NCBI GenBank assembly: GCA_050273025.1
Contig: CP158635.1
Location: 1,550,001 to 1,614,000 of the forward strand
Source of the DNA: Cenococcum geophilum
Taxonomy: Eukaryota
Length of the DNA stretch: 64,000 nt
Direction of reading: 5' to 3'
Shown here: positions 1 to 64,000 of the stretch, piece after piece
How positions within the stretch are numbered: position 1 is the first letter of the stretch
Layout: the number at the start of each line of letters is the position of its first letter
The notes under the pieces: model-generated
Database searches by the model: none
Told to the model about the DNA's origin: nothing
The model's input: only the letters and a program-made list of their open reading frames with translations
Translations under genes and position numbers: made by a program

Positions 1-2550
1 CCCCTGTCGATGCTTTTCCGGCGAACTAGAAGGGAGGCCAGTTTGAGGAGCAGGAGCTTACCGGCCCCTTTTTTGCCCTAACTTTTAAAGATCACTACTA
101 TCTAGATAGATGCTTCCTTAGTTCTTCCGGTAAAACTGAGATATATAACCTCTAGCTTATTAAAAATAACAAGACTGGCATTAGTAGGTGGTATATTAGG
201 TTTAATATTAGCCTAGTTATAAGACGCCTAAGAGTAAAGATGCTATTAACAAATCCTGTTTATATAATTGATGGTAACGGCCGCGAAGTAGTCCTTATAT
301 AGGGATTATCTATAGAAATCTCTGACCTAGTCACTATTGATCTTTAAACGGCTAGTTTCTGGGTATAGCGTCCGATCCTATCGCGTGAGGAAGAAGGTAG
401 TTGGTAAGAAAAAGCCGTAAAATTTACTAAAGAACTTCTAGACTCCCTACTAAGATAGCTCCTTAGTCTTAAGGCTAAGACAAACAAGAACTAAACCAGC
501 AATCTTAGATTTAGAAAAGATAATGCTGTATATATGCAGAAATGGGGATTAGAAAGGAAAGGAAGTCACGTATTAGTTATAAGGGTATAGGAATTAAAGT
601 CTGGAGTTATCTTTGCCGCTAAGGAGCCATACTTAAGGAACTACGACGATAATATAGTAAGAAAGGTGTGGGAAGAATTAAGAGCGGAATATAAGAATAT
701 AATTAAGCTTAGGGAGTATGTAAGTAAACGCCACCGAAACTATGTTGCCGTTAAGTGCTAATTAATTATCCTTTTTCTAGCTAAACTTAGTAAAAGTAAT
801 CGACTTAATATCACTAGAGAATTAGTAGCTACTATGGATGATTATGGAGTGAATTCTATATAGCCTTAACTTAATAAAACCTAACACTTACAATATTCCT
901 AACTTTATGCTTTAGGTCTATAACGGAATAGTTGCTATATATAATAAAGATTTTGCTTATTAGGACCTGAAGCTAGAGAATATCCTTATTAGAGTTAACG
1001 ACGATGGGCTTACTCCTAAGATCGCCAACTTTAGAGAATTGAAATTTAAGGCTTTAGGAAATATAATGACTATTACTAGCTTAGTATTATATATGGCCCC
1101 CAAACTCTATATAATAAACCTACCTTATTTTAAAGCTATTAATATATAGTCCTTTAGACTTATTATATTGGAACTTCTAACTAACTAGGAGCCTAACTTA
1201 GAGATATAGGGCTTCTACGGCCTGCTAAGTCCTAAACAGTATAATAACTGAGTTTATAACGTAATCCCTATTTATATAGCAAGTGCGCTAGAGACGTTTA
1301 GGTCTATATTAAAGGGACTATTATATAAGGAACCTAAGTAGAGATGGTCCGCTAAGGAATGCTAGAAATGGCTGCTAGGAATTGTTTTAATAAATATAAG
1401 CACGTAGAAAGGCACTAATAATAGCAAGAAGCGGCCTGTGTTAGTATCCAAGGACGACGGCTGTAGAAATATATGGAGTTAATACCCTACCTAATTAACA
1501 ATCTCTCTAGAGAGACGCAATCTCTAGGGAATACTTTTTAATACTTTTTATGTATTTAACGTAACTTCCGATGGAGTTTTAAAACTTGAAGGATTAGTAT
1601 ATATTAACAGAATTATCCCCTTACTCCTTATTCTGTGTCTTTATTATTCTAACTATTTTAGCCGCTCTAACTCTAAGTCTACAAAGTCTTTAAAATAGTT
1701 TGACGCTGGTAAAGAGGTTATTAAGCTATATTATGTGCTTTCCTAGAGGATAGAGCCGCTACTAAGTAGTCTTGTGCGTTTATATAAGGCTTAGCGTTAA
1801 TATAATGCTATAAAAGGAAGAGTAGATATAGGATAGCTTACTAAAAGCTACCTATATTACTCCCTAATAACCTTAGTCTTGTAGTTAATCTTAATAGCTA
1901 TATATTGCTTATCTAGCTCCCCTTCCTCATTAATTACATTGTCTTTTACCTAAGTAAAGGCCTAACCTAAGTTTTGGCATACCTCTAGAGTTTTAGGGCG
2001 TATTACTAGTAGGTCTCCCTTATTAAATAATATACAGCCTTATCCTTTACTTTTGTTTATAAAGATTAAAGTTATAAATAAAACCTTATAGGCCTAGATA
2101 GTACTATAGATAGCTAATAACGAGGCCCTCCTTATAGGCTTATGTGATGGAAAACTTAATAAAGAATTATTATAGGAGGAAATTGCTAGACATTTTATAG
2201 GTAGAACACTATAGGAATACAGGCGCTGTTATAAAATTCTAAGGCCTAAGCCTAAAAAGGAGGCTGTAAAGGAGAAACTATGGACAGCTGATAAAGAGAA
2301 ACGCCTCGTGGACATATATAAGGAAAAAGGCATGGCGTGGAATGACCTTAGAAGGTAATTCCCGGGAAGAATGTAACTCTTATATAGGAAGCATTATATA
2401 TATATATTTCCTAAAAAAGGAATAAGGCGGCTAGTAGGACCAGTAATGCTAAAGAAAAGGAGGTAGTAAAGTAGAAAGCAGCGCTAAAGAAAAAGAAGGC
2501 AATAAGGTATAGATAAGTAGCGCTAAATATAAGACCTAATAAGTGTTGCT
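1..2550 (+). pseudogene. RIP-inactivated FHA + Ser/Thr protein kinase + 2 Myb/SANT repeat gene (5' end outside window, 3' end approximate)
   Basis: Manual translation: FHA-like GISRWY (~178-195); RKGSHVLV..FAAKE (554-626). Intron 720-780 (gtaagt..gctaat..tag) restores (H)PNLV..MIMEW. Y*DLKLENIL at 958 (HRDLKPENIL), KIANFR (KIADFG), YMAPKL (YMAPEL), INI*SFR (DIWSFG). Same frame at 2107-2397: *IANNEALL..*EEIARHFIGRT and WTADKEKRLVD..GMAWNDLRR*FPGR..RKHY. Confidence 0.85.
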
Positions 2551-2769
2551 TAACGGCAGGAGTAAGGAATATAAATTGTGGCGGTTGTTCTTGCAGGTTT
2601 TATACTGTTATTAGGTTGGCTTCTAGCTTTAATGTTACATATAAGATAATTAGTGGGATAGTATCAGCTAAAAATAAGACTTTAACTAGAAATAGATTTC
2701 TAAGCAAAAGATCTACTACCTGAAATATAAGAATACGCCTAAGCTATTAGCCCCGTCCCTTTTATATAG

Positions 2770-4246
2770 CAGCTCTGGTCTTCACTTTAGTTACCTCCGT
2801 AGAAGAGTATATCTATTATTTAACTTTAGCGTGCTAGACGCGTTTTTTATAAGACTTAAGGGCATGTTTAGTATTTAAAAGCCCGCTTTTATAAACCTAG
2901 GTAGGTATTTAAGCTACTTTATATTCAAGCCCTAACTTAGTTATTCTTTCCTCTAGAATTTTATAGATCTCCCATTTATTATCTATGGTTATTTTATTAG
3001 CTTTATTATCTTTAGCGCGGAATCTCCGCAAAATAGACTATAAGCAATAGCAATAACGCTAGGCACGATGCTACGGGGTATAATACTTCGCAGTAAGCTC
3101 TAAGTTTAAAACGCCGCCCTAGTTGTCGTCGCCGCTATAATTATATTCGCTTAAGTTGCTAGTTTTATTACGCAGTAGTTTAATATTATAGAGAGAGGTA
3201 GGCCCCTAAAGCAAAGGGTTGGTGGGCCGTATAGTGGATATCGCTTAGTAATCGTTATAATTAACTTAGGAGTATTAAGAGTTAAGGCCGATAGGAGGCC
3301 AGGGGGCTAAGTTTTCGCGAGAGGTAGGCGGCTTTTGTTGTTTCTAGGGTTATAGATTACCGCCCTTACTACCCTTATTATACCCACTGCTATCTTTAGT
3401 AGAATTATTAGAATTATAATTAATAACGCTACTTTACTCTAGCTATTTAAGCTTCCGCTTCTTTAGTATTAAAAGTAATTTACCTCTAACATTTTCTTTC
3501 TTATAATCGCTCTCTTTCCTAGTAAGTAGACTAGCCTAGGGAATAGTTATAATATTAGTTCTCTTAACTAGACCGTTTATTTCATTAATGTTTTTTACTG
3601 TAAGTTTAATATGGTTATACACAGATGCGCTAAAGAGATCTTTAAACTCTTCTAAAGAAGGTAACTTCTTACCCTTATCGTCATTACTACAGTTATTTCT
3701 GTCACCTAATATTTATTAGGCAAAGCCATCGTATAGAGGAGAAGAGCATACCTAATTTATAAGGTGTTAGTTAATCGTCGGCTTTACCAGCTTTATTACT
3801 AGTATTATTATCGGCTCCGTCGCCTTTAGCTTCTAGGTTAAGGTCGGCTATACTATCTTTAATGGCTATTAGATCTACTGCTAGCCGTTAAATATATATG
3901 TTTATGGCTATTAGGAGAATAGGGAGAGAGTAGTAGGGATAATTACCTTAACTGCTTCCTCTAGCGACTTAACTAGATGTATCCCTATAGACATCTTCCT
4001 TATTATCCTTAAAATTTTTGTAATAATTATTTTTGTAATTATGGTTAGGGTCTGCAAGCGCTTTATTAGACGAAATCTCTAGACTAAGGCTTTATGTAGA
4101 ATAATACACCTCTAATTAGCCAAGCTTAATACGCCCTAGGGTTATTTCTTAGAGGGAAAAGGGGTATTTTATACTTTATCTAAGATATACTGCTCGTGCC
4201 TTTCTCGGAAGCTGTAACTATATAATATTAAGGTAAAGCTGTCCAT
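2770..4246 (-). pseudogene. RIP-inactivated ~490-codon gene with C-terminal chromodomain
   Basis: ATG at 4246 is in frame with KWEIYKILEERITKLGLEYKVA*IPT*VYKSGLLNTKHALKSYKKR at ~2977-2840. This matches the chromodomain pattern (W/Y)E(I/V)..IL..R......YxVxW..TW.....L.NA...L..Y after RIP reversal. End approximate. Confidence 0.7.
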
Positions 4247-4482
4247 TTTCCGGAGGGACTAGTATAGAACTTGCTGTTATTAAGCGAAATTTCTAAATAA
4301 AAATAAAGGGGTTAAGAAGGTGCTACTATTGCTGCTGCTATTATTATCGGAGTTATTATTATCTTATGCCTTTCTAATAACTTTAAGGGGGGATTACGCT
4401 AGGCTTTTAAATATAAGCCAGTTTCCTCTTCGCCACTAGCTCTTATCCGCGGCATCTATACTAGAATAACCCTACTAGCTCT

Positions 4483-5279
4483 ATAGCGAATTAAACCGTA
4501 TAATTTACACTCCATTAGTAATTGCCGTTTATAACGTATAAGGGTTTGCACGGGCTTAAGCTTTGTTACAAGATTAACGCCTATTAGGAAACTAGAATTA
4601 AGACCTAACTAACTAAGCTAGTATATTTAGCCTCTAATAGGGGCGTCGCACTAAGCCTCCTTATTGAGAAGGCTGGTGGCGAAGTACCTCCTTTACTCTT
4701 ATTTTTTAGAGTTAGGGCTAGTACTAACGTATCTGTTTTCTAACCCGATTATACTAGTAAACTAGATCTTCTGTACTAGATCCTCTACAAGACTATAGTT
4801 CTAAGCGGTGCCTAATATAGCCCTATGGCCATTTATAGCTATGCTACTAGGGATTAAAGTTATAGGTCGCGGTTATACTTTACGCCACTAAAACCGCCCT
4901 ATATATTAAAAGGCGGTTAGTAATAACACTTAGAGGATTAAGACTAATAGTATTCCTTAAATAAAGATATAATGGTGTGGTCCTACTAGGAGTTTAGCTA
5001 AAATTATATGGAGCAGCGGCTGGCTAAACTAAGCCTTATAAAGCAATACGAGGAGCTAGGGCGCCCGTAAGCGTCTCCGTTACCGTTTTGTGCTATTACT
5101 AACGTGGTAGTAAATGTAGATTTTATAGATAAGCTACTATAGGGTGTCGCCTTAAGTAAAGAATGGTATAGAAACTGGAGTGGCTGCGTAATCTAGCGAG
5201 GCTTCTAGCTGAAAATATATAAATGTACCGACTAATTAATATATATAATAGAGTAACACTAGGACGCCGGATGAGCTAA
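4483..5279 (+). pseudogene. Possible RIP-degraded hypothetical gene with one intron
   Basis: Frame interrupted only by RIP-type TAA/TAG stops; canonical fungal intron 5067-5110 (gtaagc..ctaac..tag); no recognisable domain; start inferred. Confidence 0.35.
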
Positions 5280-5974
5280 GGCGGCTTAAGGATCCTTAAC
5301 ATTAGCCCTTTATAGAATTGTCCCTATAGCACCAATTATAACATCTAACGGTTTGCGCTAATGTAGAGCGGTACCTCTAAGAACTAAAGGGACGATACAG
5401 GTCTAAGTTAAGTTTAGATTACTTAAGAAGAGTAATTTCTAGATAGAAGGGGTTGTTTAGGTAGTTTAGAGACTAGGTTTAAGTGGAGTAAATAGCTACA
5501 AATATACGGAAGGGTTATTTTTAGGCGAGAAGCCTAAAGGCAGTATAAGAGCGTTTATTAAATATCGGAGGATTAAACTATAGGTGTGATATTAGGAGAG
5601 GCCGAAGCATGCTTGCTCTACGCTATTATTAGTATAAGATATAAGATATTAGGAATACGAGGGTAGTGCAGCACTTGCATTAACGCTAAGTTAGTAAAAA
5701 ATGCCTTATAGTAGGGATTGTAATCTAATAAAGGTGGCGTGGCGTTAGGAAGTCTAGGAGAAAAAGGAGAATTAAAAGGTAAAATACAGAGAACGGGGGA
5801 AGGTTATCCTTTTATAGTCGACGTCGGATAAGGATACTGGATTACCGAAAGATTAGCTAAGAAACTTAATTTTCTATAGATATAAGATTTTCCGAGTCCC
5901 GGCTCAGACACCTCCATAACTGGTAGTTAAACCCTCCAGATTTGGAGGGCTCTAAGCCTACTAGATAAAGTTTA

Positions 5975-6105
5975 TAAGTAGAGCTTTATATAGAGCTTCG
6001 TGCAGAGCCTCTGTACGCAGAGCTTTATATAGAGCCTTGTGTAGAACCTTATGCAAAGCTTCGTGTAGAGCTTTGTGTGGAGCTTCATGCAGCGCTTTAT
6101 GCAGT
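5975..6105. repeat. Degenerate 12-bp tandem array (consensus AGAGCTTCGTGC)
   Basis: Units such as agagcttcgtgc and aaagcttcgtgt; reverse complement of the GCACGAAGCTCT array at 19295-19620. Confidence 0.85.
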
Positions 6106-6139
6106 TTTATAGTATTTTTGTTACATTTTTATTGCATTT

Positions 6140-6292
6140 TTATTGCAGCCAAAAATTAGGGTCTGCTTAAGTCGCTTAAGTCACAATTTTAGTAATTTAT
6201 ATAAAGTAGCCTGTAAATCGCTGCAAATCGCCGCAAATTGCTAAAATTGCGACTTAAGCGAGTTAAGCAGACCCTAATTTTCGGCTGTAATA
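6140..6292. repeat. Long inverted repeat / hairpin with ~60-bp arms
   Basis: ttattgcagccaaaaattagggtctgcttaagtcgcttaagtcacaattttagtaattt pairs with aaattgctaaaattgcgacttaagcgagttaagcagaccctaattttcggctgtaataa; mismatches are mostly RIP-type transitions. Confidence 0.9.
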
Positions 6293-6321
6293 ACGCGCCC
6301 AAAATTTTTTTTCCTGATGTA

Positions 6322-9300
6322 GGGGGTAGCCTAATGTATTTAAGTCTTAAGCGGAGGGCTACTAACACGTTAGGCGCTCTATTAAAACGGGCTATTAAGA
6401 TAAAAAAGATTGCTCTATATTATAGTAAGTCTATATAAGAGCACCAAGACTTCTATAATAGCTTAAAGCTAGCATTCCGCCTAGAGTGCGACGGCTTTAT
6501 AGATAAGGATACTAAAGTCGCGTTTACTATATAATATATAAAGGGGACCAACTAAACCCTTTAGCTATAGTATAAAGATAACTATTTAGATACGCAGTTT
6601 ACCTAAGAGGAGCTTATAAAATTCCTACTTAACTAGATTAAAAGTCCTATTAATTAAGAACTCTATATAGCCCTAACCTATATAAAGGTAATATAGCGAA
6701 CTAATTAACTAGTAAATAAGTTTACTGCTTACCTAACCTCCTTAAAAGCGCAAATTAATCCTCCTTATAATATAAAGTATTTAATAATATATCTGTTTGC
6801 GAAGCTGCGGCTAGAGCTATAGGTTGCTATTACCAACTATTAAGAATTCCCTTAAACTTAAGATTAGCTAGTTTCCCTAGCTACCCTATTAGAGGAAAAC
6901 TAGAAAAGCGCAAGCGCCCTATAAGGTAGAAGTAATAGGCGCGCCGTAAACTTAAATATAAAGACTACCTAGTTAGGTAACTTAGGGAAAGCGAACTCTA
7001 AAACTACCGCTAGCAACTTAATGGCGGGGCAAAGCAATACCGCTAGGGGCTTAACTTAGCCTAAAGGAAACTGCTTAAAATATGGGTAGCTAGGATATTG
7101 GTAGCAATAATGTAAAGAGTAGTAATAAAATTAACTACCACCTAGCAGTATAAACGCTACCTTTATACTAGGAAAAGATAAGCGCCCTTAAACCCCCTTA
7201 TAGCCGTAGGGCATAAGCTCCTACTAAATTATAAGGAAGCTATTACTATCTTAGGTAAAGTCCTCCTAAAGAAGACCTGGAAGGAGACCTTAGTAATGCT
7301 TAATATTGGTGCCGAAGTAAATATAGTTAACTAGCAATTTGCTATAGAGTATAACTTTAAAACACTAGATGTAGAGCTGCCTACCTACTCCTAGTTAAAT
7401 AAGACTTAGGTATATTACTATAAGGCCTATAAAGTACTACTAAGAATAAAGGACAGCTAGGGTAAGATTAGGGAAGTAACCCTTATCTGCTATAAAATAG
7501 CTAACATATCCCCTACTATTACCCTAGGTATACTAGGGTTAAAAAAGGCCTAACTTCTTATTAACTATAAGGCGAAGGCGTAGTAATAGAAGCTAGATAG
7601 CTTATCCCCATTACTATAAACCCCTAAGGGTTTCGCGGAGTCTCTCTAGATAGAATTTAGGGTCTTTACCCTATTAACTTCTAGAGTAATACCTAGTAAG
7701 TAAAATAACGGCAGCTTACTAGTCCTCCCCCCGCAGTTAAAGGAAGTTAGTAATATCTTCTCCTATAAGGAAGTAGGAAAGCTACCCTAATACTACTAGG
7801 GCGACTATACTATTGACCTAAAAGAGGGACAGGAGGCCCTATATAGGCCGCTCTATAACCTCTTAGCTAAGGAGCTAAAAGTCCTAAGGGAGTATTTAGA
7901 TAACGCCTTAGCTAAAGGCTAGATCTAACTAAGTACTAGTCCTATAGGGGCACCTATTCTCTTTATACCTAAAAAGGATAGGAAGCTGCGGCTCTATATA
8001 GACTATAAAGGCCTTAACAAGGTAACGATTAAGAATCGTCTCGCACTACTATTAATTAGTAAGACCTTAGACCGCTTAGTAGGTTCTAAAATCTTTACTA
8101 AGCTAGACCTAACGCATGCGTATTACCGCCTTCATATCCATTATGGCGATAAGTAGAAGACGGCGTTCTGTACGCGCTACGGCCACTTTAAGTACTTAGT
8201 TTTGCCTTTTAGGCTAACTAATAGACTAGCAACCTTTTAGGGCTATATTAATCAGGCCTTATTAGGACTAGTAGATGTCTTCTATATAGTCTACCTTAAT
8301 AATATTCTAATTTTCTCTAAAAATCCAGAGGAACATTAGCGCCACGTAGTAGAAGTACTGCGTAGGTTATAATAATACCAACTATATACAAACCTTAAGA
8401 AGTGCAAGTTTAGCGTATAAAAAATTAAGTTCCTAGGATATATTATTAGCCCTAAAGGTATAGTAATAGATCCTAGCCGGGTAGAAGCCATTACTAAGTA
8501 GGAGAGCCCTTAATCCTATAGAGATATCTAGGTCTTCCTAGGTTTTGCTAACTTCTATTATTGGTTTATTTATAAATACTCTACTATTGCAAAGCCTATT
8601 ACTAATCTCCTAAAAGGAGTAAAGAACGGCCGTAAAGCTAGGCCTTTTAATTAGCTAGAGGAGGCGGAGTAGGCAATATACCGGCTCTACAACGCCTTTA
8701 TAACGGCGCCGCTCCTATAATACTACACGCTAAGCCTACTAACTTAGTTAGAGACGGATGCCTTAATATAAGGCCTAGCAGTAATTATATTACAGCTATT
8801 TAAAGACGGCCTTTAGTATCTAATAGCCTTTTAGTCTAGGAAGCTTTTACTAGTAGAGCGTAACTATAAAACCTATAATTAAGAGCTACTAGCTATTATA
8901 GAGGCTTTTAAGCATTAGAGACACTATATTAAGGGGCTATTAAGCCGCCTAGAAGTACTCTTAGATTATAATAATCTAAAGGGTTTTATAAAAGTAAAAG
9001 CCCTTAATAGACGGCAAGCCAGATAGGCTATAACCCTAGCTGCCTATAACTTTATTATTAAGCATGGGTCGGGAAAAACAAACCCCGTAGACGCGTTGTT
9101 AAGGCAACCCCTAGGCGTAGGGGGTTTACTAGAAGAAGACACTATACTACTACTGCTCTAAAGGACTTTAGAAATATAGGGCCACCAACTTAAGGTAAAA
9201 GTCTTATTAGGTATATAGGAAAGCAAGCCTTTTATAAAGGTATCGCTTTTATAGCTATAAGCCGGCGACCTAATAGAGGTACGCCTAGGCAATATAGTAT

Positions 9301-10900
9301 TATGGTTTAACTAGGCAACCTACACGTATACCGTTAAGTAGCGTATAATAAGAACCCAAGTTAGAGTAGTAAGCACTTAAGAGAGTGCCTATAAGTCTAG
9401 TACGGAAATAGTTATTAAGCTTATTAAAGGACTTTAAACTATAGATAACTTTATGCTGTAAAAGTACAGCGACAGCGTAGATACAGCAAGACGCCGTTAA
9501 CGCGCCTACTTAAAGCTAGTGTGGCAGTTTAATTCTAATAGACTACTTTATCACCATGGGAGGCTATATATGCCCCTAGACCTAGCAGTTTATACAGAAC
9601 TCCTATAGATCTACCACAATAATGCCCTAGCTAGGTACTTTAGTAAGAAAAAGACTCTAGATCTACTTACGCGTAAGTACTACTAGCCTAGTATAAATGC
9701 GGACATTATAAGCTATATCTTTACCTATAATCTATGCCAGCGTATATATACGCCTTAATATCGCCCTTATAGCGAGCTCTAAGCGCTACTTTACCTAGAT
9801 TAGCCATAGTAGGAGATTATAATAGACTTTATTATAGGCCTCCCACCTAGCAAATAAGGTAAGAAGGTATATAACGCAATATATATAATAGTTAACCGCT
9901 ATACTAAGATAGCCTTATATCTGCCTATAGTAAAAACTATTACTATAACCGAACTCGCGGATCTCTTCCTTAATAAAGTAGTACGCCGTTTTGGAGCCCC
10001 TAGGGGGATTATATCTAATTAAGGCAGTATCTTCACTAGTAAGTTCTAGTTAGAGCTATGCTTTACTATAAAGATTAAACGTAGGCTAAGTACGGCCTTT
10101 TACCTATAAATAGATAGGTAAATAGAACACCAGAACTAAACCTTAGAGTATTACCTCCGTATATTCTATAATAAAAAGTAGAGTAACTAGGTAGGCCTCT
10201 TATTACTAGCTAAATTCGCCTATAATAATACTAAATATAGCATAATAGGTATAAGCCCATTCTATACCTACTATAGGTTTTACCTACGTCTAGAATATAA
10301 GGTTAAGGCGGATAATAGTAGTTCTATTCTAGCCGCCTCTAAGAGAATTAAAAGAATATCCCTTAAATATAAAGCGCTAATAAAACGCTAGGAGTACGCC
10401 GCTAAGGTATAGGCGAAATACTATAATCGTTATTACTAACTATAGGTATATAAAGTAGGGGATCTAGTCTTGCTATTAACTAAAAACCTTAAACTAAAAA
10501 GGCTAAGTAAGAAACTTATAGCATGCTTTATTAGACCTTTTAGTATAGCTAAACCAGTTAGAAAGTAAGTATACTAACTATATCTACTTACGTCTTACCG
10601 TATCTACCCAGTGTTCTATATTAGCTTGCTAGAGCTATATAAATAATATAAGGGCACTACTAGAGACCCTCTATTAGGGCCTATTAAGCTAGATAATTAA
10701 GAGGACTAAGAGGACTAATATGAGGTAAAAGAAGTATATAGAAGGAAGGGATATAACCAGACCCTATAATACCTAGTTAAGTAAAAAGGCTAGCTAAAAG
10801 AGTATAACAAATGGGTCCTAATAGAGGACATTAATAAGGACGCAAAGGAGACGTATAATAGTTACTTTACCCTAAGGAGTAAATAGAAAAGAAAGTAGGC
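6322..10900 (+). pseudogene. gag-pol relic of gypsy A (protease, RT, RNase H, integrase, chromodomain)
   Basis: NIGAEVN protease (~7302); YGPLYNL (~7842); YLNNILIFS = YLDDILIFS (~8291); ETDA (8751); LSTAF..TDGQ-like (~10086); chromodomain YEVKEV..YLVK*KG (~10720-10820). Confidence 0.9.
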
Positions 10901-11547
10901 GGGAGAATAAAAAACTTTTAATTATAACTAGAATTGCGCCTTACTAGCGGGGCAATAATAGAACGACGGCGGAGTAATAGTAGTACGCTAATAGAAATAT
11001 AGATACTCTATAGCTCTAACAAATCCTCCCTCTTCTCCCCTCCTTCTTCTTCCTCCTCCTCTCCCTCCTTATCCTCCTCCTCCCCCTTCTCCTTATCCTC
11101 CTCCCCCTTATCCTCCTCCTTATCCCTTATAATGGGAGGCATATTAGCCTATAGGTACTATTAGTATACGCTATAACGGCAAAATACCTGCGCTACGATA
11201 CGTACTAAAGCGCGTATTATATTAAGAATTCCTTTAAAAGTATAACGGATGGCTTATAATTCCTACACTTAGAGTAAGGGAAAGTCTTCGCCCTTTAGGT
11301 GTTAGCGGAGACTATACTTAGCGCTAGTACGTACTAAGGCCTTAACATCCTTTGTAAAGGACTTCTGGATGGCAGCAACGCAAGCGTTAAGGTTAGCCGT
11401 ATCTCCACCAGCAACCCACTAGCGCTTAGCCCTATTAATAAGGGTAAGTAGCTTATTTAGGCGGCTATAGAAGGCCTTAGGGACCTAGTCTGTTAGCTAT
11501 TAGAACTTAAACTAACGTACTTAGACTTACTAGTTAGTACGACTTAT

Positions 11548-11972
11548 TATTACGGACGCTTTAAGTACGATATTATAACTACTTGGAGAAGAGACGGAAG
11601 AAGCTAGTTGGTTGATTTAGGCACGGTCTAGGATGGAGCCGATAGAACTATATGACGAGGAATAGTAACCGAGGTCATATAATGTGCTACGTATTAAACG
11701 AGAGGAACAAGAGGAACTTACGTACCTTATGTATAAGACGTACATTACGTATAAGAAGGATTTTATAGGAGTATAGTTGTGTATTTAAGGACCCTTAGTC
11801 CCTACCTAGATAGTTCCTTCCTTATAGTGATTCTTAGAATATAATTAGAGTTAATCTATTAGGCAACCACTTCACCAGTTGTTATTATATTATTAACTTT
11901 TATACTTATATTTCCTACACACCTAGCCTAATAATAAGCCCACCGTAGTTCCTACTATAAGGTTCCGTTATA
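11548..11972 (+). repeat. 5' LTR of gypsy B
   Basis: Direct repeat of 21586-22010; TG..CA ends RIPed to TA..TA. Confidence 0.95.
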
Positions 11973-12016
11973 TAATTACTACCTAGTTATAGTATTAATA
12001 TAAGAAGTCGAACAAT

Positions 12017-15000
12017 ATGCTACTAAAAGCAGCTACTATGACGCCATTAACGGTAGCAACTACATTAAGGTTAGGTAACGACACCAGTATAGCAAACACT
12101 AACTCACAGCAACCTATAACGGTTGGACAATTATAAGAGATAGTTAACTAGTTGACAGAAAATAATATAACGTTAGAAAATAGGATTAATGGGATAGGCG
12201 TAGTAAAGGTTAAGTTACTATTAATCAAAAGATACTTAGGAGAGAGATTAAAGCTTAAAGGATTCCTTATGTAGATGCACTTTAAGGTAGCACAGGAAGG
12301 AGTAAAGCTGGCAACACCTATAGATTAAATAGCCTATGCAGGACTATTCTTAACAGGAAGAGCACTTAAATAGTTTAAGCCTTACCTAATAGAAATCTAG
12401 GTAAACGGGATAATAACTATAAACCAAGAGGTACGGTTTATGTTCTTAAGCTAAAATAGATTCGTTAAGCGACTTATATAAATGTTTGGAGACCCAGAGG
12501 CAGTAACTACGGCAAAAAGAAAAGTCCAAAACATTACGTAACGAACCTTAGTAATTAAGTATATAACATAGTTCCAGACGTTAGTAATATAAGTTAAGTG
12601 AAATAACAGGGCGCTTATAGCATAGTATAAACAGGGACTTAAGGCTAAAGTCTAGGACGTAATTATTCTAATAGAAGATGCGGACACCCTAAGGGAGTTA
12701 ATAGATTAGGCAATTAAGATTAACAATTAGATCTACCAAAGGGAACAGGCCAAGAGAGGTTAGGATAGAATTCTATAGTCGTATAAGGCGTAGAGCACGT
12801 AACGACAAAAGCCAAGTTAAAAACTATAGTATGGCGCAGAGCTAATGGACCTAAGTAGTACTAGAGAAGCCTATAAGAGATAGAGTAAGAAACTATGGAA
12901 ACCTAGAGGACAGGGATTAAGTAATTAAAGGTTTAAGGAGCAGAGGCCAAATTAGGGATCTTAGCAGCAGAAGATATTCAGGCGGACTCCACAGCAAGAA
13001 AAATGGTTTAAAGAAGGAGCTTATATAAATTATAGAAAACAGGGTTATTACGTTAGAGACTATAAAAGTAGGTAGAGTTACTATATAGTAAAAGGTACGA
13101 GACTAGTAGACGATATATACGTATAGAGGAATAATAATATACTGCGAGGAACAAAAGAATGTTTAATTAGAAGTTTTGCATTTTATTACAATAACGTATA
13201 CTAAATTTATAAGGATGCTAAGTACGGCGTAAGCTATTAGCTATAGGAGCTAGCACCTACAGGATACAGAGGAACTAATAAACCAGTTCGCAGATCGGAT
13301 ATTAAGGACGATAAATTTAACGTAGGCGAAATATTTCGTAATAATAAGGAAATAAAAGCAGTTTACTAGGAACACGCAGCTATTGGAGATATTATACTAG
13401 AGGTAAAGGATAATTCTACTACGGAATAGGGAACATTAGTAGGGATTAAGACCCCACTAGATATAATGTCTATCGCTTTACGAGACGTAAAAGAAGTAGG
13501 ATAGTAAACTACTTTAGCACTTAATAAAGGCAAAAGGCCAAAGACTTAAGATTCTTATAATAAGATATAAGACAACTAAGATTCTTAAGACAAGATAAGG
13601 CAAGCTTAAGGACCCACAACGGACAAAAACCGATAGAGTAGAGTAGTAGCTTAGTTTAGTAATATACAAATAAGCTCGGGACGGAGGTTCCCATAAACAC
13701 AAGATTCTTAAGACAAGATAAGTAAGATTTAAGACTCTTAAGATAAGATAAGAATACTAAGTAAGCCTAGTTGAACTAAGGCTAGAGCTAAGCTTAAGTT
13801 AGAAGCAAGCTTAGGATCAAGGATCTAAAGGGGCTAAGAATTTGGAGTATAAATTAGGATACCCATAGATAAAAGGCAAGGAGCTTCTTTATAGATTAGA
13901 GAATCTGCGGCACAAATAGTAACTAAACTAGGAGATAGATACATGGACCTAGAGGACTTACTAATAGAACATAGTATTCAGACTAAAGATTAAAAGGTTA
14001 ATATAAAGATTAAGAAGTAAGAGAACTTTAAGGATTAAAGCGCAAAACGCAAACCAAAGGAAACCATAGAAGAATTTAGATAGAGAATTATCGTATAGCA
14101 AGAACAGAAACTAGATAAGAGATCTAGTATATTAGGACGTATAAGGGATAGAGCGCTAGTATAAAGAATCACTAATAGGCCTAGGGTAGGCACACTAAGA
14201 GCTAAGTGGCTAACTAAACTAGAAGATAAAGAGGATCTAGAAATCCTAACTAGGTTCGAAGAATAACATATAAAGGGCTGTTATAATATAGTAATAAGAA
14301 GATACTTCCTTACGGATAAGCCGTATATACTCTAGCAGCTATACTAAAAGTAGTATAGGCAGAGGCACAATAATAAGTGGGAAGATTTTTATATATGGTT
14401 GGATAAAAGAGTTATCTAAGACCACCCAATTATAGAAAAGGCCATAACACATATTAAAGGAGCCTTAATTATAACGTTAAAGGATCTAAAGGAATAATTA
14501 GAGGACTAGAAAAGTAAGAGGCGTATTTTAGTACCTACGAATAAAGTTATAACGTTTAGATTAGCACAATAAAGGTTTAAACTTAAGGATAAGGATAAGC
14601 TAAGAGTTAACCTAAAGCACCCAGCACACTATACGTTATTATAGATTGCGTACGTAGATAATATATATAAGATGCACAAGAATCCAAAAGAAAAGAATTA
14701 GAAATACCCTATAAGAATATACTAGATAATAGACGAGCGATAGTATAAAAATGCCAAATATATATATAGATAATGGCATCCAGTAGAGGATTAAAAGGAA
14801 GGAAGCTTAGTACTTTAACTAGGAAGATTTCTTATAGAAGAATACTTAGACGGATAATAGTGGTGGGAATACCTAAAGAACATATATCTATAGTATATTA
14901 AAGATAAAAAGCAAACTAGATATTAGCTAAAGAGTAAGCTAAGTGCATAAGGATTAAGCAGCTAATAGTTAGGAAAAGTAGAGGCCTACAGAACTAGAGG

Positions 15001-18000
15001 GAGCTAGTAGTAGAGCCTTAGACCCTTAAAGGAATTTAAGGATAACACCTAAATTTATAAGTTAAATAGTAAGATTAACAGTTTAAAGCGCTAATAGATA
15101 GTGGAGTAACGCGGAACCATATCTTACTAGCAGCAGTTAAGAGAATAGGGCTACTTTATAGATAGAAGGAGTAACCTTACCTATTAATTATAATTTTAGG
15201 AGATCTAATAGCCTACGGAGGAGGGATTATTAATCTTAAAATAGGACCTATTTAGATAACTATTAAAGGAAAATAAATTAAGATGTCTTTTAATATCCTA
15301 CCATTAGGACGAGATGAGGCAGTATTAGGCATACCTTAGTTACAGGAATATAATTTAAAGATTAATTAGATTATAGGTCAAGTTAATATTAAAGATACTT
15401 AATACCGCAAGATGCAATAATAAGCTAAGTTAGTATAGTACTAAGTAGAAGCAACCTATAAAGAAACAAAGAAAGGACTAAGTTATATACTAAAAAGATA
15501 CCATAAGTACGGCAAGAAACTATAGTTACCGGAAAGTAAAAAGCTATTAGAGTATATAGTATAGGACTATAAAATAGAATTAGAACCAGAAATAAGTTTA
15601 AAGTTCTTTCCAATCTATAAGCTTACTAAAGAAAAAGGTAGAGTATTAAAAGAGTTTATCTAAAAAAACTTATAAAAGGGATATATTAGACTATCGCAGT
15701 CATTAGCGGGTTATCCAGTACTGTTTATACTAAAAAAGAATGGTAAACTAAGGCTATATATTAACTATAAACAGTTAAACAGCATTACTAGGAAGGATAG
15801 ATATCCTTTACCCTTAATTAGCAAAATCTAAGATAGGATAGGTAACGCGTAAATCTTTACAAAGATAAATCTAAGATAGGCGTACTATTAGATTAGAATT
15901 AAGAAAGGCAACAAATAAAAGGCAGCCTTTAGGTTAAAGGAAGGACTATATAAACTATTAGTTATACAATTTAGGCTTATAAACGCACTAGCAATGTTTT
16001 AAAAGTGTATTAACAATATATTAGGAGAACACTTAAATAAATTTGTTATAGTATACCTTAACAATATTATTATCTATTTAATAACTAAGGAAGAATATAG
16101 GGAACACATTAAATGGGTCTTAAAGAAACTATAAGAAGAACAGATACTAGTAGCAATTAAGAAATGCGAGTTCTTTACTAGGAAGACCAATTTCGTTAGA
16201 TTTATTATTAAACTAGGCTAACTTAGCATAGATCTAAAAAAGATTAAGGCTATAGTAAATTAGTAAGAACTAGAGAACGTTATATAATTAAGATCGTTTT
16301 TAGGGTTTTATAATTACTGTAGAAGGTTTATAGCACAGTGGTTAAAGGATATTAAGCCATTTACACAATTAATAAAGAAAGAAGAACTATAGGCATAGGG
16401 AGAGGAATAAAGAGAACTCTTTAAAAAAGTTAAGGAGTTGTTTACCTAGGAGCTAGTTCTTAAGATCTATTAACTAGGACTAGAGATAGTTATAGAAACG
16501 GATACATTAGACTATATACTAGGGGTATACTTTATATAGAAATATTAAAATGGATGGCACCTAGTGGTATACTATAGTTAGAAGATAATACTACTAGAGT
16601 TAAACTATAATATCTATAATAAGGAGTTATTAGGTATAGTTACAGTATTAAAGAAATAGAAAGCATTCTTATAAGGTATAGAGAAACTATTTATAGTTAA
16701 GACGGATTATAAAAACCTAATAGGATTCCTAATAATAAAGGAACTTAACTAGAAATAGGTTAGATAGGTAGAGATACTTATAGAATACTATTTTAAAATT
16801 TAGTATACTAAGGGTATAGATAATATACGAGTAGATACTCTAAGTTATAAGGCTAAACTATAGAACGATAAAAAGCCATTAGGAGCTTTACTGCGAAAAG
16901 ACATAGATAGATTAATTAGGTATAATTATCCAAAAATTATAGTAACTTAGGAAGAACTAGAAAGAGTTTATAAGTTACCAGAAAGCTTTTAGGTATAAAG
17001 AATTCTAAAAGTATAGCTAGAAGATCTATAGACGGATATATACAGAAACCAAGAAATAAAGTACATCCTAAAAAGCATAGCAGAGTAGTTTATAGAGGAC
17101 TTCTATAAGGGATTAACTTAAGGACATAATAGAGCTATAGGCTTAGTGTTAAGACTTTAGGAGGAGTATATTATTAACAGAATCTAAAGGATAGCTAGAA
17201 AGGTTACTAAAGAGTATTTAGATTATTAAAGAAATAAACTAATAAGGTATAAGCTATATAAAGGGCTATAACCTGTTAAAACACTAGAGAGACTATAGGA
17301 GGTTATATTATAGGACTTTATTATTAAGTTACTAAAGTTAAGAAATCCTATTACCGGACAAGATTATAACGTAATCTTAGTAATAGTAAATAAGCTTATA
17401 AAGTAGGGATACTTTATAGTATATATAGAAGAAATCTTAGCAGAAGATATTGCTAGAATCTATATTAAAGAAGTGTTTATAAGATATAGAGCACTAAGTA
17501 AAATTATATTAGATAGAGATCTAAGATTCATAGTAGTATTCTAGAAAGTATTTTTAGTGGAGTAAGGAGTTTAAGCAGTAACTTCTACTATATATTATCT
17601 ATAAACAGACAGTTAAACGGAAAGATTAAATTAGACGCTAGAACAATATCTAAGATATTATATTAATTATGCATAGAATAATTAGGTATTACTATTACCA
17701 GTTATATAGTTTATATATAATATAACACCTTAAAAAGAAATAGGCACATTACTATTTAAAGCGAATTATGGATATAAGCTAAGAATATTATTATTACTAT
17801 AGCAAGCAAAGAAAACAAGTAGCATAGCTAAAGAAAAAATAAAGACATTAATAAATCTTTATATAGACCTTATAGAATTAGTAAAGAAAGTATAAGAGAG
17901 AATAAAAAAGTACTATAACGCTAAGAGATCTAAGGAACTAGATCTTAAGGAGGGAGATAAAGTATAGCTACTACACAAAAATTTTAAAAGTTAATAACTA

Positions 18001-18380
18001 AGTAAGAAGTTAGACTACGTTAGACTAGGACCTTTTAAAATTACGCAGAGAATTTTACCAGTTACGTTTAAGTTAAACCTACTAGCTAAAATAAAGATCT
18101 ACCCTATATAATATATTGCAATATTAGAGCTAGTATATAGGAATATTAAGTCACCGGTTTATAAAGTAGATATATATAAAGGATAAAAGGAAGATAAATA
18201 GTAAGTTTTAAAGATCGTTAGTTATAAGGACATTAATAATAAAATATAGTATAAGGTTAAGTGAATAGGCTATACTAAGACTACCTAGGAGCTACTAAAA
18301 AATTTAAAGAATGCTATAAAAAAGGTACAGGAATATTGGAAGAAATTAGGTTAGGCAGTATTAAAAAAAAAGGATTACTA
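12017..18380 (+). pseudogene. gag (long, with CCHC) and pol relic of gypsy B
   Basis: ATG 12017; RIPed CCHC knuckle ~13021-13062; DSGVTRNH protease ~15098; YLNNIIIY RT ~16052; ETD RNase H ~16495; integrase ~17100-17800; chromodomain ~18190-18340. Confidence 0.9.
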
Positions 18381-18867
18381 AAGAATAAGTTACCTAAGGG
18401 GGACCTAGGAAGAGCAGTTGCCGAACTACTTAAATCTATTTCCTTCTCTGTTAGAAGAGAATCCGTTCTTTTATTACTAAGTTCCTATAAACCTTATTCT
18501 ATAAGCTTCTACTCCTTAAAACAAACCTTCTTATAAACCTTTTTAAGATAAAGTAGATAAGCAGACGCCGCGATTTAAGCATTTAGGGCCTTCTGTTCAG
18601 CATTATAAGAATATTTTAACTTCGCAAGGGCTTAAGACAGTTTACTATCTAGCCGCGTAGCAGTAGATTAAACACAAGACCCTAAGATAAATTAATTAGG
18701 GAACTAGACAACTATTAAGAGTAATAGGTCGCGTATATTTAGTATTAGAGGTAGAGCGAACGTCATAGGATAAACAAATATTTGCTTTAGTGTACTCTAA
18801 GTAAGAGGATAGTTATTGTAAAGATGGGTTCGCCAATGTACATTAGCATTTTGTTGGGGTGCCAAGA

Positions 18868-19245
18868 TCCTGGAGGCCTCCTGACAGGATTTTGATTTTC
18901 CTGGAGGTCCTGATCGTCCTGACAGGCTCCTGACAGGCTCCTGACAGGCTCCTGGTAGGATTTTGATTTTCCTGATCGTCCTGAACGTCCTGAACGTCCT
19001 GAACGTCCTGATGTCCTGAACGTCCTGAACGTCCTGATCGTCCTGGTCGTCCTGACAGGCTCCTGACAGGCTCCTGGCAGGATTTTAATTTTCCTGATTA
19101 TCCTGAACGTCCTAAACGTCCTGATGTCCTAAACGTCCTGAACGTCTTGATCGTCCTGGTCGTCCTGATAGGCTCCTGACAGGACCCTACTATCCTGATG
19201 CGCTCCTGATAGGAAACTAGTATTTCCTGATCGTCCTGTTAGGAT
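18868..19245. repeat. Left subterminal array of CCTGACAGG / CCTGAACGT / CCTGATCGT units
   Basis: Many 9-11 bp units beginning TCCTGA, arranged in higher-order ~120-bp blocks. Confidence 0.9.
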
Positions 19246-19294
19246 ACCCCCCCAAAGTAACACCCTATGCACACCCCTTAAGCAACACTACTGG

Positions 19295-19620
19295 GGCTCT
19301 GCACGAGGCTCTATATACATAAAGCTCTGCGCGAAGCTCTGCTCGGAGCTCTACGCGAAGCTTGCACGAAGCTCTGCACGAAGCTCTACACGAAGCTTGT
19401 ACGAAGCTCTGCACGAAGCTCTACACCGTGACGGGGCTCTATACGAAGCTCTACACGAAGCTCTGTATGAAGCTCTACACGAAGCTCTACACGAAGCTCT
19501 ATACGAAGCTCTACACGAAGCTCTACACGAAGCTCTACGTATAAAGGCTCTGTACGAGGCTCTGCATGAGGCTCTGCGCGAAGCTCTGCGTACGGAGGCT
19601 TTACACGAAGCCCCGCATGA
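19295..19620. repeat. 12-bp tandem array (GCACGAAGCTCT)n
   Basis: Directly visible; explains the repetitive ORFs at 19351-19747. Confidence 0.95.
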
Positions 19621-19769
19621 CACACATTACTATCGGGTCCCCGCTATATTCCCGATAGCCCTATACGTGCCTCTGCCAAGCTACCCCCTTTATAGCCACC
19701 TTATTTTTTACCCTTCCTTATATCCTCCCTACCTTAGGAGGCACTAGAACGGCAGCTAGTAGAGGACTA

Positions 19770-19926
19770 TTGCTAGAACTAGACGACCGTTGCCAGAACT
19801 AGACGATCGTCGCTAGAACTAAACGACCGTCGCCAGAACCAGACGACCGTTGCCAGAATTAGATAACCGTCCTAGAGCCAGATAACCGTTACCAGAACCA
19901 GACGACCGTTACCAGAACTAGACGAT
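19770..19926. repeat. 21-bp tandem array (GCCAGAACCAGACGACCGTC/TT-like)
   Basis: About seven visible degenerate units. Confidence 0.9.
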
Positions 19927-19934
19927 GACCTTTT

Positions 19935-20725
19935 AAACAACTAGCCAGCGAATACCACGAATGATTTAATTGATCGATCGATTGAATTAAACCAGAGCTT
20001 TGATATTAGCTTATTACTGAATTGAATCAAGGCCTCCTAGGGAGGCACCCTAGACGACTACCGTTCGAATGTATAGCTAGCGAATGGCCGTAGAGAACGA
20101 TCTGAATCGATTAGAGCCTTCGATCGGGCCGACCCCTCCCCCGAATTGAATTAGATACTGATATAGGCAGACAGGCAGGCAGGCAGGCAGGCAGGTAGGT
20201 AGGCAGATAGGTAGGTAGGTAGGTAGGTAGGAGACGACCGTCGCTAGAACCAGACGACAACCGTTCGAACGACCAGCCAGCAAATACCACAAACGATTCA
20301 ATTAATTAATTGATCGAATTGAACCAGAGCTTCGATATTGGCCCGTTACCGAATCGAATTAAGGCCTCCTAGGGAGGCACCCCAGACGACCACCGTTTGA
20401 ATGTATAGCCAGCAAACGGCCATAGAGAACGATTCGAATTAATATAATTAATTGTAATCGAATCAAGCAGAGCCTTCGATCGGGCCGACCTCTGCCCCAA
20501 ATTACAGATACAGACAGGTAGGCATAGACAAGTAGGCACGATAGGTAGGCACAGACAGGTAGGCATAGACAGGTAGGCACCGACAGACAGGTATAGATAG
20601 GTAGGATGGTCGGACAGGTAGGACAGGTAGGACAGGCAGGACAGGCAGGATAGGTAGGACAGGCAGGACAGGCAAGCAGGCAGGCAGGCAGGCAGGCAGG
20701 TAGGCAGGCAGGCAGGCAGGCACTA
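19935..20725. repeat. Internal duplication (~19935-20230 and ~20265-20725), each copy ending in (GGCA/GGTA)n microsatellite
   Basis: aaccagagctt..ggcctcctagggaggcacc..agagaacga..agagccttcgatcgggccgacc occurs twice. Confidence 0.9.
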
Positions 20726-21049
20726 GGCCTAGTTAGGAAATTAGTACACGGCCGGTGGATCATCGGGAACACCGCCAATTGACGATTTGGAACCTCTGCG
20801 AGAGCCTTCCCCCTCGTCTCCTCGATCGATCGATCGATCGATCAATTGCTTGACGCCTGAGTAGACACAGACATAGGGGTAGGTAGGAAGGATTGATTTG
20901 GATTATTTAGATAGCTTAAAGCATCCTATATATAGAATAGGGCCTAAAATTAAACCAATTTTTATATTTTAACTGCTATAAATACTAGAGTATTAATATA
21001 CCTTATTTTAAAATCTAGAATTTTGTTATTTTAATTATTATCCTAATTG

Positions 21050-21330
21050 TCCTAATTATCCTAATTGTACTGATGGTACTGATGGTCCTGATGGTCCTGA
21101 TGGTCCTGACAGTACTGATGGTCCTGGAGGTCCTGGAGGTCCTGGAGATCCTGGAGGTCCTGGAGGTCCTGGAGATCCTGGAGGTCCTGGAGGTCCTAGA
21201 GGTCCGTGTGGTCTGTGTGGTCCGGGCGACCTCCTGACAGGTTCTTGACAGGAAGCCGAGTGTGAGTGTCTTTTAAAGCTCCTGACAGCCCTGACAGGAG
21301 CTGTCAGGAACCTGTTAGTACTATCAGGAG
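21050..21330. repeat. Right subterminal arrays (CCTGATGGT, CCTGGAGGT, CCTGACAGG)
   Basis: 9-bp tandem units; CCTGACAG motifs in both orientations near the terminus. Confidence 0.9.
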
Positions 21331-21585
21331 GCATAAACATTTTCCTGATGTAATATAGACTAACTTCTCTTTTAAACAACGAGAACACGGAGATAGTATA
21401 ATCTCACTAAGAGATAATATCGCAGTAATAGTGTGAGCACGACGTTAGGCGTGTAAAGAAGAAATTGCTTTAGGTATAATAAGTAATAATATTAACTAAA
21501 TTAATTAGACGGATATTACACCTCTAGTAAATAACTTAGAGATATTTTAAATCTTTAAGGACAAAAATAAAGAGGAGGGAGATAG

Positions 21586-22010
21586 TGTTACGGACGCTTT
21601 AAGTACAATATTATAACTACTTAGAGAAGAAACAGAAGAAGCTAGTTGGTTAATTTAGGCACGGTCTAGGATAGAGTTAATAGAACTATATAATGAGGAA
21701 TAGTAACTAAGGTTATATAATATACTACGTATTAAATAAGAGGAACGAGAGGAACTTACGTACCTTATGTATAAGACGTATATTACGTATAAGAAGGATT
21801 TTATAGGAGTACAGTTGTGTATTTAAGGACCCTTAGTCCCTACCTAGATAGTTCCTTCTTTATAGTAATTCTTAGAATATAATTAGAGTTAATCTGTTAG
21901 GTAACCACTCCACCAGTTATTATTACGTTGTTGACTTTTATACTTGCATTTCCTATACACCTAGCCCAATAACAAGCCCACCGTAGTTCCTGCTACAAGG
22001 TTCCGTTACA
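21586..22010 (+). repeat. 3' LTR of gypsy B
   Basis: tgttacgg...ccgttaca, followed by TSD CTTAT. Confidence 0.95.
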
Positions 22011-22523
22011 CTTATTTAGTCATTAGTAGTACCCGTAATTGCGGTTAGCCTACTTACTATAGGTAGCCCGCCTAGCGGTAGCTACGCGCTTAGTATAGCG
22101 GAGGCAAATTAGTTTAAGTAAGGCTAGGGGAGCACCTTGCGAATAATAAGGAAGCTTAGACGGCGTTTAGTAGGGTTAGCGATAGCTATAAGCTAGTATA
22201 AAGAATACTTACGGAAAACTCGCCAATAGGCAGACCGGCGGCGCTACGCTTACAATTTATAATTAATTAGAAATTAGGAAGAAGGCGAGTTATAGGCTAA
22301 ATAAATTAAAATGGAATTAAAAGGGAAATTTAATATCCTACCTAGGTAGGAACTCCTACCTTTATAGATCTCTATAAGGTCCTATTATTACATTATCCTA
22401 TTATTACATTATCTAATTCGCTTAAATTTGTTAAAAACTTTTTATTTAGAGAAGGATAATAATAGCACTCCTATTATATAATAGCGTCGGCTAAGGACAG
22501 CCGCTTAAAAAGGGGGGGGCAAT

Positions 22524-22725
22524 TATTAGGCTATAGAGACGCACTAGCCGTAACCGGCTTAGCGCAGATAAGGCGCAGGCGAGGCGCCTACAAAACGTAG
22601 TCACCCCGTATTAGAGAACAGCAGAATTTAGTTCTATAGTTCTACTTATTAAGAACCAGATACTCTTTACATCCCGTTACTATTATTACGTTACTACATA
22701 CCCTAAGGACCTTGGCGTCCTAACA
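22524..22725 (+). repeat. 3' LTR of gypsy A
   Basis: Follows a polypurine tract; inverted ends tattagg (tgttagg) / cctaaca. Confidence 0.8.
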
Positions 22726-25700
22726 AAAACGTAATAAGGTTTTCTAATTTAGGGTTTATCTTAATTCGGTAAAAAGCCTAGCGGATATTAAGCTTTATAA
22801 AGATCTTAGCTCTACTTATTTGGGCTAAAGTCTTATTAAGTAAAGGTAGTGGGTAGCGGTCTTTAAGGGTTAAATTATTAAGTTTATAGTAGTTAATACA
22901 GAAACAAAGTCCTCTATTTAGCTTTTTAGTAAAGAGAATAGGTAAGTTAAAAAGGGCTTAACTAGGCTTAATAAAGCCCTTATCCAGGTTATTAATAAAA
23001 TACTACTTTATAGCCTATAATTCGGCAGTAAATTACTATTAGAGGGGGCTATAGCTAAGGGTAACCACTTTATCCAGCTTAATTTTAATCTTATAGTTAT
23101 ATAGTTAGTAAGGCGGAAGTATATTAAATACTACTTTAAAGAAGGTATTTTTAAATTTCTAGTATTAACAGGGTAGTTTCCGTTTTACTAGCTTATTATC
23201 TATAAACTTGCCTTTTTCTTAGGCTAGGGCTTCTTTCTCTTTAATTATTTAATTAATTTTATATAAGCTAGTTATAAAGGTAACGGTATTAAGCTAAACT
23301 AGGTTCTAGTAGAATCCTATAGCGCTAATATAGTAGATATTAACTGGTAGGAGGTCCGTAGGTTTCTTTATAGATATTTATTAGGCCATATTTTACGGTA
23401 TAGGGTTTATAATCTTCCTTAGCTTACGTTTTATTTTCCATAAGTTATCCTTCTAGTTTATTAGTTTAGTATATTGTTTAATATCCCTAGCCTTTCTTTA
23501 TGGCTACATAGGGCCTAAGTTCTCTATTAGGGACTTAGCTAGGCTACTACTAACTTCCTAAGTCTTTAGTATAGGTAGTATAATATAGGTAGTCTGGGGG
23601 CGGCGTAATATATAGATCTGTTACGGATTAAGCTATATATCCTTCTTAAAAGCCTAGTCCCTACACGTCGTATTGGCCTAGTAAACGGTGTCTATCTACG
23701 GCTATATAAGGTTTTCCATTATAATACTAACCTCTTTTATAAAGGAAGGCGTTAGGGGTATAGTTTTAGGCTAAATAAGCTGCCTATTCCGTATATTAAG
23801 CTATAAGCCTAAATAGGCTAGCTATTTTCTCCTTAAGATTATATTATAGTTTCTAAGGTCCGTAATAAGGAAGGGAATATTATACTACCTTTGTCTATTA
23901 ACGCGGAGGTAGATTTGCAAGATAGTTATAATAGGTAGCCCTATCCGTCCGTTATAACCGTAGATAGGGATTAGTTTAGGCAGTTCTTTAAGGGATATAT
24001 TTAAAAAGTTAGCCAGTTTTACAGCGCACTTTATATAAATTTAAGGTAAAGGTATTTACTCCTAAGTTAGCTAAAGCAGAGGTTAAAACTTAATATCTAT
24101 TACGAAATAAAGTATAAGGGATAGTATAGCTTTTTCTACTAACTAGCTAATCTAGATTGATATATAATATATTAATCCCTTTTAACCCTAATGAAGAGTC
24201 TTCCTTTAAGGTTCCTCTTTTTCCGGCTTTATACTATCCTCCTAAATTAATAAAATCTTAATTATCTTTAGCTTTATTAGGTAGTTCCTTATAGGGTAGC
24301 CTATTTAACCGTATAAGAAATAAGCTCCTTAATCGCTAAGGGCCTATATATAGGGGTCGCTATATATAGGCTAGGTATACACCAGGCCCATAATAGGGGT
24401 AGCTATATAGTTAGCCGCTAAGTTAACTATAGGGGTTGCCAATTATACTAGGGCACTATAGGTCGTACTCGTAGTACTTATAGCCTAGTTTATAAGGTTT
24501 CTAGTTTTTAGCTAATTAGCGCATGCCTTAATTTAATAAAGGCCTTAGTTAATAGCTAGGCAATAGTTTATAAGTTCCTTTAACGTCTATACTATAGTAT
24601 AAGCTAGTAATACGGCCCACTATAGGTTTAGGGTAAGCTTATTAAAGAGGTCTAGTAGTAGGTCTTTCTAGGGGATCTAGGCTTATCCGGCTAGGTATAG
24701 AAAGCGGGTTTAAAAGGCTAAAAAGGTCTCTATTATTTTTATATTTAGGCTTTTATAGCTAAGGCGAGCGTTTTATACTTTAAAAGGGTCTTTATAAATA
24801 GAAGACAAGTATTTAATTATTTCTTCTTTAGAGATAAAGGGGTTTATTAAGTCTTTAGTGTATTACAGGCGTAAATATATCTAAGCGTCTTCGCTAGTAC
24901 GGCTAAAGATATAAGCTATTCTGGCTTAGGCGCTAGGGAAGTAGTTTATATTAACTTTAAGCTTATCCTATAATTAAAGCTTCTAATTATTAAATATAGG
25001 GTTGGTTCCATCTATAAGTAGTAGGGGGTCTATAACCTTTGCTAACCGCTTTAGTACTATATAGGCCTTAGTAGATCTACTAAGGCGCTAAAATAGGGCC
25101 TAAAGGACTATAGCAAGTCTTTAGTTATCTAATAATGACTTATTATTAGATATAGGGGTATCTCTAGCTTTAAGCAGCTCTCGCAGTTATTTAATTTTAG
25201 TATTAGCAGCCATAAGCTCCGCCTAAGGGGTTAAAACATTAATTATTTCTTCGTCTAAAGTATTTAAGGGTCCTATAGCTGCTTTACCTACTACTATATT
25301 TTATAGCATGGTGGTAGGGATATTAGGTAATTCTAAGTAATTTCTTTAGGGGTTCTAGTCTATGCGTGTCTTATAGGTCCTTTCCTTAGGGTTTTATTCT
25401 TTTCTTTTAGGTCCTATCCTTATAGTCCTAATAATATCCTTAAGGTCCTATTCTGTGTTCTTGTCCTATTTATAGTCTTATAGATATATTTAAGTTCCTT
25501 CTTAGGAAGAAAGAGTAAAGAGAGCTTTAGATAATATTAGTAACTTAGTTAATCAAAGTATAGGTATAGCAAAGGGGACGCGCAAGCCTATATAATTAAA
25601 TTGTTTATAAACAAGAATCTAAAGCTAGAGAAAGGAAAGGAGAAGAAGAGTAGCGCCGTTTGGTATTTTATAAGATCTTTACGTTACGTAATCGCAATAT

Positions 25701-26291
25701 GCGGCAATTTATGGCAACTTACTAGTGCGAAGTTCTACTAAGTTCTGCTAAGTTCTGCTAGTGTAACGGAACCTTATAGTAGGTACTACGATAGGCTCGT
25801 TAATAGGCTAGGTATATAGGTAAAGGAATTAAAGTTAACAAAGTAATAATAACTGGTGGAGTGGTTGCCTAACAGATTAACTCTAATTATATTCTAAAAA
25901 TTACTATAAGGAAGGAACTATCTAGGTAGGGACTAAGGGTCCTTAAATATATAACCGTACTTCTATAAAATCCTTCTTATATATAATATATATCTTATAC
26001 ATAAGGTATATAAGTTCCTCTCGTTTCTCTTATTTAATACGTAGTATATTATATAACCTTAGTTACTATTCCTTGTTACATAGTTCTATTAGCTTTATCC
26101 TAGACCATACCTAAATTAACTAACTAGCTTCTTCTGACTCTTCCCTAAGTAGTTATAATATTGTACTTAAAGCATCCGTAATACTATCTCCCTCCTTTTT
26201 ATCTTTATCCTTAAAGATCCTAAATATCTCTAGGTTGTTTACTAGAGGTATAATATCTATCTAATTAATTTAGTTAATATTATTGCTTATT

Positions 26292-26900
26292 ATACCTAAA
26301 GCAATTTCTTCTTTATACGCCCAACGTTATGCTCGCACTATTGCTATAATATTATCTCTTAGTGAGATTATACCGTCTCTATATTCTCGCTATTTAAAAA
26401 AGGGGTTAGTTTATATTACGTTGGCAAACCTATCTTTATAATAACTATTCTTTTACTTAGAGTACACTAAAGCAAATATTTGTTTATCCTATTACATTTA
26501 CTCTACCTCTAATACTAAATATACGCGACTTATTACTTTTAATAGTTATCTAGTTCCCTAATTAATTAATTTTAGGGTCTTATATTTAATCTGCTACTAC
26601 ATAACTAGATAGTAAACTGTCTTAAGCCCTTGCTAAGTTAAAATATTCTTAGAATACGGAACAGAAGGCCTTAGATACTCGTATCGCGGCATCTACTTAT
26701 TTACTCCATCTTAAGAAGGTTTATAAAAAGGTGCGTTTTAAGAAGTAGAAACTTATAAAATAAGGTCTATAAGAACTTAGTAATAAAAAAACGGATTCTC
26801 TTCTAATAGAAAAGGAAATAAATCCAAGTAGTTTAATAACTGCTCTTCTTAGGTCCCCCTTAAGTAACTTATTCTTTAGCAATCCTTTTTTATTAATACT
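26292..26900 (+). pseudogene. Antisense Zn(II)2Cys6-like gene of gypsy C
   Basis: De-RIPed with copy B: MPKAISS..RARTIAAILSLSEIMPSPCSRC..GLVC..SSCSECTKAN....C; probable intron ~26521-26575; end approximate. Confidence 0.6.
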
Positions 26901-29900
26901 GCCTAACCTAATTTCTTCTAATACTTCTATACCTTTCTTATAGCGTTTTTTAAATTCTCTAGTAGCTCCTAGGTAGTTTTAGTATAGCCTATCCACTTAA
27001 CCTTATACTATATTTTATTATTAACGTCCTTATAACTAATAATCTTTAAAACTTACTATTTATCTTCTTCTTATCCTCTATACGTATCTACCTCATAAAT
27101 TAGTGGCTTAATATTCCTATATACTGGCTCTAGCATTATAATATGTTATATAGGGTAGATCTTTATTTTAGCTAGTAGGTTTAACTTAAATATAACCGGT
27201 AAAATCCTTTACTTAATTTTAAAAGGTCCTAGTCTAACGTAGTCTAATTTCTTGCTTAGTCATTAACTTTTAAAATTTTTGTATAGTAACTATACTTTAT
27301 CTCCCTCCTTAAAATCTGGTCCCTTAGATCTCTTAGCATTATAGTACTTTTTTATTCTCTCTTATACTTTTTTTACTAATTCTATAAGGTCTATATAAAG
27401 ATTTATTAACGTCTTTATTCTCTCTTTAGCTATACTACTTATTCTCTTTACTTCTTATAGTAATAACGATATTCTTGGTTTATACCTATAATTTGCCTTA
27501 AATAGTAATATACCTATTCCTTTTTAAGGTGTTACATTATATGCAAACTATATAACTAGTAATAACAATATCTAATTATTCTATACGTGATTAATATAGT
27601 GTCTTAGATACTACTCTAGTATCTAATTTAATCTTTCTGTTTAACCGTCTGTCTGCGGATAATATATAGTGGAAGTTACTGCTTTAACTCCTTATTCCGC
27701 TAAGAATACCTCTTAAAATACTACTATAAATCTTAGATCTCTATCCGATATAATTTTACTTAGTACTCTATATTTTATAAATACTTCTTTAATATAGATT
27801 TTAGCGACATCTTCCGCTAAGATTTCTTCCATATAGGCTATAAAGTATCCCCACTTTATAAGCTTATCTACTATTACTAAGATTACGTTATAATCTTATC
27901 CGGTAATAGGATCTTTTAACTTTAGTAACTTAATAATAAAGTCCTATAATATAACCTCCTATAGTCTCTCTAGTGCTTTAATAGGTTATAGCCCTCTATA
28001 TAGCTTATGCCTCGTTAGTTTATTCCTTTAGTAATCTAAATATTCCCTTATAACTCTTCGCGCTAGTCCCTAGATTCTATTAATAATATACTTCTCTTAG
28101 AGTCTTAACACTAAGCTTATAGCTCTATTATGTCCTTAAGTTATTCCCTTATAAAAATCCTCTATAAATTACTCTACTATGCTCTTTAGGATATACGTTG
28201 CTTCTCGATTCTTATATATATCCATTTATAGATCTTTTAGCTATGCTTTTAGAATCCTTTATACCTAAAAGCTCTTTAGTATCTCGTAAACTCTATCTAG
28301 TTCTTCTTAAGTTACTATAATTTTTTAGATAATTGTACCTAATTAATCCGTCTATATCTTTTCGCAGTAAAGCCCCTAATAGCTTCTTATTATTCTATAG
28401 TTTAGCTTTTTAACTTAGAGCATCTGCCCTTATATTATCTGTACCCTTAGTATACTAAATCTTAAAATAGTATTTTATAAGCATCTCCGCCTATCTAACC
28501 TATCTTTAATTAAGTTCCTTTATTGTTAGGAATCCTATTAGGTTTTTATAGTCCGTCTTAACTATAAATAGTTTCTCTATACCTTATAAGAATGCTCTCT
28601 ATTCCTTTAGTGCTGTAATTATACCTAATAACTCCTTGTTATAAATGTTATAGTTTAACTCTAGTAGTGTTATCTTTTAACTATAGTATGCTACTAGGTG
28701 CTATCTATTTTAATATTTTTATATAAAGTATACCCCTAGTATATAGTCTAATACATTTATTTTATAACCGTTTTTAGTCCTAGTTAATAGATCTTAAGAA
28801 CTAGCTCCTAGGTAAACAACTCTTTAACTTTCTTAAAGAGTTCCCTTTATTCCTCTTCCTATGCCTATAGTTCTTCTTTCTTTATTAACCGCGTAAATAG
28901 TTTAATATCCTTTAACTACTACGCTATAAACCTTCTATAGTAATTATAAAACCCTAGGAACAATTTTAACTACGTAACGTTTTCTAGTTCCTACTAATTT
29001 ACTATAGCCTCAATCTTCTTTAGATCTATACTAAGTTAGCCTAGTTTAATAATAAATTTAACGAAATCTATCTTCCTAGTAAAGAACTTATATTTCTTAA
29101 TTATTACTAGCATCTATTCTTCCTGTAATCTCTTTAAGACTTATTTAATATATTCCCCGTGTTCTTCCTTAGTTATTAAGTAGATAATAATATTGTTAAA
29201 GTATACCATAATAAATTTATCTAAGTATTCTTCTAATATATTATTAATACGCTTCTAAAACGTTGCTAGTATGTTTATAAGCCCAAATTGCATAACTAAT
29301 AGCTTATATAGTTCTTCCTTTAACCTAAAGGCTGCCTTTTATTTATCGCCTTCCTTAATCCTAATCTAATAGTACGCCTATCTCACATCTATCTTCATAA
29401 AGATTTGTGCGTTGCCTATTCTATCTTAGATTTCGCTAATTAAGGGTAAAGGATACCTATCTTTTCTAGTAATGCTGTTTAACTATTTATAGTTAATACA
29501 CAGTCTTAGTTTACTATTCTTCTTTAGTATAAATAGTACTAGATAACCTGCTAATAACTACAATAGTCTAATATATCCCTTTTATAGATTTTCCTAAATA
29601 AACTCTTTTAATGCTCTACCTTTCTCTTCGGTAAGCTTATAGATTAGAAAGAACTTTAGATTTATTCCTAGTTCTAATTCTATTTTATAGTCCCATACTA
29701 TATACTCTAACAGCTTCTTACTTTTTAGTAACTATAGTTTCTTACCATACTTATAGTATTTCTTTAGTACGTAACTTAGTCCCTTTTTTATTTCTTCGTA
29801 GGTTACTCCTACTTAGTACTATACTAACTTAGCCTATTATTATATCTTATAGCGTTAAGTATCTTTAATATTAACCTGACCTGTAATCTAATTAATCCTT

Positions 29901-32900
29901 AGATTATATTCCTATAACTAAGGCATCTTTAATACTGCCTTATTATTTCCTAATAGTAATATATTAAAAGATATCTTAATTTATCTCCCTTTAATAGTTA
30001 ACTGAATAGGTTCTATTTTAAGATTAATAATGCTTCCTCCGTAGGCTATTAGATCTCCTAAAATCGTTACTAATAGGTAAAGTTCCTCCTTTTATCTATA
30101 AGGTAATCCTATTCTCTTAACTGCTGCTAGTAAGATATAGTTTCTTATTGCTCTACTATCTATTAATACCTCAAACTGTTAATCTTGCCACTTAACTTAT
30201 AAATTTAGGTGTCGTCCTTAAATTCCTTTAAGGGTCTAAGGCTCTACTACTAGCTCCCTTTAGTTTTATAGGCCTCTACTTTTCCTAACTACTAGCTGCT
30301 TAATCCTGTTTATACTTAGTCTAATTTAAGCCAATACTTAGTTTGCTTTTTGTCTTTAATATACTATAGATACGTATTCTCTAGGCATTTCCACCACTAT
30401 TATCCGTCTAGGCATTCTTCCGTAAGGAATCTTTCTAGCTAAAGTATTAAGTTACCTAATTCCTAAACTTCTACTAGATGCCAACTATATATATACTTGG
30501 CGTTTTAATACCTCTATTCTTCTGCCAACTAATATATTCTTATAGGATATTTCCGATGCTTATCCTTTAGTGCTTTATGTATATTATATATATTATCTAT
30601 ATATATAATCCACGTTAATGTGTAATATGCTAGGTGCTTTAGGTTAACTCTTAGCTCGTTTTTATCCTTAAGTTTAAACCTTTCTCTTATTGATCTGAAC
30701 GTTGCGACTTTATTTACAGGTACTAAGATACGCCTTTTGCTTCTCTAGTCCTCTAAACGTTCCTCTAGATCTTTTAATATTATAATTAAGGCTCCTTTAA
30801 TGTGATTTATAGCCTTTTCCATAATTAGGTGGTCTTAGATAACTTTCTCGTCTAACTATATATAGAAATCTTCCTACTTATCGTTATGCCTTTGCCTATA
30901 CTACTTTTAGTATAGCTACTAGAGTATATATGGCTTATTCGTAAGGAAATATCTTCTTATTACTGCGTCGTAATAGCCCTTTATATGTCGTTCCTTAAAC
31001 CTAGTTGGAATCCCTAAATCCTCTTTATTTTTTAGTTCGGTAAGTCACTTGGCTCTTAGTATACCTATTCTCGGCCTATTAATGACTCTTTATACCAGCG
31101 CTCTGTCCCTTATACGTCCTAATATACTAGATCTCTTATCTAGTTTCTTTTCTTACTATGCAATAATTCTTGCTCTAAACTCTTCTATGGTTTCTTTTAG
31201 TTTACGCCTTACGCTTAGATCCTCAAAGTTATCTCGCTTCTTAATCTTAGTATTAACTTTTCGATCTTTAGGCTAAACACTATGTTCCTCTAGTAAGTCC
31301 TCTAGGTCTATATACTTGTCTCTTAGTCTAATTGCTATTTATATTGCAGATTCTCTAATCTATTTAATAGTCCTTATTCGTGTCTTAAAGTCTTAGTTCT
31401 ATAGGATTCTTAATCCTAAGCTTGCTTTTAACTTAAGCTTTACTCCTACCTTAGTCCAACTAGGCTTGCTTAGTGTTCTCATCTCGTCTTAAAAGTCTTA
31501 AATCTCACTTATCTCGTCTTAAGAGTCTTATGCCTATAGGAAACTTTATCCCGAGCTTATTCGTATATCTTTAAACTAAGCTACTACTCTGCTCTATTAG
31601 TTTTCGTCTATTATAGGTCCTTAAGCTTACCTTATCTTATTTTAAGAATCTTGGTTATCTCTTATCTTATCTTAAAAATCTTAAGCCTTTAGCCTTTTGC
31701 CTTTATTAAGTGCTAAAGTGGTTTATTATCCTACTTTTTTTACGTCTTGTAAAGCGATAGACATTATATCTAGTGGGGTCTTAATCCCTACTAATGTTCC
31801 CTATTCTATAGTGGAATTATCCTCTACCTCTATTATAACATCTTTAAGGTCTATATACTCCTAATAAGCTGCCTTCGTTACCTTATCGTTATAGAATGTT
31901 TCGCCTACGTCGAACTTATCGTCCTTAATGTCCGATCTGCGAACTGGTTTATTAATTCCTTTATACTTTATAGATTTTGGCTTCTATAGCTAATAGCTTA
32001 CGCTATACTTAGTGTCTTTATAAATTTGGTATATATTATTATAATAAAATGTAAAACTTCTAATTAAACATTCTTTTGTTCCTCGCAGTATATTATTATC
32101 CCTTTATATATATATCTTCTGCTATTAGTCTTATTCCCTTTATTATATAGTAACTCTAACTATATTTATAATCCCTTGCGAAGTAACCCTGTTTTCCGTA
32201 ATTTATATAAGCTCCGTTTTTAAACTATTAACTTTACTGTGGAGTCCGCCTAAATGTCTTCTACTATTAAAATCCCTAGTTTAGCCTCTACTCCTTAGTC
32301 CTGTAATTACTAGATCCTTAACCTCTAGGTTTTTATAGTTTCTTACTTTATCTCTTATAGGCTTCTTTAGTACTACTTAGGTCTATTAGCTTTGCGCCAT
32401 ACCATAATTTCTAACTTAGCTTTTGTCGTTACGTACTCTGCGCCTTATATAACTATAGAACTCTATCCTAACCTCTCTTGGTTTATTCCCTTTAGTAAAT
32501 CCAATTATTAATCTTAATTACTTAATCTATTAACTCCCTTAGGGTATCCGCATCTTCTATTAGGATAATCGCGTCCTAGACTTTAGCCTTAAGTCCTTGC
32601 TTATACTATACTATAAGCGCCCTATTATTCTACTTAACTTATATCGCTAGCGTCTAGAACTGTGTTATATACTTAATTGCTAAAGTTCGTTACGTAATAT
32701 CTTGGAGTTTTTTTTCCGCTATAGTTGTTAATTCCGGGTCTCTAAATATTTGCGTAAGTCGCTCTGCGAATCCCTTCTAGCTTAAGAACATAAATCGCAT
32801 ATCTTAATTAGTGGTCGTTATTCCGTTCGTTTATATCTCCATAAAATAAGGTTTAAACTACTCTAGTGCTTTTCCTAATAGGAATAGTCCTGCATAGGCT

Positions 32901-33211
32901 ATTTAATCTATAGGCGTTAGTAGCTTTGCCCCTTCCTGTAAAACCTTAAAGTATATTTACGTAAGAAATCCTTTAAGTTTTAATCTTTCTTCTAAAAATC
33001 TCTTAATGGATAGTAACTTAACCTTTACTACTCTAATCCCATTAACCCTTTCTTCTAACGCTGCATTGTTAGCTATTAACTAGTTAATTACCTCTTATAA
33101 CTGTCCAACCGTTGTAGGTTACTATAAGTTAGTATCTGCTATACTAGTATCACCTAACCTTAAAGTAGTTGCCGCCGTTAATAGTGTTGTAGTGGCTGCT
33201 TTTAGTGGCAT
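26890..33211 (-). pseudogene. gag-pol relic of gypsy C
   Basis: Collinear with 12017-18380 of element B; ATG at 33211. Confidence 0.9.
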
Positions 33212-36200
33212 GTTGTTCGACTTTTTATATTTAATACTATAATTAGGTAGTGATTGTGTAACGGAACCTTATAGTAGGTACTACAATAAGCTTATTAATA
33301 GGCTAGGTGTATAGGTAAAGGAATTAAAGTTAATAAAGTAATAATAACTAGTGGAGTGGTTGCCTAACAGATTAACTCTAATTATATTCTAAAAATTACT
33401 ATAAGGAAGGAACTATCTAGGTAGGGATTAAGGGTCCTTAAATACACAACCGTACTCCTATAAAATCCTTCTTGTACGTAATATACGTCTTATACGCGAG
33501 GTACGTAAGTTCCTCTCGTTCCTCTTATTTAATATATAGCACATTATATGACCTTAGTTACCATTCCTCGTCACATAGTTCTATCGGCTCTATCCTAAAC
33601 CGTGCCTAAATCAACCAACTAGCTTCTTTCGACTCTTCCCTAAGTAGTCATAATATTGTACTTAAAGCGTTTATAACAGCTAGTGCCGTAATAAAAGGAC
33701 TAGTACTTTACTATAAAGAGTATACTTAAAGACCTAAACCTAAACCTAAACCTAATGTTAACTTTATACCTAATACTAAACCTAAAGCTAAATAAAAATC
33801 TATATAAGAAACTTTAGATAACTTAAGTAAGCTTAATACTTTAAATATTATAAGGGCGTGGAGAGACTTTAGGGAAGATTTAAAGGAATAATACAAATTC
33901 TATCTAAATCTAAGGGTATATAGCTCTTGCTAAGAACAAGACATTACGTAAAGAAGAGAAGGGAATAATAAGGAAATTATATAATTAAATAGTTAGGGGC
34001 TTAGTAGTTAATGCGTGCATATATATAAATACAGTCTTTAATAAACTTTAGTAAAATTCAATTAATCTAACAAAATTTGGTTAAAGCGTTAGAATTTATC
34101 TATTAAGTATTTCACTAAGATATTCCTACTATAACTAGGCTAGTCCTATTATAGTACCCCTCTTTTTAGCTAAGGGTCCAAATAATTTAATTTTAATTAA
34201 GACTTATAACTAGTCGCGTGTTATATTTTCGCATTAGGTAATAGTATAAAGTTTTATTAATTCTATTATTAAATAGGCTAATTAGGATTTTCCATCCCTA
34301 GAATAGAAAATCACTATTAATTTAGTTAAGGCAGTAAGCAAAACTAATATCTTTATAGTAGGTCTTAGCAAGGCAAATCTAACTAATTAAATAACTTTAA
34401 CTAGCGGTTAAAGTTCCTTAATATCTTATATATTATATAATTATATTATAAACGTTATAACGTATTTTAAGTTCTTTTTAATTTTAAGCTTCCTACTATT
34501 ATATTTTGTATATTCGTATTAGGTAGTAGTTATTTACCTTTATATTATATCTATCTAGCTAAAGTAGGCCGTAAAAGATAGTCTTTATAGAATTCTTTTA
34601 CTAGGGAAGGCGTGTTAGTTTTAATCTGGTTATAGGTTTCCTAAGTTTATATTTTATATTCTTCCTACTTAATAAAAAGTTTAAATTATTTAGATTGTGT
34701 TTTTTATTATATATTATTAATTAAGTTAATAAAGTAAGAACTGTTACTGTTATTAATAATTATAGGAGGTAGCGGCGGCACTTTATAAGTTAAAGGTTTA
34801 CCTTTTAAAGGTTATAGCAAGTTTATATAAAATATTAGATATATTTTTATTTTAGTTAATAGTTTAAGCTTATAAGTATACAGGCTTAGTTTTTTTTAAT
34901 TTAGTATAGGCCCACAAACTTTTAGTCTAGTTTCTTTAAGGGTTATTAAGTCTTTAGGTTTTATATATTTAGGTAAACTATATTACCTTTTTTAAAGTCC
35001 TATGCGGGAGCTCGTCCTTTATTTATATGCTATTTCTATACTATTTAAGCGTATACTAATTTACTTTATAATAGTTCCGTTAACTACTTTATTTAATTAG
35101 CAAAGTTATATATATTAATTAGTTAAATCCTCTTAATTATAGGTCCTATTATATTAATTTTAGGTTATAATTTAAATCTAAGTTAAGGGTCTTATCTATA
35201 GGTTGTATAGAATAGCGTTACGCCTATTAATTTGTTTCTTATATTATTTATAGTAAACTTAGCTAAAGGTAGCCACTTTTCCTAGTTATTTTATAGGTAG
35301 AAGTAGTATATTTATAGGTATTATTCTATAATTACGTTTATAATTTTAGTTTAACTATCTATCTCTAGATAAAATATAGTTAAGAGTTATATTTATATAC
35401 TTAATTATTTATATAGGGCTTACTAAAAGTCTAAAATAAACTAGCTTTTATACTTGGATATTATTAAATTAGGAAGTCTGTATAGCTTAAAAATATACTT
35501 AATAAAATATTTAGCTACTAATATTATATTAATTAAGTCTATAGAAATTATATATCGCATTTTTATAAAACGGTTAATACTACTATAATATTTATAAACC
35601 TATTACTATTAGGCAGATTAACTATAAAGTTAATTAAGATATTTCGCTATCTTTATATTAGAATTGGTAATAGTTAAAGTACTCCTTACTTCTTTATATA
35701 AGAGGTCTTCCTATATATATATATTTTATATACTTAACTGTATTTTTATATATAGTTGTATATTATAAGCCAGTAATATACTTATTAGATAATTTTATAG
35801 GTCTTTATATAGCTAGGATGCCCTACTATAGGGGAATTATATATAAATTTAAGTATTTTAAATTATAAGGGTTTAGAGTTTAGGACTACTATCTTCTATT
35901 AATAGTATAATTAATTATTATAGATTTTGTATTTAGTGAGTATAATATTCTTATATTACCATTTCCCTATTTAAATTACTTTTATTATATTTACTATCTA
36001 GGGGTTATTCTTATATTTATACTCTATTAATTTATTAATTTCTAATTTATTTCTATTAAGCTCCGCGTTTAAAAATATAGGGTATAGTTTCTTAAAGCGT
36101 TTAGGGGGTAGTAGAATTTATAATTAATTTATAATCCGTTTATTAGAGGCGTTTATAAATAAGTTTTATAATTATTATATTAATAAGTTAGGCTTTTAAT

Positions 36201-39200
36201 TAAGTTTACTAGGTTAGTATATAATCTTAAAGTTAAATTATAAAAGGTATTTAGCCTAATAAATCTAGCGCTATATTAATTGCTTTATAGTTATAAAGTA
36301 CTATAGGTTTTTATAGTCTGTTAATACGCGTATTAGGAATAATAATCCTTTAAGTTTTAAACGCTATTATTTAAAGCATCTAATAATTATAAGTAGTTCC
36401 TTATTATATATCTTATAGTTTAATTTAGTAGAGGTAAGTTTTTAGGAGAGAAAAGCTACTAGGTATAGCTCGCTATTTTTATTATATTATAATAATACTC
36501 CTCCTAGTATATAATTAGATAAGTCTATTTTAATAATATATTTAAGGTCTAGATTAAAGTAGATAAGAATTAAAGCAGTTATAAAATAATATTTTAGGTT
36601 ATTAAAAGCTTATTTATATTTAGTAGTCTATTTAAATCTTTTATTTTTCCTTATTAAGTTTACTAATAGCTAAATAATTTTTAAAAAGTAATTAATAAAT
36701 TAATAATAGAAATTTGTAAATCCTAAAAATCTTTAAAAATCTTATATACTACTAGGACTTTCCTAGTTTATAATTATAGTAATTTTCTTAGGGTTTATTT
36801 TAATTCCGTTATAGGATATAATTAGGTTTAAGTATATGACTTTAGATATATAAAACTTATATTTCTTAATATTGCATTATAAGCCTGCGTCTTATAGGTA
36901 TTTAAGAACTATTTAGATATATTTCTAATACTTAGAAAGTAAAAATAAATAAATAAAAATATTATTAATATACGCGGTAATAAATATATTAAAGAATTTG
37001 CGAAGTGTATTATTAATATATTACTAAAATATACGAGGACCGTTTTTTATATTAAATAGTATTACTAGGTATTTAAAAAGTCCCTATTATATATAGAAAG
37101 CCATATACTTTTTATCACCTTTATAAATATAGATTTAATTAAAGGTAGTAACTATATTAAGCTTTATAAAGTATTATACTTTTACTAAGTAGTTAGGCGT
37201 TTCTTAAAGTAAAGGAATTAAATATTAGTTTTAAATTATAATTATATTTAAGACTTAATAATTAATATAGAACCTTAAGCCTTTTTTTAAGTTTCTTAAT
37301 AAATAGTATAGGTAAGGTAAATAGTAATTAACTAGGGCGAATAAATCCTTTCTTTAAGTATTCTTTAAGGTATTATTATATTATAAGCAGCTCTTCTTAT
37401 AATATACTATATAATAGGCTAAACTTTAGTATTATATTAGATTTAAGTTCCATTTTAAAATTATACTTATCTTAATATAGGGGTAATTAGTCTATAAATT
37501 ATTTCTTAAACGTATTAATTAGGTTATAATATTCTTTAGGTATAAAAGGTTAGGGGTTAATATATTACTTTAGTTCTAACGCCTTCTTAATATCTTTTAA
37601 TATTATAGTAAAGATCTAATAGTTTTGTTTTCTTACTAATAAATAAAAGGGTGTGGCTTATATTATCTTTGCATTCTTTACTATAATTAGCAGTTATAAC
37701 TTTATTATATTAGTTTAAGGTTTATAGTAAGGGCAATTTATATTATATTAAATTTAAATAGTTATATATATATTTATAGGGTAAATAGTATTTTAAGTAA
37801 TAACTTTAGTAGTAGGTTATATGGAATTTTAGTATTTCTTTAACCTAGCTAATTAAAGGGTTATATTATTTTAGCTATCTATATCTAAGTATTACCTTAT
37901 AATACTTTAAGGGTATTATAAACAGGAAAACGTATTTAAGGTATTTACCTATTTATATTTTTATAAAAGTATAGTGTATTAGTTTACTATATATTAAAGG
38001 CTTACTATTAAAGCCTTATAAGCCTTAGGGCTTATTAAGTTTCTTTAAATTTAAGCGTTAAGTTTTCATATAGTTTATATTAATAAAGCCTATACTAGTA
38101 GCTCCTCTATCTATAAGGATTTATACTTCCTTCTATTTTCTAAGTATTTAAATTTTGCTAAGTATATTAAGGGAGTTATATTATATATTAGTGCTAAAAA
38201 AGCCTAAATACTTATACTCTTTTACTTTTTATCTTAAGGCGGGACTTAGCCTTAGGATAATTTATTTTTTAAGTTAACTAAAGGTAAGATACTTTATAGT
38301 AACTAAGTATAATTTATAAAATAAGTATAACTTAAGGACTAAAAGGAGCTACGGCGGGCCTTTTTAAAAGGGTAAGTTTGGCAATCCCTTTAAATATATC
38401 CCTTTATTCTATATCCCTTTATTCTTTATTTATTAGTTCTTAAGGGTATATAAAATTAAGTAGTATTAAGGTCTATAGGGTTATATATAAGGCTTTTAGG
38501 TCTTAAAAATAAATCGCGCTTTAAGGTATATACTAGTTTTATAAAGTTTTAAATATAAAGTATAGTTAGCTTTAGGGAATAAGTCTATTTATTATATTAA
38601 AGGTCCTTATTAATTTATTAATATATTATAGCAAATTCGGGTAAGCGCTTTAGTAGTTTTTTACCTACTAACTATGCTCTAATTTTATCTAAAATAGCTT
38701 AATAAAGAGTAGTAACTTTAGCGGCTTTAGTTTAATCTAGTTTACTAATAAGGCCTAAAATAGAGAGGAGCTCTTGCTGCACCCGGCCTAAAAAGACCAA
38801 AACTAACTAAAAGAACCCTGAAAAACACTTAGAGAATCCCCTTAAGATGCATGCATCGTAGGGGAGGTACACGTTAAACGACGGTGGTTCGTACTCGCGC
38901 GCGTCTACTAGAACCACGCCTAGCAATAGCCCTCTATAACAAGAACGGGCGAATACTACACTATAAAGCGGAAAGACCTCTATTAAGAAGGTATTTAATA
39001 AAATATAAAGCCTATTAGATATATCTAGTATCTATAGTTACGGGGGAGTAACTGTTAGCTATAACGAACTAATATAGCTAGTAGAATGGCTCCGCTAGTC
39101 TAGTAAACCCTAGGCGCCCCTTTAGCAAACCCTTAACTAAATCCTCTAACGGTTAAGCAAAATTGAAAATAAATAAAACCCCTCCTTACCGGCAAACCGC

Positions 39201-42200
39201 ACCTAGGCCGCCGTAGCTGCGTATCCATAGTATAGGGAACCTACCCCCCTAAAGATAACATCTAGGTATATAATTATAATATAACCAAATATAGAAAAAG
39301 TAGAGGGGTTTAGGGGATAATTAGAAACAGAAGTCCTTACGGAGATTTATAAAGAGGTCTATAACGCTATTATAGTCCGATACCTTAGGAGCGGAGATAT
39401 TAGAGTTACCTTAAGGGACTAATAGGTAAAGGAACGAGCTGTTAGGGTAGGGGATAGGCTAGGAGAACATATTGGCATAAAAGTGCTCCGCAAAGATTAC
39501 CCAGTTGAAGTCCTAGTGGTTCCCCTAAGCCTTAGGGTAGAAAAGGGACGCTAGGCGGACAATATAGCAACTATATATAAGATAGTAAAATAAACGAAAC
39601 GCCTTATACTAGGACTTAAGATTACCCGAATCTAATGGCTTTAATAGGAAAATATAAACTAAGTATATAACGAGAATAATGAAAGAATATAAGGGTCGCT
39701 AGAGACTTGCTAGGGAAACGCTAGTTAAACATATAGCTCCCTTATCGTTAGCACACATATACTAGGAATGCAAAAACTCCTTATTTAAAAAGGTATTATT
39801 ATAAATGGCCTTATATATAACGCAAGGCTCTATAACTATAGACTCCGCCTAGAATAATGCTATTGCTGTATATAATAGGGATACACCTAATCTATATACG
39901 CAGCACAGGTATGCTACGGCTACTATATAGGCCCCCACAATATAAGATAATGCTTAAATTAAGACTAAATAAAATGCGTAAACTGCTACCGAAGCATATA
40001 TAAGGCGTAAGAGAGAGTAGACTGTATTAAATATAGGAGACGGAAGGTAAGGGCTTAATAGCTATAGGAATAACTACACGCTAGGTTATATAAATGGAAA
40101 TAATAGGCAATAAGCTAGGGGGGCGCAGGTGCCTTTCTAGCGTTTCCTACCTTTAATACTAGGGGGCTAGGCTAGCCATCCTAAGCCTTAACGGGCCAGA
40201 AGCGACGCCGCGCGATATTACTAGACTATATAGGGATATAAGGATCACAGGGGATATAAGGGAGAGGACGCCCTGTAGGAAGACCCTTATAGACAGCTAT
40301 AGTAAGCTTAAAACCAGGATAATTAAGAATTAGACTTAACGCGGTAAACATAACATTTATAGCCAACTCTTAAAGGGTATATAGCTAACTAGTAAAAACA
40401 GGGGAAGAACTGGAGATAATAACAGATTTAAATATAAAAGCGCTAGTAGGAATATAAGATATGGGAATAGAAAGCTCTATACAAAATAAGTAGCAACTAG
40501 GGTATAGATATAAGAGACAGAAGTTTTAAATGTCCTAGAGAAAGTAGAAATAGAAGAAGCGAGGAATGAAGGAGAGGCGAAGGACCCTTACTAGGGGTCC
40601 GCCACCTATCCATTATATAGTATAACTGCGGCAATACAAACCACCGTCTTGTAAGGCCCTTACTAGACAGCCTAGACCTAGAGAAATACTATATCCTTGC
40701 TATATAAGAGCCGTATTATAATGCCTATATATAATTAATATACTGCCCCTAAGGATTCTAGCTCCTATACGAACCAAAAGCAGCTATATATATATACTTT
40801 ATAATCAGCAAGGCTATCAGCCTATCTTTATAGTTATGGCAGGCAGTTAACCTAGATATTGCAGTTATAATAATCTAGATATATAGGGGACCAGTATAGA
40901 TTATTAATGTATATAACTCTAGGGTCGAAGGGGTCCTATAAATAGAGAATATTATATTAGCGATAAGCTTACTTGGAACCGAAGGCATAGAGTCTATCCT
41001 ATTAGGAGATATAAACCTCTACTACCCGCGGTAGGGGGGTATTTATATTACTGCTAAATAATAGGCAGAGTGCCTACTAAAAGCTATAGACACCTAGGGC
41101 CTTAAGCTAGCCACCCCCCTAGGAGTAATTATATAGTAATAAGGCACCGCCAGAAGTATAATTAACCTTATATTTATAGACAAAGGCCTATACTAGAGAC
41201 TTAAAAGGTGCAACCCCGAAAAAAAATAGGTACTCGCTTTAGACTATATCCCTATCTAGATATAGCTAGATCTAGATATTAAGGCGCAACCTAATAGCAA
41301 AAGATATATAATAAGAAAGCTTAAGACAGACAGCTTCTTTAGCATAGTTAAATAACAACTTTAAAACCTAGAAGAAATCCACCTAATACTAAACGAGCGA
41401 GGCTTATTAGCTACCCCTAAGGAAATTAACCAAAGACTAGAAAGGATTTAGGTAGTAATTAAAAATGGGCTAGAAGAGTACTGCCTGGTCTTAAAACCGG
41501 GCCCCTATATACGATACGCATGGTCCGTATAATACGCAGTTCTTATCATTAGCTAATAATAAGTAAGAAGGAAATATATAAGTAGCTATAATCCTAAAGA
41601 TAAGAGACAATATAAAGATATAAAAAACCAGCTAAAGAATACCCTAAAAAAAGAAGTAAGAAATAGCTGGAGACGGTTTATAAATAAGTATACTACTAAC
41701 CTAAGCCTCCCCCATAACAAAGGTCTCTAGAGAATAATGAAATAGGTAAAGAAAAAGGCGGGACGCCTAGTAGAAGACCTATACCTTCCGTCCCTATAAA
41801 GACTAGGTAAATTACTAGCTATAAGCGATAATAATAAGAAGGCAAAGATCCTTATAGAAAGATTTTCCCCTTAACTAGCTTTAGTAGACCTTAGCAATAT
41901 TACAGGCGAAGCACCGGTAACTCGCCTAAGGGTTAACAGCGATAAAACAACTAAAAAAATAACCAGAACTATTAGCCGCCTTTTAAATAATATAGCACCA
42001 GGACTAGATAGGATCCTAAATAAAGCCCTAAAGACCTACGGACCACTAATAGCACCTTAGCTTACAGATATAGCTAGAGTATACTTTATAATAGGCTACT
42101 ACCTAAGACTTAGAAGAGCTATAATAACGTTTATCCTATATAAAGAAGGTAAAGCAAACTACTTATTTCTAGGGAGCTACCGACCTATTGCCTTAGAGAA

Positions 42201-43986
42201 TACCCTTAGCAAGATCTTAGAAAGGGTAATAGCGGATCGCATAATAGATATGGCTAAGGAACACGCCCTACTACTATAAAGCCAAATAGGGGCAAGAAAG
42301 AACCGCTTAACACTATCAGCACTTACGCTACTCGCTGCTACTATTAAATCTACATGGGCGATGCGAAAGGACTTTATAGTATTGATGCTTAGCCTAGATA
42401 TTAGTAGCGCCTATAATAATATACCCTACGAGCGTCTCTTATACATCCTTAGGGTAAAAGGCTTCCTAGAATAGATTATATAATTTGTTTAAGGGTTTAT
42501 AGGTTAAAAAGAAACATTATTAGTCTTTAGCGGATACTAAATCCCCCCTATTATAGTTGTAACAGGAATACTATAAGGATTACCCCTCTCGCCTATACTC
42601 TTCCTTTTCTTTATAAGCAACCTACTTAACTCCTTTAAAGAAGGGGCGACCTAGGGGATAGGCTTTATTAATAACACAAACCTAATTATATACGGGCCAA
42701 CAGCTATAGAGAATTGTAGAATACTAGAGAAAGCTTATAATACCTATATAAAATAGGCAAGACAATATAGAGTTTAATTCTTACCAGAGAAATACCAGCT
42801 AATCCATTTTATAAGAAAACGCAACCAATTTATAGATCTTTAGCATATAATTCGCATCTAAGGCTTTAGGGGTTAACTAGTTTAGAGCCTAAGAGTATTA
42901 GGAGTATAGGTAGATAGTAAGCTCTAGTAGAGCGTATATGCGGTGCAAGTGGCCTATAAGGGCTAAGTATAGTACATCGTATTATCTAGGATCATCAACT
43001 CTATATAGGGCCCATGCTTCTAAAGGTTACGCCTACTATATACAGCAGTTATCTAGCCAACTATAATATATAGGTCCAGTATTTGGGCCATTAGAGAATC
43101 TAAGAAAGGCCCCCCTAAATCGCTCCTTAAACCACTCTAAAAGGTCTAAATAGCTTACCTCTAGAGTATAATAGGCGGATATAAGCAAACGGCTATAGCA
43201 CTGCTTAAGAAGGAAGCTAATATTCCCCCCCTATAACTATATATTAAAGCTACTACAATATAAAGGGCATAAAAGGAACGCAACTCTAATGTTATAAAGT
43301 ATATTAAGACACGCCTAAATAAACTATAGAGGGACCTTAGGGCGCCTTATAGAAGAATAAACTAATAACCCTAAAGTAGGGAAGATATATTGGAGAAACA
43401 GGTAAAGAAAGCAGAAGAAAAATGGCGCTACTTTAGGGCCTAGGCCCATATAGAGGAGGAAGGGAAATACGTAAGAGGCTAGCAAAGATAATAATAAGAG
43501 AGAGAAAGGAGCTAAAGTAAAGCATAAAAGAACGCCGGGAAACTATCTACTATAATGCAATACTGGCTGGACTAACGCTAGAGAGGCGTATAGGAGTTAA
43601 AGGTATAGAGGCTAACTAAGGCAAGAGGAACCTAAGCCGTAGCATAATTAACGCTATAGGAGGTAAACACTCTAGAGCTCTGAGAAGGCCTAATAAAGGC
43701 AGAAAATATAATAGCAACACTCTTAAGAATAGGAATAATAGGACTAAAAGACTGGCTCTACTAGGTGGGTGTCCTAGTAGGTAGCCTAAGATATAAATAT
43801 AGCTGGCTAAGACAGACACCAAAATATATAATACTATTATGCCCCTTACGCACTAACCAAGAAGTAATACTCTTAGTAGCTGGCATAAAGAACTATAAGA
43901 CACTACTCTTGATACAAAAAGGCCTTAAGGCGGTTACCTAGTAGCTTATTAGCTAAAATGTACTAAACCAGTTCTAGGTTATAAAG

Positions 43987-46900
43987 TGTAACCGACTACC
44001 GACACTGCGTTGAGACACAAGATCACCGCTTGGAAGGCTCCGAGATGGCGTCAACGCCACCCAATATAGTGGTTGCAGATCAATATTGGTGGCAGATTAC
44101 CGTTCCCATTTCAGCTATCTATTACCCTATTACTTCCACCTTCTTCGTGTATATATAGAGCCTCTAGAGCTACATTTACAATCAAGTCGTTCATTTAATT
44201 CTTCGCACTGCAAAGCTTACAGTTATAAGCCCGGATCGCACCACCTACTAACCAATCAATCTACTACCTTATTTAAGAAGTCACTACTTCTACCTTTGCA
44301 GTGTCTCGAGCTTCTTCACCTACCAAACGAACGGACAATCAACCCCAGTCGACGATCGTACGTATCTGACCAATAAACGAATTAACGAATCAAAAACGTC
44401 AAAATAAGGTTTTTGCCAAGACGCCAATTGGACCCTGCCTGACCTGTTAAATCCTAAAAATGACGACCACAAGCGAATCGAAAGTCAACCTTATGCTTAA
44501 TCAGCCTTCTGATTGGACATAGTGGTTCTTTATCATCTAAGACACTGCCAAAACTAACGAGGTATGGGAGCACATTAACCCATCTAAAAAAGGCAAGCGT
44601 CCAAAGCTAGTATAACCAAGTCGTCCCACACCAAGGGACATACTACCTACGGCTATATCGATAGCAAAGCTAGACCCAAGTCAGCTTACCGCCTATAACC
44701 AGCTCTATACTGAATACAAAGACAATCTTCGCACATACGAGAAGCAAAAACGGGCTATAAACGATATCAGTAACTATATCGTTCGCACCACATCGGTAGC
44801 CTACCTTCCACTTATTGACGACCTTAATACGGTACACGAACGGCTTCAAGCACTCAAGACTGCACTAGCCCCTACCACCTCAGGTCAAAAACGAGACGTC
44901 CTAAATCAGTACACGGCTTTAAAAGTCTATAATAAAAAGCAGAGTATTAATAAATGGTTAAATAACTAGCGGAATGTCTATAAGCTTGCGGAGCAATTAA
45001 AGCTACCAGATATACAAGGATTTAGGCCACACTATAACTTTATTCAAGCCATCAAATCCATCTCTTCTAGTTTTGTAGGAGCACTAGAAGTAGACCTCAT
45101 TAGGAAAGAACGGAAGAATAAAGATGCCCCATCTATTATCGATCTAATTAAGGAATTCAAGGAGCACTACCGCATGCAGCAAGCAGCATCCTCTACTACC
45201 CCTACTAATAACTCTGCTTTTGCAACCCTAGGCAATTCCAATTTAGATTCCAATTGCAATTCTAATTTAGATTTAAAATGGAATAAGGAATGCATATGCG
45301 GCTTTAAACATCGATTTAGTAGCTGCTACTATATCGTTAAGCAGAAGCGCCCTTAAGGATAGAAACCAAACCCAGACATCCAAAAGAAAGTAGAAGAAGC
45401 AATTTTATCTACGCCTTGGATTAAACGCATTATTAACCTTATCTTAAAAAAAGAATAGGAAGCAAAGAAGAACACAGAATCTATAATTAATTTTAATTCT
45501 AAAACCCTACCGTCTAAGATACTGACTAGCCATGCTGCCGTATTTTATACTGGCCAAACTCTATTTAAACTCCAGAACACCTAGATACTCAACCCTAGTG
45601 TAGATACCCACGTCTATAATAACCAAGAAGACTTTACCTTCTCCTACCCAGCTGCAGAAGACGACTACCTAATTACTAGTGGAAATTGTGAAAAGATACA
45701 GGCTTATGGAACAGTAACGATTACTGTTAATACACCTACTGGGAGCTCAAAAATGAAGCTATCCCATGTAGCATTGGTACCTACTATATTTACAAATATC
45801 GTAGCACTATTAAGAGCTACTAATAACGATATCCATTTTGACTTAGGACGAAACTTGCTATACCGTTTAGCAACTGGCGAAATAGTATGCTATGCGAAAC
45901 GACTAGGGGGCTACTGGGCACTAATGCACCGAGAGCCTATAAATACCCTAGATTCAACAAATCAATCAACCTTCTTAATAAGAAGACATTAACCAAGTAG
46001 AATGGCCCGTAAACCAGTCGGAGCTATAGCTATAAAATGGCACAAAATACTTGGCCATGCAGGACCTGATGCTATTGAGCAGCTTCCTAAGCACGTCAAT
46101 GGCGCAGAGCTTGAAGAGCTAATCGACGAACGAGCACCGCTTAAAATCGAATGCGAAGTCTGCTCATTAGCAAAGCATACGCAGCAGATCTCTCGAAGAC
46201 GACAACACGAATTTCCAGCCACTCGACCATTCGAGCGGGTAGCATTCGATATCATTACCCTAGGAGAACTAGGGTACAACGGCGATAGATACGTGATATA
46301 CTTCTATTGCACGTATTCCAAATTTAATTTTGTATTTACCGCTAAGAATAAGGATAAAGCTACCGTCCTACCTACCATCCGCAAGACCCACCGTTTAATT
46401 AAAATACGATTCCACTAAGATGTGATCTTCTTCTGGAGCGACAATGAACGAGCTTTTGGACAAACAGGAGATACCTTAAATATATGGTGCGCAGACGAAG
46501 GCATTACTTTTGAATGCCGAGCCCCGTATACAGAAGAACAAAATGGCGGAGCTGAACGATCTGGACGAACCCTTATGGATCGATCAAGGGCTATGCAGCT
46601 AGAAGCATCCTTACCCCCATCCCTAGGACCAGAAGCTTTCCTTGCTGCTGGCTATGCACTCAATCAAACCCCAAATGAGCAACTAGGATGGAAAACTCCG
46701 TATGAGATCGCCTACGGCAAGCCGCCATCACTTACCCATATGCATGCATACGGCTGTAAGACCTATACACTGGACAAATGAATTAAAAGGGGAGATAAAC
46801 TAGCTCCTCGTGCATCAATTGGACATCTAGTCGGCTACGATTTAACCAATATCTATCGAATCTGGATTCCGAGTCTCCGCAAGGTCATTTGAACTAGAGA

Positions 46901-49485
46901 CGTCACATTTGACGAGACCTCGTTCTATAACCCCAAGGGTTAAGACATCGACTACCTACTAAGGGAAGCATTAGAGGACACCATTTAGACGATCAGTCTA
47001 CTAGAACCTCTTCACGAGGATGAGTCTGAGGATGAATCTGTCCTATATAGACCTACCTTAAATGTAGAACAAACGACTACACCTGAATTGAATGATGCGG
47101 CAGAGCCTCGTACGAAGGATATTAAACAGTTACCGACTCCTAGCAGAACGGTATCTCCAGATTTACCAGAATCGAACACCTTACCACAAGGACTTTAAGA
47201 CGACATCCTGGATACAATTAAGACAACCCCTACCTAGCCAAGCTCCCCAGAACCATCCAATAGAGTAATTAATACAGCTCCACGAGCTAATGAAGTCTCG
47301 GCCAAACCTTCTGCCGACCTTATCCTACCAGAAGGATCAAAACGAATTCAACGTTAAGCGCATGTAGCAGCACTAACCAATCTATCTACCCTATTTGGTT
47401 ACTACGCTGGATTTACCATAGGACTAGTAAAGGACATCGACCGAACTAGATCCTTATCTCTACATTAGGACAACCTTCCTCCTAAACCAAAGAATCTTAA
47501 AGATCTAAGAAAGCACCCTTTGACTACTGGCTTTTAAAAGGCCATGGAAAAAGAATACAACGACCTAAAACGCCGAGGGATATTTAAGACTGTACTAAAA
47601 GCAGAAGCAGGCAACGAGCAGATCCTTCCACTAAAATAGGTCTTTAAATATAAGCTCGACAGTAACGGTTATCTTTAAAAGCTTAAAGCTTGACTGTGTG
47701 TCCGCGGAGACCTGCAGATTACAGAGGAAGAGACCTATGCAGTAACCCTAGCTGCTCGAATATTCCGTGCTCTCATGGCTATAGCAGCCGCATTCGACCT
47801 GGAAATTTGACAGTATGACGCTGTAAACGCATTTATAAACGCCAAGCTCAGTAAACCAATCTACTGCTACTACCCAGAAGGATTTAATCAAAACGGATAT
47901 GTCCTAAAGCTACTCATGGCGCTATATGGATTAAAAATCTCACCACTACTTTGGTATAAAGAGCTTACCAATACACTGGCTAAATTCGGATTAGAACTAG
48001 TACTAGGCACTAACTGCCTATTTACCGATGGACGACTTATTGTCTTCTTCTATGTAGACAATATAGCCGTCCTATTTGCCAAGAAGGACCTTTTAAGACT
48101 TGAAGAATTTGAAGCAAAATTGCTGCACCGATACGAGATCCGTGCACTAGGAGACCTACAGTGGTTCCTAGGAATTTGAATTGAACGAGATTGACCAAAT
48201 CGAAAGCTCTGGCTCTGCTAAGATTCCTATATCGAAAGGATAGCCAATCGATTTAATATTCAACCAGGAAGATTTCCTAAATCTCCATTACCTGCTGAAC
48301 TGATTCCGTCTAACTAGTAGACGAACCCTTAAAGAACACTAGCCTATTAGCAACGGGTTGGTTCTCTTGCACACCTAGCCGTATTTGGAAGACCTGATAT
48401 TGCTAAGACGCATTCTAAGCTGGCCGAATTTCTTACTAATCCAAATTAAGAACACCTTAATGCAGCAAACTAAGCCATTTCCTACTGCCTTGGAACAAAA
48501 TTAATAGCTATCGAATACTCTGGCGAAGCCTTTAGAGTATACGTCTATTACAGAAACCCAGAAGGAGAAAACGTTACCTTTTACGGAGCATCCGATGCAG
48601 CATTTGCGGACGATAAGGAGACTAGACGGAGCTCTTAGGGGTACCTATTTATGCTATTCGGAGGACCAATTGATTGGAAAGCTACCTTATAACGATCGGT
48701 TACTCGTTTAACTACCGAAGCGGAGCTTCTCTCCCTATCTACTGCTGCCGTTAAAATTATCTGGTGGTAACGATTCTTTAAGGCAATAGGCTTCAATTTA
48801 GAACGCGATTTTACCGTACTCTACGACAATATGCAGACCGTACGACTCCTAAGACAGGATACACCAAAGCTTGACACCAAGCTTCGATATATCGACGTCC
48901 ATCAGCACTGGCTGAGACAGGAAGTCCAAGTCAAAAAGATTAACGTCTAATGGGTCCCTATAGACAAGATGCCTGCCAACGGCCTTACCAAGATCTTACC
49001 CCGTTAAAAGCACGAGGCATGGATAAAGCAATTGAATTTGGTGGATATTCGACATCAGATTAATTGACTCCATTCGCAATGTCCGCGATATCCGCAATAT
49101 CCGCGATATTTGCAATATTCGCAATATACCATTTTAATTACCCTACCTTTTGCTACTCTCAAATTGTATCTAAATTTCCTATTTTGGTATAGCTTCTGCC
49201 CTCATTTTATGTTCTACAGCTTTAACTACACCGTTAAATCTGGGGGGGTGTGTAACCGACTACCGACACTGCGTTGAGACACAAGATCACCGCTTAGAAG
49301 GCTCTGGGATGGCGTTAACGCTACCTAATATAGTGGTTGCAGATCAATATTGGTGGTAGATTACCGTTCCCATTTCAGCTATCTATTACCCCATTACTTC
49401 CACCTTCTTCGTGTATATATAGAGCCTCTAGAGCTACATTTACAATCAAGTCGTTTATTTAATTCTTCGCACTGCAAAGCTTACA
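43987..49485 (+). mobile_element. Full-length Ty1/copia I (lightly RIPed)
   Basis: 235-bp LTRs at 43987-44221 and 49251-49485 (TGTAA..TTACA); TSD TAAAG; G-run PPT at 49242-49250. Confidence 0.97.
44460..49067 (+). pseudogene. copia I gag-pol with scattered premature stops
   Basis: ORF-track fragments show WHKILGHAG..CEVC (integrase Zn finger), EQNGGAERSGR (integrase core), LYGLKISPLLW and YVDN (RT). Manual reading gives DAAFAD and ANGLTK (RNase H). Integrase precedes RT. Confidence 0.95.
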
Positions 49486-52400
49486 TAAAGGAAATAGTAA
49501 TAAAGGGCAGGGGGGTAAGCAACGGGCGCCCCCTAATAACTCTATAGTAGTAGAGTAAAGTTTATAATACTAGCGCGTCCGTAGGCTTATTACGGCAGCA
49601 GTAGTTCCTAAGAAGGTCAAAAAGTAAAGTAGTAGGAGCACCACTAGTAACTTATAGGCGCCTTATAGGCGAGTCCTAAAAGGCAGGGAGATAGATTACG
49701 GGGTTTTCTTAAATAGAGTTTTCTCCCTATATGTATATAAGGAGTAGTCCGCGTAGGCCTAATAGGGATCTGAATCGGACGTTAAGCAATAAATTATTAT
49801 TAATAAGGCCTAAAAATTCTAAAAAGAAGCTAGTAAAGTCTTAGTTTAGTTATTATAGGTTTTTAAGTTTAGTAATAGCTATATATTTATAATTAGTGTT
49901 ATTATATATTTATTCTAGTAGAGAAATAAAGATTTTAAAATTAATAAAGGTGCCGTTATAGAAGAATAGGTCTATAGTTTATGCAGTATTTTTACTTAAA
50001 TAAAATATTCTATAACTAATCTTACTAGCTTTAGTAGGGTATCGGTTATAATTTATTAAAAGTTTAAGATAGAGCTTAGTTATAAAGGAATGTAAGTTAT
50101 TTTAATTTCTATTAAATATTAGAGGGTTAAAAAGCTTTTTAGATTTTATAGTAGGTACTAGGTTTATTATAGATATAGGTTAAGCTACTATTACTAGTTT
50201 AGGGTTTATATTTAATAGGTTAGGTTTATATATAATTATTTTAATTTTGTTTATAGATGTTGCTATTAGGGTCTTTAACGCAAATACTTTAGCGTTATAG
50301 AGTTCTTTATATATTACTTTAATTAATTACTAATATTAAGCTTCTAGTATAGTTTGTTACTAGGCCAAGGCATCTATAAAGGACTATTATATTATAGTTA
50401 TTTATTCCCTAACTAGGGCTATAATAGTTAACATAGCGGATTTAAGTTTATTTACCATTTTAAGGGTATTAGTATTAATGTAACGTAATATAAGGGCGCA
50501 AAAAGACTTTAGGGAAGATTTAAAGGAATAATATAAATTCTATCTAAATCTAAGGGTATATAGCTCTTATTAAAAATAAGACGTTATATAAAGAAGAGAA
50601 GGGAATAATAATGGAATTATATAATTAATTAGTTAGGGGCTTAGTAGTTAATGCGTGCGTATATACGCACGCGGTCTTTAATAAACTTTAGTAGAATTTA
50701 ATTAATTTAGTAGAATTCGGTTAAAGCGTTAGAATTTATCTATTAAGTATTTTACTAAGACATTCCTACTATAACTAGGCTAGTCCCATTATAGATATCT
50801 ATATAATTAGAGCTACCCTATTAGCGTAACTTACTAAAAAACCTAAATATATAATCTTTACTATTATAATAGCCGATATTAAAAAGGCCTTAGTATTAAA
50901 AAAGTATACTAACCCTGCTATAAAGGTACTAGTAGAGTATTATTACCGCCTAAATATATTCTTATAAAAGGAAGCTAATAAGCTACTAGAATACTAACCG
51001 TATAACTATAAGATTATACTTAAAGAAGGAAAGTAGCCTAGATTTAGACCCTTATATAGAATGTTCTAAAATAAACTCTAAGTGCTATAAAAGTATTTAG
51101 ACGAGAACCTAAGTAAAGAATTTATTAGAGTAAGCTCGTTACCTATAGCTATACTAGTAATCTTTGTTAACAAACCTAGTAGCGGTCTATACTTCTATAT
51201 AGATTACTAAGCTATTAACGCCGTTACTATTAAAAACTAATATCTGATTCCGTTAATATAAAAAACGCTAGGCTAATTAAATAAGGCTCGTTACTATATA
51301 AAGCTTAATATTATCTCTATAGTTAACCGTCTTAATATAGTAAAAGGAGATAAATAGCTTACTGCATTTTGTACTTAGTATGGATTATTTAAATACTTAG
51401 TAACGCTATTTAGCCTTATAAATGCCCTAAGCTTGTTTTAATATTATATAAATAATACTCTATATCCCTACCTAGATATCTTCTATACCGCTTATATTAA
51501 TAATATCTTAATATATAGTAATAACCTAACTAAATACTAAAAATACGTTAACTTTGTTTTATAAGCTGTATATAGAGTTAGTTTATAATTAGACGTAAAT
51601 AAATATAAGTTCTATAAAATAGAAGTCCTATACCCTAGACTTCTTATCTCTATAAATAGTATATAAATAAACCTAAAGAAAGTTAAAGTAATTATAAACT
51701 AGTAAAAACTTAAGAAAGTTAAGGATTGTAACGGGACTAGCCTAGTTACAGTAGGAATGTCTTAGTAAAATACTTAATAGATAAATTCTAACGCTTTAAC
51801 CAAATTCTACTAGATTAATTAAATTTTACTAAAGTCTATTAAAGACCGTATATATATATACGCACGTATTAACCACTAAGCCCCTAACTATTTAATTATA
51901 TAATTCTCTTATTATTCCTTTCTCTTCTTTATATAATGCCTTATTCTTAATAAGAGCTATATACCTTTAGATTTAGATAGAATTTATATTATTCCTTTAA
52001 ATCTTCCTTAAAGTCTCTTCGCGCCCTTATATTACGTTATATTAAAACAACTACTATTAAAATAGTAAATAAACTTAAACCCTTCGCGTTAACTATAAGC
52101 ATTATGGCCCTAGTTAGGGAATAGTTAACTATAATACAACAGTTCTTTATAGATACTTTAGCCCAATAGTAAGTAATATTAGAAACTTAGCACTAGTAAT
52201 TAATAGGAGTAATTTATAAAGAACTTTATAACCTTAAAGTACTTATATTAGAGACCCTAATAGTAATACCTATAAATAAAAATAAAATAACTATATATAA
52301 ACCCGACCTATTAAATATAAACCCAAAACTAGTAATAGTAGCTTAACCTATACCTATAATAAACCTAGTACTTACTATAAAATCTAAAAAGCTCCCTAAC

Positions 52401-53636
52401 CCTCTAATATTTAATAGAAATTAAAATAACCTATATTCCTTTATAACTAGGCTCTATCTTAAACTTTTAATAAACTATAACTAATACCCTATTAAAGCTA
52501 GTAAGATTAGCTATAGAATATCTTATTTAAATAAAGATGCTATATAAACTATAGACCTATTCTTCTATAATAGCACCTTTATTAATTTTAAAATCTTTAT
52601 TTTTTTACTAGAATAAATATATAATAACGCTAGCCGCAAATATATAGCTATTACTAAACTTAAAAACCTATAATAATGGAACTAAGACTTTACTAGCTTC
52701 TTTTTAGAATTTTTAGGCCTTATTAGTAAACTAAATTAGAATAAAGCCGCTAGAGTTACTACTCTCTATTAAGCTATTTTAGATAAAATTAGAGTATAAT
52801 TAGTAGGTAAAAAACTGCTAAATAACTTACCTAAATTTGCTATAATATGTTAATAAATTAATAAGGTCCTTTAATATAATAAATAAACTTATTCTCTAAA
52901 GCTAACTATATCTTATATTTAAAACTTTATAAAACTAGTATATACCCTAAAACGCGATCTATTTTTAAGACCTAAAAGCCCTATATATAACTCTATAGAC
53001 CTTAACGCCACTTAATCCTATATACCCTTAGGAATTAATAAATAAAGAATATAAGCTATAAATAGAGAATATTTTAAATATAAAAAAAAGGAATATATTT
53101 AAAGGGATTACTAAACTTACCGTTTTAAAAAGGTCCACTATAGCTCCTCTTAATCCTTAAGTTATACTTATTTTATAAATTATACTTAGTTACTATAAAG
53201 TATCTTACCTTTAATTAACTTAGAAAATAAATTATTCTAGGGCTAAGTCGCGCCTTAGGACAAAAGGTAGAAGAGTATAAGTATTTAGGCTCTTTTAGCG
53301 CTAATATATAATATAACTCCTACTTAATAAAAATTAAATACTTAAAAAATAGAAGGAGGTATAAATTCTAATAAATAGTAGAGTTACTAGTATAGGCTTT
53401 ATTAATATAAATCACGCAAAAACCTAATACCTAAATTTAAAGAAACTTAATAAGCGTTAAGGCCTATAAGGCTTTAATAGTAAACCCTTAATATATAGTA
53501 AACTAATATACTACGCTTTTATAAAGATAAGGATAGGTAAATACCTTAAATATATTTCCCTATTTATAATATACTTAAAGTATTTTAAGGTAATACTTAA
53601 ATATAAATAGCTAAAATAATATAACCCTTTAATTAG

Positions 53637-56600
53637 TGTTGGGAATAAAGGCAAGCACTCACTATCTGAGGTATATTGCCGTTACGTATGGCAAGTTGCC
53701 GTCACGTGTTGCCGTAACACTAGCGTAGCGAGGAGCCTTAAGCTCCTCGCCCTCCCTTATTTTTTATATAGAATAATAATTATTATACTATCTACAAACC
53801 ATAGCTACGTAATATTACCTTATGTAACCAACGCTAATTAGTAGTTAACTTTACTATTATACTATAGAGCAGCTAGGTATTCCACTAAGAAGAGATAAAC
53901 CACTATACTAGTACTACTCGTGCTAAAGGGAGCTATCTTTTAAGGTTAGAACTGGTCCTAAACCTTAAATAAAACTCTTCTACGAATCTAAGGATCTAAA
54001 GGCTAGAACTAGTCTTAAGCCTTTTTAAGATTACGGATTCTTATGTCTATTATATAGAATAATACGCTTTATAAGTCTTTGCGATTTAAGGCTAGAACTA
54101 GTCCTAAGCCCTATAATTATAAATACACGTCTAAACGCGTACTAAATAACAAACTCGTACTAAATAATAAATATATATTACAAACACGTACTAAACAATA
54201 ATCCCTACGCTAATAACACTTCCCTCCCTCTAAAAACATGGCTACGCCTACTTTAAACGACTAGGAAGACTTTTTACCACTAGGGGTAGCTTTATACGCG
54301 AAACTTATTAATAAAAATTAGGACGAATTTACCTTTAATATAATAACTTATACCGCAAAACAAGTTAATAGCTTTCTCCTATACTGTATTATATTCTACT
54401 AAAGTAAATACTACGCCGATTTACAGCTATGGGAATATTTTAGGGAGGATTTTATAGGATAGACCGCTAACACCTAGGCACTTAGCAATATTAATATTAT
54501 TTAAAAATTTTAAGACTTCCTTTATAGGAACGGGGTATATATTACTAAAAACGGTAACCTAATTACTAGTAATATTTAGGCCATTATTACTAGTATAAAA
54601 GAACCAGTATAGACAGAAGCTAAGATTATACGTTAACTATAGAAACCTAAAACCAACCTATATTCTTTAAAAGGCAACTTTAATTTAGAACGAAACCCCT
54701 AGAACGCTACTCTCCTACCTAAAGGTACTCTTTTACCTAAATATACTCTTTCTCTACCTCCGCCGTCTCTAACTCCTCTACTTTAGCCAACCAGTAAGCC
54801 TTTATTATAAGAAGTTATAAATCTAATAAATGTATATTTAGACGAAGAGAAGAAGTTTAGAGGAGAATTGTATAATATACTTAGAGCAAAACTATAGGTC
54901 TTTTATAACTGTTGTAACAAGATTAAAATTTAAGGCCACTAGTACTACCACGCTTTCTCTATTATATTAAAGGGATAGGCAGTAACATTCTATTATAAAT
55001 ATATTATGGGTAAAAACTATAGCTTTAATATAATGCTTTAGCTTACTAAAGCCTACTTTAAGACTAATAAGAATTGCCAACTTTATATATCCAAATGGCG
55101 AGAGACTATATTTTAGAGAGTTATTGCTTTTAACCTAATAAAGACTTATTTAGAGTACCTTTAACTACTCTTTAATAAACTCTAGAAAATCTAATATAGC
55201 CTTACTAAAACTTACTAAAATAAGAACAGCCTAAGGGACTAGGTTATCTTAGCCTACTATAGCGTTCTTAAGTGCAACTTAGCGCTATATAAACCTATAG
55301 ATACATTTAAAGGAGTATATACTAAGCTACGCTCCGCTATAGGTACTATAATATAAATATAAGAATCTTAATAGTTCTATATTAAAAACCCTACCTAACT
55401 AAATATTCCTAACTAACACGATTATAACTAGACTAATTAAATATATAGTGGCCGTAGTAGGGAATATAAAAGAGGGTATAATTAACGTTAACTATAAGGC
55501 AATTATAGAGGTCCTTATAGAGGTTTATTTTAAAGTAATTACTAGAAAAAGTGCTATATTTATAAGAAGCTAAATTACTAGTTAACTAAACACTCCCTTA
55601 ATAAGCAAAAGGAGGTATATAATAAGTTCTATTAGAGTATAAGAAATATTAGAAATTATAAGGTTACTATAGCCTACTTCTAAAGCTTCCTAGTTTAATA
55701 TAAAGGCGCAGAAGATCTTAAAAGTGAAGTTAATAAGACTAAATAGCTCCTTATAGATATAGAAATTAAGGACTACTATTTTAACCAATACTTTACTAAA
55801 ATAGTAAGGTAGATAGTATATAAACTATTACTATTCTTAATAACTAATCTACGCTCTATTCTATTATAAAGTTAGATATCTTTAATAAGCTAAAGGAGAG
55901 TTCCGCGTATTCCTTTAATAATAGATACTTAATATACGTCTTTTATAATATTATACCAGATATAGGAGCCATAGGAGTATTTATAGTAGGAAAACCTTAA
56001 GTTTAAGCTCTTTAGCAGCTTAATAGCTATATTTAGATTAACTAATTAACGGTAGGCTAATATACGATTTGCTTTAGTAAAGGTACTATAATCTCTCTTA
56101 GCACAATTAGGGTCCAAATCCCTTTAGGATATATTACTTTCCATATTATTCCTATAAACACTCTATTTCTATTTTGCATTAAAGATATAAATAAGTTAGG
56201 TATTAGGCTTAACAACCTTAAAAATATACTTATTTAGGGAGATAATTAGATGCCTATTATACGCAAGTAGGGTTACCCCTAGTTACTCCTTTATTAACTA
56301 AAAAAGAGTATTACTTAAAGCCACTTAATTAAGTTAGAATTACGCCAACTATACCATCGTTTTAGCCACCTATCCGTTTATTAATTACTTAGGGTTCTTT
56401 AGTAAGTAGGCTATAAAGTTAAAATTAAGGCAATTAAGCATCTTATAAAGTACTGCTATTACTACTAAATAAACTAAAAGTCCCCTAGCCGATTTAAGTT
56501 TACCCTTAAGAATAACTACAACTTTAACTTCTATATTATTATTAATGTTATATATCTTAGCGGCAAGCTAGTGCTCTAAGTAGTTAACTTCTTAACCTCT

Positions 56601-59600
56601 TTTTAAGCTACGCGTTTCTTAAAAGATATATTAACTAGAAACGTATAGGATACCCTTTAGTTATACTAGATTAATATTTATTTAGGACCCCCTAATTAAA
56701 TTATCTATAATATAAAAAAGAACTTCTTATTTATAGAGTTCCGATAATAGATAAAGGCAATAGCAATTAAGGTTAAGGAAGTCCCCATTAAGGCATATAA
56801 TAGTATTAAAAAAGTAGAGTAATATTATATACTATTATACCGCGTATATAAGATTATCTCTTTAAAACTAAAGGACGCTAATAAAAAACTTACCTTATAA
56901 ATAGCTATTAAAGCTATTAATAATTCTACTAGCCCGGATAAACTTATACCTATATTACTAGTCTTTAGTGCCTACCCTTAAATAACTAATAATTTTTTAC
57001 TATCTCCCTTTATTATATAATAAGCCAAGGCTATTTATAAGGCAATAAAGGAGGTATAACGTCTCTACGCTATACGCTAGGTTAATAACGTACTAGGAAT
57101 AAGAAATAGCCTAAATACCTTAACTATACTTAATCTACCACTCTAGTCTAAAGTATGCGTATAGCGTAAAAAGGGAGGATAGTTAGGCCTACACCAACTT
57201 ATTATAATTAATAGTTAAACTTATACTATTTAGATGCCTTACGGACCTACTTAATTCCATTTAACTGTTATTAAGCCTTACTATAAAGATAATAATTCTA
57301 AGCCTTTGTAGAATACCCTAGAAGATGCCTTAAAGGAGAACTACAATTAATATGCTTTAAAAGGCGACTATAATCCTAATATAATTATAGTAGATGCGCT
57401 ATAACTATAACGCGGTAAAGGTCGCCTAAAGGGATTACAAAATTACTAATATTTTATTAATTTTAAAGAATAATTTATTGCCGCCATTAAGAATAAAGTT
57501 AAGTTATTAATAGCCTTTATAACAGCTAAAGAGAAGGCTAACTTTAAGCTTACAAAATAGCTCTAAAAGGAAGGTTATATTATAACCCTAAAAGCTCCTT
57601 TCTAAGCATCTAATAAGCAGAAGATTGACAGTCTTATTATAAAAGGAGTCTTTAAATTTAAGAAGTATAACCCTATTAAGTTTAATAAAGTTCGTATCTT
57701 TAAGTTAAGGATAGTTAATAAGATTAAGGGCAAGGCTACTAACGCCCTATTTAAGAAATTAAGGCTTATTATTTAAGGTTATAATAATAATAGTAAGGAG
57801 ATAATTCTTATGTAATCTTCTATAATTTAACAAGCTAGTTAACGAGTTATTATTATATTAGCTCCCTCCTTAATAAAGAATAAAATGGCGATTTATTTAT
57901 AAGATATTACTTAGGCCTATACCCAATTAGAGACGCTCCTTTAGTGCTTAATATTAGCACACCTTCTAGAGTAAATTCGCCACTAGTATCCTAAAGATAT
58001 AATTATAGTTATGCTTAAGCCATTATATAGAATCGTAGAGGTAGGAACTTACTAGTAGGCTACCTACAGCAAGCACCATAAAGAGAAGCTTTTAATAATT
58101 ACTTCTATATTTAATCCCTACTTCCTTATTATAACCATAAGAACCCTATTTAGAATTGTTAGTATATAAACTAATAATATAATTATCTTAGGAGATAACC
58201 AATTCTTAGCCCTTAAAGAGAATAAGCTAGTAAAGGCAAATCTTATAACAAAGCTAAAGGAAAAGCTTAATTTAACAACACTATTACTTTTTAATAGATG
58301 CATCCTCTCCCTAAATAAGGATTCTATTGCTTTACACTAGAAGGGTTAAAGTAAGAAGATTAACGTTATTAACGTTAATTCCCTAAAGCAAGGATATATA
58401 GAGTAACGCGCTTGCGGAGCTTATATTACTTCTATTTATTAACCTAAGGCTTTATTTAATCTCTTTATTGCCGCCTAATATTAGGAACTAACTAAGGATA
58501 ATATTCTTACCCTAAATAAACGTCTTTTTTAGTAAATAAACCATTTTAATTAGGGACTACTCTATGTACCTATTAATCTTCCTACCGCTAAGCTCTTTAT
58601 ATTTATTAATAGATTATTTATAAATAATATAGATTTTAGCTCCTAGTTAGGATATAAGATTATTATCACAAATAAATTTACTAGAGAGAATAACTTTATA
58701 ATCTATAGCAATTTTATTTATTAGAGCTTAACTAAGAGCAAGCGCATTACCTAAAGTGTTTTAGTATTAGAGATATATAGAATAGTTAGTAGAGTTAATA
58801 TAGCAATTACAATTAGAACTACCCTAAAGATAATTATAGATTAACTTAAACTTCCCGTTATTCCTATAATCGTATACACTAACTTATATTCCCTTTATAA
58901 GTATTTAGTTAAGCTTAGTACTATAAAGAAAAAGCGCCTTATAATTAATATTATAGCACTTTAGTAATCCTATAAGCGTTAAAAACTCTTTAAAATTTAA
59001 TAAATTAATAGCTAAGATAACCTAGTAGATATAATAATAAAGGTAAACCTAAATAAGGTACTAGAGACGTTTGTTAATATAAATACTCTATATATATAAG
59101 TTAAAGGTTAGGTTAAAAGGAAGCTCCTAGAAATTTCTTAGTTATATAAGGTCTTAAGATATCTAGGAACTTTAACCGGCAGTTAAAGTTATCTAATTAG
59201 TTAGATTCTCTTACTAAAACGTTTTTAAAGGGGGGAGTATAATATTCTATAGACCCTAACTTAACCTAGCTAATTAGGATTTTCCATCCCTAGGATAGAA
59301 AATCGCTATTAGCTCGCTTACTGCTAGCGCCTTAGCAGCCCTACTAATAAGATACCTACCCATAACTTATAAGCAAGAAAGCACTATATACTAAGAGGCA
59401 AATTTTAGGATAGCGAGACTCATATTATAATAGCAATAGTAGGTAAAAAGGATTAATATTTATTCCGCTAGTTAAGCGATATATATATATAGATGGTAAC
59501 TATAAAAGAAGAGTTACTAGTGTTAGGAATAAAGGCAAGCACTTACTATTTAAGGTATATTGCCGTTACGTATAGTAAGTTGCCGTTACGTGTTGCCGCG

Positions 59601-59717
59601 GCACTAGCGTGGCGAGGAGCCTTAAGCTCCTCGCCCTCCCTTATTTTTTATATAGAATAATAATTATTATACTATCTACGAACCGTAGCTATATAATATT
59701 ACCTTATATAACTAATA
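53637..59717 (+). mobile_element. Full-length Ty1/copia-type element G (RIPed)
   Basis: 197-bp LTRs at 53637-53833 and 59521-59717; TSD ATTAG. ORF relic from ATG 54238 with HRFSHL (HRRFGHP), RLII*GYNN, DIT*AYTQ, LKPLYRIVEVGTY and *TNN (QTDD). Integrase precedes RT. Confidence 0.92.
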
Positions 59718-59808
59718 ATTAGCTAGGTTGAAGAAATACTAAAATTCCGTATAACCTATTATTAAAGTTATTACTTAAAATACTACTTACCTTATAAATA
59801 TATATATA

Positions 59809-62800
59809 GGAGCTCTTACTGCACCCGGCCTAAAAAGACCAAAAACAACTAAAAAGAACCCTGAAAAACACCTAGAGAATCCCCCTAAGATGCATGCATT
59901 ACAGGGGAGGCACACGTCAACCGACGGTGGCTCGCACTCGCGCGTAACCGCTAGATCTATGCCTAATAACGGCCCTCTATAACAAAGACGGGCGAATACT
60001 ATACTATAAAGCGGAAATACCTCTATTAAGAAGGCATCTAATAAAATATAAAGCCTACTAGACGTGTTTAGTATCTAGAATTATAGGGGAGTAACTATTA
60101 GCTATAACGAACTAATATAGCTAGTAGAATGGCTCCGCTAGTCTAGTAAACCTTAGGCGCCCCTCTAGTAAACCCTTAATTAAATCCTCTAATGGCTAAG
60201 CAAAATTAAAAATAAATAAAACTCCCCCTTACCGGCGAACCGCACCTAGGCTACCGTAGCCGCGCTTCTATACTATAGGGAACCTACCCCCCTTAAGATA
60301 ATAACCGGGTATATAATTATAATATAACTAAATATAGAAAAAGTAGAGGGGCTTAGGGGATAATTAGAAATAGAAGTCCTTACGGAGATTTGCAAAGAGG
60401 TTTATAATATAGTTATAGTCTAACACCTTAGGAGCGGAGATATTAGAGTTACTCTAAAGGACTAATAGGTAAAGGAACGAGCTATAAGGGTAGGGGACAG
60501 GCTAGGAGAACGTATTGGTATAAAAGTGCTCCGTGAAGACTACCTAGTTAAAGTCCTAGTGGTTTTTATAAGCCTTAGGGTAGAAAAGGGACGCTAGGTA
60601 GATAACACAGTAACTATATAGGAGATAGTAAAATATATAGAACGCCTTATACTAGGCCTTAAGATTACCTAAATCTAATAGCTTTAATAGGAAAATGCAA
60701 ACTAAGTAAATAATAAGAATAATAAGAGAATATAAGGGTCGCTAGAGATTTGCTAGGGAGACGCCGGTCGAATATATGGCTCCCTTATTATTAGCATATA
60801 TACACTAGAAATGCAAAAACTCTTTATTTAAAAAGGAATAATTATAAATAGCCTTATATATAACGCAAGGCTCTATAACTATAGACTACGCCTAGAATAA
60901 TGCTACTGCTGTATATAATAGGGATACACCTAATCCACATACGCAGTATAGGTGTGCTGCGGCTACTATGCAGGCCCTTATAATATAAGACACTGCTTAA
61001 ATTAAGACTAAATAAAATGTATAAACTACCACCGAAGCATATATAAGGCGTAGGAGAGAGAAGACTGCATTAAATACAAGAGGTGGAAGGCAAGGGCTTA
61101 ACAGCTACGGGAATAACTGTATGCTAGGTTATACGAATGAAAACAATAGGCGATAAGCTAGGGGGACGCAGGTGCCTTCCTAGCGTTTTCTACCTTTAGC
61201 ACTAGGGGGCTAGGCTAGCTATCCCAAGCCTTAACGGGCTAGAAGCGGCGCCGCGTAATATTACCAGACTGTATAGGGATATAAGGGTTATAGGGGATAT
61301 AAGGGAGAGGACGCCCTATAGGAAGACCCCTATAGATAGCTATAGCAAGCTTAAGACCAGGATAATTAAGAATTAGATTTAACGCAGTAAATATAACATT
61401 TATAGCCGACCTATAAAGGGTATATAGCTAGCTAGTAAAAATAGGGGAGGAACTGGAGATAATAATAGATTTAGATATAGAAGCGCTAGTAGGAATATAA
61501 GACATAGGAATGGAAAGCTCTATATAAAATAAGTAGTAACTAGGGTATAGATATAAGAGATAGAAGTTCTAAACATCCTAGAGAAAGTAAAAATAGAAAA
61601 AGCGAGGAATAAAGGAGAGGCGAAGGACCCTCGCCGGGGGTCCGCCACCTATCTATTATATAGTATAACTGCGGTAACATAAACCACCGTCTTATAAGGC
61701 CTTTACTAGATAGTCTAGACCTAGAGAAATACTATATCCTTGCTATATAAGAGCCGTACTATAATACCTATATATAATCGACATACTGCCCCTAAGGATT
61801 TTAGCTCCTATATGAACCAAAAGTAGCTATACGCGTGTACTTTATAATTAGTAAGGCTATTAGCCTATCCTTATAGTTATAGCAGGCAGTTAACCTAGAT
61901 ATTGCAGTTGTAATAATTTAGACATATAGGGGACCGGTATAAATTATTAATGTATATAACCCTAGGGTCGAAAGGGTCCTATAAATAGAGAATATTATAT
62001 TAGTAATAAGCTTGCTAGAAACTAAAGGTATAGAGTTTATCCTATTAGGAGATATAAACCTCCACTACCCGCGATAGGGGGGTATCTATATTACTGCTAA
62101 TTAATAGGTAGAGTGCCTACTAAGAGCTATAGACACCTAGGGCCTTAAGTTGGCTACCCCCCTAGGAGTAACTATATAGCAATAAGGAACCTCCAGAAGT
62201 ATAATTGACCTCATATTTATAGACAAAGGCCTATACTAGAGACTCGAAAGGTATAACCCTAAAGAAGAATAGGTACTCGCCTTAGACCATATCCCCATCT
62301 AGATATAGCTAGATTTAGATATTAAGGCGTAACTAAGTAGTAAAAGATACGTAATAAGGAAGCTTAAGATAAATAGTTTCCTTAATATAGTTAAATAATA
62401 ACTCTAAGACCTAGAAGAAATCCACCTAATTCCAAATAAGCGAGGCTTATTAGCTACCCCTAAGGAAATCGACTAAAGACTAAAAAGGATTTAGGTAGCG
62501 ATTAAAAATAGGCTAGAAGAGCACTGCCCGGTCTTAAAACTGGGCCCCTACGCGCGACACGCATGGTCCGTATAATACGCGGTTCTTATTACCAGCCAAT
62601 GATAAGTAAGAAGGAAATATATAAGTAGCTATAACCCTAAAAACGAGAGATGATATAAAGATATAAGAAACCAGTTAAAGAATACCCTAAAGAAAGAAGT
62701 AAGGAATAACTGGAGACGGTTTATAAACAAGTATACTTTTAACCCGAGCCTCCCCTATAATAAGGGCCTTTAGGCTATAGCAAAATAGGTATAAAAAAAA

Positions 62801-64000
62801 AGGTAGGGCGCCTAGTAGAAGACCTATACTTACTACCCCTATAAAGAGTAGGGGAATTATAGGCCACTAATAGCAACGATAAGAAGGTAAAGATCCTTAT
62901 AGAAAGGTTCTTCCCCTAACTAGCTCTAGTAGACCTTAGTAATATTATAGGTAAAACACTGGTGACTCGCCTAAGGGTTAACAGCGATATAATAATAGAG
63001 GAAATGGCCAGAACTATTAGCCGCCTTTTAAATAATATATTACTAGGACTAGATGGGATTCTAAATAAGGCCTTAAAAATATATGGACTACTTATAGCAC
63101 CTTAGCTTGCAGATATAGCTAGGGCATGCTTTGCTATAGGCTACTACCCGTAACTTAGAAGAGCTATAACGACGGTTATTCTACGGAAAGAAGGTAAAGT
63201 AGATTACTTAATCCTAGGAAGCTACCGCCCTATTGCCTTAAAAAACACCCTTAGTAAGATCTTAGAAAAGGTAATAGCAGACCATATAGTAGATACGGCT
63301 AAGAAATATAACCTACTACTATAAAGCTAAATGGGGGCAAGAAAGAACCGCTTAATACTATTAGCACTTATGCTACTTGCTACCACCATTAAATCCGCAT
63401 AGGCGATGCGAAGGGACTTTATAGTATTAATGCTTAGCCTAGATATTAGCGGCGCCTATAATAATATACCCTATAAGCGTCTCCTATATATCTTTAGGGT
63501 AAAAGGCTTTTTAGAATAGATTATATAATTTATTTAAAGGTTTATAGGTTAGAAAGAAATATTATTAGTCTTTAGTGGATACTAGAGCCCCCCTATTACA
63601 GTTATAACAGGAATACTATAAGGATTACCCCTCTCGCCTATACTCTTCCTTTTCTTTATAAGTAACCTGCTTAACTTCTTTAAGGAAGGGGTAACCTAAG
63701 GGATAGGCTTTGTTAATAATATAAACCTAATTATATACAGGCTAATAGCCGCAGAAAATTGCAGAATACTAGAGAAAGCTTATAACACCTATATAGAATA
63801 GGCAAGACGATATAGAGTCTAATTCTCACTAGAGAAATACTAGCTAATCTACTTTATAAGAAAACGTAACTAATCTATAGATCTTTAGCATATAATCCGC
63901 ATTTAAGGCTTTAGGGGTTAACTAGTTTAGGGTCTAAGGGTATTAGGAGTATAGGTAAATAGTAAGCTCCGGTGAAGCGTATATGCGGCGTAAGCAGCCT
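59809..64000 (+). mobile_element. Tad1-like LINE H2 (same family as H1), runs off window end
   Basis: Collinear with 38767-~42960; starts ggagctctt..cacccggcctaaaaagacc; APE and RT motifs present. Confidence 0.93.

Follow-up and report, generated by a model that had tools for sequence, protein, structure and literature searches.

The window, a 64,000-nucleotide stretch of Cenococcum geophilum DNA, opens inside a large, gene-bearing and RIP-mutated repeat which probably moves as a DNA transposon, and further on it carries a 2.5-kb element that truly inserted into its present site with duplication of a TA. The two appear to be related to each other and to a third piece, X, which lies between the repeat and a Ty3/gypsy element (gypsy A). 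It is an evenly balanced proposition that these pieces form a nest, apparently in the order gene-bearing element inside X inside gypsy A, within one TA-duplicating family served by a trans-acting transposase.

The insertion of the 2.5-kb element can be read directly from two copies of another retroelement, gypsy B.

18841 to 21350, + strand: complete non-autonomous 2.5-kb element, with a body of 9-, 11-, 12-, 14- and 20-mer arrays and the termini CATTAGCA... (left) and ...TCCTGATG (right)
18839 to 18840 and 21351 to 21352: TA on both sides of this element
26417 to 26419, - strand: empty counterpart of this insertion, in the second copy of gypsy B

The first gypsy B copy is split by the element (11556-18840, resuming at 21350-22012) and the second, inverted copy (33670-25760) is unbroken at 26417-26419. 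The filled site reads GCCAATGTA|CATTAGC...CCTGATG|TAATATAG and the empty site GCCAACGTAATATAA. Because the second copy retains this empty site, the 2.5-kb element is a true insertion. For this one filled/empty pair the duplication is TA at minimum and up to ATGTA by sequence, lengths of 2 to 5 bp being indistinguishable since the ATG beside the TA also matches. The extreme ends, CATTAG and CATCAG, form an inverted repeat that is exact over about 6 nt and continues imperfectly, with about 14 of 21-23 positions matching by eye (CATTAGCATTTTGTTGGGGTGCC versus CATCAGGAAAATGTTTATGCC). Arrays of the 9-mer TCCTGANNG lie near each end. The GC content is 0.49 and the RIP composite index 0.22; the element is almost unmutated, and the gypsy copy which hosts it is heavily mutated.

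The initial annotation had noticed that the gene-rich segment at the start of the window ends in the same way as this element, and the match is real. An exact search of the window for TTTTCCTGATG gives two positions, 6309-6319 and 21340-21350, each followed by TA (6309-6321 and 21340-21352). For the 13-mer TTTTCCTGATGTA, two occurrences are observed versus 0.005 expected from base composition, and any match was found in 2 of 300 block shuffles. The likeness of the ends at 6319 and 21350 is limited to the last 11 nt, and the subterminal sequences are unlike. The same 12-mer array, as had also been claimed, is present near both ends, with the qualification that its orientation is inverted: the array detected by TRF at 5978-6101 aligns with that at 19322-19611 at 75-80% over 106-120 bp (best E 2e-21) in the opposite orientation, and therefore the array inward of 6319 mirrors one near the left end of the 2.5-kb element. 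The sharing is also less specific than it appears, because this array is extremely abundant in all four sequencing runs (bin 5671-6300).

That the gene-bearing segment is itself part of a large, multicopy, RIP-mutated repeat, as previously proposed, is supported by five metagenome contigs and four sequencing runs.

1 to 5927, + strand: one copy of the big element, degraded by RIP, of which the right-hand ~5.9 kb lie in the window and the rest beyond its left edge

Positions 1-4703 are 83-91% identical to the five contigs, with differences that are nearly all transitions (560 transitions and 37 transversions against locus L003). BLASTN aligns window 15-4703 with L003 10016-14719 at 85.6%, with further matches in L004, L002, L007, L001, L005 and L006; positions 1-4703 are collinear with L002-L004 and in part with L001 and L005-L007. 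In the four runs, positions 1-5670 are multicopy, with 2-25 distinct contigs per listed site, and in run X1 transitions account for 3374 of the 3594 variable places. The RIP composite index of this part of the window is 1.13. Two or three copies have 8 kb or more in common upstream of the kinase gene described below, including an ABC-transporter pseudogene (ABC_tran, E 4.6e-19), and the sequence 7-10 kb upstream is common to L002, L004 and L005. The unit is therefore about 15 kb or more, and it would appear to move as a whole.

Alternatively, the kinase-Myb-chromodomain block could be no mobile unit but a segmental duplication within a RIP-mutated nest, with a boundary and motifs due to chance or to later breakpoints. 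The unequal left boundaries of the copies agree with this (L007 and L001 match from L004 8915, L005 from 8844 and others from further left), as do the mosaic structure of the copies, some segments of which are replaced, and the setting of the L001 kinase, whose DNA is non-RIP and whose upstream sequence is unrelated. On the other hand, 3-25 contigs per site occur in each of four genomes, the order is conserved over about 15 kb or more in two to three copies, and TTTCCTGATG together with a TSCTRATG-like motif lies within 45 nt of the breakpoint common to the copies. A segmental duplication is thus considered quite unlikely.

Three degraded genes were recognized in the part of the big element inside the window.

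1 to 1520, + strand: protein kinase pseudogene (Pfam Pkinase, E 2.5e-11)
2080 to 2430, + strand: Myb/SANT-like remnant (Pfam Myb_DNA-bind_6), with two repeats by eye
2837 to 3994, - strand: low-complexity protein pseudogene with a C-terminal chromodomain-like motif at 2948-2974 by eye

The first ~38 codons of the kinase pseudogene lie upstream of the window, and it has an intron at about 717-780 and many RIP-type stops. It is 66% identical to the intact P0001, and P0002, annotated as 'kinase-like protein [Cenococcum geophilum]', is an intact homologue. The 525 aa of the kinase correspond to 1636 nt in L004/L007, implying an intron of ~61 nt. Homologues are patchy across Sordariomycetes and Eurotiomycetes, with 38-51% identity. 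The kinase and Myb parts had been read as a single gene; the intact 525-aa homologue ends near window 1520, so this reading was dropped. The Myb_DNA-bind_6 match (E 0.0037, 17.8 bits) is under the cutoff of 22.9, and a search for an intact homologue of this remnant found none. The chromodomain-like pseudogene gave no Pfam match and has 22 matches at E ≤ 1e-3 among 1.84 billion representatives, all of them short fragments or partial; one fragment with fewer mutations is P0008.

The right terminus of the big element was located by comparison with its other copies.

4704 to 5927, + strand: right arm of the big element, which has diverged but is collinear with those of L003 and L004
5886 to 5929, + strand: predicted right terminus of the big element, from by-eye mapping and a shuffle test (boundary about ±8 nt); 5886-5896 is GATTTTCCGAG, the counterpart of L004 CATTTCCTGATG, and 5910-5927 is ACCTCCATAAC / CTGGTAGT, followed by TA at 5928-5929

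L003 and L004 share one end. Their common right arm finishes in ...CATTTCCTGATG-N31-CCTCCTATTAT (...TCTGCTAATAT in L003), and the flanks beyond are unrelated: the two are alike until ...TATACCTCCTATTAT / ...TATATCTGCTAATAT, past which they resemble neither one another nor the window. These loci also share a nested insertion, and hence represent one lineage at two locations rather than independent witnesses. In L004 the 10-mer TTTCCTGATG lies ~35 nt inside the end. The L003 end, TGCTAATA|TA, differs by a single RIP-type G>A from the left end of the 2.5-kb element read as reverse complement (TGCTAATG|TA); this end lies at L003 16258, with TA coming next, and for L004 the TA depends on the register. 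The point at which the repeat stops in these two copies matches window ~5920-5929. With an nhmmer profile of the L003 and L004 arms, window 4793-4864 (E 5e-9) and 5597-5776 (E 6e-8) were recovered with the order kept, and the arms were also aligned with MAFFT. The last 180 nt of the window arm match weakly, as 9 and 5 of 300 shuffles attain the score, and in the ACCTCC... register, which is better by eye, the following two bases are TG, not TA. The end of the big element in this window is accordingly placed at about 5920-5929. The gene segment thus has, as supposed, a defined right end with motifs like those of the 2.5-kb element, but in the two other copies the repeat stops ~390 bp before the counterpart of 6319.

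The interval up to 6319 and the retroelement beyond it have properties of their own.

5930 to 6319, + strand: element X, putative ~390-bp right-end remnant of a second element, with terminal TTTTCCTGATG at 6309-6319, a small hairpin (5932-5949), a 12-mer array (5978-6101), an 11-mer array (6096-6147) and a palindrome with 59-nt arms (6140-6198 / 6235-6293)
6320 to 6321, no strand: TA beside the end of X, putative target-site duplication in gypsy A by analogy with the site of the 2.5-kb element
6322 to 11544, + strand: gypsy A, a Ty3/gypsy element lacking the 5' LTR and cut at 6321/6322

No match to 5930-6319 was found in the other loci compared (L001-L007), and no recognisable left end of X is seen at 5930. 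The RIP composite of X is 0.05 versus 1.13 and 1.75 for its neighbours, and CpA+TpG per 100 nt is 15, 11 and 8 at 6001-6300 versus 0-8 in the remaining bins of 5201-6800. Since the interval is unmatched in these loci and much less RIP-mutated, the end at 6319 is most likely that of a separate, smaller member of the same family. The initial annotation had taken 6319 as the terminus of the gene-bearing element itself, a view which does not agree with an interval that is unmatched in five other loci and low in RIP.

On this view a single element would run through to 6319, inserted at a TA of gypsy A, and L003 and L004 would be shorter derivatives that used an internal pseudo-end; in a variant, the big element and the right end of X would now be mobile as a composite. 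The end at 6319 is indeed identical over 11 nt plus TA to a proven mobile end, the TA at 5921-5922 is uncertain under the ACCTCC register, L003 and L004 count as one lineage, and subterminal copies of the end motif make alternative ends plausible. Nevertheless, 5930-6319 is without counterpart in other loci, the RIP signal drops sharply there and three copies part from one another at one point, which makes a single element unlikely.

Gypsy A shows the Ty3/gypsy order of reverse transcriptase, RNase H and integrase plus a chromodomain (RVT_1 2.8e-23, RT_RNaseH 4e-20, Integrase_H2C2 5.9e-7, SH3_Tf2-1 1.1e-9 and a weak Chromo, 0.05). The end was said to adjoin a gypsy gag without an LTR. The lack of an LTR holds, as no copy of the 3'-terminal 760 bp of gypsy A occurs within 1-6500, but the gag is less certain: it is assigned from its position and a CCHC remnant at 7072 seen by eye, has no Pfam gag domain and gives no significant BLASTP match to the gypsy B gag.

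In the nested arrangement, the window would start inside a DNA element that is about 15 kb long or more, present in many copies and degraded by RIP. Its host-like cargo would be a Myb-like gene, a chromodomain gene, a kinase together with its promoter and intron and, far upstream and known from other copies, an ABC-transporter fragment. This element (right end ~5927) would sit within X (right end 6319), which would have gone into gypsy A at a TA of its 5' part. The big element, judged by its right end only, X and the 2.5-kb element would apparently form one family with ends 5'-CATYAGSA...TSCTRATG-3', further copies of this motif together with tandem arrays a short way inside the ends, and TA duplicated upon insertion. 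Cut-and-paste transposition is likely, in which a trans-acting transposase would bind the terminal 8-mer and subterminal repeats and cut beside the TA.

To our knowledge, cargo-carrying mobile DNA in fungi has so far been linked almost wholly to Starships and gene-capturing Helitrons. A non-Starship, TA-duplicating TIR family of DDE type, with giant gene-carrying members in tens of copies and small relatives active after the main RIP waves, can be put forward tentatively. If true, whole host genes (kinase with its promoter and intron, ABC transporter, Myb and chromodomain protein) would have entered the largest members, those of about 15 kb or more, the small, minisatellite-filled relatives would have stayed active after those waves, and a fungus, here an ectomycorrhizal ascomycete, would host a giant cargo-carrying DDE-type element of an unassigned superfamily. 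A multicopy element of TIR type that bears host-like genes in full would add a third way of duplicating and moving genes. This would matter especially in C. geophilum, since 94% of the transposable-element content of its reference genome is RIP-affected according to the available text of PMC12910237. An almost unmutated 2.5-kb relative inside a heavily mutated gypsy suggests that the family was active after most RIP, and an intact autonomous copy may therefore persist. Should the likeness of the end motifs be due to chance, nothing more than a usual nest of degraded repeats would be present here.

In agreement with the initial annotation, no transposase is visible: six-frame Pfam scans of window 1-6321, L004 1-10202 and L005 1861-8762, where RIP lowers sensitivity, gave no transposase, Captain or Rep/Hel domain. 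A DDE-type superfamily is favoured, and a DDE-type enzyme would then move the family. As in Tc1/mariner-pogo elements, TA is duplicated at the sole proven insertion, that of the 2.5-kb element, which has a short, imperfect terminal inverted repeat, and non-coding derivatives need transposition in trans. Differences are that a DD(E/D) transposase is not seen in the scanned stretches and that the TIR is exact over ~6 nt and imperfect over ~21-23 nt. Members of this group do not usually have long tandem arrays inside their ends, or reach about 15 kb or more with genes on board. TcMar-Fot1 and TcMar-Pogo elements are reported in C. geophilum in the available text of PMC12910237.

With CACTA/CMC elements (En/Spm, Mirage, Chapaev), to which an affinity was suggested earlier, the family shares large size, CA...TG ends and an end motif within subterminal direct repeats (TCCTGANNG arrays in the 2.5-kb element, TTTCCTGATG in the L004 end). 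Duplications of 2-3 bp occur in this group. The affinity fails on the defining terminus, as the ends are CATTAG and CATCAG (CATYAG) instead of CACTA/CACTG, and RIP transitions cannot interconvert these. The 3-bp TAA/TTA (TWA) duplication of PIF/Harbinger is impossible at the left junction of the 2.5-kb element, GTA|CATTAG; as to the Myb-like second ORF of that group, the Myb match is below the Pfam cutoff, and no DDE_Tnp_4 occurs in the scanned stretches.

A degraded Starship, with a DUF3435 Captain at the unseen 5' end and TA as its short direct repeat, is improbable. Size (about 15 kb or more), host-like cargo and the patchy kinase homologues would fit such an element of Pezizomycotina, for which short direct repeats of 2-6 bp and occasional TIRs (available text of PMC11162782) and, in a subset, a MYB/SANT gene near the edge opposite the Captain (available text of PMC12256816) are described. 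However, Starships are described as low-copy versus multicopy here in four runs, no DUF3435 is found in any scanned stretch, the Myb remnant points towards the end of the element, not inward, and a small non-coding relative with the same ends better fits a TIR family.

A canonical Helitron was rejected, as insertion at A|T would make the element begin with TG, and TA (up to ATGTA) is found on both sides. A Helitron2/Helentron-like rolling-circle element with captured gene pieces, inserting at T/A without duplication so that TA/ATGTA is 3'-end microhomology, is highly improbable. It would explain a captured gene with intron and promoter, the palindromes near the 3' end of X and the end-like motif ~35 nt inward from the end of the big element, resembling an asymmetric TIR; non-canonical Helitrons of fungi, 9-11 kb long and with CTCCTGT at the end, are described in the available text of PMC5148889, and the empty/filled comparison is compatible with 0 to 5 duplicated bases. 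In contrast, the 2.5-kb element is symmetric, with an inverted repeat by eye at both extreme ends, a 5' TC and a CTRR|T at an A|T site are absent, and no Rep/helicase domain turned up in the scanned stretches.

Pack-MULE and Pack-CACTA are gene-capturing elements of plants. The end structure and TA repeat found here misfit canonical Helitrons. With the plant elements and with fungal gene-capturing elements of Helitron2 type (available text of PMC5148889), the big element shares host-like genes with intron and promoter, as well as an intact paralogue outside the repeat (L001, P0002).

The 2.5-kb element (window 18841-21350) is a proven insertion, in agreement with its mobility as proposed in the initial annotation. 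The two copies of the retrotransposon gypsy B (11545-22012 and 25760-33678) lie in inverted orientation and share 85% identity across 7.3 kb. The element is found in copy 1 alone, which is interrupted at 18840/21350, whereas the inverted copy 2 is unbroken at 26417-26419. With element borders marked by slashes, the filled site reads GCCAATGTA/CATTAGC...CCTGATG/TAATATAG and the empty site GCCAACGTAATATAA. For this single pair of sites, TA is duplicated and ATG matches too, which leaves 2 to 5 bases indistinguishable. Because ATG belongs to a 9-mer (TCCTGATGG) repeated in the element, and also to the internal TTTCCTGATG of L004 (one of the metagenome loci treated below), the element was taken to end in ...CTGATG, with TA as the duplicated target. 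By eye, the termini CATTAG... and ...CTGATG form an imperfect inverted repeat of ~21-23 nt. The element is nearly free of RIP, the mutation process of fungal repeats (GC 0.49, composite index 0.22), although it resides within a heavily mutated gypsy copy. Therefore, it was probably inserted late.

Its right end recurs further left. As illustrated by two exact matches of TTTTCCTGATG in the window, at 6309 and 21340, each directly followed by TA, the shared end at 6319 and 21350 that had been reported does exist. The corresponding 13-mer (TTTTCCTGATG plus TA) is expected 0.005 times by composition and was present in 2 of 300 block shuffles; past the last 11 nt the two ends are unlike each other. 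The claim that the same 12-mer array lies near both ends holds: the arrays at 5978-6101 and 19322-19611 are 75-80% alike (best E 2e-21), in inverted orientation. A RIP-tolerant regular expression for the ends matched the window 7 times as a left and 8 times as a right end, compared to ~3.8 and ~3.6 in shuffles, and apart from the known ends none of the hits pair into an element. Exact end-like 10-mers were also seen outside the big repeat, namely TACATTAGCA at L005 5046 and TGCTAATGTA at L007 13373. No partner ends were found for these two, which may have arisen by chance or belong to additional members of the family.

Directly after the 6319 end, from 6322 on the plus strand, follows the Ty3/gypsy element gypsy A (6322-11544), with reverse transcriptase, RNase H, integrase, SH3 and a weak chromo match. 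It was described as lacking an LTR here, and indeed the last 760 bp at its 3' end have no copy within window 1-6500. Judging from position and a zinc-knuckle remnant recognised by eye at 7072, position 6322 would lie within or just before gag; this gag has no Pfam match, and its BLASTP comparison with the gypsy B gag was not significant.

The gene-bearing repeat on the left (window 1 to ~5927, off the left edge; the big element) is multicopy, as had been suspected. Contigs of four sequencing runs (X1, X5, X7 and X8), representing organism A and three samples of organism B, were aligned at 80% likeness. Across these runs, window 1-5670 is covered by 2-25 distinct contigs per listed variable site, and 3374 of the 3594 variable places in X1 are transitions. 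Summed depth in X1 amounts to 1,695-5,853 in 1-5670, 24,602-39,222 in gypsy A and 155,281 in the 12-mer array bin. Next, metagenome contigs were scanned with the kinase-like protein P0002, yielding seven loci with the same repeat (L001-L007). Window 15-4703 corresponds to L003 10016-14719 (85.6% identity; 560 transitions, 37 transversions), L004 matches window 1-1779 and 2277-4703, and L002 matches 1-2497 (90.6%), while L001, L005, L006 and L007 give shorter matches. All loci have a RIP-like composition except L001 (GC ~0.5), in which positions 1-3322 are unmutated, unrelated DNA around a nearly intact kinase gene, 92% identical to P0002. In both L001 and L007, similarity to the repeat begins at the same point, ~27 nt before AGAGGAATAAACC, with unrelated DNA upstream. 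The kinase and ~1.1 kb of promoter may have been duplicated or captured as a unit of their own.

Upstream of the kinase, at least 8 kb is common to L002 and L004, and part of it is found in L005. This shared region holds an ABC-transporter ATPase pseudogene (E 4.6e-19). Measured on L004, the unit runs from 199 to about 17150; minus a nested 1.9-kb insertion this leaves about 15 kb, a lower bound for the big element, as its left end lies beyond the stretch compared. The nested insertion (L004 6727-8605) represents a different repeat, which recurs in L005 (by eye) and in part in L003. L005 carries it from 1877, at a different place in the big element than L004. It has no Pfam match, and its junction in L004, a CTAA/CTAG or TAA/TAG repeat, marks it as another transposon family. 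A CATYAG end is absent at the L004 boundaries inspected for the left end of the big element (8915, 8844, 8605 and 7019). In L007, an open 111-aa ORF (12357-12692, minus strand) sits exactly where the locus stops resembling the big repeat and resembles, by eye, the N-terminal part of a PiggyBac-type transposase. At a distance of 6 kb from its mutated kinase copy, L007 also has an intact 570-aa ORF (18415-20127, minus strand) within non-RIP DNA, so that this copy adjoins ordinary genes.

The genes belong to the repeat itself and are multicopy like it, as opposed to a single-copy cargo. In six-frame Pfam scans of window 1-6321, with stops read as X, a protein kinase was the only match. A search of 5.8 billion proteins retrieved an intact homologue, P0001 (514 aa, 66% identical), which clusters with P0002 (525 aa), named 'kinase-like protein [Cenococcum geophilum]'; the intact kinase gene encodes protein XTI87439.1. 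The window opens near residue 39 of the homologue. With 525 aa spread over 1636 nt in L004 and L007, the gene contains a single short intron; it ends near 1520, so the 'kinase-Myb' gene of the initial annotation has to be split in two. Full-length homologues with 38-51% identity are scattered in Sordariomycetes and Eurotiomycetes; such a patchy distribution is typical for accessory genes. P0001, a Logan sequence, is spliced over the short intron (window 717-780) and may therefore derive from a eukaryotic gene call or an assembled transcript. An FHA-like N-terminus of the kinase, noticed by eye, had no Pfam support on P0001 at E<=1 and was dropped. Besides the kinase, two further features were found:

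2080-2430, Myb-like remnant (E 0.0037, under the Pfam cutoff)
3994-2837, minus strand, ORF with a chromodomain-like motif at its end (by eye)

Against the 5.8 billion proteins, the Myb region matched nothing but P0025, another mutated kinase-tail ORF. The chromodomain ORF gave 22 fragment hits at E<=1e-3 among 1.84 billion representatives, with no intact full-length relative.

The big element most probably has its right end at ~5927 and not at 6319, where it was initially placed. L003 and L004 extend 1.55 kb past the point matching window 4703 and are alike until ...CATTTCCTGATGCAGTTCCACTC...TATACCTCCTATTAT (RIP-mutated in L003 to ...TATTTCCTAATATAGTTCTACTCTATATCTGCTAATAT), beyond which the similarity between the two is lost. 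Window 4704-5776 is collinear with this arm, though diverged (nhmmer E 5e-9 and 6e-8; MAFFT), and the arm was followed by eye to GATTTTCCGAG (5886-5896) and ACCTCCATAAC/CTGGTAGT (5910-5927). For the last 180 nt the support is weak, the score being reached by 9 and 5 of 300 shuffles, and for the terminus within the window the exact register is ambiguous, as is whether TA comes after the end. Three copies with three unrelated flanks after the same point are the signature of a true end; L003 and L004 share the nested insertion and thus represent one lineage at two places. The 10-mer TTTCCTGATG is found ~35 nt inward of this end. Moreover, the L003 terminus, TGCTAATA followed by TA, equals the reverse complement of the 2.5-kb left end (TGCTAATG followed by TA) save one RIP-type change. 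The proposal of a large, gene-bearing transposon akin to the 2.5-kb element is thereby retained on new evidence, independent of the original argument.

Within window 5930-6319 lie a small hairpin, two arrays (the 12-mer and an 11-mer), a palindrome whose arms measure 59 nt and, at the border, the TTTTCCTGATG end; the stretch has no match in L001-L007. With a composite RIP index of 0.05 it contrasts with its flanks (1.13 and 1.75), and CpA+TpG per 100 nt reaches 15, 11 and 8 at 6001-6300, compared to 0-8 in the other bins of 5201-6800. A part of the multicopy unit should share its mutation. Since this stretch does not, we take it for the right-hand end of an element of its own, X, which would have inserted into gypsy A at TA before the big element inserted into X. 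A single element running to 6319, as first annotated, would account for the end shared with 21350, but would place this stretch in the mutated unit. Alternatively, the big element and the right end of X might now move together as one composite unit. Among the matches listed, read contigs show neither loose ends nor bridging at 5927 or 6321. The array bin (5671-6300) reaches a summed contig depth of up to about 90x (X1) and about 30-80x (X5, X7 and X8) that of the 1-5670 bins, indicating that the AAGCTCTRCAYR 12-mer is an abundant satellite-like motif in those genomes.

The window as a whole is an AT-rich repeat nest (GC 0.20-0.50 per 1-kb bin) with strong RIP signatures, the composite index being 1.13 in 1-5927, 1.75 in gypsy A and 1.18 in gypsy B. 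Root metagenomes are among the runs containing the stretch. Together with the C. geophilum name of the intact protein closest to the first gene, this makes that ectomycorrhizal ascomycete or a close relative the probable source. RIP is reported to affect 94% of the transposable-element content in the C. geophilum reference genome (PMC12910237). A Ty1/copia-like element at 43987-49485, with 236-bp LTRs (96% identical), TG...CA ends and integrase and reverse transcriptase motifs legible by eye, is lightly mutated (GC 0.42, composite 0.21) and probably a recent insertion. Further repeat pairs are found in direct orientation (38760-42955 and 59802-64000, 87%) and inverted (37849-38760 and 53636-52711; 49797-50791 and 52729-51729), and 33846-34154 recurs at 50486-50794 and 52034-51734.

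Taken by its presumed ends (CATYAGSA...TSCTRATG), TA duplication and subterminal arrays repeating the end motif, the family looks like a cut-and-paste terminal inverted repeat family, whose non-coding members would depend on a transposase supplied in trans. No transposase, DUF3435 or Rep/Hel domains were detected in window 1-6321, L004 1-10202 or L005 1861-8762; six-frame Pfam scans of the latter two gave a single match, ABC_tran. A narrow word search of the literature found no description of the family, which does not show its absence there. Concerning known groups, the suggested CACTA/CMC-like affinity had to be abandoned, as the defining CACTA terminus is absent. For Harbinger the duplication does not fit, and for canonical Helitrons neither the ends nor the target site do. 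Size and cargo would agree with a Starship, as would the short repeats and a Myb gene close to one edge, features described in PMC11162782 and PMC12256816, but the copy number does not. Finally, gene capture, palindromes and a subterminal end-like motif, as described in PMC5148889, would suit a Helitron2-like element, a reading at odds with the symmetric ends of the 2.5-kb element.

Follow-up and report, generated by a model that had tools for sequence, protein, structure and literature searches.

Nucleotides (nt) 1–2550 of the analysed 64-kb stretch of Cenococcum geophilum DNA (referred to below, at its full length, as the window) likely carry two neighbouring dead genes on the same strand, one for a protein kinase with an FHA-like N-terminal module and one for a small Myb/SANT protein, within a repeated segment mutated by RIP (repeat-induced point mutation). 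The original prediction had read both as one protein, in which an FHA-kinase is fused in frame to two Myb/SANT repeats; the fused reading is probably artificial, being created when RIP stops are read through. At its plainest the finding amounts to a commonplace pair of dead genes amid degraded transposons. It nevertheless attributes a predicted N-terminal FHA fold, and an intron conserved among its members, to an ascomycete kinase family annotated just as 'kinase'. It also reveals that a member of this family and a small Myb gene jointly underwent amplification and, later, RIP in a Cenococcum-like genome. The features are compiled in Table 1.

RIP is usually diagnosed by a TpA/ApT threshold of 0.89 and a (CpA+TpG)/(ApC+GpT) threshold of 1.03. 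Across the whole 64-kb window the two indices range from 1.1 to 2.06 and from 0.16 to 1.01, respectively, and are thus of RIP type, at a GC content of 20–44%. The corresponding values for nt 1–2000 are 1.62 and 0.57, which lie on the RIP side of both thresholds. Dead transposons are spread over the window, which is a mosaic of such elements. For the C. geophilum genome as a whole, a published account gives a RIP-affected portion of 73% (PMC12910237).

Table 1. Features of the kinase–Myb region and retroelements recognized in the window (positions in nt of the window).
Feature	Position	Strand	Remarks
Exon 1 of the FHA-kinase pseudogene	3..719	+	frame 3; 5' end beyond the window edge; tblastn with P0006
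FHA-like beta-sandwich (predicted)	about 60-365	+	approximate; limits transferred from the modelled P0006 N-terminus
Helix after the FHA-like beta-sandwich (predicted)	about 378-440	+	approximate; mapped from the P0006 N-terminus model
Kinase N-lobe	about 550-719	+	FAAKE = VAIK; approximate limits
Intron, 61 nt	720..780	+	GTAAGT ... CTAAT ... TAG read in the sequence; leads from frame 3 to frame 1
Exon 2, kinase C-lobe	781..1464	+	frame 1; Pfam Pkinase; tblastn with P0006
Conserved C-terminal motif in kinase-family tails (KKRP ... HPT.L..S)	1420..1530	+	last stretch homologous to intact relatives
Linker, 189 codons	1531..2097	+	no homology to intact proteins; Pfam: nothing
Small RIP-mutated Myb/SANT gene	2098..2520	+	frame 1; Myb_DNA-bind_6; ATG mutated to ATA at 2098
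Myb repeat 1	about 2107-2238	+	W-spaced
Myb repeat 2	about 2281-2412	+	W-spaced; followed by a basic K/R tail
RIP-mutated Ty3/Gypsy pol	about 7900-10700	+	RVT_1, RNase H, integrase zinc-binding, SH3_Tf2-1
Ty1/Copia element	about 43800-49400	+	RVT_2, retroviral SH3, Pol_BBD

The read-through translation of 781–2550 was compared by phmmer with 1.84 billion representative proteins, which resulted in 243 hits, the best 150 of which were listed. The closest matches among these best 150, with identities of 68–82%, are short ORFs and themselves RIP-mutated copies. Copies of the kinase part are represented by P0003, P0005 and P0008 (68–77% identity to the window, among the best 150 of 243), the last of which is annotated as 'kinase-like protein, partial [Cenococcum geophilum 1.58]'. 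A second copy of nt 1–6000 was not detected elsewhere in the 64-kb window by blastn. The nearest intact kinase relative among the best 150 of 243 hits is P0006, a metagenomic protein of 547 residues. In tblastn, its residues 48–275 align with window positions 30–716 in frame 3 (39.7% identity) and its residues 292–527 with positions 769–1464 in frame 1 (32.8% identity). As the alignment starts at residue 48 of P0006, the first ~47 codons of the kinase gene are placed outside the window.

The kinase subdomains claimed in the original prediction are indeed recoverable. Frame 1 of 781–1440, with the stops read through, matches Pfam Pkinase (PF00069) with an E-value of 2.3e-14 and 53.8 bits (cutoff 31.7), and the known signature motifs persist as FAAKE (VAIK), YQDLKLENIL (HRDLKPENIL), NFR (DFG) and APK (APE). 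Among solved structures, Chk2 is nearest to the kinase part by sequence (E 8e-7), followed by CaMK1. Because HRD, DFG and APE are all altered and exon 2 (781–1464) contains 12 RIP-type stops in 228 codons, the window copy of the kinase has to be considered inactive. The intron proposed to restore the HPN motif is likewise borne out. Its removal joins frame 3 (..LREY) to frame 1 (LNLVK..) and, allowing for RIP, yields H|PN. Exactly at this site, 8 of 21 aligned relatives contain an insert of 14–22 residues; all eight are ORF-style calls, and none of the nine NCBI gene models in that 21-member alignment carries the insert. The inserts are therefore best read as unspliced copies of a conserved intron.

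A word-based search with P0006 provided 107 proteins with lengths between 300 and 958 residues, including 16 further full-length relatives (89–100% coverage, E about 2e-86 or better). Nine of the 16 are NCBI gene models of 526–755 residues from nine ascomycete species, belonging to the genera Tolypocladium, Fonsecaea, Cladophialophora, Zasmidium, Trichoderma, Conoideocrella, Metarhizium, Zarea and Karstenula. The kinase family is patchily distributed across Sordariomycetes, Eurotiomycetes and Dothideomycetes. Over the FHA-like module, kinase and tail motif, the window sequence is collinear with intact members such as those of Tolypocladium capitatum (530 aa), Fonsecaea erecta (555 aa), Metarhizium guizhouense (589 aa) and Karstenula rhodostoma (681 aa), which also share the intron site. 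In contrast to these intact kinases, which lack Myb repeats, the window copy is RIP-killed, cut by the window edge and, as now read, 33–40% identical to them. The tail of the family conforms to the consensus KRPA..RRxRSxxPTLSTTR in the alignment of family members, with its window counterpart at about 1431–1530. Beyond nt 1524, the limit reached by P0100, no homology to intact relatives is seen; the kinase tails of some relatives extend up to about 190 residues.

Family members scattered over the three ascomycete classes are 36–49% identical to P0006. Five of the nine named full-length members reside on scaffolds of the <30 kb class (3.9, 28, 29, 30 and 30 kb). The small scaffolds together with the scattered occurrence of the family hint at repeat-rich or accessory genomic locations and possibly at horizontal spread. 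A metagenome scan with P0006 returned distant kinases only and did not recover the contig of P0006 itself. Scans of viral contigs with the alignments of Myb and kinase yielded only irrelevant matches, namely giant-virus kinases.

The assignment of an FHA domain had been regarded as the weakest part of the original prediction. On the sequence level the picture is mixed. The N-terminal translation of the window itself has no match to Pfam FHA, intact relatives score just under the cutoff of 20.7 bits (20.0 and 18.8 bits) and weak Pfam FHA matches are found in six of ten family members; a profile of the N-terminal module run against PDB sequences retrieved no FHA domain, only designed beta proteins. 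On the fold level the result is clear. For residues 1–190 of P0006, an AlphaFold model calculated from a 10-sequence alignment reached a pLDDT of 87.5 and a pTM of 0.85, and all seven Foldseek matches of this model in the PDB at E <= 0.001 are FHA domains. The rows down to rank 50 are also nearly all FHA, comprising engineered and native Rad53 FHA1, MDC1, ArnA, Chk2 and Mek1, with target TM-scores mostly of 0.5–0.69 for single-domain chains. The modelled structure thus supports an FHA fold for the N-terminal module of the kinase family, upstream of the kinase. With this model and with Chk2 and CaMK1 as nearest kinases, both the FHA call, at the level of the fold, and the predicted FHA-plus-kinase architecture stand.

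Canonical FHA domains use a phosphate-binding Gly-Arg, a Ser-x-x-His motif and an Asn for the recognition of phospho-threonine. In the family alignment Gly-Ser is invariant, S..H is nearly so and an Asn occurs within LSxN; these are putative counterparts of the canonical elements, with Gly-Ser at the presumed position of Gly-Arg. Owing to Gly-Ser in place of Gly-Arg, phospho-threonine binding by the family is not assured.

The domain order of the family corresponds to that of Rad53, Chk2, Dun1 and Mek1, which also combine an N-terminal FHA fold with a following CAMK-like Ser/Thr kinase. The FHA domains of Rad53, Chk2 and Mek1 are among the best fold matches of the N-terminal module, and Chk2 is also the best solved match of the kinase. 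The supposed likeness to checkpoint kinases holds for this FHA-kinase architecture but does not extend to orthology. Rad53 (Trichomonascus) and Lok-like proteins are 32–41% identical over 18–34% of P0006, and in the kinase part only (E 3.5e-12 to 3.5e-14), whereas true members of the family are covered to 89–100%; the family is therefore not orthologous to Rad53, Chk2, Dun1 or Mek1. It further differs from the Rad53/Chk2 type by Pfam FHA scores below the cutoff, by Gly-Ser instead of Gly-Arg and by its patchy distribution.

The Myb/SANT stretch downstream of the kinase is equally recognizable. When TAG is read as Trp, frame 1 of 2101–2550 matches Myb_DNA-bind_6 with an E-value of 4.5e-6 and 27.2 bits (cutoff 22.9), and the intact relative P0013, 52% identical to the window, scores 32.7 and 31.4 bits as Pfam Myb-like; the two W-spaced repeats of the original prediction are accordingly present. 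Eleven copies of the stretch with 67–82% identity to the window were found, eight of which (P0004, P0255, P0257, P0258, P0007, P0041, P0261 and P0262) share a Met start at the codon that corresponds to window position 2098. This start is located three codons before the first Trp and about 570 nt past the last conserved kinase-tail motif. Most of the close copies come from metagenome contigs by ORF-style calling, and their start positions carry an ascertainment bias. P0258, a nearly unmutated copy with all six Trp codons intact, also has its ORF starting at the shared ATG. Several close copies contain Gln where intact relatives have Trp, so these ORFs were evidently called with TAG as Gln, a source of the bias in the start positions.

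More distant relatives of the stretch are stand-alone proteins built of repeated Myb units (155–549 aa). Such small fungal tandem Myb/SANT proteins consist of the same kind of repeat unit as the Myb stretch of the window, W..EE..L..L...G..W..I...FPGRT......Y, and differ from it in that the window stretch comprises only two repeats. In the protein atlas the stretch met generic Myb clusters only, with scores below 0.9, and cluster look-ups provided no named relative. As a separate observation, the second Myb repeat is missing from a subfamily of copies, P0041, P0261 and P0262, owing to a common deletion of ~190 nt (window about 2281–2476), after which they continue in another frame. Deletion derivatives of this kind occur in repeat families.

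The proposal of one protein starts from the frame that the two parts share, and this observation was correct: the kinase C-lobe and the Myb repeats both lie in frame 1, about 630 nt apart. In this interval (1465–2097, 211 codons) frame 1 contains 13 stops, five TAA and eight TAG, without any TGA. The statement that only TAA and TAG stops intervene is thus true; yet it is uninformative, as TGA is nearly absent from every frame here, and the type of stop is not diagnostic. Their number is somewhat more favourable to a continuous frame. Frame 1 of 1546–2097 has 10 stops in 184 codons versus 21 and 22 in 183 codons of the other two frames; its stop density equals that of the known coding parts, and so few stops occur in 7.5% of same-size samples of window and frame with similar GC (p about 0.07). 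Stops are likewise few in the antisense frames of coding parts, which makes this test a weak one. The linker may once have been open in frame 1, and its low stop count may partly derive from a longer disordered kinase tail. We consider the shared frame most likely a coincidence, with a chance of 1 in 3. A RIP-aware local alignment of the linker to the tails of homologues was too permissive to tell the frames apart and was dropped. A possible remnant of the C-terminal 'LEDW' of the family near nt 1690 would require non-canonical RIP contexts and was not counted.

A single pre-RIP ORF for FHA-kinase, linker and Myb, with the kinase tethered to DNA or chromatin, and a lineage-specific or spliced join included, would account for the common frame and the sparse stops of the linker and would agree with the long kinase tails of some relatives, but is unlikely in the light of the homologues. 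A local scan of 153 proteins, namely the best 150 of 243 hits plus two translations of the window and a cluster member, found a kinase match in 126, a Myb match in 27 and both in none; a fused relative would match both parts and rank high, and its absence counts against fusion. Correspondingly, a Myb Pfam family is listed in none of the 107 proteins of the P0006 search, the 16 full-length relatives included, and the length range covered by this search would include a fused form. A search for longer proteins with the Myb alignment likewise revealed no fused form, which is weak evidence, and nothing was found in the literature on a Myb domain fused to an FHA-kinase in fungi. The limit of homology at nt 1524 and the conserved ATG of the Myb copies near the first Trp point in the same direction. 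P0003, another RIP-mutated copy, is the sole match to the linker among the best 150 of 243 hits and reaches only up to nt 1788; the linker probably combines the last part of the kinase tail with 3' UTR and intergenic sequence. An ORF spanning kinase and Myb is thus found in no intact homologue among the best 150 of 243 hits or the 107 proteins, and a DNA- or chromatin-tethered checkpoint-like kinase, as conceived from the sequence, is not supported. Besides the stop count of the linker, a further result counts against the reading as two genes: the kinase and Myb copies have diverged from the window to a similar extent, as expected under joint duplication. The same result argues against a further explanation, in which the kinase and the Myb stretch belong to different repeats that happen to abut, for example with Myb as a Starship edge gene or a Harbinger-like part and the kinase outside of it. 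In a published work, a MYB/SANT gene is described as a conserved edge gene in a subset of Starship giant transposons, and a parallel is drawn to Harbinger transposons, which need a Myb-like protein (PMC12256816). On the basis of this literature, a relation of the window Myb gene to the Starship-edge genes is a candidate one; nothing was found in the literature that links Starships with an FHA domain and a protein kinase. Abutting repeats would fit the mosaic of dead elements in the window and also the eleven Myb copies versus three close kinase copies, numbers which derive from non-comparable searches. However, a captain (DUF3435) or DDE transposase domain was detected neither in six frames of 1–12000 nor in selected stretches elsewhere, RIP lowering the sensitivity of this search, and terminal repeats were not found around the kinase–Myb region; an element might also reach past the window edge. 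We therefore regard abutting repeats as improbable, too.

The two-gene reading leads to the following scenario. The first gene belongs to an ascomycete family of about 530–750 residues, whose members combine a divergent FHA-fold with a Ser/Thr kinase of CAMK/Chk2-like type and a disordered tail and whose genes share one intron. The second would encode a small protein that stands alone, starts at its own ATG and consists of two Myb/SANT repeats followed by a basic tail. Several RIP-mutated copies of both stretches occur in Cenococcum-like genomes; they thus lie in duplicated DNA, which made them targets of RIP. RIP killed both genes, and neither is functional here. Judged from the domain content, the kinase presumably bound a phospho-threonine partner via its FHA domain and phosphorylated its targets before inactivation, and the Myb protein presumably bound DNA.

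The further claim that the region was carried by a mobile element is plausible insofar as both stretches are multi-copy and RIP-mutated, but neither element ends nor a transposase were found in the stretches scanned. Tentatively, and with considerable doubt, the FHA-kinase and the Myb gene might have constituted a module of two genes in an as yet undescribed mobile element, present in multiple copies in Cenococcum-like fungi, for instance a Myb-bearing Starship end; in the boldest version of this idea the module would be one fused DNA-tethered kinase. If the pair were a unit of a mobile element, it would be a cargo or accessory module of an uncommon kind that deserves description, and such an element would have carried both a kinase for phospho-signalling and a DNA-binding protein of its own.

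Outside the kinase–Myb region, the window contains the two retroelements listed in Table 1 and several repeats. Pfam searches in six frames of 2551–6000 and in four other stop-poor stretches gave no match. A repeat of roughly 420 nt with an LTR-like look recurs at 11550–11970, 21588–22008, 25764–26186 and 33256–33678. Larger duplications are a 7.3-kb inverted pair (11556–18840 and 26417–33670, 85% identity) and a 4.2-kb direct pair (38760–42955 and 59802–64000, 87% identity); no Pfam domains were detected in the scanned stretches of both pairs. The segment 18900–21900 consists of GC-richer (0.43) short tandem repeats, which are open in several frames on both strands (GRQA/GRQV and LYTK runs) and match no Pfam family. 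The Ty1/Copia element is far less RIP-mutated than its surroundings, with a GC content of 0.40–0.44, a TpA/ApT of 1.1–1.3 and open pieces of <=141 residues, and may be a recent insertion.
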